From the NCBI GenBank assembly GCA_020850995.1, contig JADZDP010000016.1, positions 420 to 64,419 on the forward strand: 64,000 bases of DNA, read 5' to 3'. This document shows positions 1-64,000 of this stretch, one piece after another. A model generated the notes under the pieces. The model worked only from the letters and a program-made list of their open reading frames with translations, did no database searches and had not been told where the DNA came from. Position 1 is the stretch's first letter, and each line of letters opens with the position of its first letter. Both the position numbers and the translations under genes were made by a program. The DNA comes from Deltaproteobacteria bacterium. Its GTDB lineage: Bacteria > Myxococcota > UBA727 > VGSZ01.

Positions 1-1
1 C

Positions 2-637
2 GAGGCCCTCGTTCACGTCACCGGTCTCGGGGTCGTCCAAGAGCTCCACGCCGGCCAGGGCGAGGTAGCGGTTGGTGTACTCTTCGCGGCTCGGCGTCGA
101 CAGGTCGTCGACGCTGACGCGCATGTCTTCTGGCATGGGCACGTGCGACTCGTCCTGCGACAGGCGGCGCTGCGGATCGGCCTCGTCGCGGCCGACGCCG
201 CCGTGGCAGTCGACGCACGCGACGTACGACCACGCGTGCGAGTTCTCGATGCCGCCCGAGGTCGACGAGGTGGCGAGGCCGTGGCACGCGATACAGGCTG
301 CGTCTTTGGCGCAGATGGTGGCGTTCGGGTTGGCGTCGCAATAGTCGCCGCCCTGGATGGGGGGCTCGTCTTCGCCTTCGCCGCCGCCTCCGTAGCCGTC
401 GCACTCGTGGCAGCGCCACTGGCCGACACCGTTGCCGCCGACGACGCAGTCACAGGGCAGGGAGCCGTCCGTGCAGGTGTACGGCAACTCGGGGATGTCG
501 CCGCAGTCTTCAGCGGGCACCTGATCCGGCGGCGGCGCCGGCGGGACCGGTTCTACCGGTGGCGGACAGCCCGTTCCGATGGCTGCCAACAGCCAGCTTG
601 CAGCGACCAAGAGCACCGAACATCTTAGTTTCCTCAC
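2..637 (-). CDS. Multiheme c-type cytochrome lipoprotein, 3'-truncated by the window edge
   Basis: Not in the ORF track because it has no stop in the window. Manual translation from GTG at 637 (GGAGG 6 nt upstream): MRKLRCSVLLVAASWLLAAIGTG-C lipoprotein signal, Pro-rich linker, Cys-rich segment, then CIACH and CVDCH. The frame stays open to the edge. Confidence 0.85.
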   Translation of the reverse strand, partial: MRKLRCSVLLVAASWLLAAIGTGCPPPVEPVPPAPPPDQVPAEDCGDIPELPYTCTDGSLPCDCVVGGNGVGQWRCHECDGYGGGGEGEDEPPIQGGDYCDANPNATICAKDAACIACHGLATSSTSGGIENSHAWSYVACVDCHGGVGRDEADPQRRLSQDESHVPMPEDMRVSVDDLSTPSREEYTNRYLALAGVELLDDPETGDVNEGL

Positions 638-724
638 GCATTACCTCCACATCGACGGCGATCGGAAGCGTAGCAGAGGATGTCAGTGGATCACCAGCGC
701 CGCTGACAACTATTTCCCTTGCGA

Positions 725-762
725 GAAAGCGGGTTGCGGGTGATGGTCGTCACCCCGCTTTC
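725..762. other. Intergenic stem-loop
   Basis: GAAAGCGGG (725-733) pairs with CCCGCTTTC (754-762); inner GTGA/TCAC stem (740-743/750-753). Confidence 0.6.
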
Positions 763-831
763 GTTCTCCGAGGGACGACGGACAGTTAGCGCCCTGGCCC
801 CTCGCTCGATTCCACGACCGGGGTCACTAGA

Positions 832-851
832 CATCGGTCGGATGACCGATG
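832..851. other. Perfect 8-bp hairpin or inverted repeat
   Basis: CATCGGTC-ggat-GACCGATG. Confidence 0.6.
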
Positions 852-922
852 CTGCGGGACCCGTGTATCCCTGCAACGAACCGTTCCCCATCCGTACCAA
901 GGGCCGCAGGGCGCCTCAAGCG

Positions 923-941
923 CTGGTGACAGACTGGTGAC
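923..941. promoter_or_regulatory. Direct repeat with 11-bp period, possible winged-helix response-regulator site
   Basis: CTGGTGAC at 923-930 and 934-941, upstream of the gene starting at 637. Confidence 0.3.
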
Positions 942-977
942 GCACGGCCCCTGTGCCGGCGCGCACGCCCAGCTCAT

Positions 978-3599
978 TCAGCGTGGCGTGTGGTGGCAGG
1001 CCGCGCACTTCTCGCTTTGGAACTCGTAGCCCGGCACGCCCTGGTGGTGCTCGGCCTCGATGGTCTCGTCGTGGCAGGTGGCGCAGATGACGGGGACGCC
1101 GACGCAGTTGCCCGTGAAGCGCGTGCCTCCGAGGTCGGTGTGGCACTGGCGGCAGTTGACCGCCCGGTGCGCGCCCGTGGAGATGGGGAAGCACACGTCG
1201 TGGGCCGTGAACTGGGCCGGCAGGAAGGTGGCGGCCACGTGGCAGTCGCGGCAGGAGCCGCTGGAGAAGGGCGGGCTGCGGTGATCCGTGGTGGCCTGGT
1301 TGGCCGCCACGACGTCGCGCTGGTGGCAGATGCCGCAATCGACCGCTGCGCGCGCGAAGGTGCGCTCGCGCTTCTCGAGGTGGCACTCGTCGCAGGGCAG
1401 GGCCGCGTGGCGGCCCGTGAGCGGGAAGTTCCCCATGCGGTGTGCGTCGACGTTGAAGCCCGGCGCGGTGAAGCCGTCGGTGCTGTGGCACGCCGCGCAG
1501 GCCAGGCCAAACTGCTGGCCATGCACGTCGGTGTGGCAGCCGGCGCAGGTCATGGGCACGGGCTTGGTGGGATCGCTGCCGTGGCAGATGCCGCAGCGGT
1601 TGGCCAGGTGCTTGCCCGTGAGCTCGAAGCCCGTGAGCTGGTGCTCGAATCGCGCCGGTGACCACCCGGTTGCCTGGTGGCACTCGCCGCAGTGCACCTC
1701 GGGCCCCGGTGACGCGGGCGCGACGTCTGCGGCGGTGGCCGCGGCCGGCTTTGGCGGCACGAAGCGGTCGTAGGCGCCCTTGTGTTGGTCGTCGTGGCAG
1801 GTGGTGCAGGCGGCGGGCAGGGGGCGGTAGCGGGCGAGCTTGGTGCCCTTGTTGTCGAGCGTTGGGTGGCAGCGCTCGCACTTGGCCTCTTGGTGCTTGC
1901 CCACCAGCGCGAAGCTCGTCTGCTTGTCGTGCTCGAAGGCGCCCGGCTTGAAGGCCTTGGTGGAGTGGCAGTCGCTGCAGTCGCGCGGCTTGGTGGCCGC
2001 GGCGGTGAATTGACCCACGTGGGCGTCGGCGTGGCACGACGAGCACGCGTAGGGCAGCAAGCGATAGGGCGTGGCCACTACCTCGTCGCCCTTGGGCGTG
2101 GGCGGCACGTGGCACGAGGCGCAGGTGGCCTCGGTGTGCTTGCCCGTGAGCGGGAAGCGGCTGTTGTCGTGCTTGAAGGTGGTCTCGGCGAAGGCCTTGG
2201 TGGTGTGGCAGTCGACGCATGCCTTCTTGGCGGCCCGCGTATCGGGCGGCTCTGCGGCCTTCTGGAATTGTCCGAGGTGCGGGTCGTCGTGGCACAGGTC
2301 GCAGTCGGCCTGCTGCACCTTGCCCTCGACCACCGCGACGACGTCGGGCATGCGAATGCGCGCCTGGCTGACCAAGAGCTGGCGCCCGCGCCGCGTGGCC
2401 TCGGCCTTGTCCTTCGGGCTGGTCTTCTGCAAGAGGCGCTGGTCGGGCTTGTGGCACTGCTTGCACGCCACCGTGCGGTGCGAGCCCTCCAGCGGGAAGT
2501 GCGTGGTCTCGTGCAGCTTGACGTCGAGGAGCACGGGGATGAAGCCGGTGACCTGGTGGCACTTCTCGCAGCGCACCGAGCCCTCGTCGAGCGGCATCTG
2601 GCCGAAGTGCGCGTCGAAGTGACAGTCGGAGCAGCGCCCGTACTTGACGCCCTTGTACTTGACGGGCTCGCTGCCGAAGGGGCCATGGCACAACTTGCAT
2701 GCCACGGACTGATGCTCGCCGCGCAGCGGGAAGCCGTATTTGTCGTGGAAGCTCGCGTTGATGCCCTTCTCGTTGATCGAGTTCCAGTCCTTGGGTGTAT
2801 GGCAACGCGCGCAGTTCGAGCCGTACGCGCCACGGTGGGGATCCTCGTGACACGCCACGCAGGACGCGTGCTCGATGTTCTTCACCTTGAGGTAGGTCTT
2901 GGCGCGCGGCTTGGGGAAGTCGGGCGCGGGCTTGGCGTCGGTGAGGGTCTCGTGGCAGTCACCGCACTTGACGTCTTTGTGCTTGCCGATGAGGGGGAAG
3001 CCACCCTCCTTCGGCTTGTTGTGGTCGAAGTCGGGCGCGTCCTTGAACTTCTCCGCCGTGTGGCATTTGTCGCAGCTCTTGCCCACCTGCCCGCGGTGCT
3101 CGTCGAAGTGGCAGGCCGCGCAGCGCTTGGACACGCCGAGGTAGGTCTCGCGGCCCACCTCCTTGACGAGGTTCTTCACGTAGGCGTCCTCGATGCGACG
3201 CAGCTCGTGGCAGTCCTTGCACTTCTGCTCTTTGTGCGGCCCGGTGAGCGGCCAGCCGGAGAGCCGGTGATTGAACTCGTCGCGCGAGGGCTTCCACTCG
3301 ATGATGCTCGCGTTGCGCCCGCGGTGCTCCTGGTGGCACTCGGCGCACTTCTGCGACTTGATCGACGAGTGGTAACCGGCGCCCGCCTCGAGGCGCTTGT
3401 TGATCTCGTCGTGGCACTCGAGACAGCGCTCGTCGCTGTGGCTGCTGCCCTCGATGTGGCACTTGGAGCAGCTCCGCATGCCCTCGAGCGAGGCGTGCGC
3501 CTTCGAGAGCGGCCCCGGGCTGAACACCTGCGCGCGCGCCACGCTCGCGCCGACCAGCGCCAGCGCAGCCACCAGCATGGCGGGTACGGCGAGGCGCAT
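978..3599 (-). CDS. 30-heme c-type cytochrome (cytochrome c3-like repeats), Sec signal peptide
   Basis: 873 aa. 30 CxxCH motifs counted by hand, arranged as repeated triheme modules. Signal peptide ending in AxA. Confidence 0.95.
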   Translation of the reverse strand: MRLAVPAMLVAALALVGASVARAQVFSPGPLSKAHASLEGMRSCSKCHIEGSSHSDERCLECHDEINKRLEAGAGYHSSIKSQKCAECHQEHRGRNASIIEWKPSRDEFNHRLSGWPLTGPHKEQKCKDCHELRRIEDAYVKNLVKEVGRETYLGVSKRCAACHFDEHRGQVGKSCDKCHTAEKFKDAPDFDHNKPKEGGFPLIGKHKDVKCGDCHETLTDAKPAPDFPKPRAKTYLKVKNIEHASCVACHEDPHRGAYGSNCARCHTPKDWNSINEKGINASFHDKYGFPLRGEHQSVACKLCHGPFGSEPVKYKGVKYGRCSDCHFDAHFGQMPLDEGSVRCEKCHQVTGFIPVLLDVKLHETTHFPLEGSHRTVACKQCHKPDQRLLQKTSPKDKAEATRRGRQLLVSQARIRMPDVVAVVEGKVQQADCDLCHDDPHLGQFQKAAEPPDTRAAKKACVDCHTTKAFAETTFKHDNSRFPLTGKHTEATCASCHVPPTPKGDEVVATPYRLLPYACSSCHADAHVGQFTAAATKPRDCSDCHSTKAFKPGAFEHDKQTSFALVGKHQEAKCERCHPTLDNKGTKLARYRPLPAACTTCHDDQHKGAYDRFVPPKPAAATAADVAPASPGPEVHCGECHQATGWSPARFEHQLTGFELTGKHLANRCGICHGSDPTKPVPMTCAGCHTDVHGQQFGLACAACHSTDGFTAPGFNVDAHRMGNFPLTGRHAALPCDECHLEKRERTFARAAVDCGICHQRDVVAANQATTDHRSPPFSSGSCRDCHVAATFLPAQFTAHDVCFPISTGAHRAVNCRQCHTDLGGTRFTGNCVGVPVICATCHDETIEAEHHQGVPGYEFQSEKCAACHHTPR

Positions 3600-3601
3600 G
3601 C

Positions 3602-6310
3602 TCAGCCGCCTCCCTGGAAGAAGAAGGCGCCGAACCCGTAGTACGCGGTCACCGCGACGTGGGCCGCGATCAGCACCACCATGAAGATGGCGGTGACGAC
3701 GTGGAACACCAGCCAGCTTCGGAAGATGCGCTTGAGCGTGGCGTAGAACGAGATCTGCATGCGCGCGCGCTGGATCTTCTCGAGCGAGTCCTTGAAGAAG
3801 TTGAACTGCTTGTCGTCGTTGAACAGCGGCCGCGCCTGATCGATCTGCTTGATGAGGGTCTGGCGCGTCTTGGTCTCTTTCATCATCGCCTGCGCCAGCG
3901 TCCGTTCGCGGGGCTGGATGGCGGCGAGGTCGAGGAGCTGGGTCACGGCCTTGACGTTCTTGGTCTGTTGGATGTGCGGCTGCAACACCTTCTCCATGTC
4001 GTTGACCTGCTCACGCAGATCATTGACCGCCAGCATCTTGCCCGCCTGCGCGGGCACCAGGCCGAACAGGAAGCGGCCGAAGATGCCGGTGGCGACGACG
4101 ATGGCGAGGGCCACCCAGGTCCACACCGCCAGCAGGTTGTTGACCAAGAAGGCCGCGTGGAAGGCGATGACCAGGGGGCTCATGATGCCGACGAACATAT
4201 GGAAGGTGAGCCAGGTGCGGATGGAGGCCTTGCCCTTGAGCGGCCGCCAGCGCTTGCGCAGGGCGTAGATGAAGTTGGCCAGCATGAACACGGTGGCGCC
4301 GACGCCCACGCCGTGGCCCCACAGCCCCGCCGGTTTCAGCAGGTCGTGCAGCGGCGCCTTGTTGCGCTCGTCGAGCGGCAGCCAGTAGTACTCGGAGCCG
4401 AGCAGGTAGCAGCCAACGTTGATGAGCACGCCCATGGCCGTGAGCGCCAGCGCCAGGCGCGTGCGCGTGCGCTTCTCCATGTCGGCCTTGGTCATGCCCT
4501 TGCCGCCGGCGACCTTCTCCTCGCCGTGGTACTTGCGCGACGTCACCTTGATGGAGGTGAGGAACTGCACGGGCAGCTCGCCGCCGATGGACACGATGAC
4601 GTCGTCGTTGGCCAGCACCGTCTCCTTGCCGTCGGTCTGCACCTCGGGCACGGCCACCTTGTGCAAGCCCGAGCCCACGCGCGCGGCGCGGTTGCCACCG
4701 TCGATGGCGTCGAGGGCCTTGGCGCTACCGCGCGCGATGACGTTGACGATGCCCTCGCGCCACAGGCCGGTGCGCGAGCGCGCGGCGCCCGGGGCCTGCC
4801 CTGGTGCCGGTGCGCCGGCTGCGCCCGCACCGCCGTGCAGCGCCGAGCCGCCACGGAACGGGTTGGCGCCCGCGCCCGCCGCCTTGCCGGGCAGGCCGGT
4901 GTTCGCGATGGTGAAGCGCTGTTTGGCGGCCGCCGCCGCCGCATCGACGTCGTCGACGCGGATGTCCATCACGGTCTTGGCGTTGGCGCGCGCGTCTTCC
5001 TCACCCACCAGCATGGACGCGTCGACCACGGCGGTGCCCGGGCGCGGCGGTCCCTTGGGGGCCTCGGGCGCCTTGGCCTTGTCGCCGCCCTTGCCCTTCT
5101 TGTCGTCGTCGCCAGAGGGGGCCAGGCGCACCGTCTTGGCGTCGATGCCCGTGACCTTGGTGCTGAAGTACGCCTTGATCTTGCCTTGATCGATGAGCGC
5201 CTTGATGTTGTCGCGGTTCCGCGGCTTGCAGCGCGAGAACGCGCCTTGCCGATAGGAGATGCTCACCTTGGCGGTGCTCTCCTCGGCGAGCTGGACGGCG
5301 GCCTCGACGGCGGAGTCGCCGCCGCCCACCACCAGTACGCTGCGCCCGTGGTACTGCTCGGGGTCGACGAGGCGGTAGGTGACCTTGGGGAGCTCCTCGC
5401 CCGCGCACTCGAGCTTGCGCGGTGAGCCGCGCAGGCCAATGGCGAGCACCACCGCGGCGCAGGCGATGCGCTCGCCGGCGGCCGTGACGGCGGTGAGGCG
5501 CGGCGCGTCCCCCTCCACGCTCACCACCTTCTTGCCTTCTTCGACGGCGAGCTTGTTGGACGAGATGACCTGGTAGATCTCACCCATCAGCTCTTCTTTC
5601 GAGAGGAGCTGGCGGCCGAAGGGGCCGAAGTTCGGCATCTTGACCTGCTCGGTCATCACCACCTTGCCGCGCGGGTAGTGCGCGATGGCGCCGCCCACGC
5701 TCTCCTGCTCGAGGATGCGCACGGACAGGCCGTTCTCTTGGCAGGAGATGGCAGCGGCGATGCCCGCCGGGCCTGCGCCCACCACCACCACGTCGGTGAA
5801 GTTGGGGCCGGCGTTGCTCTTCTTGACCTTTCCCTTGATGAACTTGCCGGCCACCAGGCCCTGGTAGAGGGCGTTCTTGATCAGGCCCATGCCGCTGATC
5901 TCGCCCACGATGAACACGCCGGCGCGGCTCGACTCGAAGTTCTCGTCGGTCTCGGGCAGATCGATGCCGCGCTCGGAGGTGCCGAACACGAGCTTGATGG
6001 CGCCCACCGGGCACTCGATGTCGCAGCGGGCGTGACCGATGCAGTCGGCGGCGTCCACCAGCGTTGCCACGCCGTCGACGACGCCGATGATGTCACCCTC
6101 GGGGCAGGCCTTGATGCAGGAGAACGAGCCCACGCACAGCGTGGGGTCGATGACCGGGTGCAGCGAGAGCGGCACCAATTGCCCCTCGGCCACCGCCAGG
6201 CGCAGGCGCTCGGCGCCCTCGCGTTCGGACTTCTTGCGCTGCATCAGCAGCACGATCACGGCCGCGGCCATGATCGCCAGGACAATTCCGGAGATGATCA
6301 GCTCGGTCAT
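3602..6310 (-). CDS. Membrane-anchored 2x[Fe-S] / FAD-NAD(P)H oxidoreductase (TrxB-like) fused to a His-rich multi-TM domain (putative heme b)
   Basis: Start re-assigned to MTELIISG (ATG 6310). N-terminal TM; CVGSFSCIKACPE and CIGHARCDIECP; GAGPAG and GGGDSA dinucleotide motifs; C-terminal TM helices with GHGVG, WLTFH, IAFH, WLVFH, IAAH. Confidence 0.9.
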   Translation of the reverse strand: MTELIISGIVLAIMAAAVIVLLMQRKKSEREGAERLRLAVAEGQLVPLSLHPVIDPTLCVGSFSCIKACPEGDIIGVVDGVATLVDAADCIGHARCDIECPVGAIKLVFGTSERGIDLPETDENFESSRAGVFIVGEISGMGLIKNALYQGLVAGKFIKGKVKKSNAGPNFTDVVVVGAGPAGIAAAISCQENGLSVRILEQESVGGAIAHYPRGKVVMTEQVKMPNFGPFGRQLLSKEELMGEIYQVISSNKLAVEEGKKVVSVEGDAPRLTAVTAAGERIACAAVVLAIGLRGSPRKLECAGEELPKVTYRLVDPEQYHGRSVLVVGGGDSAVEAAVQLAEESTAKVSISYRQGAFSRCKPRNRDNIKALIDQGKIKAYFSTKVTGIDAKTVRLAPSGDDDKKGKGGDKAKAPEAPKGPPRPGTAVVDASMLVGEEDARANAKTVMDIRVDDVDAAAAAAKQRFTIANTGLPGKAAGAGANPFRGGSALHGGAGAAGAPAPGQAPGAARSRTGLWREGIVNVIARGSAKALDAIDGGNRAARVGSGLHKVAVPEVQTDGKETVLANDDVIVSIGGELPVQFLTSIKVTSRKYHGEEKVAGGKGMTKADMEKRTRTRLALALTAMGVLINVGCYLLGSEYYWLPLDERNKAPLHDLLKPAGLWGHGVGVGATVFMLANFIYALRKRWRPLKGKASIRTWLTFHMFVGIMSPLVIAFHAAFLVNNLLAVWTWVALAIVVATGIFGRFLFGLVPAQAGKMLAVNDLREQVNDMEKVLQPHIQQTKNVKAVTQLLDLAAIQPRERTLAQAMMKETKTRQTLIKQIDQARPLFNDDKQFNFFKDSLEKIQRARMQISFYATLKRIFRSWLVFHVVTAIFMVVLIAAHVAVTAYYGFGAFFFQGGG

Positions 6311-6332
6311 CGGGTGGTCTTTTGCTGGGCCC

Positions 6333-8042
6333 TCAAAGGGAGCCGGTGACGGACACATCGGCCATGCCGTTGGTCGGCGTGGCCCGTACTTCGCCCCCGA
6401 GGGACGGCAAGGCTTGCGAGCCAAACAGGCGCGTGCGCACCGAGAGCCACGGCAGGATGGGCGCGTCCGCCCACACGCTCATGCCGAGCTCGCGATACCA
6501 ATCGCGAGGCGCCTCGCTCTCGTAGTAGGTGGCGCGGGTCGCGAAGCTCAGGAAGGGGAAGCGCAGGCGCGCCGACACCCACGCGTTGCGGCCGGGGATT
6601 CCGCCCGGCACCTCGACGTCGTTCTTGATCTTGGTGAGCCCGAACTCCTCGATGTAACCGAGCTGCATGCCGCCAGCGTCGCCGAACATGGTGGGCAGCT
6701 CGAGCTGCGGGCCCACGAAGGCGCGCGTGGAGTCCGATTGGGTGTTGTACGCGACGCTGCCGCTGGCGCCGAAGCCGAACCACGGCACCGGGCGGTAGGC
6801 GGTGAGCGCGCTCAGGTCGTGGCCGCCCTGGGCCCGCGGGATACTGGCGCCGTTGAAGTCGAGATCGAGGGGCGGTGCTGCGTTGTAGCGGTAGCCGGTC
6901 CACAGCGTGAGCTCGGGCACGACGCCGAGCCCGGCGTCGACGCTGGCGGCGTCGATGGAGGGCAGCATGTCGGCGGTGCCACCGATGCCGGTCTTGATGG
7001 AGCCGCCCACGTTGCCGACGCCGCGCCAGTACACCTGCGTCTGGGCCAGCGCCTCGCCACGCAGGTACTGGAAGTCGGGCGAGCTGATGACCCCCAGGCG
7101 CGCGCGCGGCACCACGGAGACGCCCTCCATGGGGCGCAGGTCGACGCCCACGTAGGCGCCGCCCGCCAGGCGATCGAGCGAGGGCGCGATGGTGATGAGG
7201 TCGGGGATGGCGCCAGCGTAGAGGCCGACCTCGGTGGTGTCGTCGAGGAAGCGCAGGCCGGCCTGCGCGCCGTCGAGCAGCAGCACGCCGGGCACGTTCT
7301 GGGCGTAGAAGCGACCGAGCTGGCCCACCACGAAGCCGTCGCGCATGCCCACCGACAGGCCCCAGACGTAGAGCTCGACGAGCTCGCCCGGGCGCGCGCG
7401 CTGGTTGTTGGGCGCGATCAGATCGCTGTTCACCCGGAACGAGGCGCTGGTGAAGAACTGCGGCGCGGCGCTGAAGCCCACGTCGAAGTAGCCGTCGACC
7501 GAGGTGCGCCCATAGGTGCCGTTCGGCGTGGTGGAGGCGTGCCACAGCTCTTGGCGCAGCGTGGTGCGGCCCTGGAGCGCGATGCCCGCGCTCGAGACGT
7601 CGTGCTTGACGCGCTCCACCGGGAGCTGCGCGAGCTGTTCGCGCAGCTCGCGCTCTTGGCCCGCGCTCATCATGGGCGGCAGCACCTTGGGCTCTGGCTT
7701 GGCCGCCTCGGGCGGCGGCGTGAACGCGAAGGTGAACTTGTCGCCCGGCGCGGCGCGATCGCTGCTGCACAGGGCCGCGGTGGGCGACACCTCCACCACC
7801 TGGCAGGGGCCCACCGGCTTGCTGCGCCGCGAGAGCTGCAATTCTTGGCCCACGGCGACGCCCTGCTTGGCGCCCACGTCGAGGTAGGCGGCCTTGGCCG
7901 TGGTGTACGTGACCTGGCCGTCGGTGGCGGCGGCCGTCAGGCTGACGATGGCGGAGAGCCCGACGACGCTGCTGAGCACCAAGAAACTCCGCGGACCAAG
8001 GGGTGGGTGGTCATGTTGCGACAGACCCCCCGTCCGGATCAA
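6333..8042 (-). CDS. Probable outer-membrane beta-barrel with a small N-terminal FlgT_C-like domain
   Basis: 569 aa, TTG start (exact start uncertain). Hydrophobic signal-like segment; YLDVGAKQGVAVGQELQLSR domain; alternating amphipathic strands up to the C-terminal ADVSVTGSL. Lies between cytochrome genes. Confidence 0.7.
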   Translation of the reverse strand: MIRTGGLSQHDHPPLGPRSFLVLSSVVGLSAIVSLTAAATDGQVTYTTAKAAYLDVGAKQGVAVGQELQLSRRSKPVGPCQVVEVSPTAALCSSDRAAPGDKFTFAFTPPPEAAKPEPKVLPPMMSAGQERELREQLAQLPVERVKHDVSSAGIALQGRTTLRQELWHASTTPNGTYGRTSVDGYFDVGFSAAPQFFTSASFRVNSDLIAPNNQRARPGELVELYVWGLSVGMRDGFVVGQLGRFYAQNVPGVLLLDGAQAGLRFLDDTTEVGLYAGAIPDLITIAPSLDRLAGGAYVGVDLRPMEGVSVVPRARLGVISSPDFQYLRGEALAQTQVYWRGVGNVGGSIKTGIGGTADMLPSIDAASVDAGLGVVPELTLWTGYRYNAAPPLDLDFNGASIPRAQGGHDLSALTAYRPVPWFGFGASGSVAYNTQSDSTRAFVGPQLELPTMFGDAGGMQLGYIEEFGLTKIKNDVEVPGGIPGRNAWVSARLRFPFLSFATRATYYESEAPRDWYRELGMSVWADAPILPWLSVRTRLFGSQALPSLGGEVRATPTNGMADVSVTGSL

Positions 8043-8051
8043 CCTGCGCGA

Positions 8052-8996
8052 TCAGCAGGGTCCCTTATTGCTCGGGGTGCAGCCTTCACCGTGCGGGGAG
8101 CTGTGGCAGGCGGCGGTGCAGTTGATCTCACCGTAGTTGATGGACCACTCCTTTGGCGGGTCGAGCCGCTGGGTGTGACAAACCCTGCAGTGCGCGGGTC
8201 CCCAGTGGTTCGTGCCGTACCCCGCCGAGATGCCCGTGAGGCCGTTGTGGAAGGTCTCGAAGGGCGGGGGGAACACGCTCGAGAGCGGCGTGGTCGAGTG
8301 GCACTCCCGGCAGCCGTTCGTGTCGTCGTTGGCGTCGTACATTGGCGCGATGGTGCTGGCGCTGTGCGCCGTGTTCGTCAGCACCCCGTAGTTCTGCAGG
8401 TGGCACTCGCTGCACAGCGTCAGCGACGGATCGCCGCCGCCATCGCTATGGCAGCTCTCGCACGAGACGCCGCCGTGGGTGTCGCCGGCGCCTGGATCGA
8501 CGGGAAAATACGGTGCGTGGTCTGCGGCCGAGAGGTTCCAGTTGGCCCCCTCGCCCTCGCCCTCGCCCTCGCCGTCGCCGCCACCGCCGCTCTGGCAGTA
8601 ACGCTGGCCGCAGGAGTGGCAGCCGTAGCAGTAGCTCTCTTCGGCACGGTACGCCGCTCCGCGCGGCAGGTGCTTGGTCCTCAGGGCCTCGGTCCCGGTG
8701 ACGGTGTTATGGCAGGCGACGCAGTTGAATTCCGCGAAGCTCGCCCTGCCACCGTGGCAGGCCTCGCAATCGAGCGTCCCAGCGCCGACGACCGCACGAT
8801 TGAGCGCATGCTTGTCGCCCGGCCCGATGGGGAAGAGCTCCGCGTGCCCAACGGTGGCGAAGTCGTCGGGGAAGCCCGTGGTCATCGGGGGTGCCGGACC
8901 CTCCTCGGGCGTGCAGGCCGCCGCAGCCACGAGGGCCGCGACGGGCGCAGCGACGAACAGGAGAATCGCCACGGGCAGCAGGGAGCGCGTGCGCAT
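8052..8996 (-). CDS. Multiheme c-type cytochrome lipoprotein (7 CxxCH + 1 CX3CH)
   Basis: Lipobox AAAA-C; CEACH, CVACH, CYGCH, CESCH, CSECH, CRECH, CRVCH, CTAACH. Confidence 0.9.
   Translation of the reverse strand: MRTRSLLPVAILLFVAAPVAALVAAAACTPEEGPAPPMTTGFPDDFATVGHAELFPIGPGDKHALNRAVVGAGTLDCEACHGGRASFAEFNCVACHNTVTGTEALRTKHLPRGAAYRAEESYCYGCHSCGQRYCQSGGGGDGEGEGEGEGANWNLSAADHAPYFPVDPGAGDTHGGVSCESCHSDGGGDPSLTLCSECHLQNYGVLTNTAHSASTIAPMYDANDDTNGCRECHSTTPLSSVFPPPFETFHNGLTGISAGYGTNHWGPAHCRVCHTQRLDPPKEWSINYGEINCTAACHSSPHGEGCTPSNKGPC
8548..8577. repeat. In-frame hexamer tandem repeat encoding a Gly-Glu linker
   Basis: 4x CCCTCG plus CCGTCG, encoding GDGEGEGEGEG on the minus strand. Confidence 0.85.
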
Positions 8997-9120
8997 GCCA
9001 TCGTTGTTAGCACGTCCGCGCCGAGGCTGGCACGCCCGCCGCAGGGGCAGGGGTCACGCCCTCAGGCCGCGGATCGGATCGATGCCCGATAGGCGCCCGA
9101 GGTGCGCAAGCGCCCGATCC

Positions 9121-10857
9121 TCACACCGAGATCGAGCCCTTGCGGAACTCCGTGGTGCCGATGTGCACATTGACCACCACCGGGAAGCCTTCGGCGGCCC
9201 AGGCCTTGGCCTGCCGCAGCGCCGGGCCGCACTGCTCCTCGCTGGTGATGGCGATGCCCTTGCCGCCGAGCGCCTCGCACACCTTGTGGTAGTCCGAGCG
9301 CCCCAAGGCGGTGGCGACGTCGTCTTTGAGCAGCTCCACTTGATCGCGCGCGATCTGCGTCCAACAGGCGTCGTTGCCGATGACGGCGATGACCGGCAGG
9401 CGCTGACGCACCAGGGAGTCGAGCTCGGCCATGGACCAGCCGAAGGAGCCGTCGCCAAAGATGAGCCAATGCTCACGCTCGGGCCGCAGCGCCTTCGAGC
9501 CCATGGCGAAGCCGGCGCCCACGCCCAGGGTGCCGAACACGCCCGGATCGAGCCACGAGAGCGGCGCTCGCGGCCGCACGATGTAGGCCGCCGTGCCGAC
9601 GAAGTCGCCGCCGTCGGCGATGAGCACGGCGTCGGGGGCCAGGGCCTCGTCGAGCGCGCGGCAGAAGGCGAGCGGGTTGACGCCGCCCTTGCAGGGCTCC
9701 GCCGCGTCGCTGGCGATCTTCTGGTCGCGCTGGCGGTCGCGCAGGAGCAGCTGCTCACGCCACGCGTGGTAGCGATCGCCTTCGCCGAGCTCAGTGGCCA
9801 GGCCCACCAGGAACGCGCCCGCGTCGCCGGCGGCCGCGATTTGCGGCCAGCGGTTCTTGTGCAGCACGCGCGGATCGCGCCCCGCGGCGATGTACGTGGC
9901 CTTGCGCGCGATGTGCATGCCGTAGTCGAGGCGGAAGTCGGCCGGCGTGCCTGCCAGGATGACGAGGTCGGCCTCGCGCAGCGCCTCTTTGCGCTTGTGG
10001 CGCACCTGCAGCGCATGACTGCGCCCAAGCAGACCGCGCGCCATGCCGCTCAGGTACACGGGCGCGCCGATGCGCTCGAGCGCGCGCGCCACGTCGTGCG
10101 CGCGGGCGGGCTCGGCCATGGTTTGGCTGCCGACCACGATGACGGGCCGCTCGGCTGCGGCGAGCGCGTGCGCGGCGGCCTTGACCTTGTGGTGCGGCGC
10201 CACGCGCACCTCCACCTGCTCGGGCGTGGCGCGCACGCTGGCGGCGTCGGCGGGCAGGCCGGCGAACACGTCCTCGAGGTGGCGCTTGAGGTAGAGCCCG
10301 AGCGCGCGCTCTGGCAGCGTCTTGCCCTGGCCCTTGGCCAGGGTCCACGAGCGCACGATCTCCTCGGGGTAGAGAAGGTCGATGGGCAGCTCGAGGAACA
10401 CCGGCCCGGGCACGCCGCTCTTGGCGCGCGCGAAGGCCTCGACGAGCAGGGGGGCGATCTCGCGCACCTTGGTGGCGCGGGCGCACCACTTGGTGCAGGG
10501 CTGAAAGAGCGCGAGCTGATCGATGTCTTGCAGCGCGCCGCGCCCCTTGAGCAGCGTGGCGGTGGCGCCGCCGAGCACCACGACGGGCGACTCGGCGAGC
10601 TCGGCGTTCTTCACGGCGGTGATGACGTTGGTGCAGCCGGGACCGGCGGTGACGGCGGCGACGCCGGGGACGCCCGTGAGGCGCGCCGTGGCGTCGGCGG
10701 CGAACACCGCGGTGACCTCGTCGCGCACGTCGATGACGCGAATGCCGCGCTGCTTGGCGCCGACCAAGATCGGCGAGATATGGCCGCCGATGAGCGTGAA
10801 CAGTGAGCGCACGCCGTGCGCCAGGAGGACCTCACCAACGATGTCGCCGCCGTGCAT
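9121..10857 (-). CDS. Thiamine-diphosphate enzyme, ILVBL/HACL2-like (acetolactate synthase-like)
   Basis: [32 protein letters not shown], and the ThDP motif GDGSFG...GNDACW. Confidence 0.88.
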
Positions 10858-10910
10858 GTGCTCCCCATGAGACGCTGCGCGCGCCAGGGCAATCGGGTAG
10901 CTTGGCGCCC

Positions 10911-11522
10911 ATGCAGCAGCGCACTCCGCGCTCGCTCGCCGCGTTCTCGCGGCGCGGCTTCCTCATCGGCTCGGCGAGCGCGCTGGCGGCGCTGGGCGCG
11001 GGTGTCGCCCTCGTCATGCGCGGTGACCCCGCCGCCTATCGCGAGCTGGTGCGCTTGCCCGACGGCACGCTGCCCACGCCCGTGCGGCTCTCGATCAAGG
11101 AGCTGGCCGTGCTGAGCGCGCTGTGCGACCGGCTGGTGCCCGCAGGCAACGGCCTGCCGTCGGCCAAGGAGCTCGGCATCGCGCGGCGCGTCGACCGCGA
11201 GCTCGCCTTCCTGCGCGACAAGATGAGCGACGACGTCAGGGGCGCCCTGTTCCTCATCGAGCACGGCGGCGTGGCGCACGGCAGCGCGTCGCGCTTCTGC
11301 GCGCTCGACGACCCGGGCAAGGACGCGCGGCTGGCAGCCATGTGGGGCGGTGGAGCGCTCGAGCGATCGTGTGTCGCTGGCATGCGCATCCTGGCGCTGT
11401 TCTTCACCTACGTCGATGATCGCACCTGGCCGCGCATCGGCTACAGCGGGCCGCTGGTGGGCCACCGGTCGACCCCAGCCGCCGACTCGTCCGTGCTCGC
11501 GCTGACGCGGAGCGCAGGATGA
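10911..11522 (+). CDS. Gluconate 2-dehydrogenase subunit 3-like protein with twin-arginine signal
   Basis: Start at ATG 10911; SRRGFLIG Tat motif; IGYSGP C-terminal motif; ATGA overlap with the GMC gene. Confidence 0.75.
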   Translation: MQQRTPRSLAAFSRRGFLIGSASALAALGAGVALVMRGDPAAYRELVRLPDGTLPTPVRLSIKELAVLSALCDRLVPAGNGLPSAKELGIARRVDRELAFLRDKMSDDVRGALFLIEHGGVAHGSASRFCALDDPGKDARLAAMWGGGALERSCVAGMRILALFFTYVDDRTWPRIGYSGPLVGHRSTPAADSSVLALTRSAG

Positions 11523-13123
11523 GGCCCGAGCTCGTCGAGCGCATCCTCGAGTTCGGCGCCGTGACGGGCAGCCGCAACGAGGAGGTCGACGCGGTGGTGG
11601 TGGGCTCGGGTTGTGGCGGCGCCGTCGTCGCCAAGGAGCTGGCCGGCGCCGGCTGGTCGGTGCTGGTGCTCGAGCGCGGCGGGCTCTATCTCGCCGAGCG
11701 CGGCGACTTCGACCAGCGCGAAGACGACATGATGGCCAAGCTCGGCGCCGGGCGCGGCCTCGACACCACCGTCGATGGCGGCACCGCGGTCTTGGCCGGC
11801 AACAACGTGGGCGGCGCCAGCGTGCACTATTGGGCCGACTCGCACCGCCTGCCGCGCGATCGCTGCGAGCTGTTCGCGCGCGAGCACGGCGTGCAGCACC
11901 GCTCCTACGACGAGCTCGTGCCCTGGTTCGAGCGCATCGAGCGCGATCTCAACATCCACGAGGCGCCCGACGAGCTGAGGAACCGCAACAACTGGCTGTT
12001 CCTCGAGGGCGCGCAGCGCATCGGCCTCGAGGTCGAGCGCGTGCGCCAGGCGCGCAAGAACTGCGTGCGATCTGGCTACTGCATGCAGGGCTGCGCCTAC
12101 GACGCCAAGCAAAGCCAGCTCGTCACCTACGTGCCCGAGGCGCTAGCGCGCGGCGCGCGCTTGTTCGCCGACTGCGAGGTCGAGCGCGTCCTTGTCGAGG
12201 GAGGGCGCGCCGTGGGCGCGCAGGCGCGCTTCCTCGACCGGCGCAGCTGCGAGCCGAGCGGCCATACGCTGACCGTGAAGGCCAAGCGCGCGGTGGTCGT
12301 GGCGGCTGGCGGCTTTTCGACGGCGCCGCTCTTGATGGCCTCGGGCATCGCCGATCGCTCCGGGCAGCTCGGCAAGAACCTGCAGATGAACCCCGGCATG
12401 CGCACGCTCGGCATCTTCGACGAGGACGTGGTGCAGTGGCGCAACATCCCGGCGGCGGTGGGCTGCCTGCAGCACCGCCTGGCGCGCTACGACGAGCAGG
12501 GGCGCTACCTCGAGGGTGGCTTCCTGCTCTACCCCGATCAGCTCCAGCCGGCGTCGCTGGCGGCGTGCCTGCCGGGCTATGGCGAGGGGCACCGCGCGCT
12601 GATGGAGCTGGCGCCCAAGATCGGCGCGGTGACCTCGTGGATCGACGAGCGCTTCGCGGGCACGGTCACCCTGGGCGACGACGGATTGCCGCTGTGGGAC
12701 TTCCCCATCGTGGGCGAGGACGCCGACAAGTTTCGTCACGCCATCACGCTGCACGCGCGCATCCTGCTCGCCGCCGGCGCGCGCGAGGTGATCGTGCCCG
12801 ACCGAACGCTGCGGCGAGTCGACGGCAGGTGGGTGGTGGGCGCGCGCATCAAGGACGATCGCGAGATCGATGCAGTGGTCGCACAGGTGGACCTGTCGCC
12901 GGGCTCGATCTTCTACGCGGCGCCGCACCCGGCGGGCGCGGCGCGCATGGGTGGGTCGCCCGACACGTCGGTGCTCAACAGCGACGGCGAGGTGTGGAGC
13001 ACGCCGGGGCTCTACGTGGCCGACCCGAGCGCGTTCCCCACCGTGGTGTCGGTGGACCCGAGCGAGTCGATCATGGCGTGGAGCTACGTGACCGCCACGC
13101 GCATGCTCGAGAAGCGCGGGTAG
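11519..13123 (+). CDS. GMC family FAD oxidoreductase
   Basis: VVVGSGCGG, GNNVGGASVHY, CMQGC, HPAGAARMG and GLYVADPSAFP motifs. Confidence 0.92.
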   Translation: MRPELVERILEFGAVTGSRNEEVDAVVVGSGCGGAVVAKELAGAGWSVLVLERGGLYLAERGDFDQREDDMMAKLGAGRGLDTTVDGGTAVLAGNNVGGASVHYWADSHRLPRDRCELFAREHGVQHRSYDELVPWFERIERDLNIHEAPDELRNRNNWLFLEGAQRIGLEVERVRQARKNCVRSGYCMQGCAYDAKQSQLVTYVPEALARGARLFADCEVERVLVEGGRAVGAQARFLDRRSCEPSGHTLTVKAKRAVVVAAGGFSTAPLLMASGIADRSGQLGKNLQMNPGMRTLGIFDEDVVQWRNIPAAVGCLQHRLARYDEQGRYLEGGFLLYPDQLQPASLAACLPGYGEGHRALMELAPKIGAVTSWIDERFAGTVTLGDDGLPLWDFPIVGEDADKFRHAITLHARILLAAGAREVIVPDRTLRRVDGRWVVGARIKDDREIDAVVAQVDLSPGSIFYAAPHPAGAARMGGSPDTSVLNSDGEVWSTPGLYVADPSAFPTVVSVDPSESIMAWSYVTATRMLEKRG

Positions 13124-13130
13124 CGCTTCG

Positions 13131-14477
13131 TCAAGGTCCGCGCGGCGCCACGTCGTCGGGGGCGGGCCAGCCCGGGCTCGCGTCGAGCGGCTTGGCGTGC
13201 AGCGTCGGCAGGTGCTGCGGGTCCCACGCGCCCTCGCTCTTGGCCACCAGCGTCACGCAGGTGAGGTCGCCGAGCACGTTCACGGTGGTGCGCGCCATGT
13301 CGAGGATGCGATCGACGCCGAGCACGATGGCGATGCCTTCGCCGGGCACGCCGAACATCGCCAGCACGCCAACCAGCAGCGGGATGGAGCCGCCCGGTAC
13401 GCCGGCGGCGCCCACCGCGGTGATGACCGTCAGCGCCACCACCAGGGCCATCTGCGCCACCGAGAGATCGACGCCGAACACCTGGCACAGGAACAGCACC
13501 GTGACGCCCTCGAACAGCGCGGTGCCATTCATGCACATGGTGGCGCCGAGCGGCAGCACGAAGCCGGCGATCTTGGCGGGCACGCCGAGCTGATCCTCGG
13601 CCACCGCGATGTTGGTCGGCAGGGTGGCGCTCGATGACGACGTGGAGAAGGCAGTCACCAGCGCGGTCTTCACGCGGGCCAGGAACAGCGCGGGCGACAG
13701 GCCCACCAGGCCGCGCACGACCACCAGCACGAGGAGGGTCGCGTGCAGCAGCAAGCCACCGAGCACCAGCGCGGCGAACAGCCCGAGCGGCCGCAAGAGC
13801 GCGAAGCCGAAACGCGAGGTGACGCCGAAGATGAGCATGGCCACGCCAACGGGCGCGAGGCGCATGGCCAGCTCGACGAGCTTGACCATGACGTCGTTGA
13901 TACCGCCGAGCACGTCGACGAGGGCGCGGGCGCGCTCTTTGTCGATGAGCGTGAGCGCGGCGCCGAAGGCCAGCGCGAAGAAGATGACGCCGAGCATGTC
14001 GCCGTCGACGGCGCTCTTGATGGGATTGCGCGTGACGATGGCGACGAAAGTCTCGATGCCCACGCCGCCTGCCTTGGCGGCCGCCACCTTGCCCGAGGCG
14101 TCGGTTGCGTAGGTCGCCATCAGCTCTGCGCGCACCGCCTCGTGGAGGGCGGCGCCGGGCGCCACCACCAGCGCCAGCACCAGGCCGAGCCCGCCGGCCA
14201 CCGTCGTACTGGCGAGGAAATACGCCAGCGTCTTGCCGCCGAGGCGCCCCACCCGGCGCAGGTCGCCGATGCCGGCGACGCCGAGCACGATGGACGCGAA
14301 CACCAGCGGCATCACCACCATGAACATCAGGCGCAAGAACACCTGGCCAACGGGGCCGGCGATCCAGGTGTTGAGGAAGACGACGGCGTCGCTCTTGGGG
14401 CCGAAGCCGACGTTGGCGGCAGCGCCGAGCGCCGCGCCGACGAGCAGGCCGAGCAGGATGCGCGTGGGCAGGGGCAT
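13131..14477 (-). CDS. Dicarboxylate/amino acid:cation symporter (DAACS, GltP-like)
   Basis: AFSTSSSSATLP and GATMCMNGTALF signatures. Start re-assigned to MPLPTRILLG. Confidence 0.93.
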   Translation of the reverse strand: MPLPTRILLGLLVGAALGAAANVGFGPKSDAVVFLNTWIAGPVGQVFLRLMFMVVMPLVFASIVLGVAGIGDLRRVGRLGGKTLAYFLASTTVAGGLGLVLALVVAPGAALHEAVRAELMATYATDASGKVAAAKAGGVGIETFVAIVTRNPIKSAVDGDMLGVIFFALAFGAALTLIDKERARALVDVLGGINDVMVKLVELAMRLAPVGVAMLIFGVTSRFGFALLRPLGLFAALVLGGLLLHATLLVLVVVRGLVGLSPALFLARVKTALVTAFSTSSSSATLPTNIAVAEDQLGVPAKIAGFVLPLGATMCMNGTALFEGVTVLFLCQVFGVDLSVAQMALVVALTVITAVGAAGVPGGSIPLLVGVLAMFGVPGEGIAIVLGVDRILDMARTTVNVLGDLTCVTLVAKSEGAWDPQHLPTLHAKPLDASPGWPAPDDVAPRGP

Positions 14478-14596
14478 GGCGGCGGCAGCGTACACTGCGC
14501 TTGGTGCGGTTGGGGGGCCGACCCTGCGGTGCCGTGCGGCCGTTGCGACGAGGAGCGTCCGGGCCTACTGCGATGGCGCGCCCACGAGGACCATGC

Positions 14597-14950
14597 ATGA
14601 GCAAGACGCTGTTCATCTTGAACGATCCCCCCTACGGCACCGAGCGCAGCTACAACGCGCTCCGCCTCGCTGGCAGCCTCGTGAAGCACGAGGGCCAGGA
14701 GCTGCGCGTGTTCTTGATGGGCGACGCCGCCGCGTGCGCCAAGCGTGGCCAGAAGACACCCGATGGCTACTACAACCTCGAGCGCATGGTGCGCTCGGTG
14801 GCCAGCCGCGGCGCCGGCGTGGGTATCTGCGGCACCTGCATGGACGCGCGCGGCATCACCGAGGACGAGCTGGTTGATGGCTGCAAGCGCAGCACGCTCG
14901 ACGAGCTCACCGCGTGGACGCTGTGGGCCGAGCGCGTGCTGGTGTTCTGA
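14597..14950 (+). CDS. DsrE/DsrF-like (YchN-type) sulfur-relay family protein
   Basis: MSKTLFILNDPPYGTERSYNALRLA...FLMGDA...CGTCMDARG. Confidence 0.9.
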   Translation: MSKTLFILNDPPYGTERSYNALRLAGSLVKHEGQELRVFLMGDAAACAKRGQKTPDGYYNLERMVRSVASRGAGVGICGTCMDARGITEDELVDGCKRSTLDELTAWTLWAERVLVF

Positions 14951-14981
14951 TGGCCGAGACCAACGCTCAACGGGGGACGCG

Positions 14982-15509
14982 ATGACAGAGCAGGTGATCC
15001 AGTCGCTCTTGTTGGCGCTGCACAACATCGCGCTGGTGGGCTGTGCGGCGGCCCCCTTCTACAACCGCGCGCTGGTGGTGCAGCGCGGGCAGTACGGGCC
15101 GAAGCTCAGCTACCAACTCGACAAGGTCGTCGAGGACACGCTGCAAGGCAACGCGCCCTACTGCATCACCTTCATGAGCACGCTGTGGCTGACGGGGATG
15201 GGCATGCCGCTCGTGCACTACGCGTTTCACGGCGCGCTGCGCGAGCTGCACGTGGTCGCCATGGTGGCGCTGGTGGTCAAGCTCACGGCCATCGCCGGCA
15301 TGATGGGCATCATGTTCGTCATCTTCTTTCGCTTGAACCCGCGCCTGCGCGAGCTGTTCACGGGCTTCGCGCCCGACGCGCCACCCAACCCCGACGACGA
15401 GCGTGAGTTCTTCGCCAAGCGCGCGCGCAGGAAGGCGCTGTGCGAGACCTGCCTGAAGCTCGCGCTGGTGGTGTTGGTGGCGAGCGCGTTTCTGGGGTTT
15501 GGGCGGTAG
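14982..15509 (+). CDS. Hypothetical 4-TM membrane protein with a C-terminal CxxC
   Basis: ATG at 14982, 31 nt after dsrE. Four hydrophobic segments, His in TM1, CETC. Confidence 0.7.
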   Translation: MTEQVIQSLLLALHNIALVGCAAAPFYNRALVVQRGQYGPKLSYQLDKVVEDTLQGNAPYCITFMSTLWLTGMGMPLVHYAFHGALRELHVVAMVALVVKLTAIAGMMGIMFVIFFRLNPRLRELFTGFAPDAPPNPDDEREFFAKRARRKALCETCLKLALVVLVASAFLGFGR

Positions 15510-15513
15510 GGGC

Positions 15514-16464
15514 TCACCCACGCGCGAAGCGATCCGTGGTCTCTACCAACGCGTCCACGATGCCCACCTCGCTCGACGCGTGCCCTGCGTCGGGGATCAA
15601 GCGCAGCTCAGCATGGGGCAGGGCGCGCTTCACGTCCCACGCGCTCTTGGCCGGGCACACCACGTCGTAGCGGCCCTGCACCATCACCAGAGGAGTGCCG
15701 CCGAGCTTGGCGCGGGCCTCGTCGAGCAGCCAGCCGTCCTTCTCGAAGAAGCCGCGGTTGACGAAGTAGTGCGCCTCGATGCGCGCGAGCTGTCGCGCGA
15801 ACAGGTCGCTGGCACAGCGCTGCACGAGGCCGTCGTCGGGGATGAGCTTCGAGGTCGCGCCCTCCCACGTGCTCCACGCGCGCGCGCACCGGCCCTCGAT
15901 GGCGGCGTCGCCGCAGGTGAGGCGCCGGTAGTAGGCGCCGAGCAGGTCACCGCGCTCGGTCTCGGGGATGGGCTCGACGAAGCGCTCCCACGCGTCGGGG
16001 AAGATCCACGACGCGCCCTCTTGGTAGAACCAGTGGATCTCCGCCTTGCGCAGGAGGAAGACGCCGCGCAGCGTGAGGCTCATGACGCGCGCCGCGTGCG
16101 TGACGGCGTAAGCGAGCGCGAGCGTGCTGCCCCACGAGCCGCCGAACACGTGCCAGCGCTCGATGCCAAGCCGCTCGCGCAGCGCCTCGGCGTCGGCCAC
16201 CAGGTGCCAGGTGCTGTTGTCGTCGAGGCACGCGTGGGGCGTGCTCTTGCCGGTACCGCGCTGATCGAAGAGCACCACGCGGTAGCGCGCCGGATCGAAG
16301 TAACGGCGGTGCATGGGGTCGAGGCCGCCGCCGGGCCCGCCGTGGAAGAACACCACCGGCGTGCCCTGCGGGTTGCCGGCCTGTTCCACGTAGAGCTCGT
16401 GCACGGGCGAGACGCGCATGCGAAACGCGTCGAAGGGCTCGATTGGCGGATAGAGCGTGCGCAT
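15514..16464 (-). CDS. pip: Prolyl aminopeptidase (proline iminopeptidase)
   Basis: MRTLYPPIEP, HGGPGGG, GGSWGS nucleophile elbow, DAGH. Confidence 0.95.
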   Translation of the reverse strand: MRTLYPPIEPFDAFRMRVSPVHELYVEQAGNPQGTPVVFFHGGPGGGLDPMHRRYFDPARYRVVLFDQRGTGKSTPHACLDDNSTWHLVADAEALRERLGIERWHVFGGSWGSTLALAYAVTHAARVMSLTLRGVFLLRKAEIHWFYQEGASWIFPDAWERFVEPIPETERGDLLGAYYRRLTCGDAAIEGRCARAWSTWEGATSKLIPDDGLVQRCASDLFARQLARIEAHYFVNRGFFEKDGWLLDEARAKLGGTPLVMVQGRYDVVCPAKSAWDVKRALPHAELRLIPDAGHASSEVGIVDALVETTDRFARG

Positions 16465-16579
16465 CTGCGCGGCAGTATGGCGTATCCGCGCAGGGAGGGT
16501 GCAGTCCCGCGCGCGTGTGGAGCATTGGATCAGCAGCGCCCGCTTGACGCTGGGCCGGCCGTCGTTAGCCTCGCGCACC

Positions 16580-17515
16580 ATGGCTGACGCCACCGCGCCC
16601 CTCGCCGCGCCCTCTCTCGCCGCCGACGAGCCCCGCGTGCTCGTGCGCGCGTCGACGGTCGCGGATCTGCTCGCGCTCACCAAGCCGCGCATCACCGCCA
16701 TGACCCTGGTCGTCGGTGGCGGCGCCATGTTGTTGTCGCCAGGTACCATCGCGCTCGAGGCCGCTGTGCTCGTGCTGCTCGGCATGGCGCTGGTGGTGGG
16801 CGGCGCTGGTGCGCTCAACATGTGGCTCGAGCGCGACGTCGACGCGCTCATGGAGCGCACGGCGTCACGGCCCTTGCCCGCTCGGCGCCTGCCCGGCGCG
16901 GTCGCGCTCGCGCTCGGCCTCGCGCTCTCGTTCGCGTCACTGCCGCTGTTGTGGTCGTACGGTAGCCCCCTCACCGCGGGGCTCGCGGCCTGCTCGCTCT
17001 TCGTCTACGTGCTCGTGTACACGCCGATGAAGCGCACGAGCCCGTGGGCGCTGGTGGTGGGGGCGGTGCCCGGCGCTATGCCCGCGCTGCTCGGCTCCAC
17101 GGCGGTCGTGCACGGCTTCGAGCGCGTGGGCCTCGCGGTGTTCGCGGTGGCCTTCCTCTGGCAGCTGCCGCACTTCATCGCCATCTCCATCTACCGCGAG
17201 CGCGACTACGTGCACGCAGGCCACCGCGTGCTGTCGGCGGTGGCGGGCCTCGACGTGGCGCGCTACGCGCTGGTGCTGGCGTCGATCGCGCTCGCGGTCA
17301 TGGGCGTCGCGCTGTGGCCCTTGGGCGTGGGCGGTGCGCTCTACGCGGCGGTGGCCGCGGTGCTTGGCCTGTGGATGGTGGCGCTTGCGCTGCGCGGCGG
17401 CGGCGGTGGGCGCTGGCGCATCGAGGAGTTGGCGCGCCGCGTGTTCGTCGCGAGCCTCGTGTATCAGCCCGCACTCTTCGCCGCGCTGGTCGCCGATCGA
17501 CTCCTGCTCTCGTGA
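16580..17515 (+). CDS. cyoE: Protoheme IX farnesyltransferase (heme O synthase)
   Basis: LTKPRI, NMWLERDVDALMERTASRPLP, YTPMKR, WQLPHF. Confidence 0.95.
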   Translation: MADATAPLAAPSLAADEPRVLVRASTVADLLALTKPRITAMTLVVGGGAMLLSPGTIALEAAVLVLLGMALVVGGAGALNMWLERDVDALMERTASRPLPARRLPGAVALALGLALSFASLPLLWSYGSPLTAGLAACSLFVYVLVYTPMKRTSPWALVVGAVPGAMPALLGSTAVVHGFERVGLAVFAVAFLWQLPHFIAISIYRERDYVHAGHRVLSAVAGLDVARYALVLASIALAVMGVALWPLGVGGALYAAVAAVLGLWMVALALRGGGGGRWRIEELARRVFVASLVYQPALFAALVADRLLLS

Positions 17516-17526
17516 GGGTGCCGCCC

Positions 17527-18192
17527 ATGTCCGACGCCGCTGCCGCCACCGACAAACGCCCGCCGCCTTGGCGCAACCCGTGGGTGCTCGGCTTCCTCGT
17601 GGGTGCGGCCGCGCTCACCATCCTGCCTTTCCTGCAGCGCGCCTCGCTGCGCGCGCCCGAGCCCATCACCAGCGTCGGCGCGTTCGCGCTCACCGACGAG
17701 GGCGGCCGGCCCTTCTCCAGCGCCGATCTCAAGGGCAAGGTGTGGGTGGCCAATTTCTTCTTCGCGCGCTGCCCGAGCATCTGCCCGAAGATGCAGGCCG
17801 AGACCGCCAAGATCCTGCCGCAGGTCGAGGACCTCGGCGACGACCCAGGTGAAACCCCCATCATGCTCGTGTCGATCACCGTCGACCCCGAGCACGACAC
17901 GCCAGAGGTGCTGGCCGGCTATGCGCGCAAGCTGCAGGCGCCGGGCGGACGCTGGAAATTCCTCACCGGCGACCGCGAGCTCATCAAGGACATCGCGGTC
18001 AAGCGTTTCCTCTTGGGCATGGGCGATCGCGAGGCCGTGGGCGACGACGTCTACGACATCGTGCACTCGGGCAAGCTCGCGCTCGTCGATCAAAACGGCG
18101 ACGTGCGCGGCTATTGGAGCGCAGACGATGGCGGGCGCACGGCGCTGGTGTCCGCCGCGCGTTTGCTGGCCAAGCACGGCCCCAACCCCTGA
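17527..18192 (+). CDS. SCO1/SenC copper chaperone
   Basis: FFFARCPSICP (CxxxCP), ITVDPEHDTPE, HSG. N-terminal TM. Confidence 0.93.
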   Translation: MSDAAAATDKRPPPWRNPWVLGFLVGAAALTILPFLQRASLRAPEPITSVGAFALTDEGGRPFSSADLKGKVWVANFFFARCPSICPKMQAETAKILPQVEDLGDDPGETPIMLVSITVDPEHDTPEVLAGYARKLQAPGGRWKFLTGDRELIKDIAVKRFLLGMGDREAVGDDVYDIVHSGKLALVDQNGDVRGYWSADDGGRTALVSAARLLAKHGPNP

Positions 18193-18395
18193 AGGCGTCG
18201 CGAACTGCGGCAAGTTGCCGCGCGCGGCACGTCTGCGCATGGATGCGCTCCGCTCGCGAGCGCATCCAATGGCTGCGTTGATCGACCGACCGTAGGTTCG
18301 TCCTTGTGACGCGCCGCGACTTCAGATAGTCCGCGCGCGCCTGGCCGCACACCCGGCTGGGAACGCGCATCACGCGCGCTACCGGAGCCCACCCC

Positions 18396-19118
18396 ATGGC
18401 CCAGATCTTCCGCCGATGGACCAACTCGCTGCCGCAGATCGGGACCGCCGCGGTCCTCGGCGGCGGCGTGCTCGCCACCCTCGTCGTCTGGTACTGGTTC
18501 GCGCCCGCGCACACCGACGTGGGCTACGCGCCGGCGCAGCCGATCCCGTACAGCCACAAGCTGCACGCGGGCGACATGCAGATCGACTGCCGCTATTGCC
18601 ACCACAACGTGGAGAAGAGCGCGCACGCGGGCGTGCCGTCGACGCAGGTGTGCATGAACTGCCACCGTCACGTGCGCAAAGACTCGACGATGCTCAAGCC
18701 GCTGCGCGACTCGTGGGACAACGGCACCCCGGTGGGCTGGAAGCGCATCCACAAGGTGCCCGACTACGCGTTCTTCAACCATTCGGCGCACGTGCAGCTC
18801 GGCGTGGGCGACAACCGCGCGGCCATCGGGTGCATCACGTGCCACGGGCGCGTCGACGAGATGGCCGTGGTCGAGCAGCGCGAGCCGCTGTCCATGGGCT
18901 GGTGCTTGGACTGCCACGACGCCCCCGCCGCCAACCTGCGCCCCACCGACAAGGTCACCGACATGCTGTGGCGCGCCGACGATGCGTGGCGCCTGAAGGC
19001 GATCCAGATCGCCAAGACGCTCAACCCGCCCGGGAGCCGCACGCAGGCGTTCAAGTGGCGCGAGGACGGCACGCTCGAGACGCGCGCCACCGCGTCGTGC
19101 AACGGCTGCCACCGCTAG
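18396..19118 (+). CDS. actA: Alternative complex III pentaheme cytochrome subunit
   Basis: TM anchor, QPIPYSHKLH, five CxxCH motifs; first gene of the act cluster. Confidence 0.93.
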   Translation: MAQIFRRWTNSLPQIGTAAVLGGGVLATLVVWYWFAPAHTDVGYAPAQPIPYSHKLHAGDMQIDCRYCHHNVEKSAHAGVPSTQVCMNCHRHVRKDSTMLKPLRDSWDNGTPVGWKRIHKVPDYAFFNHSAHVQLGVGDNRAAIGCITCHGRVDEMAVVEQREPLSMGWCLDCHDAPAANLRPTDKVTDMLWRADDAWRLKAIQIAKTLNPPGSRTQAFKWREDGTLETRATASCNGCHR

Positions 19119-19148
19119 GCCTCACCTCTCTTTCATCGCGAGAACACC

Positions 19149-22100
19149 ATGAGCGAGATGAACGATCCCAAGACCACCGCCAGCGACGAGCGCACGGCGT
19201 GGCGGTCCCTCGAGCACCGGCGTGGCGACGAGGCCGTGCTGGCGGGCATCGGCGATGAGTTCAAGCACGGGCCTGCGCCCCAGGGTGAAGCGCTGGCCAT
19301 GCAGCGCCGCGATGTGCTCAAGCTCGCGGGTGCCTCCATGGCGCTGGCGGGGCTCGGCACCGCGTGTTTCCGCCGCCCCGAGGAGGAGATCCTCCCCTAC
19401 GCCAAGCAGCCCGAGGAGATCATCCCCGGCATCGCCAACTACTACGCCACCGCGCAGGCGCGCTCCGAGGGCGCCATCGGCCTCGTGGTGGAGGCGCACG
19501 AAGGTCGCCCCACCAAGATCGAGGGCAACGCGTTGCATCCCGCCAGCCTCGGCGCCGCCGACGCCTGGGCGCAGGCCGAGGTGCTCAAGCTCTACGACGC
19601 CGATCGCAAGGGCGCGCCCCACAAGGACGGCAAGGCCGTCACCTGGGCCGACTGGGACACCTTCGCCAAGGCCTCGAGCGACGCCTTCGCCGGCAAGGGC
19701 GGTCAGGGGCTCGCGTTCCTCGTCGAGGACGCCGAGTCGCCGACCTTCGATCGCGTGATGGCCGCGGCGCTCGCCAAGATGCCGAACGCCAAGGTGTTCC
19801 GCTGGGACCCGCTGGCGCCCGATCGCGCAGCGCAGGGCGCGGAGCTCGCGTTCGGGTCCGGCGCGCGCGTGCACCACGACCTCGAGGGCGTGAAGGTCAT
19901 GTTGGCGCTCGACGCCGACTTCCTCGTCGAGGGCCCCGACCACGTGCGCCTGGCGCGGCAGTTCGGCAAGAACCGTCGCCCCGCGCACGGCGAGGAGGTG
20001 GGCCTGCCGGGCAACCGCCTCTACGTCGCCGAGGGCGTGTTCTCGCGCACCGGCGCCACCGCCGATCATCGTTTGCGCGTGCCGTCGGGTCAGGCGCCGG
20101 CCTTCCTGGCGGCGCTGGCCGCGGAGCTGTCGGGCAAGCACGGCGTCGCGCTCGGTGAGGCGGCGGTGCAGGGCGCGCCCCCCGCGGGCGCCGAGAAGTG
20201 GATCGCCGCGCTCGCCAAGGACCTCGCCGCCAATCGCGGCAAGGGCCTGCTCTTCGTGGGCGAGCGCCAGCCGGCTGCCGTGCACGCGATGGCGCACGCG
20301 ATCAACGTCGCGCTCGGCGCCGTCGACAGCGGCGCGCTCAAGGTGAGCATGGCGGCGGGTGCGGCACCTCGCGTGTCGCACGCCGATTCGCTGGCCGCGC
20401 TCAGCAAGGAGCTCGGCGCGGGCTCCGTCGACACCTTGGTGATCGTCGAAGCCAACCCCCTGTACACGGCGCCTGGCGCCAAGGCCTTCGCCGAAGCCCT
20501 GAAGAAGGCGAAGGTGGTGGTGCACGCGGGCGTCATGCTCGACGAGACCGGCGCTGCGGCCACCTGGCACGTGCCGTTGGCGCACTTCCTCGAGAGCTGG
20601 GGCGACGCGCGCGCGTGGGACGGCACCGCGTCCATCGTGCAGCCGCTCATCCTGCCGCTGCACGGCGCGCGCGCCCCGGTGTCGCTGCTGGCTCAGCTCA
20701 CGGGCAACGGCGAGACCAGCGACCGCAAGCTGGTGGCCGAGACCTGGGTCAGCTTGGGTGACAAGGCCTGGCGCAAGGCGCTGCACGACGGCGTCATCCC
20801 CGCCACGGCGCGCGCGTCCGGCCCGGCCGTGCCGCAAGGCGCTGCCGTCGCGGCGGCGTTCACGGGGCTCAAGGCGAGCGCGCCGAGCAAAGACGCGCTC
20901 GAGCTGGCGGTGCTGCGCGGCCACCTGCTCGACGGTCGCCTGGCCAACGTCTCCTGGTGCCAAGAGCTGCCCGACAGCATGACCAAGATGTGCTGGGACA
21001 ACGCCGTCATCATGGCGCCGAGCCTGGCGGCAGAGCTCGGCATCAACGCCGGCGCGCAGGCCAACGGCTACGGCACCGACGTCGTCGAGCTGAGCGCGGG
21101 TGGCGCCAGCCTCAAGGCGCCGGCCTTCGTGTTCCCCGGCTTCGACAAGCACACCGTGGCGCTGGCCTGGGGTTACGGCAAACGCGCGGGCGGCGAGATC
21201 GCCAAGGGCGCGGGCCTCGACTCCTCGACCTTCCACAACCCCGACCCGAACGTGCCCGTGGGCCACGGCGTCGACCCGGCGCCGCTCCTTGCCGGCGACA
21301 CACTGCTGGTTCCCGGCGTCAAGCTCTCGCGCACCGGCACGCGCGCGACCTTGTGCACCACCCAAGAGCACTTCACGGTGCCCGGCGACCCGTTCAACGA
21401 GCTCAGCTTCGTGGCTGCCGCCAAGGCGCAGGGTGAGGGGCGCATGCTCGGCCAGGCGAACCGCCCCCACTTCCGCAGCGCCACGACGCCGGCGTTGGCG
21501 AAGGACCCGGAGCTCGTGCGCAAGGGCGACATCCCGGAGAACCTCATCGCGATCAAGCCGAAGGGCAGCACCGCCCCCGGCAAGCCGCTGCAGCCCACCA
21601 ACGACGTCATCTACGACGGCCAGCAGTGGGGCATGGTCATCGACCTGTCGGCGTGCACCGGCTGCGATGCCTGCGTGGTGGCATGTCAGGCCGAGAACAA
21701 CATCCCGGCCGTGGGGCGCACCGAAGTGCTCATGGGCCGCGAGATGCACTGGATGCGCATCGACCGCTACTTCGTGGGCGACGTCGACGAGCCGCAGGCG
21801 GCGCACCAGCCGGTGAACTGCATGCAGTGCGAGATGGCGCCGTGCGAGTCGGTGTGCCCGGTGAGCGCCACCGTGCACGACGAAGAGGGCCTCAACGCGA
21901 TGGCCTACAACCGCTGCATCGGCACGCGCTACTGCTCGAACAACTGCCCCTACAAGGTGCGCCGCTTCAACTACCTGGACTTCACCACCACCGCCAACAT
22001 CTACCGCGTGCCGGCGATGGAACCGCGCGCGAAGGTGCTGAGCCTGCAGCGCAACCCGAACGTGACCGTGCGTTACCGCGGCACCATGGAGAAGTGCACC

Positions 22101-22370
22101 TACTGCACCCAGCGTATCGAGGAGGCGAAGATCGCGGCCAAGCGCCGCGGCGAGGACAGGAAGAAGCTTCCCGACGGCGCCGTCACGCCGGCGTGCGAGC
22201 AGACCTGCCCCACTGGCGCCATCGTCTTCGGCAACATCAACGACCCCACGTCGCGCGTGGCCAAGCTCAAGCTGGCCGAGCGCAACTACGAGATGCTCCA
22301 GGAGCTGAACGCGCGCCCGCGCACCACCTTCCTGGCCCGAATCCGCAACACCAACGAGGAGCTGGGCTGA
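19149..22370 (+). CDS. actB: Alternative complex III subunit B (molybdopterin-oxidoreductase-like + Fe-S)
   Basis: Tat motif RRDVLK followed by GTA-C, EGRPTKIEGN, and C-terminal Fe-S motifs CTGCDACVVAC, CMQCEMAPC, CIGTRYCSNNC, KCTYC. Confidence 0.95.
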   Translation: MSEMNDPKTTASDERTAWRSLEHRRGDEAVLAGIGDEFKHGPAPQGEALAMQRRDVLKLAGASMALAGLGTACFRRPEEEILPYAKQPEEIIPGIANYYATAQARSEGAIGLVVEAHEGRPTKIEGNALHPASLGAADAWAQAEVLKLYDADRKGAPHKDGKAVTWADWDTFAKASSDAFAGKGGQGLAFLVEDAESPTFDRVMAAALAKMPNAKVFRWDPLAPDRAAQGAELAFGSGARVHHDLEGVKVMLALDADFLVEGPDHVRLARQFGKNRRPAHGEEVGLPGNRLYVAEGVFSRTGATADHRLRVPSGQAPAFLAALAAELSGKHGVALGEAAVQGAPPAGAEKWIAALAKDLAANRGKGLLFVGERQPAAVHAMAHAINVALGAVDSGALKVSMAAGAAPRVSHADSLAALSKELGAGSVDTLVIVEANPLYTAPGAKAFAEALKKAKVVVHAGVMLDETGAAATWHVPLAHFLESWGDARAWDGTASIVQPLILPLHGARAPVSLLAQLTGNGETSDRKLVAETWVSLGDKAWRKALHDGVIPATARASGPAVPQGAAVAAAFTGLKASAPSKDALELAVLRGHLLDGRLANVSWCQELPDSMTKMCWDNAVIMAPSLAAELGINAGAQANGYGTDVVELSAGGASLKAPAFVFPGFDKHTVALAWGYGKRAGGEIAKGAGLDSSTFHNPDPNVPVGHGVDPAPLLAGDTLLVPGVKLSRTGTRATLCTTQEHFTVPGDPFNELSFVAAAKAQGEGRMLGQANRPHFRSATTPALAKDPELVRKGDIPENLIAIKPKGSTAPGKPLQPTNDVIYDGQQWGMVIDLSACTGCDACVVACQAENNIPAVGRTEVLMGREMHWMRIDRYFVGDVDEPQAAHQPVNCMQCEMAPCESVCPVSATVHDEEGLNAMAYNRCIGTRYCSNNCPYKVRRFNYLDFTTTANIYRVPAMEPRAKVLSLQRNPNVTVRYRGTMEKCTYCTQRIEEAKIAAKRRGEDRKKLPDGAVTPACEQTCPTGAIVFGNINDPTSRVAKLKLAERNYEMLQELNARPRTTFLARIRNTNEELG

Positions 22371-22373
22371 GCC

Positions 22374-23834
<1,461 letters not shown>

Positions 23835-23835
23835 G

Positions 23836-24363
23836 ATGTCGTCATTCGGACTGCTCGCCGAGTACGAAAACCCGGCGCAGCTCTATGCCGCCTGCGAGCG
23901 CGTGCGCGACGCCGGCTACACCAAGTGGGACGCGTGCTCACCCTTCGCTGTGCACGGCCTCGACAAGGCGATGGGCCTCAAGCCCTCGACGCTGCCGTGG
24001 TGGGTGCTCGGCATCGCCATCTCCGGCAGCATCTTCATGTTCTTCTTCCAGATCTGGGCGATGGTGTACGCCTACCCGTTCATCCTCGCGGGCAAGCCGC
24101 TCTTCTCGATCCCGGCCTACGTGCCGTGCTGGTACGAGGCGACGGTGCTGTCGGCCTGCTTGACGGCCTTCTTCGGCAACTGGGCGCTCAACGGCCTGCC
24201 GCGCTACCACCACCCGGCGTTCTCGTCGCGGAGCTTTGCCCGCGTCACCGACGACAAGTTCTTCATCATGATCGAGAGCCGCGATCCCCAGTTCGACGCC
24301 ACGGCCGCCGAGGCGCTGCTCAAGGACACCGGGGCCAGCAGCGTCGAGGAGCTGGAGGACTGA
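23836..24363 (+). CDS. actD: Alternative complex III subunit D (DUF3341)
   Basis: DACSPFAVHGL, GKPLFSIPA, TDDKFF. Confidence 0.92.
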   Translation: MSSFGLLAEYENPAQLYAACERVRDAGYTKWDACSPFAVHGLDKAMGLKPSTLPWWVLGIAISGSIFMFFFQIWAMVYAYPFILAGKPLFSIPAYVPCWYEATVLSACLTAFFGNWALNGLPRYHHPAFSSRSFARVTDDKFFIMIESRDPQFDATAAEALLKDTGASSVEELED

Positions 24364-24364
24364 C

Positions 24365-25282
24365 ATGCAACGCTCAAACATCCTCCTTCCGCTCGGTGTG
24401 CTGGCGCTCGGCGCGGCGTCGCTCGTGGGCTGCCGCGGCTGGACCTCGGACAAGCCGCCGGTCCACTTGAACCCGAACATGGATACCCAGGAGAAGGCCA
24501 AGGCGTTCACGAAGAACGCGTTCTTCGCCGACGGCCTGTCCATGCGCTTGCCCGTGGAGGGCACCGTGGCGCGCGGCTTCCTCCACGACGACGACGCGCA
24601 GTCACGCGGACTGGGCGCCGACGGGCAGCCGACGCAAGACTTCCCGGCGTCGTTCACCGCCACCGTCGCCGCCGCCGAGCGCGGCAAGGACCGCTGGATG
24701 GTGTACTGCGCGCCGTGCCACGGCCGCGCCGCCGACGGCAAGGGCACGGTGACCACGCGGCCGCCGCCCGGCAATTACCCCATCCCGGCGCCGTCGATGC
24801 TCGATGCGCGCCCGCGCAGCATGGCGCTCGGGCAGCTCTATGCGGCCATCAAGGACGGCGTGAACAACAACAACATGCCGGGCTACGCCGCGCAGCTCTC
24901 CGAGGAAGACCGTTGGAACGTGGTCGCCTACATCGTGACCCTGCAGGCCAACAACCCCGACCCGCAAGCGGCCAAGGGCGCCCGCGGCGGCGTCGACCTC
25001 TCGAAGCTCTCTCCCGGCGAGAAGGTGTACAACGCCAAAGGCTGCAACGCCTGTCACTCCGTCGACGGTTCGCCCAAGCTCGGCCCGACCTTCAAGGGCC
25101 TGTGGGGCAAGACCGAGCAGACCGACAAGGGGCCCACCCCCGTCGACGAGGCGTACATCAAGGAGTCGCTGGCGAACCCCATGGCCAAGGTGGTGACGGG
25201 CTTCCCGCCGGTCATGCCGCCCGTGCCGCTCTCCGATCAGGAAGCCGCCGACCTGATCGACTACCTGAAGACCCTGAAGTGA
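24365..25282 (+). CDS. actE: Alternative complex III subunit E lipoprotein fused to a second, CoxB-type cytochrome c domain
   Basis: Lipobox LVG-C; PNMDTQEK; CAPCH; second domain GCNACHSVDGS..LGPTFKGL..DEAYIKESL.NP.AKVV.GF..VMP. Confidence 0.88.
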   Translation: MQRSNILLPLGVLALGAASLVGCRGWTSDKPPVHLNPNMDTQEKAKAFTKNAFFADGLSMRLPVEGTVARGFLHDDDAQSRGLGADGQPTQDFPASFTATVAAAERGKDRWMVYCAPCHGRAADGKGTVTTRPPPGNYPIPAPSMLDARPRSMALGQLYAAIKDGVNNNNMPGYAAQLSEEDRWNVVAYIVTLQANNPDPQAAKGARGGVDLSKLSPGEKVYNAKGCNACHSVDGSPKLGPTFKGLWGKTEQTDKGPTPVDEAYIKESLANPMAKVVTGFPPVMPPVPLSDQEAADLIDYLKTLK

Positions 25283-25295
25283 GCGAGGTGACGAC

Positions 25296-26518
25296 GTGAG
25301 CCATCACATCGAAAAGCCCACCGACATCACCGTTCCACCCACCAGCCTGTGGGCCAAGCTGCCGATGATCGGCGGCGCCCTCGCGGTGGTCGGTCTCGGT
25401 GCCACCCTCGGCAGCGCCTTTGGCCACGACAAGGCGCGCGCCATGTTCTCGTACCTGTTCGCCTACGAGCTGGTGCTGAGCATCGCGCTCGGCTCACTCG
25501 GCTTCGTGCTCATTCAGCACCTGGTGCGCGCGGGCTGGTCGATCACGGTGCGCCGCGTGGCCGAGACCGCCATGGCCACGTTGCCGCTCTTCCTGGTGCT
25601 GTGGATCCCCATCGGGCTGCTCGGCCTCCACGAGCTCTATCCGTGGACGCACGAGACCGACGAGATCCTCGAGCGCAAGCGCTGGTTCTTGTCGAACGGC
25701 TTCTTCTTCGGCCGCGCCGGTCTCTACCTCGTCGGCTGGAGCGTGCTCGCGATCTTCCTCTACCGCTCGTCGGTGAAGATCGACTCGCTCACCGACATGG
25801 GCGAAAAGAAGAAGGTCATCCACCTGATCTGGAAGGTGTCGGCCGCCGGCATCTTCTTCTACGCGCTCACCCAGAGCTTCCAGGCCATCGACTGGCTCAT
25901 GGGCCTGACGCCGCACTGGTACTCGACGATCTTCGGCCTGTACTACTTCGCCGGGTCCATCCTCGCGATGTACGCCTTCGTCTCGCTCGCCACCATGGCG
26001 CTGCAGCGCGCGGGCATGATCAAGAAGGCGGTCACCGCCGAGCACTACCACGACCTCGGCAAGTTCACCTTCGGCCACACGGTATTCTGGGCCTACATCG
26101 CGGTCTCGCAGCTCATCATCATCTGGTTCGGCAACATCCCCGAAGAGACCGAGTACTACATGGCGCGCATGGGCGGCGGCTGGGAGATCGTCAGCTACGC
26201 CCTGCCCGTGACCAACTTCTTCATCCCCTTCCTCTACCTCGTGTCCCGCCACGTGAAGCGGCACCGCACCGCGTTCGCCGTGGGCTGCATCTACACCTTG
26301 GTGATGCGCGTGGTCGACGTGTACTGGCTGGTGCTGCCCTCCTACGGCGCGCACGGTGAGGGCGCGCACGAGCCGCACTTGGCCGTGCATTGGCTCGACG
26401 TCGCCGCCGTGGTCGGCGTCGCCGGTGCCTTCCTGGCCGTGTTCGGGTGGCTGATGAACAAGAACAAGGTCATCGCCATCGGCGATCCGCGGCTCGAGGA
26501 GTCGCTGGCGCACGAGAA

Positions 26519-26525
<7 letters not shown>
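25296..26525 (+). CDS. actF: Alternative complex III subunit F
   Basis: Multi-TM protein; WYSTIFG, HDLGKF, WFGNIPEET. Confidence 0.92.
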
Positions 26526-28999
<2,474 letters not shown>

Positions 29000-29106
29000 G
29001 CGGCCTCCGGTCTGCGGCCATCCGAACGGCGAGCATGCGACCCATGCCTGCAAGGCTTGGATTCCGGAGGGGCGCCGGGGTTGCTTCCATGGTCGGGGGC
29101 ACAGCT

Positions 29107-29230
29107 CCAAAACCGCCCTTGTGCTTCTGACGCCAAAAGCCGCCCAAGCTTGAGGGCCGCAGGGGATCGCGGCCCCCAGAAATCGGGGGAGGCCACGACG
29201 AGCCTTGGGGCTCCCCGGTCTGGGGGGAGC
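29107..29230. other. Intergenic cluster of GC hairpins plus a direct repeat (possible ncRNA, REP-like element or terminator)
   Basis: Stems at 29155-29174, 29173-29189 and 29210-29230; CCAAAA(G)CCGCCC at 29107 and 29133. Confidence 0.35.
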
Positions 29231-29288
29231 GCAACTGACGACGTCATGACCGACCCGGAGGGGGCACTTCCGAGCTCAGGGACACGAG

Positions 29289-31022
29289 CTAGCGCCGCCG
29301 GCGCCGCCCGCCTCGCTCGCGCCGCCGGCCGCCTCCACGATCGCCGCCGACATGGGTGGCCGCCCGCTGGCGCGGGGCGCGCTCGCTCAGGCGCGGCTGC
29401 TTGTAGCCGGCGTTCGCATGCGCGGCCATCACCTTCCACAGCCCCACCTCGTCGAGCGGCTCGCCGGCTGCCCACAGGCGCAGGGTGTACAGCAACAGCG
29501 ACTCGCGGAACGAGGGTCGGTGCGTGACCGACCGGCCGCTTTGGCCGCGCCGCCGCGAGGGCACAAGCTCATCCTGTCCGTCGAGGATCTGGGGCACCCG
29601 CTCCTTGTCGTGGCGCGTGAGCCGCAGGCGCTCGCTCCACGCCTGCAGCGTGTCGTTGAGCCAGGTGTCGAACGACGTGGTGGAGGGCTTCATCGCCTCC
29701 CACGCCGGCGCCAGCAGCACGGCGAACGCGATGGCGCTGGTGACGTCGAGATCCCGGCCACGAGCGGCGTCGAGGGCCTCGAGCAGCTTCTTGGCGCGCG
29801 CGCGGCGCTCCGTGGGGGTCGGCAAGCTCACCGTGCGCGTCTCGACGACCGCTACGGGCGCCGGGGGCTCGCGCGCGGCCTCTGCCGAGGGCTCGTTGGG
29901 CGGCTCCGGCAGCGCAAGCGGCTCCGTGGCCTCGATGGCAGCGGGCAGCGCAACCACCACCGGACGCGGCTCGAGCGCGAGCTCGAGCGCGCTCTCGAGC
30001 TCGGGCAGGATGGCGGCGTGCACGCCGACGTCGGCGCACAGCTCCATGGACGCGGCCGCGTGCCCCGAGGTGAGCAAGCGCAAGAGCTCCTCTTGCAGAC
30101 GCGCGGGCGCGCAGCGCACCAGGCCGCCCACGGCGGCGCGCATGCCGGACAGGGTCTGCTCCTCGATGGCGAAGCCGAGCCGCGTGGCGAACTTGATGGC
30201 GCGGATGATGCGCACCGGGTCTTCCTGGAAGCGCACCTCGGGTGTGCCGATGGTGCGGATCAGGCGCGCCTCGAGATCGGCGCGCCCCGCGACGAAGTCG
30301 AGCACCTTGCCCTTGAGCGGGTCGTAGAACAGGCCGTTGATGGTCAGGTCGCGACGGCGCGCGTCCTGCTCGACGGTGCCGAAGACGTTGTCGCGCTCTA
30401 CCAGGAGGTCGGAGGGCAGATCGTCGAGCTCGTCGATGGGGTTGGCGCGGAAGGTGGCGGTCTCGATGACCTTGCCCGAGGGGAAGAACACGTGCGCCAG
30501 GCGGAAGCGCCGACCCACCAGGCGGCAGTTGCGGAACACCGACTTGACCTGGTTCGGATGGGCCGCGGTGGCGACGTCGAAGTCTTTCGGCGTGCGCCCG
30601 AGTAGCAGGTCGCGCACGCAGCCGCCGGTCAAGTAGGCCTCGAAGCCCTTGGCTTGCAGGCGGCGCACCACCCACAGGGCGTCGGCGTCGATGAGGTCGA
30701 GGGGGATCTCGGGGGGCTCGCTCGACTCGGGAGGGGGCGGCAGCGCCTCATCCGGCTCTGGGTGGGCGACGGCGGAGAAGTGCATGGGCACGTCGTCGTC
30801 GTCATCGTCGTCGCTGGCGTCGTCGAACTGGCTCTCGTCGACCAGCGTGGGCTCTTCGCCCTCGTCGTCGGGGGCGGCGCCCTCGTCGTCGTCATCGTCG
30901 CTGTCGTGCGCTTCGCCCTCGTCGCCGAGGTCGGCACCGGCGGCCTCGTGCTCGTGGGCCTCGTCGTCGGTGGTGGTGTGGTCGCGGCGCGGGCCGCGGT
31001 CGTCATTGGTGGGAACGGACAT
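29289..31022 (-). CDS. pcnB: Poly(A) polymerase I with an acidic N-terminal extension
   Basis: GGCVRDLLLG..PKDFD, the PAP I signature LVGRRFRLAHV, RRDLTIN, EDPVRIIRA. Confidence 0.9.
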   Translation of the reverse strand: MSVPTNDDRGPRRDHTTTDDEAHEHEAAGADLGDEGEAHDSDDDDDEGAAPDDEGEEPTLVDESQFDDASDDDDDDDVPMHFSAVAHPEPDEALPPPPESSEPPEIPLDLIDADALWVVRRLQAKGFEAYLTGGCVRDLLLGRTPKDFDVATAAHPNQVKSVFRNCRLVGRRFRLAHVFFPSGKVIETATFRANPIDELDDLPSDLLVERDNVFGTVEQDARRRDLTINGLFYDPLKGKVLDFVAGRADLEARLIRTIGTPEVRFQEDPVRIIRAIKFATRLGFAIEEQTLSGMRAAVGGLVRCAPARLQEELLRLLTSGHAAASMELCADVGVHAAILPELESALELALEPRPVVVALPAAIEATEPLALPEPPNEPSAEAAREPPAPVAVVETRTVSLPTPTERRARAKKLLEALDAARGRDLDVTSAIAFAVLLAPAWEAMKPSTTSFDTWLNDTLQAWSERLRLTRHDKERVPQILDGQDELVPSRRRGQSGRSVTHRPSFRESLLLYTLRLWAAGEPLDEVGLWKVMAAHANAGYKQPRLSERAPRQRAATHVGGDRGGGRRRERGGRRRRR

Positions 31023-31028
31023 GTCTGC

Positions 31029-31859
<831 letters not shown>

Positions 31860-31937
31860 CCGCGCGGATTAGCAGGCTTTCCGCAGGGTGCGAAGGCCCC
31901 GGTTGACGTCGTCCCCCCCGGCCTGTGTCCTCGCGCC

Positions 31938-32984
31938 GTGGCCTACCGGAGCGTCCGAATCGAGAGCCTCGCCTTCGAGCTGCCACCCCACCGGGTGAGC
32001 TCCAAGGCTATCGAGGACGAGCTGCAGCCCACCTACCGGCGCCTCGGTATTCCGGCCGGGTGCATCGAGACCCTCGTCGGCATTCAAGCGCGGCGCTTCT
32101 GGGATGACGACAAGACAAACAGCGGCCCGCCGGGTCGTATCGGCTCGTGCGCGGCGCGCGTGGCGCGCGCGGCCTTCGAGCAGACCGGGCGCGCGTCGGA
32201 GCTGATGGCGCGCGCGGGCGTCGTCATCTCTACCTCGGTCTGCAAGGACTACATCGAGCCCTCGGTGGCGGCGCTGGTGCGGGGGCAGCTCTCGCTGCCC
32301 GCCGACTGCGAGGCCTTCGACATCGGCAACGCGTGTTTGGGCTTCATGAACGGCATGGACCTCGCGGCCATGTGGATCGAGCAGCGCCGCGTCGACGTGG
32401 CGCTGGTGGTGGCCGCCGAGTCGAGCCGCCACGTGACCAGGCGAACCGTCGAGCGTCTCTTGCTGCCCACGTCGACCATGCAGGACTTCAAGGAGGCGCT
32501 GCCCACGCTGACCTTGGGCTCGGGCGCCGTCGCCATGCTGCTGGTGCACGAGTCGCTCGCCAGCACCGCGCACCAGCTCACCGGCGCGGTCAGCCTGGGC
32601 GATGGCGCCTCGTCGACGATTTGCCTCGGCACGCCCGACTGGATGCGCACCGACGCGCACAAGCTCTTGCACAACGGCGTGGCGCTGGCGCAGCGGACCT
32701 GGAAGCGCGCCGAGGACACGCTTGGTTGGTCACGCGACAACCTGGCGCAGTTCATCTGCCACCAGGTGGGCGCGACCCACATGGCTACGCTCTTTCAGAA
32801 GATGGAGCTCGACCTCGAGCGCGCCTTCCTCACCTATCCCGAGCTCGGCAACATCGGGCCCGCCGCCGTGCCGCTCACGCTCGGCCTCGCCGTCGAAGCC
32901 GGCCGCGTGCGCGCCGGTGATCGGGTGGCGCTCATGGGCATCGGCTCGGGGCTCTCGTGCATGATGATGGAGGTCCTGTGGTAG
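31938..32984 (+). CDS. oleA: OleA acyl-CoA:acyl-CoA alkyltransferase (thiolase/FabH fold)
   Basis: GTG 31938; EPSVA, FDIGNACLGF (catalytic Cys), CHQVG, GNIGPA; first of four ole-like genes. Confidence 0.88.
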   Translation: MAYRSVRIESLAFELPPHRVSSKAIEDELQPTYRRLGIPAGCIETLVGIQARRFWDDDKTNSGPPGRIGSCAARVARAAFEQTGRASELMARAGVVISTSVCKDYIEPSVAALVRGQLSLPADCEAFDIGNACLGFMNGMDLAAMWIEQRRVDVALVVAAESSRHVTRRTVERLLLPTSTMQDFKEALPTLTLGSGAVAMLLVHESLASTAHQLTGAVSLGDGASSTICLGTPDWMRTDAHKLLHNGVALAQRTWKRAEDTLGWSRDNLAQFICHQVGATHMATLFQKMELDLERAFLTYPELGNIGPAAVPLTLGLAVEAGRVRAGDRVALMGIGSGLSCMMMEVLW

Positions 32985-33985
32985 CTGCAGCGAAGCTCGA
33001 CGTGGACGCCTCGGCGCCGCGGGGCGGACACGACACCATCCTCGCCGACGAGGCGCCGACCGATCGCCCCTTCGCGCCCAAGGCCCGCGTGGTCCCCGCG
33101 CAGACCTCGTGGGCCGGCGAGTACCCGTTCCGCTCGCGCTGGCTCGGCGTGGGCACACGGTCGGGGCAGCACCTGTGGATGCACTACCTCGACGAGGGCC
33201 CGCGCGACGCCCCCGTGGTGGTGGCGCTACACGGTAACCCCACCTGGAGCTTCTACTGGCGCACGCTAGTGCTGGCGCTGCGTGATCGCTACCGGGTCAT
33301 CGTGCCCGACCACGTCGGCATGGGGCTCTCGGACCGGCCGCAGGCGTGGCCCTACCGGCTCACCGGGCACGTGGGCAACGTGCAGGCGCTGCTCGACGCG
33401 CTCGGTGTCTCCCGCTTCTCGCTCGCCGTGCACGACTGGGGCGGCGCCATCGGCATGGGCGTGGCGGTGGCCCGCCCCAACGACGTCGACAAGCTCATCG
33501 TCACCAACACCGCCGCGTTTCGCAGCAAAGACATCCCGCTCTCCATCGCCTCGGTGCGCATCCCCGTGTTCGGCAAGCTCGCGGTGCTCGGCTGCAACGC
33601 CTTTGCATGGGCGGCCACCATCCGCGCCGTCGAGAAGCCGCTCGCTCCCGCGGCCAAGCGGGGGCTACTGGCGCCCTACGGCAACGCGCACGATCGCATC
33701 GCCACCTTGCGCTTCGTCGAGGACATCCCCATGAAGGACGCGCACCCGTCGTGGGAGACCTTGGGCGATATCGAGCAAAAGCTGCCGCTCCTGAAGGACA
33801 AGCCCATGCAGCTCTTGTGGGGCGATGCCGACTTCTGCTTCACGCCCAAGTTCCGCAAGCGCTGGATGGAGCTGTTCCCACGCGCCGCCGTGCACGCGTG
33901 GCCCGAGGTGGGTCACTACGTGATGGAGGACGCGCCCGAGCGCGCGCTGCCGCTCATGCGCACGTTTCTCGACGGGCGGGGCTGA
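32978..33985 (+). CDS. oleB: OleB beta-lactone decarboxylase (haloalkane dehalogenase-like hydrolase)
   Basis: HGNPTWSFYW, VHDWGG, WGDADFCF, GHYVMED; overlaps the oleA stop. Confidence 0.88.
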   Translation: MVAAAKLDVDASAPRGGHDTILADEAPTDRPFAPKARVVPAQTSWAGEYPFRSRWLGVGTRSGQHLWMHYLDEGPRDAPVVVALHGNPTWSFYWRTLVLALRDRYRVIVPDHVGMGLSDRPQAWPYRLTGHVGNVQALLDALGVSRFSLAVHDWGGAIGMGVAVARPNDVDKLIVTNTAAFRSKDIPLSIASVRIPVFGKLAVLGCNAFAWAATIRAVEKPLAPAAKRGLLAPYGNAHDRIATLRFVEDIPMKDAHPSWETLGDIEQKLPLLKDKPMQLLWGDADFCFTPKFRKRWMELFPRAAVHAWPEVGHYVMEDAPERALPLMRTFLDGRG

Positions 33986-33987
33986 TC

Positions 33988-35640
33988 ATGGTGGCCGTTG
34001 AGCAGCGGCAGCACGCGCCGGCGCCGCTCACCAACGTGGTGGAGCTGGTGCGCGCCCACGGCGCGGCGCGGCCGGGCCTGCGCGCCATCGACGACAAGAA
34101 GACCGGCGTGGTGCGCAGCTTCGGCGAGCTGTGCCGAGACATCGAGGAGACCGCTGCCGCGCTGCGCGCTGCGGCGCTCGTGCCTGGCGACCGGGTGGCG
34201 CTCTTCGTCGCCGCCGGGCCCGAGTTCGTCACGGTGGTGAACGCGTGCCTGCACGCAGGTTTGGTGCCCGTGCTCATCGATCCAGGCATGGGCGCCGACA
34301 ACGTGCTCGCGTGCGTCAAGGAACAGGCGCCCAAGGGCCTCGTGGGTATCGCCAAGGCGCATGCCATCGCCGCGGTGTTTCGCGGCGCCTTCGCCTCGGT
34401 CAAGGTGCGTGTGCTCGTCGGTGGCTCCTTCTTCCCCGGCGCCAAGGCCCTCGACAAGCTGCGGACGCCGGGCGCCACCTGCGTCGTGCACCCCGGCGGC
34501 GCCGACGCGCTCGCGCTCATCGTGTACACCTCGGGCAGCACGGGCGCCCCCAAGGGCGTGCAGAACACGCACGGCGTGATCGCCGGGCGCGTCGAGGCAA
34601 TCCGCGCGATGTGCGGCATCGAGCCCGGCGATATCGACGTAGTGGGCTTTCCGCCCTTCGGCCTGTTCTCGGTGGCGATGGGCATGTGCGCGGTCTTCCC
34701 CGACATGGACTTTCGTTTCCCGGCCAAGGCCGATCCGCGAAAGATCCTCGCCGCGATGCAAGGCGCTACCAACGTCACCGCCTCGCCCGCGCTGTTCGAG
34801 CCGCTGTCGCGTTTTCTCGTCGATAGCGGCACGAAGCTGCCGGGGATCAAGCGCATCATCACCACCACCGGCCCGGTGCGGTCCCAGCTCGCCGAGCGCT
34901 TCCTGCAAGCCCTTCCCGACGGCAACGTGTTCACGCCCTATGGCGCCACCGAGGCGCTGCCGGTGGCGCTCGCGGATGGCCGCAGCGCCCTGGCCGAGAC
35001 CGGCGCCGCCGCCCGCGCGGGGCAGGGGAACTGCGTCGGTCAGCTCGTGCCCGACGCGCACGTGAAGATCATCGCGATAACCGACGAGCCCATCGCCACC
35101 ATGCGTGGGGCGCGCGAGCTGCCCCCGGGCGAGATCGGCGAGATCGTGGTGCGCGGCGCTTGCGTCGCGAAGAGCTACGACACCGGGACCGACCCGCGTG
35201 GCGCGCGCGCGAACGCGCAGGCGCACATCGCGGATCCCTCCGTGCCCGAGGGCTTCTGGCACCGCATGGGCGACGCGGGCAAGCTCGACGAGCAGGGCCG
35301 GCTGTGGTTCTGCGGGCGCAAGGGGCAACGGGTAGAGACCGCGCAGGGCACGCTGCACTCGATCCCCGTGGAGGCCCAGGTGGAGGCGCTCTGGCCCGAG
35401 CGCGCCGCCCTGGTGGGCCTGGGTGAGCGCGGCAGCCAACGCGCCGTCGTGGTGCTGGAGGCTACCCGGGGAACGCCGCGCTTCGATCGCGCGCGCATGC
35501 GTGAGGCGGTGCGCGCGCTACCCGGCTGCGGCACCGTCGACGACGTCCTGTTGCACGTAGGCGCGTTTCCGGTGGACCGCCGGCACAACGTCAAGATCGA
35601 GCGCGAGCAGCTCGCGCGCTGGGCCGCAACGCGTGGGTGA
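33988..35640 (+). CDS. oleC: OleC olefin beta-lactone synthetase (AMP-forming)
   Basis: YTSGSTGAPKG, TPYGATEALP, WHRMGDAG, WFCGRK, DRRHNVKI. Confidence 0.9.
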   Translation: MVAVEQRQHAPAPLTNVVELVRAHGAARPGLRAIDDKKTGVVRSFGELCRDIEETAAALRAAALVPGDRVALFVAAGPEFVTVVNACLHAGLVPVLIDPGMGADNVLACVKEQAPKGLVGIAKAHAIAAVFRGAFASVKVRVLVGGSFFPGAKALDKLRTPGATCVVHPGGADALALIVYTSGSTGAPKGVQNTHGVIAGRVEAIRAMCGIEPGDIDVVGFPPFGLFSVAMGMCAVFPDMDFRFPAKADPRKILAAMQGATNVTASPALFEPLSRFLVDSGTKLPGIKRIITTTGPVRSQLAERFLQALPDGNVFTPYGATEALPVALADGRSALAETGAAARAGQGNCVGQLVPDAHVKIIAITDEPIATMRGARELPPGEIGEIVVRGACVAKSYDTGTDPRGARANAQAHIADPSVPEGFWHRMGDAGKLDEQGRLWFCGRKGQRVETAQGTLHSIPVEAQVEALWPERAALVGLGERGSQRAVVVLEATRGTPRFDRARMREAVRALPGCGTVDDVLLHVGAFPVDRRHNVKIEREQLARWAATRG

Positions 35641-35653
35641 TGAGGGTGGGGGC

Positions 35654-36700
35654 ATGAAGGCGCTGGTCACCGGTGGTGGCGGGTTCGTCGGCAAGGAGTT
35701 GGTGCGCATGCTGCGCGCCCGCGGCGACACCGTGCGCGTGCTCGCGCGCGGCGACTACCCCGAGCTGCGCGAGCTCGGTGTGGAGACGGTGCGGGGCGAC
35801 CTCGCCGACAAGGCGGCGGTGGGCAAGGCGGTCGCCGGCATGGACGTGGTCTTTCACGTCGCCGCCAAGGCCGGCATCTGGGGCGACCCTGACGAGTTCG
35901 AGCAGAGCAACGTCAGCGGCACACAGAACATCATCGACGCCTGCATCGAGGGGGCCGTCGAACGGCTGGTGTACACCTCGTCGTCGTCGGTGACCTTCGC
36001 CGGCACGGACGCCGTGGACGCCGATGAGTCGATGCCCTACCCGAGCAAGCACTACTACGACTACGGGCGCACCAAGGCCGAGGCCGAGCGCCGCGTGCTC
36101 GCCGCCAACGGCACGCCGCACAAAGACGCGAAGGGCAACAAGTTGCCCAGCGTGCTGCTTACCTGCGCGCTGCGCACGCCACTGATCGTGGGCGCGGGCG
36201 ACCCCCACCTGGTGCCGATGATGGTGAAGCGCGCGCGCGCCGGGCGCATCGCCGTGCTCGGCCGGGGCGATAACGTCGTCGACATCACCTACGTGGAGAA
36301 CGCCGCACACGCGCACCTGCTTGCGGCCGACGCCCTGGCGCAGCCGAACCCCAAGCCCGCGGGCAAGGCCTACTTCATCGCCAACGGCTCGCCGATCAAC
36401 CCCTGGCAATGGGTCAACGCGCTCTTGCGCGAGATTGGCGTCCCCGAGATCACGCGGCGTGTGCCCCTGGGCCTGGCGGTGGCCGTAGGTTCCGTCGCCG
36501 AGCTCGTGTGGCGCGTCTTCAGGCTCAAGGGCGAGCCCTTGATGACGCGCTTCGCGGCGCTGCAGCTCGCCACCTCGCGCACCTACACGCTCAAGGCCGC
36601 GCGCGCCGATCTTGGCTACGAGCCTATCGTCGACGACGCCGAGGGCATGCGGCGCATCCTCGCGTGGCTCAAGGCTGAGGTCGCCGCGGGGCGCATGTAG
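35654..36700 (+). CDS. oleD: OleD 2-alkyl-3-oxoalkanoate reductase (NAD(P)-dependent extended SDR)
   Basis: LVTGGGGFVG, FHVAAKAGIWG, YGRTK, TYVENAAHAH. Confidence 0.88.
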   Translation: MKALVTGGGGFVGKELVRMLRARGDTVRVLARGDYPELRELGVETVRGDLADKAAVGKAVAGMDVVFHVAAKAGIWGDPDEFEQSNVSGTQNIIDACIEGAVERLVYTSSSSVTFAGTDAVDADESMPYPSKHYYDYGRTKAEAERRVLAANGTPHKDAKGNKLPSVLLTCALRTPLIVGAGDPHLVPMMVKRARAGRIAVLGRGDNVVDITYVENAAHAHLLAADALAQPNPKPAGKAYFIANGSPINPWQWVNALLREIGVPEITRRVPLGLAVAVGSVAELVWRVFRLKGEPLMTRFAALQLATSRTYTLKAARADLGYEPIVDDAEGMRRILAWLKAEVAAGRM

Positions 36701-36706
36701 CCACGC

Positions 36707-37546
36707 TCACTTGATGGGGCTCAAGAGCTCGGGCTTGGTCACCAGCTCGCGCACGCCGTGCCCGTGCTTCTCTTGGTACTTGTTGGTGGCGCACCACTTG
36801 GCGAAGTCGTGGATGTTGAGCGGCGTGCACGTGGGGCGCACGCTCCAGCTCACCTGCAGCGGCGAGCAGTGCTTGTTGGAGAACTTCGGTCCTGTGGTGG
36901 AGCCCGTGTAGCGCACGGCGCCCTCGTCGCTGGTCACGGGCGCGCTGCCGTTGAAACGGACGGTGCCGTTCTCGGCCAACAGGAACACCTGCGCCTCCAC
37001 ACGCAGCTGCGGGTTCGCGCACGACTCGGTCATGCAGCCCTGCAGTCCGCCGCCGAGCGGCTTGACGCCCTTCGCCGTCAGATCGCAGGTCGTGTACACC
37101 CAGTGCGCCTCGATGGTGTCGCCGGGCGCGACGCCCGCGCAGCCCTCGTATACCTCGTGATCGTCGCGCGGCGCGTGGCGTGGCGGCGGTTGTTGGCAGG
37201 CCCAGCCGGAGTGCTCGCCGTCCTCGACGAAGATGGAGTAGGCCGACGCGCGGTGCTCGGCGAAGCGATGGAAGTGCACGTTACACAGGTGCATCTTGGC
37301 GAGCTCGGGCGTCTGGCTGAACAGCACCTTGTTGTTGCCCTCGTGCTTCGAGATGTCTCGCGGCGCTTGCGGGCCGGCGGCGACGCACTGGTTCATCGGC
37401 ACGGGAACATCGGCAGCTCCGTGGGGGGCGTCCTTGCTGCTTGTGGTGCCCTTGGTGTCCTTGCCATGCTTGGCGTCATCGGCGCTGGCGGTGCTAGCGC
37501 AGAAGGCAACGAGCAAAGCGGCGACGAGCGGGAGCGAGCGAGCCAT
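36707..37546 (-). CDS. Secreted delta-class carbonic anhydrase
   Basis: Signal peptide; GPQAPRDI, LCNVHFHRFAEH, GDTIEAHWV, NPQLRVEAQV, GSTTGP, QVSWSVRP, HGHGVRELV. Recognised from memory of the family. Confidence 0.8.
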   Translation of the reverse strand: MARSLPLVAALLVAFCASTASADDAKHGKDTKGTTSSKDAPHGAADVPVPMNQCVAAGPQAPRDISKHEGNNKVLFSQTPELAKMHLCNVHFHRFAEHRASAYSIFVEDGEHSGWACQQPPPRHAPRDDHEVYEGCAGVAPGDTIEAHWVYTTCDLTAKGVKPLGGGLQGCMTESCANPQLRVEAQVFLLAENGTVRFNGSAPVTSDEGAVRYTGSTTGPKFSNKHCSPLQVSWSVRPTCTPLNIHDFAKWCATNKYQEKHGHGVRELVTKPELLSPIK

Positions 37547-37687
37547 GGGGTCCTTCCTCGGGGCCGCGCGCACGCACGCGGTGGACGGCGCCGCATAGCA
37601 CCTTCTCCCGATGGTCTCGAGGGCTCCGAGCGCTCGTCGCAACCGGAGGCCCCTTCGCGCACCTCGGAATCGGCGCTAGCAGGGCGC

Positions 37688-38146
37688 GTGGCACTGACGG
37701 TGACGTACCAAGCGGAGCGAAACGCCGTGGGGCTCCTCGACGATCGGGTCCTGCTGTTCGCGCGCAGCGCGCGGCTGGCCCCGGCGGCGTTGGACGCGAT
37801 CGAGGCGCTCGCCGCGACGCACCGGCCACTGGCCAGCGCGGAGCGCCCCTTGGGTGCGCTGGCGCTCGTCGTCGGCGCCGCGGGTCTCTCGGAGAACAGC
37901 CTCCTCGAGCGCCAACGCGTGTTCTTGCGGGAGCTGCGCGCGGCGCCGCACGTGTGGTTCGCCTTCTGCATCGTTGGCGACGGCGTCCAGGCCGTCGCCA
38001 TGCGCGCCGTGGTCCGCGTGCTCATGCTCGGCAGCTCGGGCATGCGCATGTTCACCGACCAGGCGTCTGCCGCGCGCTGGCTCGGCGAGCGGGTCGGTGT
38101 AGATCCCGCGGCGATCACCGGTGCGCTCGACACGCTGATGCCGTGA
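37688..38146 (+). CDS. Small STAS/SEC14 (SpoIIAA-like) hypothetical protein
   Basis: GC3-rich frame; FAFCIVG..AVAMRAVVRVL...MFTDQASAARWL pattern. Start uncertain (37688 or 37700). Confidence 0.6.
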   Translation: MALTVTYQAERNAVGLLDDRVLLFARSARLAPAALDAIEALAATHRPLASAERPLGALALVVGAAGLSENSLLERQRVFLRELRAAPHVWFAFCIVGDGVQAVAMRAVVRVLMLGSSGMRMFTDQASAARWLGERVGVDPAAITGALDTLMP

Positions 38147-38181
38147 GGCTGCACCGCTCGTGGCTCGCCTGCGTCGAGGCG

Positions 38182-38607
38182 CTATGGGCTCGCCTGCACC
38201 ACCCCGTCCACCCACGCGACCAGGCGTCGATAGTCGAAGTCCGCGTCGTCGACGAACACCTCGACGTCGGCATGCCGCGACCGCGGCTTGACAACGAGCA
38301 GCGACTCGGCCGCATGTTCGATGTCGGCGGTGAACAGCGCGGCGCGCAGCAGGTTGAGGCGGAGCTCCTCGTCCGTCAGGGGCGTGTCGACGAAGGTGTC
38401 GTCGTCGCTCAAGCGATAGCGGTGCACCTCGAAGACCGCGAGCGGGCGTTCGCCGTTGCCATGGCAGCTCGCGTTGGCGCAGCGCGCGCCGAGCACAGGT
38501 TGTGCGAGATCGACGAAGGGCTCGAGCTCTGTCTCGGGCATCGCCTGCGTGGCGCTCAGGTCGACGCAGGCGGAGCAAAAAGCCAACGCGAGCACCACCA
38601 GTCTCAC
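38182..38607 (-). CDS. Small lipoprotein with a CX4CH putative heme motif
   Basis: MRLVVLALAFCSA-C; PFVDLAQPVLGARCANASCH; 4-nt overlap with the upstream gene. Confidence 0.8.
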   Translation of the reverse strand: MRLVVLALAFCSACVDLSATQAMPETELEPFVDLAQPVLGARCANASCHGNGERPLAVFEVHRYRLSDDDTFVDTPLTDEELRLNLLRAALFTADIEHAAESLLVVKPRSRHADVEVFVDDADFDYRRLVAWVDGVVQASP

Positions 38608-41510
38608 GGGGCCCCCGCCGCAGCGCTCGTGCCGACGAAGGTGGCGCCGAGCTCGATCCAGCGCACGAGCAGCACGAGCTCGTCGGGCCCAAGGGGCGCG
38701 GTGCCACCGTGCTCGCTGGGGTGCGCTTGGCCGGGGCGTGCCAGCGTTCCCGGCGCGTCGAGCTCGCGCCCGAGCAAGAGCTCCACGAGGTAGCTGGTGC
38801 GCGCCCGCCCCTCGGCGTCGTCGACGAAGTCGCGTCCGCCGCCGGAACGCGTTCCTGGCGTCAGCAAGCTCTGGTACGCGCGTGTGAAATGCGCGGTCTT
38901 CGCGCTCGAGAAATCGAGCGGTCCGCTGCTGTCGTGACAGGCGGCGCAGCGCGCCTCGAGGAGGGGCGCGACGTCGCGACTGAAGTCAACCTCCATGCGC
39001 GTGGCGTCGCCGACGAGGGGCGGCTCGATGGGACGCCGCGGGTTCTGCCGCTCGAAGCGCGCGAGCGACAAGGAGGCGCCCGTGATCGCGTCGGGGACCT
39101 CGTGCTCGGGGGCTACCGAGGCCCCCGATGGTTCCCCGTGGCACGCCGCGCAGCTCGCGCCGTAGCGCGCGGTGCCCGCGGCGGCCGAGATGCCCTGCGT
39201 GATCACCTGCCCCGGCTGCGCCGAGTACCAGCGGTTGTGCATGGTGCCGATGGCCATGCCCCCGTCGTCGAGCGCCTGCAGGCGGAAGGCCACGCCGGCG
39301 GGCACGCGGGCCTGGAAGCTGCCGTCGGCCTCCACTGGGAGCTCGCCGAGGATGCGCGCCGGACCGTGGACCCCGAGCGCCGTTGCCTGGCGCGCGCTCG
39401 GCGTCATCGGCAGGTGCTCGATCAGGCGCACGCGCGCGATCCCCGTGAGCGGCTCCTTGCTGCCCGAGGGTGCGAGGTTCGACAAGAGCGCGTCGATCAT
39501 CGGCATGCCTTGGTGGCGAAAGACCGCAGTGTCGTCGTCGATCGGCGCCAGCGCGGGCTCAGCGCGCACCGGGGCGCGCACCCAGAGGGGCTCGGGATCG
39601 CTGAGCGCCACACCCGGCTCGTCGAGCAGCACCACGCGCTCGGCGACGAAGGGTCCCGAGCCGTCGCGGGCCTCGTCGAGCGTGACCAGCTCGATGCGCG
39701 AAACGAAGGGCGCGGTGTCGTCGTTGACGTCGATGGGCGCCGGCACGTGGGCCACCAGCGCCCGGCCGTCCGCGAGCGGCGCCGGGTCGCGGAAGGCGCC
39801 CTCCTCGTCGACCACGACCAGGGGGCGGTCATAGCGCTCCAACGCCGGCGTGCTCGATGCCGAGCGCTCGTTGATCTCGGGGCCGAAGTTGCGATCCACC
39901 ACCACCAGGGCGCCAGCCTCGAAGCGCGAGCTCAGCGCTCCCTGAATGGCCAGGTAGCGCCCGTCGGGCAGCTCGCGCATGTCGTAGAGCAAGGTGGCCA
40001 CCGGCGTGACGCCGAAGTGCTGGTGGTACTCGGTGCCCAGGCTCGGCGGGAAGCGGAAGATGTGCGCGCGCGCCTGGCCCGGGAGGGCGTCACGCAGTGC
40101 GCTGAACGCGACTTCGCCGCCGGCCTCGCCGCCCACGTCGAAGAACACGGGCTTGCGCTCGAGGTGCGGCGTGTGTGTCCAGCGCCGCAACACGCTGGTG
40201 GCGAGGTCGATGGAGTAGAGATCCGCGTCGAGCAGGCCGCCCTGGTCTGCCACCACGCCCGCGCGCGTCGACACGAACCACGCGCTGCCGTCGGGGCCGA
40301 AGGTGGGATCGCGGTCGGTGGCGATGCCGCCGCCGGGCAGGGCGCCGTTGTCGAAGGTGAGCTGGCGGGCCTCGCGCGTGTCGAGCGCGAGCAGCCACAG
40401 GTGGTGTCCTTCGTCGGCCGAGCGGCGCATGGAGAAGAGCAGCTGCGTGCCGTCGCGTGACACGGCGGGATCGCGCAGGTCGGCGGGCCCCTCGGGGTGC
40501 AGCGGCGCCGTCAGGTTCTCGAGCGCGCTCGGTTGAAGCGATGCGTCGCCAACGGAAGCGAGCCACAGGTCGCTGCCCGGCGTGAAGGTCGCGAGGTCGA
40601 ACGGGTGCTGCGGCGCGATGGGGCCGCGCACGAACACGAAGCCGCTCACGAGCGGCGCGTCCTCCGCCGCGCAGTCGAGCCCGGTGCGCACGCGGCGCTC
40701 GGCGCAGGCCCAGCGCACGATGGCGCCGGCGCCCTCGCCCGGAGCGCCGCGATAGAAGTCGAAGTTGCCGCCCTTGTGCACGATGCCCGCGCCCAGCGGC
40801 AGCGACTTGCGCAGCACGCGCGACTGCCGCGGGTCACCGTCGAGCGCGAGGGCGCTGAGCGCCTCTTGGTAGTTGTGGCGCGTGGCCGCCGCCGAGAATA
40901 CGCCGCGGTAGCCGATGTCGAGTTGGAAGGGGATGGCGCCGGCCTCGGGCCCGTGGCAGCGCGCATTCATGCACGAGGCGCGCGCGAGCACCGGCTGCAC
41001 CGTGTCGGCGAACTGCTGCTCGAGCTCGCCGAGCGGCTTGGGATCTTCGCCGCCGCCGTCCTCGCGCTCGATCCACGCGCGCAGCGCCTGGAAGCTCGGG
41101 TCGTTCGGGCTCGCGAAGGTGGTGCCGCCATAGTGGCCCACGCCGCCCTGGTGCACCGAGAGCGGCTTGCGCAACAGCGACGACAGCTCCGGGTCCTCGA
41201 CGGTGTTGATGGTGCGCTTGGTGGCGTCGTAGGCCTGATCGAGCTCGACGAGGCGCCCGCGCTCGTCGAGCCGGAACAGCAGCTGGTCCCAATCGACGAC
41301 GTCACCCGCGGCCTCGGCGCCCGGCGCAACGCCGTGACAGGAGGCGGCGGCGCAGCTGCGCTCGAGGATGGGCACCACCGCGCGCTCGAAGAGCAGCCGG
41401 CCCGTGGGCTGGGCCGAGCAGCCAAGCGAGAGCGCGGCCAGCAGCGCGCCGGCGAGCGGCGCGCTCGCCGGCGCCCGTGGACCGCTCGGGGGGCCGGCGC
41501 TCGGGTTCAC
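38604..41510 (-). CDS. Large multiheme lipoprotein: CX4CH cytochrome domains + PD40/TolB-like propeller + hydrazine synthase alpha-like middle domain + CxxCH domains
   Basis: GTG 41510 overlaps the upstream TGA. Lipobox LSLG-C; CAAASCH, CMNARCH; DPAVSRDG, DPTFGPDG; GELPVEADGSFQARVPAGVAFRLQALD; two CAACH. Confidence 0.85.
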   Translation of the reverse strand: MNPSAGPPSGPRAPASAPLAGALLAALSLGCSAQPTGRLLFERAVVPILERSCAAASCHGVAPGAEAAGDVVDWDQLLFRLDERGRLVELDQAYDATKRTINTVEDPELSSLLRKPLSVHQGGVGHYGGTTFASPNDPSFQALRAWIEREDGGGEDPKPLGELEQQFADTVQPVLARASCMNARCHGPEAGAIPFQLDIGYRGVFSAAATRHNYQEALSALALDGDPRQSRVLRKSLPLGAGIVHKGGNFDFYRGAPGEGAGAIVRWACAERRVRTGLDCAAEDAPLVSGFVFVRGPIAPQHPFDLATFTPGSDLWLASVGDASLQPSALENLTAPLHPEGPADLRDPAVSRDGTQLLFSMRRSADEGHHLWLLALDTREARQLTFDNGALPGGGIATDRDPTFGPDGSAWFVSTRAGVVADQGGLLDADLYSIDLATSVLRRWTHTPHLERKPVFFDVGGEAGGEVAFSALRDALPGQARAHIFRFPPSLGTEYHQHFGVTPVATLLYDMRELPDGRYLAIQGALSSRFEAGALVVVDRNFGPEINERSASSTPALERYDRPLVVVDEEGAFRDPAPLADGRALVAHVPAPIDVNDDTAPFVSRIELVTLDEARDGSGPFVAERVVLLDEPGVALSDPEPLWVRAPVRAEPALAPIDDDTAVFRHQGMPMIDALLSNLAPSGSKEPLTGIARVRLIEHLPMTPSARQATALGVHGPARILGELPVEADGSFQARVPAGVAFRLQALDDGGMAIGTMHNRWYSAQPGQVITQGISAAAGTARYGASCAACHGEPSGASVAPEHEVPDAITGASLSLARFERQNPRRPIEPPLVGDATRMEVDFSRDVAPLLEARCAACHDSSGPLDFSSAKTAHFTRAYQSLLTPGTRSGGGRDFVDDAEGRARTSYLVELLLGRELDAPGTLARPGQAHPSEHGGTAPLGPDELVLLVRWIELGATFVGTSAAAGAP

Positions 41511-42835
41511 AGTGAGCGCAGGAAGGCGAGCAGCGCGGCGCGCTCGCTGGCCGGCAAGGTGCGGAAGGCCTCTTTGGCGCGCTCCGCCTCGCCGCCGTGC
41601 CACAAGATGGCCTCGGCGAGGTCGCGCGCGCGGCCGTCGTGCAGCAGGCCAGCGTAGGGGAGCACGGTCTGCGCCAAGCCAAGGCCCCACAGCGGTGCCG
41701 TGCGCCACTCCATCGCCGAGGCGAAGTAGTCGGTGCGGCCGTCGGCGAGGTCAAAGCCCACGTCGTGCAGCAGCAGGTCCGAGTAGGCGTGGATGCGCTG
41801 CTGCGCGAGCGCGTCGATCTCGTGCTCGCCGGTCTCGAGGGTCTCGACGTGGCAGGCGACGCAGCCCACATCGACGAACAGCGCTTCGCCCTGCTGCACA
41901 TCTGGATCCTCGAGGGCGGTACGCGCGGGTACCGCGAGGGTCTGCGTATAGAACGCGGCGCTGGTCAGGGTCTCGAGCGCGAGCTCGTAGCTGCCGTCCT
42001 CCTCGGGGAAGAGCGACGAGGTGACGCCCATGTCGTTGGCGTAGGCCGCGGCCGCCTGCTGCAAGAGCGTGGGCTCGCTGGCCTTCCACCCGAAGCGGCC
42101 TACGCGCGTCGTGCTCTCTGCGCGGTGCCACACCTCGTTGACGCGGCCGGAGATGCCGTCGCCGTCGCCGTCTTGGGGATCGGCGAGCTCGCGCAGCGCG
42201 TCGTCGGGCACCACCTCGAGGAGCCCGAGGCCGAATACGGGAGGAGGTATGCGTGCCGAGCTCAGCACCGCGGCCGACAAGGGCTCGCCGTTTGCCAGCG
42301 TGATGCTGATGCGCGGGCGGCGCAGCGTGTAGGGCTCGCCGTCGCCGTACCGGCCGCTCACCTCGTCGTACGCAAGCTCGACCTGAGCCTCTGGGGTCGC
42401 ACCGAAGATGGCGTGATCCTGGACCTGCAGGCCAAGGCCAGGGACGGGCACGGGGCCGCCGGGGACCACGGCCTTTCCGTCGGAGGCGCTGACACGTACC
42501 AGGAGCGGGCTGCCAAGGGGTCCTTGCCCCGCCACGGGCAGTCCGCGCCCGTCACGCACGTGGCAGCGATTGCACGCACTGTTGTTGAAGACGGGGCCGA
42601 GGCCAGGGTTGATGGTGGCGGGCGGCGACACGAAGACCGCCTCGAACGCCACGTCGCCCTCGAGGTGCAGGTCCAGCTCTTCGTCGCTCAGGTTCGGCGC
42701 CGGAAAGGAATAGGCGTTCGAGCTGCGATCGATCACCGTGGTGGCGCCACCGGCGAGCGGCAGCACGCCGGGTTCACCGATGCCGTCGAGGCACGCGGTG
42801 CAGCCGAGCACGAGGAGCAACGACGACGCACGCAT
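41507..42835 (-). CDS. Di-heme oxidoreductase family protein (DHOR/DUF1111)
   Basis: GLGPVFNNSACNRCH, FGLGLLE, GRFGWKA, CVACH, YSDLLLHD, WRTAPLWG, LLHDGRA. Confidence 0.93.
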   Translation of the reverse strand: MRASSLLLVLGCTACLDGIGEPGVLPLAGGATTVIDRSSNAYSFPAPNLSDEELDLHLEGDVAFEAVFVSPPATINPGLGPVFNNSACNRCHVRDGRGLPVAGQGPLGSPLLVRVSASDGKAVVPGGPVPVPGLGLQVQDHAIFGATPEAQVELAYDEVSGRYGDGEPYTLRRPRISITLANGEPLSAAVLSSARIPPPVFGLGLLEVVPDDALRELADPQDGDGDGISGRVNEVWHRAESTTRVGRFGWKASEPTLLQQAAAAYANDMGVTSSLFPEEDGSYELALETLTSAAFYTQTLAVPARTALEDPDVQQGEALFVDVGCVACHVETLETGEHEIDALAQQRIHAYSDLLLHDVGFDLADGRTDYFASAMEWRTAPLWGLGLAQTVLPYAGLLHDGRARDLAEAILWHGGEAERAKEAFRTLPASERAALLAFLRSL

Positions 42836-42856
42836 GGCAGTCCCAGGCGACGCCGG

Positions 42857-43933
42857 TCAGCGCAGCACGAGCGGTTGCAGCTCGCCCTCGAGGGTGGCCT
42901 GCAGCGCGCGCACGGCGAGCTGCGCGGCCTCGAGCTCGTCGTCGGCAGCGTCGTCGGTGATGGCGATGGAGAAGGGGGGCGGGATGGCCCCGATGGCGGT
43001 GATGGCCGCGGTGAGGCCGGACCGGACGCGCGCGTCGAGCGCTGCGTCTCGCTCGGCCACCCAGCTGCCGAGGCCGCGCCCCGCGGTGCCCGCGCTCGGC
43101 ACCGCGCCGGTGTAGACGTTCTCGACGCTGCGCAGGTTGTCTTGGAAGTCGGCGATGGAGTTGAGCGCAAACTGGCTCTCCACCAGGTCCGGATCGTGCT
43201 CGTCCCAGGGATCCGCGATCTTGCCGTTCGCCACCTCGTCGCAGATGCCCACCATGCCGTCGAGGAGCTCCTGCACCGCGGCGCTGAGCGAGGGGTAGGC
43301 GGTGTTGCCGTCCTCACCCGCGCCCGCCAGCAGATCGCGGTAGGGCGGGTTGCCGTCGACGCTGGTGGTCCAGCTGTTGGCGAGCGCGTTGGCCACGGCG
43401 GCGAGCTCGGCGGTGATGGCGGTGAGGTACTCGAGCTCGCGCGCCGTCAGCGCCGCCGCGGTCTTGCTGCGCGCGATGCCGAAGATCAGGTACTCGGCGG
43501 TGTGGAAGCCCTTTTGGTTCTCCTGCAAGTTGGCGATGAGCTCCGGGGTGAGCGCGGCGTCGGAGGCCAGCACGGCGTCGAGATCGGTGTGATTGACCGG
43601 CCAGCTATCGAGCGCAGGGTCGTAGCCGAAGCTGTTCACGGGCCCAAAGAGGAACCCCTCGCTCTGCTCCCAGGGCACGCGCGCGGCGATCCAGGCCCGC
43701 TGCGCCGCGGCAAGGGTGGCGTCGCTCGGCGCCTGTGCCAGCGCCTCGGCGCTCGTGTGCAAGGCGTCGACGCGCTCGGCCAGCAGCGCGTAGGTAGGAA
43801 CTACGACCTGGTCGGTGAAGTCGATGACGATCTGCGGATCGTCGAGCCCAGGGAGAACGTGCTCCTCTGGCACGCAGGCCGTGACCAGCGAGGTGGCGAG
43901 CGCGACGGCAGCAGCACCAGACAACGAACGCAT
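42857..43933 (-). CDS. Imelysin-like iron-regulated lipoprotein (IrpA/LruB-like)
   Basis: ATG 43933 with GGAGG upstream; lipobox VTA-C; WEQSEGFLFGP, DSWP, GFHTAE (GxHxxE), ES.F..NS..DF..N. Confidence 0.92.
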   Translation of the reverse strand: MRSLSGAAAVALATSLVTACVPEEHVLPGLDDPQIVIDFTDQVVVPTYALLAERVDALHTSAEALAQAPSDATLAAAQRAWIAARVPWEQSEGFLFGPVNSFGYDPALDSWPVNHTDLDAVLASDAALTPELIANLQENQKGFHTAEYLIFGIARSKTAAALTARELEYLTAITAELAAVANALANSWTTSVDGNPPYRDLLAGAGEDGNTAYPSLSAAVQELLDGMVGICDEVANGKIADPWDEHDPDLVESQFALNSIADFQDNLRSVENVYTGAVPSAGTAGRGLGSWVAERDAALDARVRSGLTAAITAIGAIPPPFSIAITDDAADDELEAAQLAVRALQATLEGELQPLVLR

Positions 43934-43944
43934 ACGGACCTCCA

Positions 43945-45444
43945 TCAATAAACGAAGCCGAGCGCCAGGCGCACGGTCTCCTCGCTGTTGAGCTCAGCCG
44001 AGCCGAAGCGGCGGTGGCTCGCGTCGAGCTTGAGCACCAGCGCGTTGCCGATGCTCCACGAGGCGCCAACGCCAACCACCAGGCGCTCGAAGCGCGGGTT
44101 GTCGAACAGGCCCTCACGCGGCAGGAACATGGCGTCGGCCCAGTCGATGCGGAGGAAGGGCTCGAGCGCATGGTCGCCCGGCAGCCCCACCCAGGGCGCC
44201 ACGTCGAGGCCAAGCTCGCCCCACGCCAGCAACGCCTGGTCGGACACTGGCGTGCGCGGCACTGCCAGGGCGTTCGACAGTCGCTCGTTGCGCGTCGACA
44301 CGGCGGCGGCGTTGGCCAGGTAACCCCACAGCACCATGGCGCTGCCCCGCACCGGCCCGAAACGCACGTTGCCGTGCGCATCCACGAGCGTGAGCGGCGC
44401 GTCCACGTAGCCGCAGGGCGCCACTACGTCGTCGGCACCGTCGGGGCAGTCCTTCACCAGGTCGGGCTTGGGACGGTTCCTGCTGGTGCCGCCGTAGTAG
44501 GCCGAAAGCCCAAGCTCGGTGTCGGGCATCGGAAAGGCGTCGAGGCGCCCAACCACGGCGAGGTCGGTGGCGCGCACCAGCTCGAAGCGCCGTTGGTGGC
44601 CCAGGGCGATGAAGCGCTGCGACGAGAACCCCGTCGAGTCGAGGCCGTTCACCACCTGCGCCGTGGCGCGCAGCCACGGCAGCCACGCCTGCAGTTGCAC
44701 GCCCATCTCGTCCCACACCGCGGGCAAAAGCAGGCTCTCGGCCTCGGAGCGCGTGGTGCCCAGGTAGTCGACGGGGCGGTAGTGGTGCGAGAGCTGGCCC
44801 ACGGCCACGTAGAAGCGCCCGGCGCTCACGGCCACGTGGCCGCCCAAGCGCTTGGTGAGGAAGAGCTCCTCGAGCAGTACCTCGCCGCCCTTCTCCCCCT
44901 CGAGTTCGAACTCGCCGAACTCCTCGTACTCGAGCTCCATGGCGGCGCCGGTGCCGCCGTGCTCGAGCTCGATCTCGGCCTCCGCCTCGACGTCGAAGGG
45001 CAGCTCGGCGATGAGCTCGAGCACGAAGCGCGTGGTGTCGAGCTCGAGGCGCAGGTCGCGCTGGGCGCCACCCTGGCGGTTCTGATCGGGTGCGAAGGCG
45101 AAGAACGCCCCCTGCAGCTCGCCGTAGCCCTGAAAGCGGAGCGTCGGGAGCGCGGGCGGAACAGGCGGCGGGGGGGGCAGGGCCGCGGGGGGCGCCGCCG
45201 CGGCCGCCGCTTGGTCCGCGAGCCGGCGCTCGAGGAGCTCGACGCGGCGCCGCAGCGCCTCGAGCTCCTCGCTCGCCGGCGTTGCCTCCGTGGAGGCTCG
45301 CTGCGTCGGCCCTACTTCAATCGGCGCAGTGGCGACCGCCTTATCGTGCTCGGGAGGGTCCTCGGCCGCGGCCCGTTGCGCCCACGGCAGCGCGAGCAGC
45401 AGCGCGAGCGCGCAGGGCAGGGCGGTGAAACCTCGGCGTCTCAT
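43945..45444 (-). CDS. Outer-membrane porin of imelysin-DHOR iron loci
   Basis: Signal peptide, coiled coil, EIELEHGG, GEVLLEE, amphipathic strands, C-terminal LGFVY. Confidence 0.85.
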   Translation of the reverse strand: MRRRGFTALPCALALLLALPWAQRAAAEDPPEHDKAVATAPIEVGPTQRASTEATPASEELEALRRRVELLERRLADQAAAAAAPPAALPPPPPVPPALPTLRFQGYGELQGAFFAFAPDQNRQGGAQRDLRLELDTTRFVLELIAELPFDVEAEAEIELEHGGTGAAMELEYEEFGEFELEGEKGGEVLLEELFLTKRLGGHVAVSAGRFYVAVGQLSHHYRPVDYLGTTRSEAESLLLPAVWDEMGVQLQAWLPWLRATAQVVNGLDSTGFSSQRFIALGHQRRFELVRATDLAVVGRLDAFPMPDTELGLSAYYGGTSRNRPKPDLVKDCPDGADDVVAPCGYVDAPLTLVDAHGNVRFGPVRGSAMVLWGYLANAAAVSTRNERLSNALAVPRTPVSDQALLAWGELGLDVAPWVGLPGDHALEPFLRIDWADAMFLPREGLFDNPRFERLVVGVGASWSIGNALVLKLDASHRRFGSAELNSEETVRLALGFVY

Positions 45445-45475
45445 CGGGGTCAGGGTGCAGATCGATGATGGAAAC

Positions 45476-45495
45476 AACAGTGATAACCATTATCA
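45476..45495. promoter_or_regulatory. Fur box
   Basis: TGATAAC-C-ATTATCA (45481-45495) matches the 7-1-7 consensus at 13/14 positions; 45476-45494 matches GATAATGATAATCATTATC at 15/19. AT-rich island upstream of iron-type genes. Confidence 0.85.
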
Positions 45496-45516
45496 TAATC
45501 GCGACTATCGTGTCAA
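45489..45516 (-). promoter_or_regulatory. Sigma70-type promoter overlapping the Fur box
   Basis: Minus strand TTGACA (45516-45511), 16-nt spacer, GATAAT (45494-45489). Confidence 0.7.
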
Positions 45517-45655
45517 GAGCGAAGGACGCCATCAGCAGACATGGCGGTCCAGGGCGAAGATCGGCGCGCGGCGACGCAGCAAGGGCGCGCGAAGGGCAAT
45601 GGTACGGTGCGGCAGGGACCGCAGCGCGGGTCGGCGGGCTCATGGCGCGCCGGCG

Positions 45656-49138
<3,483 letters not shown>

Positions 49139-49209
49139 CGTCGGGCAGCCTACACTGGCCGCGGCGCCTTGTTACAGCACGGCGCGGCCATCGGGACAGC
49201 TTCAGAGGC

Positions 49210-49791
49210 CTACTCCCACGCCACGCGCCAGCGCACGCGCCGGTTGGTTTCGTCGGTCGCGACCTCGACGGTGCCGGTGCGGCGGGTCAAGAAGAAGCAG
49301 GCGTCGATGACGCCGGCGACGCCGACGAAGTAGCTCGGCGCTACCAGCACCACGTCGGGCGCGCGCTCGAGCACGATGGCGTGGGTGCCGTCGCGTTGCT
49401 CGATCTCGAGGTCGCCGCAGTCGCGGTAGATGGTGTTCCACAGCCGGGGCCCGAGACGAAGGAGCGCCAGAGGCGTCAGGCCGAGCATGCGCTGCAGGCC
49501 GGCAAACAGCGGCTTGAGCACCGGGCCCTCGACAGCATCCAGGAACACCTCGCGGTTGGCCCGCCGCAACCCCTGCTCGCCCACCACGTCGTAGATGGCG
49601 CAGGTCAGCGCCACGTCGAGCTCCACCGGGGCCCAGTCGTCGGGCCGCACCGCGGCCAGCGCCTGGCGCGTCGGTTCTCCCAGGCGCTCGTTGACCCTCG
49701 CGGCCACGCCTGGGCCGAGCCGCTCGACCACCGCGTAGTTGTCGCGCAGGTACACCCCTCGGATGGCGGGGGCCGGTGATCGCTCGGACAC
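49210..49791 (-). CDS. Myxococcota-type DUF2378/TIGR02265-like protein
   Basis: GTG 49791; IRG..L...V..LG, W.P.E, P..LL...PRLW..IY, and C-terminal W patterns. Confidence 0.65.
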   Translation of the reverse strand: MSERSPAPAIRGVYLRDNYAVVERLGPGVAARVNERLGEPTRQALAAVRPDDWAPVELDVALTCAIYDVVGEQGLRRANREVFLDAVEGPVLKPLFAGLQRMLGLTPLALLRLGPRLWNTIYRDCGDLEIEQRDGTHAIVLERAPDVVLVAPSYFVGVAGVIDACFFLTRRTGTVEVATDETNRRVRWRVAWE

Positions 49792-49837
49792 GGCGACATG
49801 GTAGCAGGTCGAAGCCGAGCACCTCGCCAGGAGCCCC

Positions 49838-50479
49838 ATGTCCACCAGCTACGAGATCATCTACTTCGGCATACACGGGCGCGCCGAGCCCATCCGCCTC
49901 TTGTTCGCGCTGGCAGGCGTGTCCTTCACGGACACCGCGGTGACGCGGGAGGAGTGGAAGGGCCTCAAGGGCACGATGCCGCTCTTCCAGTTGCCGGTGC
50001 TGGTGGAGCGCAGCGAGGCTGGCGAGCGGCGCATCCCTCAGAGCCAAGCCATCCTCCGCCACCTGGCGCGCAGCTTCGGGCTCTACGGCAACGACGAGGA
50101 CGAGCGTCTGCGCGCCGACGTGCTCGCCGAGACCTGTGTCGACGTGAGCGCAGCGCTGAGCGCGCTGGTGTATGGCCCGAACAAAGACAACCCCGAGGCG
50201 GTGGCCAAATACTGGGCCGAGACGTGGCGCACGGGCGTGGCCAAGCTCGACGCCCTGCTCGCGGCAGCCCCGTCGTCGGCCGCGGGCCTGTTCGTGTGCT
50301 CGCACCCGACCTTCGCCGACGTGGTGGCATTCCAGGTGCTGCACACGCACCTGGTCCACCGCCCCACCTGCCTCGATCCGGCGCCAGCGCTGCGGCGCTT
50401 CCACGATCGCATGGCCGCGCTGCCGCAGTGGCAGGCGTACCTCGCGTCGCGCCGCAAGCACGAGGCTGCGCCGAGCTGA
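49838..50479 (+). CDS. Glutathione S-transferase (sigma-like N-terminal Tyr)
   Basis: YEIIYFGIHGRAEPIRLL, QLPVL, QSQAILRHLAR..GL.G, TFAD. Confidence 0.92.
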   Translation: MSTSYEIIYFGIHGRAEPIRLLFALAGVSFTDTAVTREEWKGLKGTMPLFQLPVLVERSEAGERRIPQSQAILRHLARSFGLYGNDEDERLRADVLAETCVDVSAALSALVYGPNKDNPEAVAKYWAETWRTGVAKLDALLAAAPSSAAGLFVCSHPTFADVVAFQVLHTHLVHRPTCLDPAPALRRFHDRMAALPQWQAYLASRRKHEAAPS

Positions 50480-50572
50480 CACAGGGGGCGGAGCACGCGC
50501 GCCGGTTCGGGGCAGGGGCGCACGAGGCCATGCGCTCGTCGCCGTGGCACGCCACCTGCGTACGCGAGGTGC

Positions 50573-51412
50573 ATGTGCACCATCGACACTCGACCCGCCG
50601 AAGCCGAACGCCAACTGCGCGAGGGCGCGCAGGTCTTGGCGTGCGAGCTGACCGAAGGGCCACGCCGCAAACGCGTCACGGCGCGGGCGCGCATCTTGGC
50701 CGAGCTCCTCGACGCCCTCCTTGGCGACGACACGCCGTCGGCCGTGCGCGCGGCGGCGCAGGAGCTGCGCCGCCGTCCCCTGGCCCACGAGGCAGGCGCG
50801 GCGCGCGCGGGCGGCGTGGCGCGGCTGGCGAGCATGCTGTGGCGCATGCTCTTGGAGCACGGCGCGCTCACCGACGCGCGCGCTCACATCCTGGCCACGC
50901 GGCTGGCCCGTTGGCTCGACGACGCACGCGTGTTGCTCTTGTTCGAGCACGAGGCCGCAAGCAAGCAGCTCGAGGGGGCGCGCCGGGTGCTGCACCACGC
51001 GGTGGCGTCGCGCCGCCCGGGCTTGCTCGCGCGCGCGCAGCGTCTGCCCATCGACCGCGCGCTGCTCGCGCGGCTCGACCTCGGCGCCGATGTGGTGGCG
51101 CGCTACCACGACAACGGTCACCTGGCGTGCTTGCACGTGCGCGGGCGCGAGGCGCCGCGGCTCGAGTTGGCCCGCGCGCCCGGGTCCGGCAGCTTCCGCG
51201 ACGAGGGCTCGCGCGGCGGCTCACGGTACGCGACGAGCGAGAGCTACCGCGACGGCCACGCCTGCGGCATGTTCTTCAGCCCTTGGCACGACGGCGACGA
51301 GTACCGCCAACCCATCCCGTGGCTTCTGTGGGTGATCGAGTGCGCCGGTACCATCGCCCGCGCCGCCCGCGCTACACCTCGGTCTCCTCGTCGCTCTCGT
51401 CGATCACGATGA
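50573..51412 (+). CDS. Hypothetical protein
   Basis: 279-aa GC3-rich ORF filling the gap; weak MORN-like motifs YHDNGHL and YRDGHACG; 41-nt tail overlap with the convergent kinase. Confidence 0.5.
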   Translation: MCTIDTRPAEAERQLREGAQVLACELTEGPRRKRVTARARILAELLDALLGDDTPSAVRAAAQELRRRPLAHEAGAARAGGVARLASMLWRMLLEHGALTDARAHILATRLARWLDDARVLLLFEHEAASKQLEGARRVLHHAVASRRPGLLARAQRLPIDRALLARLDLGADVVARYHDNGHLACLHVRGREAPRLELARAPGSGSFRDEGSRGGSRYATSESYRDGHACGMFFSPWHDGDEYRQPIPWLLWVIECAGTIARAARATPRSPRRSRRSR

Positions 51413-52670
51413 CGTCGAGCGCCACGGACTTGTCGGTGCTGCGCTCGCTCGTTGCCGCGCGGATCGCCGGGTGCACGGGGTCCATCATGATGGTGTCGGC
51501 GGTGTCGGTGGACGGGACGTGGTGGCGCGGCTCCAGCGGCGTCTCCGAGTCCTGCAACGACGCCTCGTCGCTCGGCGCCAGCCCCGCTTGACGCAGATAC
51601 TCCTCCTCGTCGAGGCGCATGGTGGGCGCCAGGCCGCTCGGCATCACCAGCTCCTTGGGCACCGTCATGGTGAACACCATGTCGACGTCGCTCTTGGACG
51701 GCAGCGCGGGGGCGAGGAGCGTGCGCGACACCAGCTCGGTGGCGTCTGGTGGTGGGGCCTTCGCCTCGCTGCGCGACGGCGACGCGGGCTTGCCCTTGGG
51801 TGCCGCGGGCGCGGAAGCGGCTCGCACGGCGGCGGCCAGCGCCTCGCGTCCGCCCGCCATGCGGCCCGCCAAGCGCGTGAACACGGCGCTGGCGGCGCGC
51901 GCGTTCTTGAGGCGGCGGTCGTTTGGGGCCACCAGTGCATGGATCGCGTCGCTCAGATCGGGGTCGACCTTCTCGCTCGGCTGGAGCTTGGTGAGCGTGC
52001 CGTCCATGGCGGCCTTGATGGTGAGCACCTCGTCGCCCGGGACGGCGTAGCGCGCCAGCGCCGCCTCCCACAGCGTGACGCCGAGCGCCCACAGGTCGGT
52101 GACGCGTGTGTGATCGCCGCCCGCCAGGATCTCGGGAGCCAGATAGCGCAGCGTGCCCTTGACCACGCCGATCTGGGTCGACTTCTGCTGCCGATCCGAC
52201 GAGCGGGCGATGCCGAGATCGATGAGGCGCGCCTGGCCGGAGGCGTCGATCATGACGTTGTTGGGCGAGATGTCGCGGTGCAAGACGTTGAGCGGACGGC
52301 CACTCTCGTCGGTGGCACTGTGAATGGCGTCGAGCGCGCCGGCGAGCTCTTGCCCCAGCGTGGCCACGGCGGCGGGCGGCAAGGGCCCGGCGCGCCGCAG
52401 CTCGTACAGCGTCTTGCCTTCGATCCAGGCCACCACGAGCACGCCGCGGCCGTTGTCGACGAAGTAGTCGAGCGTCTCGACGATGGCCGGGTGCTTGAGG
52501 CGCATGCCGGTGCGCGCCTCGTCGCCCATGGCCGCCAGCGAGTTGTCGTCGTGTCGGTGGGGCACCTTGAGCACCACGATGCGCCCGTCGACGTCGCTGC
52601 CCAGATAGACCGACCCCATGCCGCCCTCGGCCAGCTTGCTGTCGATGCGGTAGCGGCCGAGGCGTTCCAT
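51372..52670 (-). CDS. Serine/threonine protein kinase with a disordered C-terminal tail
   Basis: ATG 52670 MERLGRYRI..LAEGGMG.VY; HRDISPNN, DLG, GTLRYLAPE. Confidence 0.93.
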   Translation of the reverse strand: MERLGRYRIDSKLAEGGMGSVYLGSDVDGRIVVLKVPHRHDDNSLAAMGDEARTGMRLKHPAIVETLDYFVDNGRGVLVVAWIEGKTLYELRRAGPLPPAAVATLGQELAGALDAIHSATDESGRPLNVLHRDISPNNVMIDASGQARLIDLGIARSSDRQQKSTQIGVVKGTLRYLAPEILAGGDHTRVTDLWALGVTLWEAALARYAVPGDEVLTIKAAMDGTLTKLQPSEKVDPDLSDAIHALVAPNDRRLKNARAASAVFTRLAGRMAGGREALAAAVRAASAPAAPKGKPASPSRSEAKAPPPDATELVSRTLLAPALPSKSDVDMVFTMTVPKELVMPSGLAPTMRLDEEEYLRQAGLAPSDEASLQDSETPLEPRHHVPSTDTADTIMMDPVHPAIRAATSERSTDKSVALDVIVIDESDEETEV

Positions 52671-52720
52671 ACGTCGCGCCTGCGGTGTTAGCAGGGCGCG
52701 CGCCGTCGGCCAACGGCGGG

Positions 52721-53758
52721 TCAGCGTCCGACCAGCAGCAGCACGGCGTACATGCCGCCGCAGACCCCCAGCACCGCGCCCAGGCCGGCGACGAGCGCCA
52801 GGGGCGGCACTCGGCTGGCGCGGCCGGCCAGGGCCACCAGCGTCGCCAAGAGCGCCGCGGCGCCGAGGTACAGCTCGGGCCAGGGCGGGCCAGGGTCGGC
52901 CGGCACCAGCGTGACCGGCAGGCGCGCCGCTCGCGCCGTGGTGGGCTTGAGGCGCTCGAGCAGGGCCCGCGCCGCCTCGTCGTCGGCGGGTTGCTCGACG
53001 TCGTCGGGGGCCCCGGCGGCGCGCGCCAGGCGCAGCGAGAAGGCGGCGAGGGGCTCCGCGGGATCGGCGACGCGCGCGGTGGCCCAGGCGCCGAGCTCGT
53101 CGGGCCAGGGGCCGCCGGCGTGCACCACGACCACGGCGCCTGGCGCGAGCTGGCGCGGCGTGTTCACCGCGACGCTCGGCCCGTCGGCGCGCACCACGTC
53201 GCGCACCACGCCGTCCACCACGACGTCGAGGAGCAGGGGGCCCGCGGCCCGATCGACGTGGACCGTGAAGCTCGGCGCAGACGCGTCGAGCTCCGGCGCC
53301 AGGCGCACGCCGACGGCGGTGCGGCGTGCCACGGCGCCCACGGTCGCCACCGCCGGGGCGCGCCCGAGCCAGACGAAGCGCGCGCTCGAGGGTGCGCGCT
53401 GCGCCGCTGCCTCCACGGCGAAGCGCGCGTGCAGGCAAGGCGCGCCGTCGTCGAGGCACACGCGCAGCATGCCGGGCAGCGTGCCGGGTGCGCTTACCGG
53501 CAGGCGCGCGAAGCCAGCGGCGGCGTCGCGTTCGGGCGAGTCGCCGAGCGCGATGGTGCCGCGCAGGGACGCGGGGCCGGTGCCGCCCGCGCGTGCGGCG
53601 CCGAAACGCACCGGCCACGCGTCGCCCACCACGGCGCGGGGCTCGCCGAGCAGGTAGAGGGCCACGTCGGGGGCGGGCATGGCGTGCAAGAGCGCCACGA
53701 GCCACAGCGCGCCCGCGCAGACACCGACCACCACCGCGGCGACGACCGTGGCGCGCAT
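52721..53758 (-). CDS. Hypothetical membrane protein (1 N-terminal and 2 C-terminal TM helices)
   Basis: Begins 1 nt after the rhomboid stop; hydrophobic termini; GC3-rich. Confidence 0.7.
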   Translation of the reverse strand: MRATVVAAVVVGVCAGALWLVALLHAMPAPDVALYLLGEPRAVVGDAWPVRFGAARAGGTGPASLRGTIALGDSPERDAAAGFARLPVSAPGTLPGMLRVCLDDGAPCLHARFAVEAAAQRAPSSARFVWLGRAPAVATVGAVARRTAVGVRLAPELDASAPSFTVHVDRAAGPLLLDVVVDGVVRDVVRADGPSVAVNTPRQLAPGAVVVVHAGGPWPDELGAWATARVADPAEPLAAFSLRLARAAGAPDDVEQPADDEAARALLERLKPTTARAARLPVTLVPADPGPPWPELYLGAAALLATLVALAGRASRVPPLALVAGLGAVLGVCGGMYAVLLLVGR

Positions 53759-53759
53759 A

Positions 53760-55553
53760 TCAGGGCGCTCCCGGGGGCGTCGTCAGCGCCGCCTCGCGCG
53801 CTTGCAGGCGCGTGTCGTTGGGGAACTGCTTGCGGGCGCTCGCCAGCGCGATGCGCGCTCGCTCGGGCTCCATGCGCGCGAGCAGCACGTCGGCCAACAA
53901 GAGCGCTACGTCGGCGTCATCGGGCTTGGCGGCGCGGGCCTCGGCGGCGGCCGCGAGCGCGACGTCGAGATCGCCGGTGCCGTCGTAGGCGAAGGCCTCG
54001 AGCTCGAGCTGCGCGCGCGCCACTGGCACGCGCCCCTCCCAGCCGCGCTCGTTTGCCATGGCCTCGCGCGCAGCGTCGAAGGCACGGCGCGCTGCCAGCA
54101 GGTCGCCGGCCGCCTGGTGCGCGAGCGCGAGATCGAGCTGCGCCTTCACCGAGGTCGGGCGGTTGAGTGCGGCGTTGGCGGCGTCGCGCTGAGTCTTGCG
54201 CTCGACCAGGCGCACGCGCGCGCGCACCTCCTCGAGCAGCTCCTTGGAGCGGGCGGTGGCGCTGGTGCGGTGCGCCAGCACGAAGGCGCACTCGGTGTCG
54301 CCGCGCACGAACACCCACGCGCGCGCCTCGAAGGGCCCGTCGGAGGCAATGAACGAGAACGCCACGCGGCGCGCCGGCACGGTGCCGGGCGCCGTGCCGA
54401 CGACGTCGGACAGGGGGGCGCCCACGGTGAGGTTGCTGATATGGCCGGCGCGGGCCAGGCTGGTCAGCTCACGGTCGACGAACCCCGCGGCGGCGTCGTC
54501 GAGGCGCACGCGCCGCGCGCCGCGATCGCAGGCGATGGAGGCGAGCGCGTCGACGCCGTTGCCAAAGGCGATGAAGCCGAGCGGGTCGGGCCCCTTGGTC
54601 CAGGTCGAGGGGCGCTCGATGACGATGCCGAAGGAGTCGAGGCGGTAGGGGCGGAACGACAGCAACAGCCTCGGCAGCAAGGGCCCCAGCGCGACCAGCG
54701 CGACCACAACAACGGTGCACGCGATCCACGGTCGCATGGCCACGGCGCGGGGCTCGGTGGCGTCGCGCAGGCGCATGAGGCGCGGCACCAGCACGCCCCC
54801 CATGACGAGCCCGGCGAGCAGCCCGCCGCCGTGGCCCCAGTTGTCGGTCGTGGCCCGCTGCAAACCCAGGTAGAACATGGTGGCCGCGTAGCCCACCACG
54901 ACGACGCCGAAGTAGATGCGGTAGCGCGTGGGCAAGAGATCGGAGAAGCGCAGGCCAAACACCACGCCCGCGCCCAAGCACGCGAAGACCATGCCCGACG
55001 CGCCCACGGTCACGGGCCCCGACGCGAAGGTCGACACCACCATCGTCGAGACGCCGCCCACGACGAGCAGGAGCAGGTAGTCGCCCCGCCGATACACGCC
55101 CTCGAGCACGGCGCCGATGTTGAGCAACGCGAACAGGTTGAAGGCCAGGTGCGTGACGTCGCGGTGCAAGAGGTTGGCAACGAGCAGCCGCCAGAGCTCA
55201 CCTTCGTCGACGATGCGCGCGCGCGCCTTGGCGCCGAGCTCGAGCAAGGCCTCGCGCGTCACCACGCCGTCGCCGCTGTGGCGCGCCCACAGGAAGAGCG
55301 CGATGCACACGAGCGCGACCACCCCCGTGAGCACGGGATAACGGCCGAGGTGGAAGTGCCGCCGGAACAGGATGCGGCGAGGATCGTAGAGCGCCGCGAA
55401 CAAGGGAAGCTCGCGCGCCTGCACGAAGCGCTCGCCGGTCAGCGCGGGAATGCACACGTCGGCGAAGGGCGACAGCTCCCCGCGGCGGGCGCGCCGCTCG
55501 AATTCGTCGATGGTCAGGATCGACTCCTGATCGCCCTCGCGGATCCGGATCAC
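53760..55553 (-). CDS. Rhomboid intramembrane serine protease with N-terminal GYF-like and C-terminal TPR-like domains
   Basis: ELWRLL, HLAFN, GASG (catalytic Ser), NWGHGGG (catalytic His); helical repeats at the C-terminus. Confidence 0.9.
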   Translation of the reverse strand: MIRIREGDQESILTIDEFERRARRGELSPFADVCIPALTGERFVQARELPLFAALYDPRRILFRRHFHLGRYPVLTGVVALVCIALFLWARHSGDGVVTREALLELGAKARARIVDEGELWRLLVANLLHRDVTHLAFNLFALLNIGAVLEGVYRRGDYLLLLVVGGVSTMVVSTFASGPVTVGASGMVFACLGAGVVFGLRFSDLLPTRYRIYFGVVVVGYAATMFYLGLQRATTDNWGHGGGLLAGLVMGGVLVPRLMRLRDATEPRAVAMRPWIACTVVVVALVALGPLLPRLLLSFRPYRLDSFGIVIERPSTWTKGPDPLGFIAFGNGVDALASIACDRGARRVRLDDAAAGFVDRELTSLARAGHISNLTVGAPLSDVVGTAPGTVPARRVAFSFIASDGPFEARAWVFVRGDTECAFVLAHRTSATARSKELLEEVRARVRLVERKTQRDAANAALNRPTSVKAQLDLALAHQAAGDLLAARRAFDAAREAMANERGWEGRVPVARAQLELEAFAYDGTGDLDVALAAAAEARAAKPDDADVALLLADVLLARMEPERARIALASARKQFPNDTRLQAREAALTTPPGAP

Positions 55554-55674
55554 CAGGTCGACCTTAGGGGCCGCGAATGACTACGTCGATGCCCCCGCGG
55601 CCGACGTGCACATTCGCGGCCCTTTCGAGGGCCCTTACCTTTCCGCACGGCGCGGCGGGTGCTACCGACAGCCA

Positions 55675-57894
55675 ATGGGTCGCAAGCTCGCCCGCACCAA
55701 CCTCCCCGTGGAGCGGGGTGCGTTCGTGGGGCGCGTCAAGCTGCTGGAGGAGATCGGGCGCCACCTCGACGGGGGCCAGCGCCTGGTCACGATCACGGGC
55801 CCCGAGGGCATCGGCAAGACGCGCCTCGGCTTGCGCGCCGCCGCGCTCGAGCTGTCGCGCTGCGGTCAGCACGGCGGCGTGTGGCTCGTCGACGTGCGCG
55901 GGTGCCACTCCGCGCTCGACGTGGTGCACGCGATGCTGCTGGCGCTCGGCATGCTGCCTGAGCCGGGGGCGGGCATCGGCGTCGAGCTGTCGCGCCTGAC
56001 CGACGCGGTGACGCGCGGCGGGCCGACGCTCTATCTGGTCGACGGCGCCGACCGCTGCCGCAGCGAGGTCGCGTTCGTGGTGGGGCAGCTCGTGCCGGCG
56101 ATCGTCGAATGCTCGTTCACCGTCACCTCCGCCAAGGCGCTGGGCATCCCCGGCGAGGTCGAGGTCAAGGTGGGCCCGCTCAAGCTCGCCAAGCAAGGCG
56201 GCGAGGCCAAGCACATCGCCGCCGCCGAGGCGGTGGCGCTGTTCGTCGAGCGCGCGGCCGAGGCACGTCGCGGCTTCGCGCCCACGCCGGCCGACCTGGT
56301 GGCGTGCGCGCAGATCGTGCGTCACCTCGACGGTGTGCCGCTGGCAATCGAGATCGCTGCTGCGCGCACCCGCGCGCTCGCGCCGCGGGAGCTCGTCGAG
56401 CGCCTGCCGCGCAAGGTGACGCTCCTCGAGGGTGAGCGGCGCTCGGCGCTGGCCGGCGCGGTGGCCTGGTCCATGGACCTGCTGGCGACGTGGGAGCGGG
56501 CTGCGCTGGCGCAGTGCGCGGTCTTCAGCGGCGGCTTCGACGTCGCCGCCGCAACCAACGTGCTCGACCTCACGGCCTTCGCCGACGCCCCCGCGGTGCC
56601 CGTGGCGCTCGAGTCGCTGCTCGAGAAGGCGCTCGTGCGCGTGGTGGAACCGCCGCGTGGCAGTGGCCGCTGGCCCGACGACGAGGTGCCGCTCGATGAG
56701 CGCCGCCTCGACCTGCCGAACGCCGTGCGCGAGGCCGCCGAGGGCCGCCTCGATGCGGGCGTGGCGCGCGAGGCCCTGCAGAACCGCCACGCCGCGCACT
56801 ACCTCACGCTCGGCAGCGCGTTGGCCGAGGGCGTCGATGGGCACGGCGGCATCACCATGCGTCACCAGCTCGAGGACGACGCCGAAAACCTGGTGGCGGT
56901 GGCGCGCCGCGCGCTGGCCGCCGAGACCCAGACGCTGACGTCGATCACCAGCGCGCTGCGCGCGACCTTGGCGCTCGAGCCGGTGTTGACCATGCGCGGT
57001 CCGCATGAGCTGTTCATCGAGCTGCTCGATCGCGCGCTCGCCCCCGCCGACGTCGTGGGCGTGCCGTATGCGTTGCGAGCGCGCGCCTACGAGGCGCGGG
57101 CACGCGCGCGCCGCGCGCGCCACGAGCTGTCCGCCTCCCACGGCGATCTGGTGGCCGCGCTCACCTGCGCGCGGCGGGCCAAGGATCGCCTGCTCGAGGC
57201 GCGCGCCATCGCCAACCTCGGCACGCATTGGCTCTTGGTGGGGCGCACCGACAAGGCCGCCGCCGACTACGAGGCCGCGACCGAGATCCTCGACGAAGTG
57301 GGCGATCGCAAGGTCACCGGACGCGCTCTCGGCTTCTATGGCCTGCTCGACCACCACCGCGGCGACCTGCCCAGCGCCATTCGCCGCTACACCGACGCCA
57401 TCCGCGCCCACCGCGACGTAGGCGACCGTCGATGGGAGGGCATCCACAGCGGTCAGCTCGGCGCGGCCTATCTCGAGCTCGACCAGCTCATCGATGCGCG
57501 CCAGTGCCTCAAGCGCGCCATGGCCATCCACCGTGAGCTGCAGAACCGCCGGCACGAGGGCATCGTGTGGAGCTGGCAAGGCGACCTGCACGTCGCCGAA
57601 GGCGAATTCGACGATGCGCGTGTGAGTTGGGAGCGCGCCCTGCAACTGCATCGCCAGGTGGGCGACCCGCGCAGCGAGGCGCTGGCGTTGGCTCGTTTGG
57701 CGGCGCTCGCGCGACGCAACCGCGCGCGCGCCAGCGGGGAAGAGCTGTTCCTGCGCGCGCGTGAGCTGGTGGATCGCTTGGGCGACGACGAGCTCAAGGA
57801 CGCGTTGGTGGTGTTGGAGCGCGGCGCCGTGCCTCCGTCGGACGCGCGCGAGGCCGCGCGCGCCGCGGGCCGCGTCGTGCGCGCGCTAGTGTGA
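55675..57894 (+). CDS. NB-ARC/AfsR-type ATPase with TPR repeats and no N-terminal output domain
   Basis: TNLP....FVGR, Walker A GPEGIGKTR, LDGVPLAIEIAAAR, WSMDLL, VFSGGF, TPR C-terminus. Confidence 0.9.
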   Translation: MGRKLARTNLPVERGAFVGRVKLLEEIGRHLDGGQRLVTITGPEGIGKTRLGLRAAALELSRCGQHGGVWLVDVRGCHSALDVVHAMLLALGMLPEPGAGIGVELSRLTDAVTRGGPTLYLVDGADRCRSEVAFVVGQLVPAIVECSFTVTSAKALGIPGEVEVKVGPLKLAKQGGEAKHIAAAEAVALFVERAAEARRGFAPTPADLVACAQIVRHLDGVPLAIEIAAARTRALAPRELVERLPRKVTLLEGERRSALAGAVAWSMDLLATWERAALAQCAVFSGGFDVAAATNVLDLTAFADAPAVPVALESLLEKALVRVVEPPRGSGRWPDDEVPLDERRLDLPNAVREAAEGRLDAGVAREALQNRHAAHYLTLGSALAEGVDGHGGITMRHQLEDDAENLVAVARRALAAETQTLTSITSALRATLALEPVLTMRGPHELFIELLDRALAPADVVGVPYALRARAYEARARARRARHELSASHGDLVAALTCARRAKDRLLEARAIANLGTHWLLVGRTDKAAADYEAATEILDEVGDRKVTGRALGFYGLLDHHRGDLPSAIRRYTDAIRAHRDVGDRRWEGIHSGQLGAAYLELDQLIDARQCLKRAMAIHRELQNRRHEGIVWSWQGDLHVAEGEFDDARVSWERALQLHRQVGDPRSEALALARLAALARRNRARASGEELFLRARELVDRLGDDELKDALVVLERGAVPPSDAREAARAAGRVVRALV

Positions 57895-58290
57895 GCGCTC
57901 GCGCGGCGGTGGCGCGAACACGTGCCGCAGCGCCTCGAAGTCGGTCACGCGCCCGAGCTCGTCGAGGTGGACGCCCTCGGCCGCCAGGCGCAGCTCCTGC
58001 TCCGAGCCGCGACCGACCTCGCCGCGGTAGCTGATCCGGCCCTGGCCGTTGATGACGCGATGCCAGGGCACCGGTGGCTGCACTGCGAGATCGAGCGCGG
58101 CGAGCGCGTAGCCGACCTGGCGCGCCACGCGACGACTGCCGAGCGCGCCGGCCACGTCGCCGTAGGTGGTGATGCGGCCGGGGGGCACCTCGCGCACCTT
58201 GGCATAGACCCGTGCGTTGAAGCCGGGGCCAATGACGCGCTCCTCGCCGGTGACGGGGCGTCGCGGCGCTGGCGATCTTCGTGTGGCCAC
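57886..58290 (-). CDS. Alkyltransferase-like (ATL, YbaZ/Atl1-type) MGMT family protein
   Basis: VPPGRITTYGDVA, ARQVG, PWHRV (Trp replaces the catalytic Cys). Start uncertain. Confidence 0.88.
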   Translation of the reverse strand: MATRRSPAPRRPVTGEERVIGPGFNARVYAKVREVPPGRITTYGDVAGALGSRRVARQVGYALAALDLAVQPPVPWHRVINGQGRISYRGEVGRGSEQELRLAAEGVHLDELGRVTDFEALRHVFAPPPRERSH

Positions 58291-58333
58291 GCCCCGTGAT
58301 TGACCAACCGAGCGCCGATCGGCAAGAGGCACC

Positions 58334-58972
58334 ATGGCGACGCGTCGGCGCGGCCAGCGCACCCAGGCGGAACGCACTGCGACCATGCGCGCGCGCGTGC
58401 TCAACGCCACGGTCGAGTGCCTCGTCGAGTACGGCTACGTGGGCACCACCACCACTGCGGTGGTGACGCGCGCGGGCGTTTCGCGCGGCGCGGTGCTGCA
58501 CCACTTCCCCACCAAGCAAGATCTGGTGACCAGCGCGGTCGAGTACGTCATCGACCAGCGCACGGCGGCGTTCGTGCAGCGCTTCGCGTCCAGCCTGCCA
58601 CCGCGGCGCGACGAGCGTTTCGTCGACGCGTTGATGCAGGCGCTGTGGACCGAGGTGAAGGGGCCCATGTTCTACGCCTGGCTCGAGCTCCTGGTGGCGT
58701 CGCGCACCCACCCCGAGCTGCGCGCCAGGGTCGAGCGCATCGCCGAGCGCTGGACCGAGGCCACCGACCAGGGTTTTCGCCAGATCTTCGGCCTGCCGCG
58801 CGAGGCCGGCCGACACCCGCACGCGCTGGCGCCGCTGTTCACCTTCATGGTGCTCAATGGCCTCGCGCTCGAGCAGATCGCGCGCCCCAACGCCGCCGAC
58901 GTCGAGAAGCGCGTGCTCCGTGCGCTCAAGACCATGGCGCCCTTGGCAACCATGCCGAAGTTGCCCGACTGA
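58334..58972 (+). CDS. TetR/AcrR family transcriptional regulator
   Basis: TTTTAVVTRAGVSRGAVLHHFPTKQDL helix-turn-helix. Confidence 0.93.
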   Translation: MATRRRGQRTQAERTATMRARVLNATVECLVEYGYVGTTTTAVVTRAGVSRGAVLHHFPTKQDLVTSAVEYVIDQRTAAFVQRFASSLPPRRDERFVDALMQALWTEVKGPMFYAWLELLVASRTHPELRARVERIAERWTEATDQGFRQIFGLPREAGRHPHALAPLFTFMVLNGLALEQIARPNAADVEKRVLRALKTMAPLATMPKLPD

Positions 58973-59113
58973 GGTGCAGGCTCCGATGCGTCCCATGGAC
59001 CCCGACCGCCTCCTCTCGGGCGCTGCGCCAGGGCGCCGGCACCGCGCCGAAGCTCGCCCGATCGGTCGAGCTGGAATGTTCCCCCGGCGATCCCGCCGGA
59101 CTACCATCGTGCC

Positions 59114-61393
59114 GTGTCGGTGAACCTGCCGCTCCTCGAGGACAGCGGGGCTGTGGTCTTTGACTCGGCCGACGCCGTTGAAAGCTCATGGTCGACGTAC
59201 CTCTCGAAGGGCGCGCTGGCCGTGAAGCCTGGGCGCGAGCTCAAGCCGCTCGAACAGATCGAGGTGTTCCTGTTTGGCGGCGGCCTCAGCGCGCCGGTAC
59301 GTCTCAAGGTCGAGGTGGTGGTGCTCACACCAGAGCGCGCGCTGCTCCGGCTCCTCGAGCCGGCACCGCCCCTGCCGACCTTGGCCCGCCCGGCGCCTGC
59401 TCCAGAGGCGGTGGAGCCGGGGCCGGCCGACGTGCCCCGCACCGACGAGAAGGTGCGCGTGCCGCTGTCCGCCAGCGACCAGGGCGTGGTCGCCGTGCTC
59501 GAGCAACCGGTGGCGCCGTTGGTGTTGGCAGCGCCCCCCGTCGACGACGCCGTGATGCCCGCGCCCACGCTCCGCGCCGACGAGCTGCCGCGCACGGCCA
59601 CGCCTTTCATGGCGGTGCCGGCGCCGGTGCTCCCGCCCGCCGCGCCTCCAACCTCGGTGCTCTCGCCCGGGCCACCGAGCATCGAGCTCGAGCGCGTCGA
59701 CCCTCCCGCGCGGGTGCTACCGGCGGTCACTGGCGAGGTGGAGCCGGCGCCTGTGCTGCTCGAGGCACTTGCGGAGGCGGCGCCGCCGCCCCCGAGCGCC
59801 GCGGTGCCCTCACCGGGGCAAGCAGCGCCTATCGCGCCTGAGTCGCGCGCCGCGCCACCGGCGGCGAAGGCCCCCGCACCGCCACCGCCCCCGCCCTCGC
59901 CCCCGCCCGCGACCGACGCCGTGGCTGCGCTGCCGCCGTTCTTCTCGGGCGACGCGCTGCGCTTCAACACCGCCGCCGACTTCGCGGCCGGCCGCCCCCA
60001 CCTCGAGAGCGTGGGTGCGATCCTCGCGGTCGCCGACGGCCGCCTGCCGACCGCTTCGGTTGAGGTGCGCCTGGCCGTCGGCAGCAAGGAGACCAGCGCC
60101 AAGGCGCGCGTGACGCTGGCCGCTGCGGCGCCGGGCACCGCCGTGGTGCAAGCAGCGGAGCGCAGCGGCTTTCTGCGCCTGCTCGCCGAGCTCGACGGTA
60201 CTGGCTCACAGCAGCGAGTGCCCGTGCCGTCGCAAACCACGGCGATCCCCGCGACCTTTGCCGCGCCGGCCCCTGCCGCCGACGCCCCCGCGCCGCGCGC
60301 CTTCACGCTGCCGCGCCAAGGAGCACTCGAGAACCCAAGTACGGCACAGGCCATCTTGGCGCTGCCGCTGGTACGGCCGCCCACCGACGCCGAGATTGCC
60401 AAGCCCTCGGTGCCGCTGCTCTTGCGCTGGCTGCGCACCACCCGCGGTGTCCTGCGCCTCGAGGTGACCGCGCCCGATCATCCGCTGTTCACCGCCATCA
60501 TCGTCGACGGTCGCGAGGTGCGCACCGCCGCCGCGCTGGCCACGCTTGGGCGCTCGCTGGCGCAGCCGCGGATGACCTACGCCATCACCGAGCTCGGACG
60601 CCCGCCGCAGATGACCACGGTGGGTCGCACGCTGCATTTGATCGCCGAGAGCGTGCGTGGCCTCTTGATCGGCATCGAGGCCGACGACCTGGCGCGCGCC
60701 TTCCCCAATCGCAACGGCATGTGCGTGCGCGCCCGCGCCGATATCGTGCAGAGTCTCGGGCTGCCGCCGCAGCACCAGCGCTTCATCAAGAGCGACCTCG
60801 GCGGCGACCAGCTGCTCGAAGAGGCGTCGCGCGCGGCCGTGGGGGCCCGCACCGTCTGGGAGACCATGTACTTGCTCGAGCTCTACGGTGGACTGTCGTG
60901 GGACGCCCCCGACCCCGACAAGGCGAAGAAGGCGGCGTCGCGCACCGGCACCTTCCGCTTCACCGCGCCCGACCTCAGCGCGGTCGACGACGCGTGGGCG
61001 CCCTTCGACGACAAGGACCACTTCTCGGTGCTCGGCTTGCACTGGTCGTCGAGCCCCGACCACGTGGCCGAGGCGTACAACAAGCTGCGCGCCGAGTACG
61101 GACCCGGTGGCCACAAGCGCCCCGCCAACCTGGCCACCGCCGAGCGCATCCTCAAGCGCCTGGAGGAAGCGTATCGCGTGCTCAACGATCGCGCGGCGCG
61201 GCAGAGCTATCGGCGCGAGAAGTTCAACCTGGTGTGGCCGCACCAGGCGCAGCTGTTGGTGCAGAAGGCCAAGATCGCGCTCTACCGTAAGGACTTCGGC
61301 GAGGCGAAGGACATCCTGTTGGCGGCCGAGGACATCTCGTCCACCGACGAGGCGCGGGCGCTCTTGGCGTCGATCAAGAGCAAGCTGGTCTGA
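59114..61393 (+). CDS. Multidomain protein: two PilZ-like beta domains, Pro-rich linkers, J-like domain lacking HPD, TPR-like tail
   Basis: DHFSVLGL....V.EAYNKLRAEYGP is a J-like fold with YGP in place of HPD. Two similar N-terminal domains; Pro-rich linker. Confidence 0.7.
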   Translation: MSVNLPLLEDSGAVVFDSADAVESSWSTYLSKGALAVKPGRELKPLEQIEVFLFGGGLSAPVRLKVEVVVLTPERALLRLLEPAPPLPTLARPAPAPEAVEPGPADVPRTDEKVRVPLSASDQGVVAVLEQPVAPLVLAAPPVDDAVMPAPTLRADELPRTATPFMAVPAPVLPPAAPPTSVLSPGPPSIELERVDPPARVLPAVTGEVEPAPVLLEALAEAAPPPPSAAVPSPGQAAPIAPESRAAPPAAKAPAPPPPPPSPPPATDAVAALPPFFSGDALRFNTAADFAAGRPHLESVGAILAVADGRLPTASVEVRLAVGSKETSAKARVTLAAAAPGTAVVQAAERSGFLRLLAELDGTGSQQRVPVPSQTTAIPATFAAPAPAADAPAPRAFTLPRQGALENPSTAQAILALPLVRPPTDAEIAKPSVPLLLRWLRTTRGVLRLEVTAPDHPLFTAIIVDGREVRTAAALATLGRSLAQPRMTYAITELGRPPQMTTVGRTLHLIAESVRGLLIGIEADDLARAFPNRNGMCVRARADIVQSLGLPPQHQRFIKSDLGGDQLLEEASRAAVGARTVWETMYLLELYGGLSWDAPDPDKAKKAASRTGTFRFTAPDLSAVDDAWAPFDDKDHFSVLGLHWSSSPDHVAEAYNKLRAEYGPGGHKRPANLATAERILKRLEEAYRVLNDRAARQSYRREKFNLVWPHQAQLLVQKAKIALYRKDFGEAKDILLAAEDISSTDEARALLASIKSKLV

Positions 61394-61432
61394 CGCGCGC
61401 ATGCACCTCGTCGGGCGCGCGGCCGTGGCTGC

Positions 61433-62494
61433 TCAGGGCAGCAGCGCGTCGAGGTCCTCGAGCAGCTCCTTGCCCTGCGTCTCCGAGACCTCGAACAGCC
61501 AGCTGTCGAGCTTGACGAGGTGCCCCGCGGCGTCGATGCGCTCCACCAGCTCCACCGTGGTGCGCGCACCGCCCTCGAGCTCGACGGCGATGGTCGCGAC
61601 CACGCTGCCGGCGCCCTGCGGCCCAGGCGCCAGCTTGGTGGCGCGCAGGTCGCGCAGCGTCTTCATCACCGCGTCGGCGGGCTCGCTCTTGGTGCCGGCG
61701 TCGTCCTTGGGCGAGAAGTGGCGCGTGGTCGACTGCCCGCGATCGACGTGCACGAAGGCGCCGCCCTTGTCACCGTGGCGCGCGGTGTAGCCGAGGACGC
61801 GCTCGGGCTCGGCGACGAGCACGCGCTTCTCCATCAGCGTCTCGGGGCCACCCTCGAGGCCGGTCACCAACGCGGCGTCGACCAGGTGCACGGTGGGGTC
61901 GCCCTGCTTGCGCGCGTAGCGCCCTTGCCCGCCGTAGCTCGACTCGCCGATCTCCAGCGTGAGCTTGGCGCCGCCGGCGGTGGTGACGATCAACGTGCGC
62001 TCGGGGCGCTCGAGGCCCATCTCCTTGAGGCGCGCGGCGTCGACCTCGCCGAGGGTGCGGCGGGTGCGCAGCGGCTCGAGCGCCTCGATGGCGTTGAGCA
62101 CGGTCTTGCCGCCGGGGAACTTCACCTGCTCGCGCGTGGGCGCCGGCTCGGGCTCGGCCACGCCGGCGTCGGCGCTCGCGGGGCCCGCGTCGGCGGCGGC
62201 GTCCTTCTTGTCGGGCTTCTTGTCGTCCTTCTTCTTGGGGTCCTTCTTGGGTTCTACGGTGCGATCGACGTCGACGACGGCGCGGCGCGCCGCGGCGCCC
62301 TCGCTGGCGCTGACCGACGAGCGGCCCTTGGGCCAGGTGTACTCGAGCGTGCGTACCTCGCCCTTGCTGGCGTCCAGCAGGGTGACCGACGTGGGTCCGC
62401 CCTTCTTCTCTTCCACGCGGTGAGCGAGCAGCCACGCGCTCACCATGGCGGCGAGCGCGAACATCGTGTGCACAAGCAACGTGCGCGCGCTCAT
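61433..62494 (-). CDS. DUF4340 domain protein (Gld-type ABC accessory)
   Basis: LKEMGLERP, LEIGE, Y.R..G...V.LV motifs; ATGA overlap with the GldG-like gene. Confidence 0.8.
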   Translation of the reverse strand: MSARTLLVHTMFALAAMVSAWLLAHRVEEKKGGPTSVTLLDASKGEVRTLEYTWPKGRSSVSASEGAAARRAVVDVDRTVEPKKDPKKKDDKKPDKKDAAADAGPASADAGVAEPEPAPTREQVKFPGGKTVLNAIEALEPLRTRRTLGEVDAARLKEMGLERPERTLIVTTAGGAKLTLEIGESSYGGQGRYARKQGDPTVHLVDAALVTGLEGGPETLMEKRVLVAEPERVLGYTARHGDKGGAFVHVDRGQSTTRHFSPKDDAGTKSEPADAVMKTLRDLRATKLAPGPQGAGSVVATIAVELEGGARTTVELVERIDAAGHLVKLDSWLFEVSETQGKELLEDLDALLP

Positions 62495-63999
62495 GGCGCA
62501 CCTCCAGCGGGAGCCGCGGACGCCATCGGCTTGCGCTTCTTGCGCGTCGCCGTGACCACGCCGACGGCGATGAGGGCGAGCGGCACCAGGAAGACCGTGC
62601 CGTAGAACCAGAGCTTGTCTTGATCTCGCGTGTGCAGGATGCGCACGTCGCCTGCGGCGGGGGCGGCGCCGCCGGCGTTGTCGTCGTCACGCAAGAGCCA
62701 CACCAAGGCCTCGTAGGCGAACACCTGGTTGGCCTCGCTGTTGACGAGGAGGAAGTCGTCGAGCGCATCGGAGTCGCCCACCACCACCGCGCGCGCCTCT
62801 TTGCCGCCCGCCGCGTTGGGCACCTCGATGGCGGCCGCCAGCTCGAAGATGGCGCGCGTCTCGGCGCCCTCGGTGAAGGCGCGGTCGTCGTTGGCGTCCA
62901 CGAAGCTGGCGGCGGCGCTGCGCGCCAGCACCGCGATCTTGGCGTTGTCCTTCTGGCGCTTCTCCACGGTGGCCGCCTGCTTGAACAGGAGCGCGGCCTT
63001 GCCGCGCGCGCCCGACAGCGTCTTGACCGCCTTGTGGCTGCCAAACGACGTCGAGAACACGAAGGCATGATCGGCTGTGGTGTTGCTCTCGCGCACGTAG
63101 CTCTTGTCGTTCATCACCTCGTGTCCGCCCACCTGCACGCCCAAGGTGGCCAAGAGCGGCTCGAGCGACTCCGCGGTGGTGGGCACGCCGGCATCGCGCG
63201 TGCCCGGCGTGGGCGGATCGAGCAGCAGGAGCAGCGCCCCGCCGTTCGCGACGTAGGTCGACAACGCGGCGACCTCTTCTGGGAGCAACGGCGCCGTGGG
63301 CCCCACCATCACCACCAGCGCGGCGTCGGCGGGTACCTCGCGGCTGAGGCCATCGCCCACGCCGAGCTTCTTGACCTTGGCGTTGGTGCCCTCCACGAGC
63401 TTCTTGAGGCTCTTGGCGGCCACGCGCTGCCCGGGCTTGGCCGCGTCATCGAAGCTGCGCTCGCCGTGCCCCACGGTGAAGTACACGTTGACGGGATCCT
63501 TGCTGATCTTGGCCAGACGCGTGCGCAGCTCCTCGTCGATCTTGCCGAGCTTCTTGGTGGCGTCGTCGCGGTCCTCACCCACCAGCCAGGTCTCGGTGCG
63601 CTCGCCACAGCGCAGACCCACGGTGCCGTTCTTCGATACCTTCATCTTCTTGGACAGCGCAGGATCGATGGCGGCGTCTTGCACCACCACCGACGCGCCG
63701 CGCGCCTCGAGGGCGTCGAAGTAGTCGCGCACCTCGCCGAGCGCCGGGTTGCCGCGCTCGAAGAACAGGAACACCTCGGGCTTGCCGGTGGCATCGCCGC
63801 CACCCGGTGCGGGGCAGCGCGCGGCGTCGAACAGCGAGGTAGTGGCGCCCGAGGGCGTGGTGGGCGCCGCGAAGGAGAAATCGCGCCGCAGGTCGAGCTT
63901 CTCGACGGCGTAACACAAGGCGCCGAGGCCAGCGGTGGCCAGCACCAGGGTGGTCGCGGTGTTGACCGCCGCCACGACGCGGCGCAGGTCGATGAAGGC
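62491..63999 (-). CDS. GldG-family ABC-associated protein, 5'-truncated by the window edge
   Basis: VYFTVGHGE, LVVMVGPT, GGALLLLLDP, VVGDSD, C-terminal TM followed by RKKRK. The frame stays open to the edge. Confidence 0.88.
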   Translation of the reverse strand, partial: AFIDLRRVVAAVNTATTLVLATAGLGALCYAVEKLDLRRDFSFAAPTTPSGATTSLFDAARCPAPGGGDATGKPEVFLFFERGNPALGEVRDYFDALEARGASVVVQDAAIDPALSKKMKVSKNGTVGLRCGERTETWLVGEDRDDATKKLGKIDEELRTRLAKISKDPVNVYFTVGHGERSFDDAAKPGQRVAAKSLKKLVEGTNAKVKKLGVGDGLSREVPADAALVVMVGPTAPLLPEEVAALSTYVANGGALLLLLDPPTPGTRDAGVPTTAESLEPLLATLGVQVGGHEVMNDKSYVRESNTTADHAFVFSTSFGSHKAVKTLSGARGKAALLFKQAATVEKRQKDNAKIAVLARSAAASFVDANDDRAFTEGAETRAIFELAAAIEVPNAAGGKEARAVVVGDSDALDDFLLVNSEANQVFAYEALVWLLRDDDNAGGAAPAAGDVRILHTRDQDKLWFYGTVFLVPLALIAVGVVTATRKKRKPMASAAPAGGAP

Positions 64000-64000
64000 G

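Follow-up and report, generated by a model that had tools for sequence, protein, structure and literature searches.

The window, that is, the whole stretch of 64,000 nucleotides that was analyzed, contains a gene for a 30-heme c-type cytochrome. The genes around it and the elements at its start are as follows.

2..637, minus strand: truncated gene of a downstream lipoprotein cytochrome; the window starts within it, and the contig ends 419 nt further
978..3599, minus strand: 30-heme c-type cytochrome gene, 873 aa, stop codon at 978-980; the ORF list matches exactly
3531..3599, minus strand: Sec signal peptide of the 30-heme protein, residues 1-23 (A-R-A before Q), from reading of the translation and an AF2 helix at 4-21
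3602..6424, minus strand: upstream partner with an N-terminal TM helix, Fer4, an FAD/pyridine-nucleotide oxidoreductase and a C-terminal membrane domain, from Pfam and motif reading
3609..3614, minus strand: Shine-Dalgarno sequence GGGAGG of the 30-heme gene, read from the sequence, within the 3' end of the upstream gene
6333..8042, minus strand: outer-membrane beta-barrel protein with an N-terminal beta domain (39-106), one helix and about 22 strands (154-568), from AF2 and Foldseek
8052..8996, minus strand: lipoprotein multiheme cytochrome, candidate surface partner, 314 aa, with seven CxxCH and one CxxxCH

The translation of the 30-heme gene contains 30 CxxCH motifs, 62 Cys, 66 His, and 7 Met, and a search of it for CX3-4CH motifs found none. 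There are about 28 residues per heme, which leaves scant space for a non-heme core. The signal peptide (MRLAVPAMLVAALALVGASVARA, followed by Q) has no lipobox, so the mature protein is expected to be soluble and periplasmic. The upstream partner is a 940-aa ORF with a likely start near 6310, which would give a protein of about 900 aa. Its TGA stop codon (3602-3604) ends 2 nt ahead of the ATG of the 30-heme gene (3597-3599); this gap, together with the Shine-Dalgarno sequence inside the upstream gene, indicates that the 30-heme gene is translationally coupled to the membrane-protein gene. Module copy number was also checked in homologues: exactly 30 CxxCH motifs were found in 86 of the 120 best homologues, and 20 in another 27.

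The 30-heme protein was divided into the following parts after its signal peptide.

3333..3530, minus strand: N-terminal triheme cap, module 1 (residues 24-89; hemes 1-3), dissimilar outside CxxCH, its own clade on a long branch
1965..3332, minus strand: five canonical c7-type triheme modules, M2-M6 (residues 90-545; hemes 4-18), from the module alignment, masked z-scores, profile and Pfam Cytochrome_C7
1770..1964, minus strand: start of module 7 with two of its three hemes, 19 and 20 (residues 546-610), up to CTTCH-D-D-Q-H606-K-G, where free-standing 20-heme homologues stop
1692..1769, minus strand: junction loop at the fusion/fission point, between hemes 20 and 21 (residues 611-636, DRFVPPKPAAATAADVAPASPGPEVH); the insertion is variable
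981..1691, minus strand: C-terminal decaheme unit (residues 637-873; heme 21, M8, and the diverged M9 and M10), which matches a separate secreted 10-heme protein of most relatives

Splitting the protein after each third CxxCH gave ten segments of 64-117 aa. Modules 2-8 share the pattern F-x-H ... FPL-x-G-x-H-x4-CxxCH ... CxxCH-x-D-x-H-x-G ... CxxCH, in which the spacer before the first CxxCH is x4 and not x3, as the first-pass annotation had it. With the CxxCH motifs masked, modules 2-9 still aligned pairwise above motif-preserving shuffles (z mostly 3-15, with a few pairs at 2-3), so the repeat exceeds what the heme motifs would give by chance, and the expectation that the modules align as homologous repeats was borne out for these eight. 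Module 1, which had been set apart as an N-terminal triheme cap, indeed had no significant similarity to the rest beyond the motifs (z -1.2 to 2.4); its conserved His are 35 and 77, plus His 92 just past the cap. In the module tree, each positional module formed its own clade across homologues, and modules 9 and 10, which are without the D-x-H-x-G signature, had long branches. Judged from its sequence, the protein begins with a cap, continues with seven canonical modules, and closes with two that have diverged. The earlier description of ten tandem triheme modules stands as regards homologous c7-type units, but module 1 is dissimilar, modules 9 and 10 are diverged, and the boundary between hemes 20 and 21 cuts module 7.

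The family to which these modules belong was searched for in Pfam, NCBIfam, and the PDB. Pfam PF14522 matched five stretches of the 30-heme protein with 110.3 bits (cut-off 24.8), and NCBIfam TIGR04257 (nanowire_3heme domain) scored 20.1 bits, below its cut-off of 40. The module profile matched all four domains of GSU1996 (3OV0) with an E value of 3.9e-11, which points to this Geobacter dodecaheme c7-polymer as the closest solved relative of the repeat. Only the module profile reached GSU1996; phmmer with the whole 30-heme protein against PDB sequences gave no significant match. With regard to the N-terminal cap, Pfam Paired_CXXCH_1 was found in some homologues of the 30-heme protein. Two extra Cys of the decaheme unit, C803 and C832, are invariant in 87 homologues. 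The last module had been likened to those of the lipoprotein at 8052, and it did obtain the highest profile score of the ten modules against this protein (15.0 bits, z 3.7 over motif-preserving shuffles); however, the shuffle maximum was 16.3, and in pairwise comparison module 1 (z 8.3) was better than module 10 (z 6.0), so that a specific likeness is marginal.

All 30 CxxCH motifs are invariant in the 87 homologues, down to about 37% identity. The same alignment holds 30 conserved non-motif His (29 invariant, plus H557 conserved in at least 90%), and a search across it for a conserved Met found none. The data bear out and reinforce the three extra His per three-heme module noticed in the first pass and support, at the level of sequence, the assignment of all 30 hemes as bis-His ligated. 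In the module-profile alignment, the Met of the GSU1996 sequence CHNDKMAF stands opposite the invariant His of CxxCH-x-D-x-H. GSU1996 has one His-Met heme per domain, heme IV, whereas the 30-heme protein is apparently all bis-His, with the invariant D-x-H His replacing that Met. The strict count of 30 hemes and 30 His makes it an attractive all-bis-His model for long-range heme conduction.

What is chiefly new is that the protein has a natural boundary after heme 20. The 72 related loci comprise 52 that are split into a 20-heme gene and a 10-heme gene and 20 that are fused, with at least 6-7 switches between the two forms on the tree. The 20-heme homologues align to residues 1-614 of the 30-heme protein, and all 52 free 20-heme C termini read ...CxxCH-x-D-x-H-x-G-x-F..P before the stop. 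The decaheme unit is 40-46% identical to free-standing decahemes, and the split decaheme carries its own signal peptide. In the 87 fused homologues, the junction loop is A/P/T/G-rich and varies from 11 to 93 aa; in the present protein its residues 621-631 have an AF2 pLDDT below 50. The stop codon and new signal peptide of the split loci fall at the position of this loop. Down to about 36% identity, the heme count remains 30 or 20+10. From these comparisons, the 30-heme gene is read as the fused version of a 20-heme and 10-heme pair common in myxobacteria, and repeated fusion or fission at one exact point gives a testable prediction on how two cytochromes join into one wire. A more general, open-ended "3k+2" rule was considered for representative matches, which cluster at 20, 23, 26, and 29 hemes. 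It was rejected because the CxxCH-x-D-x-H end was found in only 3 of the 22 proteins with 23 hemes and 2 of the 44 with 26, and none of those proteins had an extra CX3-4CH that would turn these classes into 21, 24, or 27 hemes.

The distribution of His across this boundary was analyzed. The tally of extra His is 21 for the 20-heme part and 9 for the 10-heme part, and it is equal in the fused and split forms. Module 7 has hemes 19 and 20 and its three distal His in the 20-heme part, and heme 21 belongs to the decaheme part, so His606 is most likely the ligand of heme 21. Near the junction loop, no His was found in 59 of the 87 fused homologues. In 41 of 52 free-standing decahemes, a His stands about 8 residues ahead of the first CxxCH, in the N-terminal tail (G-H-x5-T-x-CxxCH), and it could serve as the heme 21 ligand instead of the His of the partner. 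The His arithmetic was weighed as proof of ligation in trans, was weakened by this tail His, and now has the standing of a hypothesis only. Inter-protein His-Fe ligation occurs between subunits of OmcS filaments. We tentatively suggest that the myxobacterial 20-heme and 10-heme proteins might form one continuous 30-heme wire, in which a split c7 domain would be completed across two polypeptides. The 20-heme tail (...CxxCH-x-D-x-H-x-G-x-F..P) would give a distal His to the first heme of the decaheme, and a rod of about 30 nm, extrapolated from GSU1996, would hard-wire an NAD(P)H-oxidizing inner-membrane flavo-heme protein to the barrel. If so, this would be a cytoplasm-to-surface conduit bypassing both the quinone pool and diffusible periplasmic carriers, and the 30-heme gene would be its covalently fused version.

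The genes around the 30-heme gene were compared with those of the related loci. A Fer4-flavin-diheme-b membrane protein stands directly upstream in 61 of 66 loci (17/19 fused and 44/47 split); in the translation of the upstream partner found here, the membrane domain has two W-x3-H-x13-H motifs (WLTFH-x13-H and WLVFH-x13-H). The AF2 model of the barrel protein had a pLDDT of 83.4 and a pTM of 0.68, and Foldseek against the PDB gave 313 matches at E<=0.001, the top 50 listed being nearly all outer-membrane barrels (porins, ushers), with no MtrB chain among these 50. Of the 32 split loci that could be assessed, 30 have the barrel gene no more than 3 kb downstream of the gene for the decaheme. 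Adjacency of the barrel gene is rarer in the fused loci, where it is downstream in 5 of 16 and anywhere within 10 kb in 9 of 16. In Anaeromyxobacter, 8-9-heme homologues of the 8052 lipoprotein stand between the decaheme and barrel genes. The downstream lipoprotein cytochrome has a homologue of 80% identity in locus L005, again downstream of the 30-heme gene. The genome from which the window comes also has a second, paralogous locus made up of the same parts. Synteny, AF2, and Foldseek thus agree on a conserved set around the 30-heme gene, consisting of an inner-membrane redox protein, a real outer-membrane barrel, and heme lipoproteins, in line with the earlier reading. The first-pass annotation had also proposed that the C-terminal module may dock with the surface cytochrome through the barrel. 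The gene order in the split loci does make the C-terminal part the one nearer to the barrel gene, but the separable unit is the whole decaheme (hemes 21-30) and not the last triheme module; that the decaheme docks inside the barrel may be proposed by analogy.

Of 401 genomes sampled from the phylum, 111 contain the decaheme unit, and the family occurs in myxobacteria of soil, sediment, peat, and sludge. The named relatives that were found belong to Myxococcota and a few Planctomycetota MAGs; when cluster names of relatives were compared with the named PCC3 hosts, only "hypothetical protein" from MAGs labelled Planctomycetota appeared. The split 20+10 version is present in cultured Anaeromyxobacter dehalogenans strains, which are Fe(III) reducers (PMC4245776); the set of strain 2CP-1 comprises the 20-heme protein, the decaheme (ACL66187.1), a 9-heme protein, and the barrel. 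The metal-reduction conduit of these cultured strains is poorly defined. Our literature searches found no description of a myxobacterial 30-heme or 20+10 system; the Pcc cluster that Shi et al. 2014 described for Anaeromyxobacter is another locus, of two genes (PMC4245776).

Taken together, we consider it probable that the 30-heme protein is a soluble periplasmic electron-transfer wire, a single polypeptide whose 30 hemes, low-spin and bis-His, form ten c7-type triheme groups, and the fused form of a two-protein system between an inner-membrane enzyme and an outer-membrane barrel. Electrons from a cytoplasmic NAD(P)H-type donor would enter the flavin and FeS centers of the upstream partner, cross the inner membrane over its two b hemes, and pass to the 20 hemes of residues 1-610. 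The 10 hemes of residues 637-873 would then carry them into or through the barrel to heme lipoproteins on the cell surface. The 20-heme and decaheme parts would act as one uninterrupted heme chain, the seventh c7 module straddling the junction. The protein-protein contacts and the direction of electron flow are what we infer for this scheme.

The 30 hemes might instead act mainly as an electron capacitor, storing periplasmic charge and buffering respiration when acceptors are scarce, with no fixed bridge from membrane to membrane. GSU1996, the closest solved relative, and related Geobacter c7 polymers have been discussed as electron stores (PMC10138318, PMC13591261), the paper on the A. dehalogenans genome suggests that many-heme cytochromes serve as capacitors (PMC2330069), and storage is one option for PCC3 cytochromes in Hoover et al. 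(PMC9900912). However, a store should accept any copy number, whereas here the heme number stays at 30 or 20+10 to about 36% identity, and the tight coupling to an upstream membrane redox protein and a downstream barrel points to defined partners at both ends. We therefore regard a mainly storing function as unlikely. Storage and conduction by 30 hemes are mutually compatible.

The same wire could also run in reverse, importing electrons from extracellular Fe(II), minerals, or reduced humics, with the flavoprotein end reducing NAD(P)+ or another cytoplasmic acceptor. Multiheme chains are reversible, and PCC3 clusters were discovered in Fe(II) oxidizers and modelled as uptake conduits (PMC5566968, PMC9900912). 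However, bis-His c7-type hemes have low potentials (PpcA, -125 to -154 mV; GSU1996 window, -279 to +31 mV; PMC13591261), which suit export from NAD(P)H better than uphill import, and the cultured carriers reduce Fe(III), so import as the physiological direction is given a low probability.

The 30-heme protein was modelled with AF2 at full length without hemes, with a pLDDT of 80.8 and a pTM of 0.45. Foldseek with this model against the PDB returned one meaningless match (E 7.6); 3Di has difficulty with folds that are packed with hemes and poor in secondary structure. The homology to linear GSU1996 and the heme density suggest that the protein is linear and extended. A compact or folded-back assembly, with modules packed side by side as in 16-heme HmcA-type cytochromes to make a globular hub for several periplasmic partners, is very improbable: HmcA and 16-heme cytochromes are matched weakly and in part (NF045713, 56.3 bits against a cut-off of 400; 1z1n, 2e84) and the low pTM leaves the global arrangement uncertain, but the best structural relative is linear, high local confidence with low pTM is expected from an elongated chain of small domains, the module linkers are short and of fixed length except at two loops, and the AF2 models reported for periplasmic cytochromes of PCC3 are long and mostly linear (PMC9900912).

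The preferred reading, a periplasmic wire, was compared with known systems. The 30-heme protein resembles GSU1996, GSU0592, and GSU2210 of Geobacter sulfurreducens in being one periplasmic polypeptide of tandem c7-type triheme domains of about 65-90 aa with a very low residue-to-heme ratio; GSU1996 forms a linear heme array with edge-to-edge gaps of 3-5 Å, and GSU2210 has 27 hemes in nine c7-type domains (PMC10138318). A crescent-shaped, linear heme array is a mark of this family. The 30-heme protein departs from the family in its distinct N-terminal cap, in the divergence of its last two modules, in its constant count of 30 hemes, and in the 20/10 fusion/fission point, and its gene is linked in a conserved way to those for an inner-membrane redox protein and a barrel of the outer membrane.

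In gene content, the locus resembles the PCC3 clusters, in which a porin-like barrel and an extracellular MHC are encoded together with a repetitive, very heme-rich periplasmic MHC and an inner-membrane protein that carries two W-x3-H-x13-H motifs (PMC5566968, PMC9900912); all four kinds of component are present here. The PCC3 periplasmic MHC has itself been hypothesized to be a periplasm-spanning wire (PMC9900912). Its heme numbers rise in steps of three (21, 24, 27), and some clusters have two periplasmic cytochromes, not one (PMC5566968, PMC9900912). The PCC3 hosts are Alpha-, Beta-, and Gammaproteobacteria, mostly iron oxidizers, whereas the present family is found in Myxococcota and has 30 hemes or 20+10. 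The PCC3 membrane protein stands alone, with about 300 aa and five TM helices, whereas here the same motifs are fused to Fer4 and a flavin oxidoreductase. The barrel here has about 22 strands; for many PCC3 porins, He et al. 2017 report a much larger number of predicted transmembrane regions, as many as 42 (PMC5566968). Our verdict is that the 30-heme system is probably a variant of the predicted PCC3-type trans-envelope conduit.

The decaheme gene adjoining a barrel gene, plus a lipoprotein cytochrome, also recalls Shewanella MtrA-MtrB-MtrC (6R2Q) and Geobacter Pcc. MtrA is a rod of roughly 10 nm (PMC4245776) that sits inside its barrel, and the C-terminal decaheme unit could, by analogy, play this part. 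As a member of the MtrA family the decaheme was rejected: DmsE/MtrA TIGR03508 scored 53.5 bits (cut-off 192.2) on a different region, residues 262-546, and the decaheme profile matched MtrA 6r2q_A over one stretch only (E 7e-4). The decaheme is thus outside the MtrA family by sequence, and its insertion into the barrel is an analogy only. To our knowledge, extracellular electron transfer is known in detail only for the Shewanella Mtr and Geobacter Pcc/Omc systems. In both, electrons are thought to cross the periplasm on small soluble cytochromes. If the present reading is true, a fixed-length 30-heme chain from inner-membrane enzyme to outer-membrane barrel would be a different solution, one predicted for PCC3 clusters: in contrast with Mtr and Pcc, the decaheme here is covalently or tightly joined to 20 further hemes, and diffusible periplasmic carriers would be unneeded.

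The 30-heme cytochrome gene and its neighbours all lie on the minus strand:

978-3599, minus strand, 30-heme cytochrome gene (open reading frame, 873 aa encoded)
3602-6424, minus strand, membrane protein gene
6333-8042, minus strand, barrel protein gene, 569 aa (predicted model, fold matches)
8052-8996, minus strand, lipoprotein cytochrome with seven CxxCH and one CxxxCH (translation)
2-637, minus strand, lipoprotein cytochrome, partial gene (translation)

The 30-heme protein contained 30 CxxCH motifs and no CX3-4CH motif, with 62 Cys (60 inside the motifs), 66 His, and 7 Met. A Sec signal peptide without a lipobox was found at its N-terminus (site between A-R-A and Q), so the mature protein should be periplasmic and soluble; its residue-to-heme ratio was about 28. 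The source genome amounts to 7.1 Mb in 269 contigs (window, C16:420-64419, G+C about 70%), and its relatives point to an uncultured Myxococcota bacterium; the nearest relative locus, with 87% identity, is labelled 'uncultured Myxococcales'.

Cutting the protein after each third CxxCH gave ten segments of 64-117 aa (modules M1-M10), and exactly three CxxCH fell in each segment in 87 of 87 aligned homologues. All 30 CxxCH were invariant in these full-length homologues (37-87% identity), as were 29 non-motif His, while H557 was kept in at least 90%. The conserved extra His numbered three per module: 35/77/92, 111/122/168, 193/207/255, 285/296/331, and 363/374/441 in M1-M5, and 477/488/527, 557/569/606, 653/664/693, 720/731/773, and 800/811/852 in M6-M10. 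No conserved Met other than the start was found in the 87 homologues, and Cys 803 and 832, extra to the motifs, were invariant in the last module. The all-bis-His ligation suggested in the first-pass annotation is therefore supported at the sequence level by 30 invariant motifs, 30 conserved extra His, and the lack of a conserved Met. The invariant His of C-x-x-C-H-x-D-x-H aligned with the Met of CHNDKMAF in GSU1996, which probably ligates heme IV in each domain of that protein. The D-x-H His lies between motifs 2 and 3, as does His47 of PpcA, and by this position alone would be expected to serve as distal ligand to heme 3 of each module. The gene product is a periplasmic 30-heme protein of c7-type modules with one distal His per heme.

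The modules M2-M8 shared the pattern [ST]-x3-[FW]-x4-F-x-H-x3-5-FPL-x-G-x-H-x4-CxxCH ... CxxCH-x-D-x-H-x-G-Q-F ... CxxCH, and in 70 aligned copies of M2-M8 from ten homologues both upstream His, each of the three motifs, and D-x-H never varied. Module similarity was tested with CxxCH masked and with shuffles that held the motifs in place. M2-M9 were mutually similar beyond the motifs (masked z mostly 3-15), M10 was marginal, and no similarity of M1 to the other modules was found in this comparison, so that the earlier description of ten tandem homologous modules stands for M2-M9 but not for M1, and is marginal for M10. In a tree of 120 module copies every positional module formed its own clade (SH-aLRT at least 95% for M1-M4, M9, and M10; 82% for M7), with M6 and M7 as sister modules and very long branches for M1, M9, and M10. 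The positional clades indicate that the modules were duplicated long ago and that the array has stayed fixed from then on. In the clade of the window protein the module number is able to change but seldom does.

Among the 120 best homologues, 86 had 30 CxxCH and 27 had 20, the latter matching residues 1-614 of the window protein. In 80 loci from reference genomes, the fused 30-heme gene was present in 20, and a 20-heme gene followed by a 10-heme gene was present in 52. In these 52 split loci the stop of the 20-heme gene overlapped or abutted the start of the 10-heme gene, and the 20-heme protein always ended in ...CxxCH-x-D-x-H-x-G-x-F-x-G-F-E-P (52 of 52). The free decaheme has a signal peptide of its own and shared 37-46% identity with the C-terminal part of the window protein (residues 630-873). 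At least 6-7 changes between fused and split were needed on a tree built from 74 rows of the first-20-heme region; the window protein fell inside an all-fused clade of eight (support 100/99). The 30-heme protein is interchangeable with the 20+10 pair, and neighbouring genes that fuse and split recurrently are a classical sign of products acting as one physical unit. Rare 23-heme variants (P0106 and P0116, 689-700 aa) looked like the 20-heme protein extended at its N-terminus by one triheme module.

The boundary between the two parts splits module 7 of the first-pass annotation: hemes 19 and 20, together with all its conserved extra His (557, 569, and 606), belong to the N-terminal part, and heme 21 belongs to the C-terminal part. 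Fused and split forms alike had 21 conserved extra His in the 20-heme part and only 9 in the decaheme part. In the 87 fused forms, hemes 20 and 21 were separated by an A/P/T/G-rich stretch of 11-93 aa, the shortest examples equalled canonical c7 spacing, and residues 621-631 had a pLDDT below 50 in an AF2 model of the window protein built without hemes. On these grounds of length, composition, minimum spacing, and pLDDT, the stretch is read as an expandable loop in a genuine c7 module rather than a chain-breaking spacer. No His was present near heme 21 in 59 of the 87 fused forms, and judged by sequence H606 is the probable ligand of this heme in the fused form. In split forms, heme 21 might hypothetically be ligated across two polypeptides, with the 20-heme tail His reaching into the decaheme; this idea is weakened by the His in G-H-x5-T-x-CxxCH present in 41 of 52 free decahemes.

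The 30-heme gene started 2 nt past the upstream stop, with GGGAGG 9 nt before the ATG. The upstream product combined a TM helix, Fer4, a FAD/pyridine-nucleotide oxidoreductase domain, and a membrane domain with two W-x3-H-x13-H motifs, the signature of PCC3/PCC4 inner-membrane proteins and ferric-reductase-type diheme-b domains (He et al., 2017, PMC5566968). Of the loci that can be judged, 17 of 19 with the fused gene and 44 of 47 with the split pair had a homologue of this membrane protein as the immediate upstream neighbour. A barrel homologue lay downstream of the decaheme gene, on the same strand and no more than 3 kb away, in 30 of 32 split loci. The corresponding figure for fused loci was 5 of 16, rising to 9 of 16 when any position within 10 kb was counted. 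The model of the 569-aa barrel protein (pLDDT 83.4) had a beta domain at the N-terminus, a single helix, and about 22 long strands. A PDB fold search gave 313 matches at E<=0.001, of which the top 50 were nearly all outer-membrane barrels, e.g. porins and FimD/PapC ushers, with no MtrB chain among these 50. Many barrel homologues ended in a beta-signal, ...G-S-F or ...G-T-Y. Genetically, the 30-heme gene is linked to a redox protein of the inner membrane, a large barrel of the outer membrane, and heme lipoproteins. The N-terminal domain of the barrel protein (residues 39-139) was confidently modelled with six strands and a nearly invariant Cys pair, C80/C92, the single helix lying between it and the barrel; on this model, it may act as a plug in the periplasm or serve for docking.

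At C183:5784-16098 the same genome carries a paralogous locus with homologues of the membrane protein (62/55% identity) and the 30-heme cytochrome (47%) and, on the opposite strand, of the barrel (37%); the source organism keeps two copies of the system. The lipoprotein cytochrome at 2-637 had an 82% identical copy at C84:433-1017, likewise at a contig end, and the assembly was probably broken in a duplicated or repetitive cytochrome gene. On another contig (C78:75124-80118) an ORF with 51 CxxCH encoded about 1,550 aa (1,664 aa from stop to stop), including the lipoprotein signal …LALASAC; its N-terminal part resembled the 8052-8996 lipoprotein (31% identity), and its product is a candidate giant surface cytochrome. 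In split loci a 29-heme cytochrome gene often came after the barrel gene (L036, L044, L048, L057, and L059, at about 14.1-18.1 kb). A 60-heme ORF reached the locus end at L075:16022-22504, and a 41-heme ORF was cut by the locus end at L041:1-3504. These 29-, 60-, and 41-heme proteins are probably extracellular partners.

A word-indexed search gave more than 4,000 relatives of the whole window protein, and the pattern CxxCH[FH]DEHR together with a confirmed relative was found at 221 loci in 185,579 species genomes. Of 401 genomes sampled from the phylum, 111 had the decaheme unit (51 of 154 genera); among the 32 genomes from the genus to which the cultured Myxococcus sp. RHSTA-1-4 belongs, only 1 had it. 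The complete split system was present in cultured Anaeromyxobacter (L085 and L086), with an 8/9-heme gene before the barrel gene. In the complete genome of A. dehalogenans 2CP-1 (5,029,329 bp; L085, 3138000-3157900) the genes follow one another in the order membrane protein, 20-heme, 10-heme, and 9-heme cytochromes, and barrel. The 2CP-1 decaheme (ACL66187.1) was near-identical in 2CP-C (ABC82435.1) and strain K (ACG73981.1); the annotation of these decahemes, and of the split system as a whole, goes no further than 'cytochrome c family' or hypothetical.

The 30 hemes are likely arranged as one linear chain, by analogy with GSU1996. The structure paper of GSU1996 reportedly describes, by its title, a 12-nm protein with 12 hemes. 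The decaheme MtrA is a rod of 10.4 nm (PMC4245776). Because both give about 1 nm per heme, 30 hemes would make a chain of about 30 nm, of which about 20 nm would serve the periplasm and about 10 nm the outer membrane. The genes follow one another as the proteins are proposed to do physically: membrane protein, 20, 10, small MHC, barrel. That the number of hemes is fixed speaks more for a wire matched to a distance than for simple storage. The hemes of PpcA lie at -125 to -154 mV, and bis-His c7-type hemes are low-potential (PMC13591261), so electron export from an NAD(P)H-type donor may be favoured.

At the domain level, the closest relatives of the window protein are the Geobacter c7 polymers. 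The Pfam matches were Cytochrome_C7 (110 bits over five stretches), c3 models, and, in part, an MtrC domain. The whole protein had no significant match among PDB sequences, and the module profile matched 3OV0 best (E 3.9e-11, all four domains aligned). This is GSU1996 of Geobacter sulfurreducens, with four c7-type triheme domains, a linear crescent-shaped heme array with edge-to-edge gaps of 3-5 A, and one His-Met heme in each domain; its relative GSU2210 has 27 hemes (PMC10138318). The window protein appears to be without the His-Met feature and misses the GSU1996-type nanowire_3heme model, falling far below every cut-off of this and the HmcA and DmsE/MtrA models of NCBIfam. The module type occurs very widely, in 7,094 representative clusters at E<=1e-3 and in 1,092 at E<=1e-30, and a ten-module array is not extreme, since single proteins of this type have up to 31 matched stretches and 94 CxxCH (P0128 and others, uncharacterised; 2,321 aa). 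The 23- and 26-heme classes were common among the top representatives, P0163 being the only 26-heme cluster with an organism name on its members (MAGs labelled Planctomycetota).

At the cluster level, the closest known system is PCC3 (He et al., 2017, PMC5566968). Its periplasmic cytochromes have 21, 24, or 27 hemes, their AF2 models are 'long and mostly linear', and occasional clusters encode two of them (Hoover et al., 2023, PMC9900912). The periplasm-spanning idea, which was also the central inference of the first reading of this DNA, has been proposed there and is not new. The Anaeromyxobacter strains are Fe(III) reducers. Their published Pcc cluster is another, two-gene locus (porin and 12-heme Adeh_3392), and the split system is absent from that Pcc survey (PMC4245776). 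What is new is the myxobacterial clade of the system, the 30 = 20+10 architecture with recurrent fusion and fission within a c7 module, the strict pattern of 30 hemes and 30 His, the membrane protein fused to a flavoenzyme, and the system's occurrence in cultured strains that reduce metals.

Follow-up and report, generated by a model that had tools for sequence, protein, structure and literature searches.

A fused NAD(P)H-type flavoprotein and candidate dihaem cytochrome b as a possible cytoplasmic entry to PCC3-like conduits in Myxococcota

A single polypeptide encoded in a Myxococcota genome joins a membrane-anchored Fe-S flavoprotein to a candidate dihaem cytochrome b, and its gene is directly followed by that of a 30-haem cytochrome c. 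With moderate confidence, this fusion is read here as a single-chain inner-membrane oxidoreductase that would form the cytoplasmic entry of a PCC3-like porin-cytochrome conduit. The membrane part appears to be of an already known kind, the IMP of PCC3/PCC4 clusters, and what would be new is its flavoprotein-linked variant.

Gene identification and genomic context

The window, a stretch of 64,000 nucleotides of contig JADZDP010000016.1, carries the fusion gene P0003 at positions 3602 to 6310, stop codon included; this gene and all features located below lie on the reverse strand. As the initial annotation had stated, the region is one stop-free open frame. It encodes 902 amino acids in the order TM anchor, ferredoxin-like domain, TrxR/YpdA-like FAD/NAD(P)H module and five-helix membrane domain. 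The N-termini of homologs align with the ATG at 6310, and a longer frame with a TTG start, reaching to 6424, was rejected on this agreement. Third-position GC content remained between 0.92 and 1.0 in every segment, both domain junctions included. The fusion family comprises 626 homologous protein clusters and, as judged from sequence, the conservation depth of its residues is far beyond chance.

The concern that the fusion might be an assembly or frameshift artefact uniting two genes was not borne out. Its source genome is a MAG in 269 contigs, and short stand-alone matches on short contigs are mostly fragments, both of which would fit such an origin. Nevertheless, an artefact was given next to no credence. 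The same uninterrupted frame recurs across many independent assemblies and sources, a paralog is encoded in the same genome, and a sister genome of the same genus carries a single frame, 87% identical to the fusion, on a 243-kb contig. The coding signal is also continuous along the gene, and simple read-through cannot yield the fusion because the split operons have the opposite order, with the b-type gene first.

These split operons are found in Ignavibacteriota/Bacteroidota, where each half has a gene of its own, next to that of the other, in 43 of 44 long loci. There, a TM-anchored Fe-S flavoprotein that is 39-45% identical to residues 1-437 of the fusion adjoins the b-type gene. Myxococcota normally carry the fused form, and this gene is therefore no exception in its phylum. 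The initial statement that the two modules usually occur as separate adjacent genes thus holds for Ignavibacteriota/Bacteroidota. The Myxococcus carrier is an aerobe, a point against our main reading, since its physiological acceptor is then less easily named.

P0002 (978 to 3599), a periplasmic multihaem cytochrome c with 30 CxxCH motifs, begins 2 nt past the fusion stop codon. Six fused loci were read, and each has a multihaem cytochrome of 20-30 haems directly downstream, overlapping or a few nucleotides apart. Among the split loci listed, 24 of the first 25 continue to a 20-haem (or split) cytochrome and another multihaem one. The unit is directly followed by an ortholog of P0002 at the paralog locus and also in Myxococcus and Ignavibacteria (E 7e-105 to Ignavibacteria), and P0002 also matches HmcA, weakly. 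On the other side of the fusion, P0004 (6333 to 8042) encodes a secreted protein of 569 aa without a Pfam match, a candidate outer-membrane barrel that is 29% identical (E 1.5e-40) to the 607-aa product of the last gene of the Myxococcus cluster. It is followed by P0005 (8052 to 8996), a multihaem protein with 7 CxxCH motifs whose N-terminal hydrophobic stretch ends in Cys and was taken for a lipoprotein signal. P0006 (2 to 637), the 5' part of another cytochrome c gene that leaves the window, likewise encodes a hydrophobic N-terminal stretch with Cys at its end. Since the fusion sits just upstream of a 20-30-haem cytochrome, it looks like a direct route from cytoplasmic electrons to a cell-surface conduit.

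Anchor, ferredoxin-like and flavoprotein modules

The N-terminal TM helix noted initially was confirmed by hydropathy and by an AF2 helix. The anchor covers residues 3-23 (6242 to 6304), is followed by RKK and is predicted to run N-out, C-in; in the AF2 model of the fusion, the N-terminal helix spans residues 2-41 with a pLDDT of 85-95. The separate flavoprotein of the split operons carries the same kind of anchor.

The ferredoxin-like domain (5990 to 6160) matched Fer4_10 at residues 51-101 with 28.5 bits against a cut-off of 25.5. Its two motifs read C59-x2-S62-x2-C65-x3-C69-P (CxxSxxCxxxCP) and C90-x2-H93-x2-C96-x3-C100-P (CxxHxxCxxxCP). Among 121 fused homologs, the six motif Cys and H93 are invariant, and S62 is kept in at least 90%. 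While the domain is present as proposed, both motifs are atypical and differ from the two CxxCxxCxxxCP of a 2x[4Fe-4S] bacterial ferredoxin. Their second Cys is replaced by Ser/Thr or His, in Ignavibacteriota/Bacteroidota too. The three-Cys sites may hold 3Fe-4S clusters, or 4Fe-4S clusters with Ser/His ligands.

The FAD/NAD(P)H module occupies residues 171-400 (5111 to 5800). The initial description of a TrxB-like module with GGGDSA and then SYR agrees with a Pyr_redox_3 match at residues 175-396 (E 1e-37) and with the motifs GAGPAG, GGGDSA and SYR at residues 178-183, 329-334 and 352-354, respectively. GGGD is invariant in the 121 fused homologs. PDB sequence and fold searches placed the module closest to YpdA/Bdr (7a7b) and TrxR-type ferredoxin-NADP reductases, and Foldseek with the full-length model returned matches to the flavoprotein fold only. 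The scores remained far below the curated cut-offs of TIGR04018, the YpdA/Bdr bacillithiol disulfide reductase family (136.2 against 339.9 bits), and of the thioredoxin reductase model TIGR01292, TRX_reduct (66.7 against 343.45 bits). No CxxC redox dithiol was found among the invariant columns of the homolog alignment. The module thus shares the two-Rossmann-domain fold of YpdA/Bdr and TrxR-type ferredoxin-NADP+ reductases (7a7b, 3ab1, 3lzw, 6gar) and, like the latter, is without the CxxC of TrxR; unlike them, it is membrane-anchored and joined to its own ferredoxin-like acceptor and a membrane cytochrome. NADPH is probably favoured over NADH, a choice based on two features, GxGxxA and the Arg after strand beta-2.

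A low-complexity, Ala/Gly/Asp/Pro-rich insertion follows at residues 401-560 (4631 to 5110) and is predicted to be disordered from pLDDT and composition, with a GC3 of 0.92. It interrupts an NAD(P)H-domain hairpin, and the AF2 pLDDT is below 50 over residues 406-556, roughly 150 aa. Homologs of ~745 aa do without it; it is present, though divergent, in a clade of long paralogs of 900-990 aa only. The return strand and last FAD-binding piece are formed by residues 561-600 (4511 to 4630; NDDVIVSIGGELP), in which N568, D569, G576, G577 and P580 are conserved and which align in the split flavoproteins.

Membrane domain

Residues 616-902 (3605 to 4465) form the membrane domain, a candidate dihaem cytochrome b. 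Where four TM helices had been described, the AF2 models and hydropathy agree on five, at residues 608-642, 663-687, 697-722, 726-750 and 833-892 (pLDDT 89.6, pTM 0.78 for the domain model). A total of 2017 representative proteins matched the domain at E <=1e-3, and many of them are stand-alone proteins of ~290 aa. A homolog search with the membrane domain alone retrieved, for the most part, pieces of fused genes from short contigs.

TM3 (4145 to 4222) carries W700-x3-H704-x13-H718 and TM5 (3635 to 3724) carries W866-x3-H870-x13-H884, and all six residues are invariant in the 121 fused homologs. TM4 ends in T741-G-x-x-G745-R746 just ahead of a cytoplasmic insert of AF2-predicted helices between TM4 and TM5 (residues 752-860; 3731 to 4057). 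In the same homologs, G742, G745, R746 and P753 are invariant and T741 is kept in at least 90%. Conservation of H704, H718, H870, H884, W866, G742, G745 and R746 extends without exception to 36 sequences that include stand-alone proteins of 23-29% identity; stand-alone relatives are 285-300 aa long with SGxxG on TM4. Of the five His initially described as conserved-looking, these four proved invariant, while the fifth, H666, is L, Q or Y in some homologs. A periplasmic loop with YY..P...R and WGHG is also conserved.

Because RKK follows TM0 and RKRWRPLKGK follows TM2, H704/H870 are placed near the cytoplasmic ends and H718/H884 near the periplasmic ends of TM3 and TM5. The predicted topology therefore has two His pairs at matching depths on two parallel helices, and the domain probably binds two haems b.

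Comparison with known systems

The closest published description is that of the IMP of PCC3/PCC4 porin-cytochrome clusters, with ~300 aa, five TM helices, [S/T]GxxG on TM4 and Wx3Hx13H on TM3 and TM5 (He, Barco, Emerson & Chan 2017, PMC5566968). Residues 616-902 have the size and the five helices, both Wx3Hx13H motifs and, in the place of SGxxG, T741-G742-I-F-G745 on TM4. By signature and architecture, the domain is therefore a candidate member of the IMP class, whose groups with a common signature need not show detectable sequence similarity (PMC5566968). The IMP gene is a neighbour of genes for a putative porin and for very large multihaem cytochromes, both periplasmic and extracellular (PMC5566968). 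The parts list in the window is alike, with cytochromes bearing lipoprotein-like signals, a putative barrel, the IMP domain and the 30-haem cytochrome. In contrast to the PCC3 IMP, the domain is here the C-terminal part of a protein that also contains a ferredoxin-like domain and an NAD(P)H flavoprotein. In PCC3 papers, the inner-membrane component is listed as a conserved hypothetical protein, with quinone coupling as a conjecture; He et al. proposed a quinone-active dihaem b protein and, for PCC3 in iron oxidisers, electron uptake (PMC5566968). PCC3 was still termed functionally unverified as of 2025. Among the top-ranked titles and abstracts of the full-text literature searches, none was found to describe a flavoprotein-IMP pairing; the closest was He et al. 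2017, in whose main text the IMP has no named flavoprotein partner and is tied to quinone coupling and iron oxidation (PMC5566968).

The initial annotation had compared the fusion with the logic of NOX/ferric reductases built from different parts. In NOX/FRE, a cytoplasmic NADPH dehydrogenase passes electrons over two stacked bis-His haems b on parallel helices to an outer-side acceptor, and the His pairs are 13-14 residues apart; H704/H718 and H870/H884 are each 14 apart. In the MsrQ-like FRD comparison set, the pairs are H84/H98 and H160/H173, with H-x13-H and H-x12-H spacing. Module order, predicted topology and paired His fit the comparison. The parts themselves differ: the NOX/FRE dehydrogenase is FNR-like (FAD_binding_8/NAD_binding_6), whereas the fusion has a TrxR/YpdA fold with a ferredoxin-like domain, five helices with a distant N-terminal anchor, and a cytoplasmic insert of ~110 aa. 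The acceptor is O2 or an Fe(III) chelate in NOX/FRE, while a multihaem cytochrome is proposed for the fusion.

Homology of the membrane domain to NOX/ferric-reductase domains could not be shown. Ferric_reduct (PF01794) matched residues 669-754 below threshold; the membrane domain alone scored 22.6 bits, under the cut-off of 28, and sub-threshold matches occurred in 6 of 38 relatives. An alignment of 34 ferric-reductase/MsrQ-like sequences, built from a relative's PF01794 gene, was compared with the family by hhalign and gave a probability of ~1%, whether run locally or globally; in the top local alignment, which was not significant, TM2-3 (RKRW..W..H..H) fell on the FRD TM4-5 region. Foldseek with the membrane-domain model returned no significant PDB match, with the NOX5 TM domain (5o0t) at rank 21 (probability 0.33). 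PDB profile searches gave only coiled-coil noise from the helical insert for the whole domain and no match for TM1-4 alone.

Weak family matches among the 38 relatives were to DUF4405 (11), Ferric_reduct (6) and also Ni_hydr_CYTB and PepSY_TM, all below Pfam cut-offs. For DUF4405 (PF14358), the best relative reached E 0.0014 and the window protein had no match. Searches of 41 related genomes with PF14358 and PF01794 returned few canonical members, not enough for further comparison profiles. DUF4405, PepSY_TM (FoxB-like), MsrQ-like proteins and FezC are small membrane cytochromes with four central His that pass electrons to extracytosolic redox proteins, and haem b binding was shown for DUF4405 and FezC (PMC11334425). 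The partners of the DUF4405/FezC type are flavinylated proteins, without multihaem cytochromes c and without a fused NAD(P)H module, unlike the arrangement described here.

Discussion

In the mechanism that we infer from sequence, in its haem binding, NADPH choice, direction of flow and quinone independence alike, the soluble modules would face the cytoplasm and FAD would be reduced by NAD(P)H, probably NADPH. Single electrons would pass from FAD through the two Fe-S sites to the cytoplasmic-side haem b (H704/H870), then to the periplasmic-side haem b (H718/H884) and the 30-haem periplasmic cytochrome, and onward to the cell surface with its putative barrel and putative lipoprotein cytochromes. 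Such export would be electrogenic and helped by the membrane potential, would itself conserve no energy, and could serve redox balancing or the reduction of extracellular acceptors. The NADPH-FAD-FeS-haem b transfer proposed at the outset is put forward here as the best-supported reading, in view of module order, predicted topology, the missing CxxC, the His pairs, the fused and split forms and the cytochrome next door. A more specific proposal is given about an even chance. In it, the unit would act as an NAD(P)H:multihaem-cytochrome oxidoreductase that needs no quinone and feeds PCC3-type conduits directly, a bacterial counterpart of NADPH oxidase in which a flavoprotein of TrxR fold and a pair of non-canonical Fe-S sites are combined with a dihaem b domain of the IMP type.

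Transmembrane paths of related layout are known from the Hmc/Tmc complexes of sulfate reducers, in which a cytoplasmic Fe-S protein is linked through a membrane cytochrome b to a multihaem cytochrome c in the periplasm. Those complexes have an HdrD-like cytoplasmic subunit and inward flow toward sulfate reduction, without an NAD(P)H flavoprotein, and we take their membrane subunits to be unrelated to the membrane domain of the fusion.

The dihaem-b domain could instead be a quinone reductase or quinol oxidase, in which case the unit would be an NAD(P)H:quinone oxidoreductase, or quinol would reduce the cytochrome with the flavoprotein as a side entry. This is considered unlikely, though it follows the published model of the IMP class as a quinone-active cytochrome b (PMC5566968). 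It also draws on the conserved periplasmic loop and on Proteobacterial PCC3 clusters, which have been described without a flavoprotein partner, so that the membrane domain can function without one. However, a quinone reductase needs no closely coupled 20-30-haem cytochrome, yet one is present in all the fused loci and in all but one of the split loci counted above. Moreover, no quinone-site motif was identified in the domain, and H666, the sole extra conserved His, is not invariant.

Inward uptake, in which Fe(II) or a cathode would donate electrons that reach NAD(P)+ via the multihaem cytochromes and haems b, has the proposed role of PCC3 in iron oxidisers in its favour, and the chain is in principle reversible. 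It is nonetheless quite improbable for the fusion. The potential of NAD(P)+, at ~ -320 mV, is far below that of Fe(II) or typical bis-His haems, inward electron movement opposes the membrane potential, and the operon is without a coupling module such as an ion-translocating or bifurcating partner. The carriers are, furthermore, heterotrophic Myxococcota and Ignavibacteriota/Bacteroidota. Even less credible is a membrane-anchored disulfide or low-molecular-weight-thiol reductase (YpdA/TrxR-like), or another flavoenzyme, with the cytochromes as incidental neighbours. While YpdA and TrxR are the best family matches, their scores fall far under the cut-offs and the conserved CxxC is absent. The Ala of GAGPAG presumably stands at the position of YpdA's Cys, which also counts against a thiol reductase. 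In addition, conservation across phyla extends to the Fe-S domain, to the membrane domain with its His and to the neighbouring cytochrome.

With the whole inner-membrane step in a single polypeptide, the fusion would be attractive for expression, spectroscopy and structure, and it could be a compact part for electron-export engineering. Together, the fused and split forms name a cytoplasmic partner of PCC3-type conduits, an NAD(P)H-type Fe-S flavoprotein. Such a partner would imply outward, quinone-independent export in hundreds of species of Myxococcota and Ignavibacteriota/Bacteroidota; Ignavibacteria with many large multihaem cytochromes have been reported as abundant on anodes. If true, extracellular electron transfer would have a fourth kind of entry at the inner membrane, in addition to the CymA-, ImcH- and CbcL-type quinol oxidases. 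This entry would be widespread, fused in Myxococcota, the aerobic Myxococcus among them, and encoded by a gene pair in Ignavibacteriota/Bacteroidota.

Gene structure and fused and split forms

The window has a GC content of ~70%, and the fusion gene occupies an uninterrupted 902-aa frame at 3602-6310 on the minus strand, with GC3 at 0.92-1.0 in each segment, module junctions included. A longer frame starting at TTG 6424 was rejected, as homologs begin at the Met encoded at 6310. A word-indexed search returned 626 homologous clusters. The best 120 of these (719-991 aa) had identical precomputed domains and came from NCBI, JGI, ENA, and Logan assemblies, with one Myxococcus isolate genome among them. 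The window's own genome also carries another copy, of the short type (~750 aa; contig C183:8357-10618, minus strand), and a same-genus genome has a single ORF 87% identical to the fusion. The frame, the even GC3, the clusters, the paralog, and the sister ORF bear out the single-chain fusion reported by the initial annotation. An assembly or sequencing artefact, its own proviso, is contradicted by the independent assemblies, the own-genome copy, and the sister ORF; the fusion gene is not an artefact.

The modules had been described as usually forming separate adjacent genes, which holds for Ignavibacteriota and Bacteroidota, whereas the fused form is the norm in Myxococcota. With the membrane domain alone as query, an exhaustive search retrieved 2017 representative proteins, including many that are complete and stand alone at ~290 aa. 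Scanning species genomes gave at least 593 loci with stand-alone-type proteins, the best 80 of which all belonged to Ignavibacteriota/Bacteroidota. Full flanks were available for 44 loci, and at 43 of these a gene within 2 kb downstream of the stand-alone membrane-domain (b-type) gene encodes a TM-anchored Fe-S flavoprotein with 39-45% identity to residues 1-437 of the window protein. In these split operons the b-type gene comes first, opposite to the domain order of the fusion, which is therefore no read-through of the split arrangement.

About half of the Ignavibacteriota/Bacteroidota loci, including L002:6854-7486 and L067:6864-7493, encode a ~210-aa single-TM protein between the b-type and flavoprotein genes. 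It shares 42% identity between two loci, has no counterpart in fused proteins, and is missing from the other split operons. Other architectures of the flavoprotein/membrane unit occur in the related proteins P0185 (873 aa) and P0218 (582 aa), one in which an FHA domain separates the Fe-S module from the flavoprotein module and one apparently without the Fe-S domain. Relatives' genomes also hold frames of 660-685 aa that match in the membrane domain only. Many 'same order' genomes measure only 0.3-3 Mb compared with 5-8 Mb in the window's family, an odd spread for one order, and the relatives table lists the fusion in none of the small ones.

Flavoprotein and Fe-S modules

Pyr_redox_3 matched residues 175-396 (E 1e-37). 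The module had been called TrxB-like, and in sequence and fold it is nearest to YpdA/Bdr (7a7b) and TrxR-type ferredoxin-NADP+ reductases. The best NCBIfam matches stay below their cut-offs, YpdA scoring 136 bits where 340 are required and TrxR 67 where 343 are, so that the fusion belongs to neither family, and no conserved CxxC was found among its homologs in alignments including 121 of them. NADPH is the probable donor, judging from GGGDSA (residues 329-334) and from the following strand, which ends in the invariant R354 with no acidic residue ahead of it. An Ala/Gly/Asp/Pro-rich insertion (residues ~401-560, pLDDT <50) lies between the NAD(P)H domain and the final FAD-binding segment (NDDVIVSIGGELP, 567-580). 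Only one clade of homologs, 900-990 aa long, carries this disordered insertion; the usual length is ~745 aa.

Both Fe-S motifs of the initial annotation are present, and Fer4_10 matched residues 51-101 above the Pfam cut-off, yet the domain is atypical: the motifs read C59-x2-S62-x2-C65-x3-C69-P and C90-x2-H93-x2-C96-x3-C100-P. Across 121 homologs none of the six Cys varies, nor does H93, and S62 is at least 90% conserved; the same Ser/Thr and His substitutions also occur in the separate flavoproteins of Ignavibacteriota/Bacteroidota. In ferredoxins, losing the second Cys, the one replaced here, leads to 3Fe-4S clusters or to ligation by residues other than Cys.

Membrane domain

Confident AF2 models of the full-length fusion (pLDDT 77, pTM 0.67) and of residues 605-902 alone (pLDDT 89.6, pTM 0.78) predict five helices (608-642, 663-687, 697-722, 726-750, and 833-892) in place of the four first described, with a helical insert of ~110 aa between TM4 and TM5. 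Basic stretches past the N-terminal anchor (RKK) and past TM2 (RKRWRPLKGK) place the soluble modules and the TM4-TM5 insert in the cytoplasm by the positive-inside rule, and TM3 and TM5 would therefore both run from inside to outside. H704 (TM3) and H870 (TM5) lie near the cytoplasmic ends, and H718 and H884, 14 residues on, near the periplasmic ends. Of the five conserved-looking His, these four are invariant in 121 fused homologs, together with W700, W866, G742, G745, and R746, while the fifth, H666, gives way to L, Q, or Y in some sequences. Adding stand-alone proteins of only 23-29% identity leaves the four His, W866, G742/G745, and R746 without exception. In sequence terms, two stacked bis-His haems would be expected to show such a pattern.

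In iron oxidisers and other Proteobacteria, PCC3 and PCC4 porin-cytochrome clusters were described as encoding a porin together with very large cytochromes, both periplasmic and extracellular, and an inner-membrane protein (IMP) classed as conserved hypothetical. The IMP measures ~300 aa, has five TM helices, and carries SGxxG on TM4 and a Wx3Hx13H motif on each of TM3 and TM5 (He et al. 2017, PMC5566968). Every element of this signature is matched by the window's membrane domain. In PCC4 subgroup II an Fe-S gene adjoins the IMP and is annotated once as a fusion, while FAD is absent from the main text (PMC5566968). Later papers still term PCC3 functionally unverified and its IMP merely an "inner-membrane protein".

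The proposed NOX/ferric-reductase-like logic holds on paper for the wiring, though the tests made did not show that the unit belongs to that superfamily. Ferric_reduct matched residues 669-754 below the Pfam cut-off, and family members gave only sub-threshold matches to DUF4405, Ferric_reduct, Ni_hydr_CYTB, and PepSY_TM. Nothing significant was returned by hhalign of the family against the ferric reductase domain profile, by PDB profile searches with the membrane domain, or by Foldseek with its model. DUF4405, PepSY-like, MsrQ-like, and FezC proteins are four-His membrane cytochromes related to one another in structure, with haem b demonstrated for DUF4405 and FezC (PMC11334425).

Partner cytochrome and neighbouring genes

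The fusion stop codon is followed after 2 nt by the ATG, preceded by GGAGG, of an 873-aa cytochrome c gene with 30 CxxCH motifs. The C183 paralog likewise precedes a 30-haem cytochrome, 47% identical to the window's, and three further fused loci on megabase contigs have the same overlap-coupled cytochrome. Downstream of the fusion in Myxococcus sp. RHSTA-1-4 come a 20-haem and a 10-haem cytochrome, which jointly align with the window's 30-haem protein. One gene (window 978-3599) thus corresponds to two Myxococcus neighbours (L001:12226-14939), so that the giant cytochrome itself undergoes fusion or fission from one lineage to another. Among the first 25 Ignavibacteriota/Bacteroidota operons listed, 24 have a 20-haem cytochrome after the flavoprotein gene (split into smaller genes at two loci) and usually a 16-41-haem one after that. 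The 20-haem protein of one compared locus shares 34% identity over 579 aa with the window's (E 7e-105). As fused and split loci share this cytochrome, the inner-membrane unit and the cytochrome family form a conserved pair across phyla.

The gene for a 569-aa secreted protein without Pfam match (6333-8042) ends 22 nt upstream of the fusion gene, and its 607-aa homolog (29% identity, E 1.5e-40) ends the Myxococcus cluster, where an 11-haem cytochrome is also encoded after the 20-haem and 10-haem ones. The 569-aa protein may represent a new porin family in such conduits. With a 7-haem and a further cytochrome of the window, both with lipoprotein-like signals, its putative barrel would complete the porin-cytochrome parts list. 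Flanking genes encode a TPP-dependent enzyme, a gluconate 2-dehydrogenase subunit-3-like protein with a GMC oxidoreductase, and a dicarboxylate symporter (9121-10857, minus; 10803-13123, plus; 13131-14495, minus), with no obvious tie to the conduit found. The C183 copy neighbours genes at 5784-8567, 10650-11441, and 11442-13880; upstream lie a conserved ~265-aa secreted protein without Pfam match and a gene homologous to that in the matching position of L092. Loci L090 and L092 carry the same pair plus an FHA/sigma-54 activator, and the large gene of the L090 pair has a Ser/Thr kinase domain, suggesting that the short paralog is regulated through a kinase and sigma-54.

Proposed electron path

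Building on the observed anatomy, conservation, fused and split forms, and cytochrome coupling of the family, NAD(P)H would reduce FAD, which would hand on single electrons, by way of both Fe-S sites, to a haem on the cytoplasmic side (H704/H870). They would then pass to the periplasmic haem (H718/H884), the 30-haem cytochrome, and the outer membrane. Such export would run downhill to typical haem potentials and be assisted by the membrane potential. Inward electron uptake, its reverse, ranks low because it would be uphill on both counts and the operon holds no coupling module. The main rival to direct transfer has the b domain trading electrons with quinone, as He et al. already proposed for stand-alone IMPs, which they suggested to be quinone-active and to hold two haems b (PMC5566968).

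The initial observation is thus confirmed with corrections, and its reading as direct transmembrane transfer from NADPH is partly supported. The fusion gene is of real interest to the extracellular electron transfer field on two counts: it gives the PCC3-type inner-membrane protein a named partner in the cytoplasm, and its product is a single chain that biochemical work can target.

What the first reader, a model, noticed from the sequence alone, without database searches (positions are those of the whole stretch)
38182..45516. Fur-controlled porin-imelysin-DHOR iron locus extended by an HzsA-like multiheme lipoprotein and a CX4CH lipoprotein
Seen: five co-oriented, translationally coupled genes (GTGA and 4-nt overlaps) behind a near-perfect Fur box and TTGACA promoter. 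Known: porin + imelysin + di-heme DHOR cassettes are linked to iron limitation (IrpAB/LruB-like), but their mechanism is unresolved. Known: HzsA-like middle-domain/propeller proteins outside anammox bacteria have no assigned function. I know of no described system joining the two. Inference: a redox-driven iron or other metal acquisition machine in which a 968-aa propeller with 4 putative hemes and a small heme partner mobilise or change the oxidation state of iron before imelysin capture. This would give a first physiological context for an HzsA-like protein.
Basis: partly seen in the sequence, partly recalled or inferred. Interest (0 to 1): 0.82.

Follow-up and report, generated by a model that had tools for sequence, protein, structure and literature searches.

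The report
Iron-regulated imelysin operon with HzsA-like cytochrome
An uncultured sludge myxobacterium has a five-gene, apparently iron-repressed operon in which a known but poorly understood iron-uptake cassette (porin, imelysin, di-heme DHOR) has picked up a distant relative of the anammox hydrazine-synthase alpha subunit and a small cytochrome-like partner, which places that orphan protein family in an iron-starvation setting.

Summary
On the minus strand, 38182-45516 holds one promoter (TTGACA-16-GATAAT) overlapped by a Fur-like box (3/19 mismatches; 0 of 100 shuffles match). It is followed by five tightly packed genes:
- a 16-strand porin
- an imelysin lipoprotein (GxHxxE motif)
- a di-heme DHOR
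- a 968-aa lipoprotein ("BIG") whose best structural match is hydrazine synthase alpha (HzsA), with four invariant putative heme motifs
- a 141-aa CX4CH lipoprotein

The interpretation needs revising. In 133 related loci, BIG and the small protein form a fixed pair in Myxococcota. Their usual neighbours are a fused HzsB/HzsC-like propeller plus di-heme protein, flavinylated DUF3570 and ApbE, with no Fur box. Only one nested clade (about 20 loci, including the window) sits in the Fur-boxed porin-imelysin-DHOR cassette. DHOR and the HzsBC-like protein never co-occur.

My reading is that DHOR replaced the gamma-like di-heme partner of an HZS-like alpha subunit in a single evolutionary event. This put a seven-heme, outer-membrane-associated redox complex under iron-starvation control. 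The chemistry is inferred, not shown; Fe(II) oxidation feeding imelysin is my favoured guess.

It is a new variant of known kinds, known only from uncultured genomes. Interest is moderate to high.

The parts
45482..45516 (-). Promoter TTGACA (45516..45511), 16-nt spacer, GATAAT (45494..45489), overlapped by the Fur-like box GATTATGATAATGGTTATC (45482..45500)
   Evidence: It is the only 11/12 promoter match in 37600-45800. The box is the only match with 3 or fewer mismatches in 64 kb, and 0 of 100 shuffles give one. Fur-like boxes lie upstream of the orthologous operons in 10 genome loci and 2 metagenome loci.
43945..45444 (-). Outer-membrane 16-strand porin (499 aa). It has a Sec signal peptide, an N-terminal coiled-coil helix, a C-terminal ...GFVY, and an invariant acidic ladder E155/E157/E159/E161-H162 (nt 44959..44982).
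   Evidence: No Pfam hit. Homologs are named OprO/OprP-family porin, and some carry PF07396 or PF13609. The AF2 model has pLDDT 75. Foldseek best matches are Omp-Pst1, OprB, OprP and OprO, E about 1e-12, TM 0.5-0.66.
42857..43933 (-). Imelysin (Peptidase_M75) lipoprotein with lipobox LVTAC and the GxHxxE motif GFHTAE (nt 43493..43510)
   Evidence: Pfam PF09375, 226 bits. PDB 3n8u at 7.5e-40 and 4ecg 'iron-regulated protein A' at 1e-30. Motif located.
41507..42835 (-). DHOR di-heme oxidoreductase lipoprotein (lipobox LVLGC). Heme motifs CNRCH (42560..42574) and CVACH (41849..41863).
   Evidence: Pfam PF06537, 333 bits. It is 60% identical to the DHOR of a stand-alone porin-imelysin-DHOR cassette. 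Its C-terminal half aligns to the C-terminus of the HzsBC-like proteins (hhalign probability 97%, E 1.7e-11).
38604..41510 (-). HzsA-like tetra-heme lipoprotein (968 aa). Parts: lipobox Cys31; two N-terminal CX4CH domains (41334..41354 and 40953..40973); beta-propeller (about 39531..40658); HZS_alpha middle domain (39204..39359); CAACH (39138..39152); flavinylation-like DAITGAS (39072..39092); C-terminal heme domain with CAACH (38934..38948).
   Evidence: Foldseek best match is 5c2v_A (E 1.7e-27, TM 0.60 over 854 columns). The profile against 5c2v_A gives E 6.8e-29 in four collinear stretches. All four heme motifs are invariant in 30 homologs.
38182..38607 (-). Small CX4CH lipoprotein (141 aa; CANASCH at 38461..38481). 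It is a paralog of the N-terminal domains of the large protein and its obligate downstream partner in Myxococcota.
   Evidence: GC3 of 0.87 supports coding. BLASTP to BIG residues 151-187 gives E 6e-5. A homolog lies directly downstream of BIG in about 46 of 47 Myxococcota-type genome loci, and the alignment shows the conserved CxxxxCHG and KPL motifs.

Best explanation
What it is. This is a five-gene, Fur-family-repressed operon that encodes an outer-membrane-associated redox machine. It has two parts.
- One part is the widespread porin-imelysin-DHOR cassette, which exists on its own in other Myxococcota.
- The other is a two-gene module: an HzsA-like tetra-heme lipoprotein and its mono-heme paralog partner. 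Elsewhere this module works with a fused HzsB/HzsC-like propeller plus di-heme protein, flavinylated DUF3570 and ApbE.

What changed. In this lineage the HzsBC-like partner was lost, and the cassette's own di-heme DHOR, whose stop codon overlaps the large protein's start codon, takes the gamma-like role.

Proposed working (inferred).
- Under iron starvation the repressor leaves the box that overlaps the -10.
- Fe(II) or another cationic iron species enters through the acidic-ladder porin.
- The four lipoproteins form a seven-heme chain in which the HzsA-like protein and the small cytochrome exchange electrons with DHOR.
- DHOR turns over peroxide or O2 at its peroxidatic heme.
- The net result is controlled oxidation of Fe(II) to Fe(III), which imelysin captures at its GxHxxE site. 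This is analogous to EfeB plus EfeO.

Shown versus inferred.
- Shown: gene content, family relationships, promoter/box geometry, conservation of linkage and boxes, mutual exclusivity of DHOR and the HzsBC-like protein, and a single origin of the arrangement.
- Inferred: Fur binding, heme attachment at CX4CH, a DHOR-BIG complex, the direction of electron flow, and iron as the substrate.
For: - The anatomy and domains are confirmed.
- The Fur-like box is unique in 64 kb. Fur-like boxes recur upstream of the first gene of orthologous operons in L002-L007, L011, L019, L031 and L034, and in L065 and L066. In the HzsBC-type loci none lies at the gene cluster, apart from the ambiguous L086 case listed under evidence against.
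- In L011 a box with one mismatch directly precedes DHOR-BIG-small, with no porin or imelysin.
- BIG is accompanied by DHOR in 13 genome and 5 metagenome loci, or by the HzsBC-like protein in 37 and about 44 loci, and never by both.
- DHOR-associated BIGs form one clade nested among HzsBC-associated ones.
- The HzsBC-like protein matches HzsB (7e-7) and HzsC (4e-4) and the NCBIfam hydrazine beta, gamma and BC models. Its C-terminus aligns to DHOR's second-heme half, including the LHDGRA motif.
- BIG is a full-length structural homolog of HzsA.
- The porin fold and its invariant glutamate ladder fit a cation channel.
- Imelysin/M75 proteins bind Fe2+ and Fe3+ and are linked to peroxidases in Fur-regulated operons (PMC3143127, PMC9174327).
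Against: - There is no experimental datum for this locus. Metatranscriptome contigs cover the operon and its flanks alike, so they show neither co-transcription nor induction.
- The operon and the 64-kb window contain no inner-membrane permease and no electron conduit: there is no EfeU/FTR1, DUF3570 or ApbE.
- Building seven hemes under iron starvation is costly.
- Most of the BIG family has no Fur box and sits with flavinylation and RnfD-like electron-supply genes. That points to a reductase, not an oxidase.
- Fur and PerR boxes look alike.
- L012 has BIG+small with neither partner within 10 kb.
- L007 and L064 show porin-imelysin-BIG with no DHOR before the contig ends.
- One locus outside the DHOR clade (L086, contig ends after DUF3570) has a Fur-like box (4 mismatches) in a divergent intergenic region about 230 nt upstream of BIG, so the split between boxed and box-free loci is not perfectly clean.
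- The DHOR-BIG interaction is inferred only from gene order.
Confidence: 0.4

Rival explanations
1. Reductive iron mobilisation. The lipoprotein cytochromes and the porin act like a porin-cytochrome conduit. They reduce Fe(III) minerals or ferric chelates at or near the outer membrane, and the released Fe(II) is passed on by imelysin. The HzsA-like/DHOR pair would be a reductase, as the flavinylation and RnfD-like context of its relatives suggests.
For: - Relatives of BIG are clustered with ApbE, flavinylated DUF3570 or an RnfD-like Fe-S fusion, and small multiheme proteins. These are electron-supply components.
- PMC8238504 links flavinylation clusters to iron reduction and assimilation.
- Eight DHOR-type genome loci, plus L065, L066 and L081, still carry DUF3570 right after the small gene, and several also carry ApbE.
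- All four soluble proteins are lipoproteins encoded next to a porin.
Against: - The window has no DUF3570, ApbE or any membrane electron donor within 64 kb.
- Imelysin/M75 partners are peroxidase-type enzymes tied to ferroxidation models (PMC9174327).
- A 16-strand porin is too narrow to hold a cytochrome the way MtrB does.
Confidence: 0.2
2. Peroxide or oxidative-stress defence. The box is a PerR-type site, and the operon is a periplasmic peroxidase system (DHOR with cytochrome electron donors). Imelysin and the porin would be accessory. The link to iron would be only indirect, through avoidance of Fenton chemistry.
For: - DHOR belongs to the di-heme cytochrome c peroxidase superfamily.
- By established knowledge, bacterial CCPs take electrons from small c-type cytochromes.
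- Leptospira imelysin and CCP genes respond to peroxide and PerR (titles and abstracts of PMC7567364 and PMC8638851).
- By established knowledge, Fur-family boxes are similar to one another.
Against: - The box matches the Fur consensus at 16 of 19 positions, and at 17-18 of 19 in L019 and L011.
- Imelysin operons in Pseudomonas and Vibrio are Fur-regulated (PMC3143127).
- A cation-type porin and a metal-binding imelysin have no obvious role in pure peroxide removal.
Confidence: 0.15
3. Passenger module. BIG+small is functionally independent of the iron cassette, for example acting on a small nitrogen-oxide-type or other substrate as HZS-like complexes may. It would merely have landed downstream of a Fur promoter.
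For: - The pair is a mobile unit found in different contexts.
- L012 has it alone.
- Homology to HzsA is collinear over the whole length.
Against: - The arrangement is retained across a whole clade whose BIG orthologs are down to 53% identical to the window's.
- Start and stop codons overlap at the DHOR/BIG junction.
- The arrangement survives gene-order changes that keep DHOR next to BIG (L005, L009, L011, L019, L068).
- The usual di-heme partner is lost exactly where DHOR is present.
- HZS catalytic residues are absent: there is no Tyr four residues after the heme alpha-I His (PMC12758564).
Confidence: 0.15

Closest known systems
Fur-regulated imelysin/di-heme-peroxidase outer-membrane cassettes (P. 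aeruginosa PA4370-PA4373 ICMP operon, V. cholerae VC1264-1266, cyanobacterial IrpA, Leptospira LruB; PMC3143127)
   Same: - Imelysin lipoprotein with GxHxxE.
- Adjacent DHOR (DUF1111) di-heme protein.
- Fur-type box at the promoter.
- No EfeU-type permease in the operon.
   Different: - A dedicated 16-strand porin comes first.
- There is no second (IPPA-type) imelysin.
- An HzsA-like tetra-heme lipoprotein and a CX4CH lipoprotein are appended and translationally coupled to DHOR.
Stand-alone porin-imelysin-DHOR cassette of Myxococcota (e.g. L061; homologs in Myxococcus, Corallococcus, Stigmatella)
   Same: The same three genes in the same order. The porin is 54-61% identical in cultured myxobacteria and DHOR is 60% identical in L061, with an AT-rich Fur-like stretch upstream.
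   Different: It ends after DHOR. No BIG homolog was seen from any cultured myxobacterium among the hits.
Non-anammox hydrazine-synthase-like gene pairs (HzsA homolog + fused HzsBC homolog; clades I-IV of Hagglund et al. 2025, PMC12758564)
   Same: - The large protein has the propeller, HZS_alpha middle domain and C-terminal heme domain architecture.
- It has a canonical rather than Tyr-ligated heme alpha-I site.
- Its relatives in Myxococcota and Planctomycetota sit next to a fused propeller plus di-heme (HzsBC-like) gene, and FG-GAP genes occur in some loci.
   Different: - In the window the HzsBC-like gene is absent and a DHOR stands in its place.
- There is an extra N-terminal pair of CX4CH domains and a separate CX4CH partner.
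- It is a lipoprotein.
- It has a Fur-box promoter.
- The paper does not mention Myxococcota.
Anammox hydrazine synthase HzsABC (PDB 5c2v)
   Same: It is the best fold match (E 1.7e-27, TM 0.60) and the only sequence-level PDB relative over the whole length.
   Different: - 16-17% identity.
- The NCBIfam equivalog score is 57 against a cut-off of 800.
- The catalytic Tyr/Zn site is not conserved.
- There are no beta or gamma subunits.
- The organism is a high-GC myxobacterium from activated sludge, not an anammox planctomycete.
EfeUOB/M ferrous-iron uptake (EfeO M75 domain + EfeB peroxidase + EfeU permease)
   Same: The logic of a metal-binding M75 protein working with a heme peroxidase under iron limitation.
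   Different: - No EfeU.
- The peroxidase is a di-heme c-type DHOR, not a DyP.
- The imelysin matches the EfeO equivalog only weakly (26 bits against a cut-off of 270).
- The components are outer-membrane or lipoprotein located.
ApbE/DUF3570 flavinylation-associated extracytosolic electron-transfer clusters (Meheust et al. 2021, PMC8238504)
   Same: Most relatives of the BIG+small pair are flanked by DUF3570 (with [S/T]GA[S/T] motifs) and ApbE.
   Different: The published DUF3570 clusters pair it with DsbD, thioredoxin-like proteins and DUF4266, not with HzsA/HzsBC-like cytochromes. The window itself has lost DUF3570 and ApbE.

Membership tests
Hydrazine synthase alpha subunit (HzsA) | Beta-propeller + HZS_alpha middle domain + C-terminal c-type heme domain, collinear | tested here: met
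   PF18582 scores 40.4 bits against a gathering score of 26.6. The profile against 5c2v_A gives E 6.8e-29 in four collinear stretches. Foldseek gives E 1.7e-27 and TM 0.60.
Hydrazine synthase alpha subunit (HzsA) | Score above the NCBIfam equivalog cut-off (functional equivalence) | tested here: not met
   NF052339 scores 57.5 bits against a cut-off of 800, and only on the C-terminal domain.
Hydrazine synthase alpha subunit (HzsA) | Non-canonical heme alpha-I site (Tyr four residues after the CxxCH His; Zn site) | tested here: not met
   The motif is CAACHGEPSG, and no Tyr occurs at His+4 in any of 50 homologs. PMC12758564 reports the same for non-anammox homologs.
Hydrazine synthase alpha subunit (HzsA) | Encoded with HzsB and HzsC (or fused HzsBC) | tested here: not met
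   There is no HzsBC-like gene in the 64-kb window, although one is present in 37 of 60 genome loci of relatives.
Fur-regulated imelysin-DHOR cassette | Imelysin (Peptidase_M75) with GxHxxE and a lipoprotein signal | tested here: met
   PF09375 scores 226 bits. GFHTAE lies at residues 147-152 and the lipobox is LVTAC.
Fur-regulated imelysin-DHOR cassette | Adjacent DHOR/DUF1111 di-heme protein with two CxxCH | tested here: met
   PF06537 scores 333 bits. The motifs are CNRCH and CVACH.
Fur-regulated imelysin-DHOR cassette | Fur binding site at the promoter | tested here: met
   At sequence level only. The box matches 16 of 19 positions and overlaps the -10. Fur-like boxes are conserved in 12 related loci. 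Fur binding and iron response are not testable here.
Fur-regulated imelysin-DHOR cassette | Induction under iron limitation | not testable with these tools
   Only unstranded, low-depth metatranscriptome contigs are available, and they cover the flanks equally.
EfeUOB | EfeU/FTR1 permease and DyP-type EfeB in the operon | tested here: not met
   No such gene is present in the operon or among the neighbours scanned. The EfeO equivalog scores 26 bits against a cut-off of 270.
OprO/OprP-like 16-strand porins | Signal peptide, 16-strand beta-barrel, C-terminal aromatic residue | tested here: met
   The AF2 model is all beta-hairpins. Foldseek matches OprP (2o4v), OprO (4rjw), OprB and OmpF-type porins at about 1e-12. 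The protein ends in ...GFVY. The Pfam Porin_O_P model itself is not matched by this sequence, only by some homologs.
ApbE flavinylation substrates | [S/T]GA[S/T] site and a cognate ApbE gene | tested here: inconclusive
   BIG carries D807-AIT-GAS813, column-conserved as D-x-x-[TS]-x-[AS]-[ST]. The Gly is not conserved across the family, other substrates (DUF3570, the RnfD-like protein) explain ApbE in relatives, and the window has no ApbE.
c-type cytochromes (CX4CH variant) | Covalent heme at CxxxxCH | not testable with these tools
   The motifs are invariant. The only family-level support is a sub-threshold hit to TIGR01904, the 'CxxxxCH/CxxCH domain c-type cytochrome' model.

The most novel reading that the evidence does not exclude
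The hydrazine-synthase architecture may be one specialised offshoot of a broader family of periplasmic alpha/gamma heme enzymes whose gamma-type di-heme partner is exchangeable. On this reading the Myxococcota clade paired the alpha-like subunit with the DHOR of an iron-uptake cassette, creating an iron-starvation-induced two-site heme enzyme that processes iron or an iron ligand. The alpha-like subunit may additionally carry a covalently bound flavin at the conserved DxxTGAS loop next to its catalytic heme. That would give a function both to imelysin/DHOR cassettes and to non-anammox HzsA-like proteins.
Probability: 0.2. Interest if true: 0.85.

Novelty: new variant of a known kind. Interest (0 to 1): 0.62.

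Why it matters
Two widespread systems lack a mechanism. One is the Fur-regulated imelysin/DHOR cassette, present in many pathogens and environmental bacteria. The other is the set of HzsA/HzsBC-like heme proteins outside anammox bacteria, whose existence bears on how hydrazine synthase evolved.

This locus fuses the two under an iron-type promoter, in a clade where DHOR and the HzsBC-like partner are mutually exclusive. That leads to three concrete tests:
- Does DHOR bind the HzsA-like protein?
- Is the operon derepressed by iron limitation?
- Which iron redox reaction does the complex catalyse?

The locus also suggests that the di-heme partner of HZS-like alpha subunits is modular. The main limitation is that every carrier is an uncultured MAG, so the work would need heterologous expression.

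Tried and rejected
- **Metatranscriptomes.** I used runs X25-X28 to test co-transcription. The contigs are short, unstranded and at depth 3-5. They cover the convergent downstream gene and the upstream kinase equally, and some cross the promoter. The result is uninformative and may reflect DNA carry-over.
- **Pfam and NCBIfam on the porin, the small protein and the N-terminal 170 aa of BIG.** No hits even at E 10. I settled the porin with a structure model instead.
- **Context look-ups for cultured Myxococcus porin homologs.** P0185 and P0154 were not on record. P0182 worked.
- **Is the 955-aa gene near BIG in L012 a divergent HzsBC-like protein?** No, it looks like an M16-type peptidase by sequence.
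- **Is BIG the ApbE substrate in planctomycete loci?** Rejected as the simplest reading, because a neighbouring RnfD-like protein carries the strict DxxTGAS motif there.
- **Fur-like box in L086.** It lies upstream of BIG in a locus outside the DHOR clade, but in a divergent intergenic region next to an unidentified gene. This is ambiguous.
- **True hydrazine synthase or anammox function.** Rejected on the equivalog score, the missing catalytic residues, the missing beta/gamma subunits and the organism type.
- **DHOR against solved structures by sequence.** No match.

Full report
**1. Observation**

The window is about 70% G+C, so raw ORF lists are crowded with spurious frames. A third-position GC filter leaves five consecutive minus-strand genes between 38182 and 45444:
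- a 499-aa protein, 43945..45444
- imelysin, 42857..43948 as an ORF
- DHOR, 41507..42835
- a 968-aa protein I call BIG, 38604..41510
- a 141-aa protein, 38182..38607

Upstream on the same strand lies a Ser/Thr kinase with TPR repeats, ending at 45656. Downstream, a convergent plus-strand gene ends at 38146. The unit is therefore well bounded.

The junctions were read directly:
- DHOR/BIG and BIG/small are GTGA start/stop overlaps.
- Imelysin/DHOR has a 21-nt gap.
- Imelysin most likely starts at the ATG at 43933, behind a GGAGG and about 10 nt after the porin stop.

The 210-nt upstream spacer holds TTGACA-16-GATAAT (45516..45489). This is the only 11/12 sigma-70-type match in 37600-45800. It also holds GATTATGATAATGGTTATC (45482..45500), which differs from the 19-bp Fur consensus at 3 positions and overlaps the -10. 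It is the only such match in 64 kb, and 0 of 100 dinucleotide shuffles produce one.

**2. The five proteins**

Imelysin scores 226 bits on Peptidase_M75. It carries the GxHxxE motif (GFHTAE) and a lipobox. It matches solved imelysin and IrpA structures.

DHOR scores 333 bits on PF06537, with two CxxCH motifs and a lipobox.

The first gene has no Pfam or NCBIfam hit.
- It has 760 homologs, some named OprO/OprP-family porin and some carrying PF07396 or PF13609.
- An AF2 model (pLDDT 75) is an all-hairpin barrel. Its best PDB matches are 16-strand porins, including OprP and OprO (E about 1e-12, TM 0.5-0.66).
- Thirty homologs share invariant E155, E157, E159, E161 and H162 on one strand, plus E175, E178, E192 and E193.
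- I read this as a lumen-facing acidic ladder, the opposite of OprP's arginine ladder, which would suit cations. That is an inference.

BIG has a lipobox Cys31 and four motifs that are invariant in 30 homologs down to 47% identity: C53x4CH, C180x4CH, C787xxCH and C855xxCH.
- Pfam finds HZS_alpha (40.4 bits, gathering score 26.6) and a cytochrome c motif.
- NCBIfam finds hydrazine_alpha at 57 bits, far below its cut-off of 800.
- A family profile hits only HzsA (5c2v_A) in the PDB with a significant whole-length match (E 6.8e-29, four collinear stretches).
- The AF2 model (pLDDT 82, pTM 0.84) has HzsA as its best structural match by 14 orders of magnitude over TolB (E 1.7e-27, TM 0.60 on the target).
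- BIG is therefore an HzsA-like propeller / middle-domain / heme-domain protein with an extra 270-residue N-terminal region that holds two CX4CH domains.

The small protein is a lipoprotein with one CX4CH. It is a paralog of those N-terminal domains.

Heme attachment is not shown for any of these proteins.

**3. Related loci**

I ran two independent scans with the BIG profile:
- one genome per GTDB species: 60 loci
- JGI and other metagenome contigs: 73 loci

I annotated both by tblastn and by clustering of flanking ORFs. The results are as follows.

(a) In Myxococcota-type loci the small gene follows BIG almost without exception. In planctomycete loci (about 30% identity) it is absent.

(b) The commonest context is BIG, small, c2, c4, c1, c3, with c3 sometimes also upstream.
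- c2 is DUF3570. It scores 69-84 bits and has [S/T]GA[S/T] motifs in 32 of 37 members. It is an experimentally shown ApbE flavinylation substrate (PMC8238504).
- c3 is ApbE (287 bits).
- c1 is a lipoprotein of 800-1000 aa with a YVTN/lactonase-type propeller and a di-heme C-terminus. It hits HzsB (7e-7) and HzsC (4e-4) in the PDB and the NCBIfam hydrazine beta, gamma and BC models, all far below cut-off.
- Planctomycete loci add an RnfD/NqrB-like membrane protein fused to Fe-S domains (with DxxTGAS), a small multi-CxxCH protein and, in some loci, FG-GAP proteins.
- This matches and extends the published observation that non-anammox HzsA homologs co-localise with fused HzsBC homologs of unknown function (PMC12758564). 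That paper does not mention Myxococcota.

(c) Only 13 genome loci and 5 metagenome loci have DHOR next to BIG. Most of these also have the porin and imelysin upstream. Three more loci (L007, L064 and L001) are cut by contig ends.

(d) DHOR and the HzsBC-like protein never co-occur in any of the 133 loci. With full 10-kb flanks, only L012 has neither.

(e) In a neighbour-joining tree the DHOR-associated BIGs form one clade, which includes the window, nested within HzsBC-associated ones. This indicates a single partner switch.

(f) Rearranged loci keep DHOR beside BIG:
- L011 has DHOR-BIG-small only.
- L005 has DHOR-BIG-small plus a second, divergent porin-imelysin-DHOR.
- L009, L019 and L068 have BIG followed by DHOR.

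(g) The three-gene porin-imelysin-DHOR cassette exists without BIG in other Myxococcota (L061; DHOR 60% identical). Porin homologs occur in cultured Myxococcus, Corallococcus and Stigmatella. All listed BIG homologs come from MAGs or metagenomes.

(h) The window contains no DUF3570, ApbE, c4 or HzsBC-like gene. Eight DHOR-type genome loci still have DUF3570 after the small gene, and several have ApbE. The window therefore represents a further reduced state.

**4. Regulation**

I scanned 1.08 Mb of genome loci for the Fur consensus at 6 or fewer mismatches.
- Hits fall immediately upstream of the first operon gene in L002, L003, L004, L005, L006, L007, L019 (2 mismatches), L031 and L034, and upstream of DHOR in L011 (1 mismatch).
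- No hit lies next to the BIG cluster in the HzsBC-type loci; a few weak matches occur elsewhere in them.
- The metagenome set repeats this pattern in L065 and L066. It also has one ambiguous box in L086, in a divergent spacer about 230 nt from BIG.

The iron-type control therefore belongs to the imelysin/DHOR cassette and was imposed on BIG+small when they joined it.

Sludge metatranscriptomes contain fragments of the region, but at the same low depth as the flanks and without strand information. They prove nothing about co-transcription or induction.

**5. Mechanism**

The firmest inference is architectural. An HzsA-like alpha-type subunit normally partners a gamma-type di-heme CCP-like module. 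In this clade that module is the DHOR of an iron cassette. Two results support this:
- profile-profile alignment of DHOR's second-heme half with the C-terminus of the HzsBC-like proteins, including the LHDGRA...HGG...L(x)FL(x)(x)L tail (probability 97%, E 1.7e-11)
- the strict mutual exclusivity of the two partners

For chemistry, I favour Fe(II) oxidation coupled to peroxide or O2 reduction.
- Imelysin/M75 proteins are tied to peroxidases and to ferroxidation-type uptake, and they bind Fe2+ and Fe3+ (PMC3143127, PMC9174327).
- By established knowledge, CCP-type enzymes take electrons from c-type cytochromes.
- The porin looks cation-selective.

The main rival is reductive mobilisation of Fe(III). 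The electron-supply genes (ApbE, DUF3570, RnfD-like) around BIG's relatives suggest it. Other possibilities are peroxide defence under a PerR-type regulator and a passenger module. None can be excluded in silico.

Three points weigh against any iron-uptake reading:
- the operon has no inner-membrane transporter
- the window has no electron conduit
- seven hemes are costly under iron starvation

**6. Comparison and novelty**

The locus is a member of the Fur-box imelysin/DHOR cassette kind at sequence level.

BIG is a remote structural homolog of HzsA but not a hydrazine synthase:
- the equivalog score is not met
- the catalytic Tyr/Zn site is absent
- there are no beta or gamma subunits

No paper in the searched library joins imelysin with hydrazine-synthase-like proteins. 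DUF3570 has not been reported with HzsA/HzsBC-like genes.

The BIG family is modest in size: 190 clusters at 50% identity with E of 1e-30 or better, out of 1.84 billion representatives.

I rate this as a new variant of known kinds. It is interesting mainly because it gives a regulated context and a defined candidate partner for two orphan protein families.

**7. Verdict**

- Observation: confirmed.
- Interpretation: partly supported. It should be reframed as a partner switch (DHOR for HzsBC-like) rather than a simple extension.
- Organism: an uncultured Myxococcota bacterium recurrent in activated-sludge and wastewater metagenomes.

Noticed in passing
window 39072..39092 (-), BIG residues 807-813: DAITGAS matches the ApbE flavinylation consensus ([S/T]GA[S/T] with Asp three residues before). 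It lies 16 residues after the CAACH heme motif, in a low-confidence loop. The column pattern D-x-x-[TS]-x-[AS]-[ST] is kept in about 48 of 50 homologs. The strict TGAS/SGAS form occurs mostly in the DHOR-associated clade. This is a possible covalent FMN site, but it is untested and the window has no ApbE.
   Followed up: partly
window 44959..44982 (-), porin residues 155-162 (also E175, E178, E192, E193): There is an invariant alternating Glu ladder, E-x-E-x-E-x-E-H, on one predicted barrel strand. It is conserved in 30 homologs down to 52% identity and suggests a cation-selective channel.
   Followed up: partly
L048-L055 (planctomycete loci), about 6-9 kb downstream of the BIG homolog: HzsA-like and HzsBC-like genes are followed by ApbE, an RnfD/NqrB-like membrane protein fused to 2Fe-2S/4Fe-4S or NuoF-like domains (with DxxTGAS), and a small TM-anchored multi-CxxCH protein. 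This looks like a complete route for electrons from the cytoplasm to the HZS-like pair.
   Followed up: partly
L010-L047 and L067-L124, between DUF3570 and the HzsBC-like gene: A conserved lipoprotein of about 200 aa (cluster c4) with no Pfam match is present in 15 genome loci and many metagenome loci.
   Followed up: no
L086 3570..3600: A Fur-like box (4 mismatches) lies in a divergent intergenic region about 230 nt upstream of a BIG homolog that is not in an imelysin cassette. The divergent gene has no Pfam hit.
   Followed up: partly
window 36707..37642 (-): There is a delta-class carbonic-anhydrase-like (CA_like, 146 bits) gene. A 152-aa plus-strand ORF with no family match (37690..38146) lies between it and the operon, converging on the operon's end with only a 35-bp gap and no terminator-like hairpin.
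   Followed up: no
window 45656..49138 (-): A 1160-aa Ser/Thr protein kinase with a long AAA/TPR-like C-terminal region ends 210 nt upstream of the operon promoter, on the same strand. One metatranscriptome contig spans its end and the promoter region.
   Followed up: no
window 978..4010 and 3602..6478 (-): Two long coding-like frames on the same strand overlap by about 400 nt. This may be a frameshift, a sequencing error, or mis-called boundaries in a very large gene.
   Followed up: no
window 26519..29275 (-); window 53760..55580 (-): There is a hybrid PAS/GAF histidine kinase with a receiver domain, and a rhomboid protease fused to TPR repeats. Neither has an evident link to the operon.
   Followed up: no
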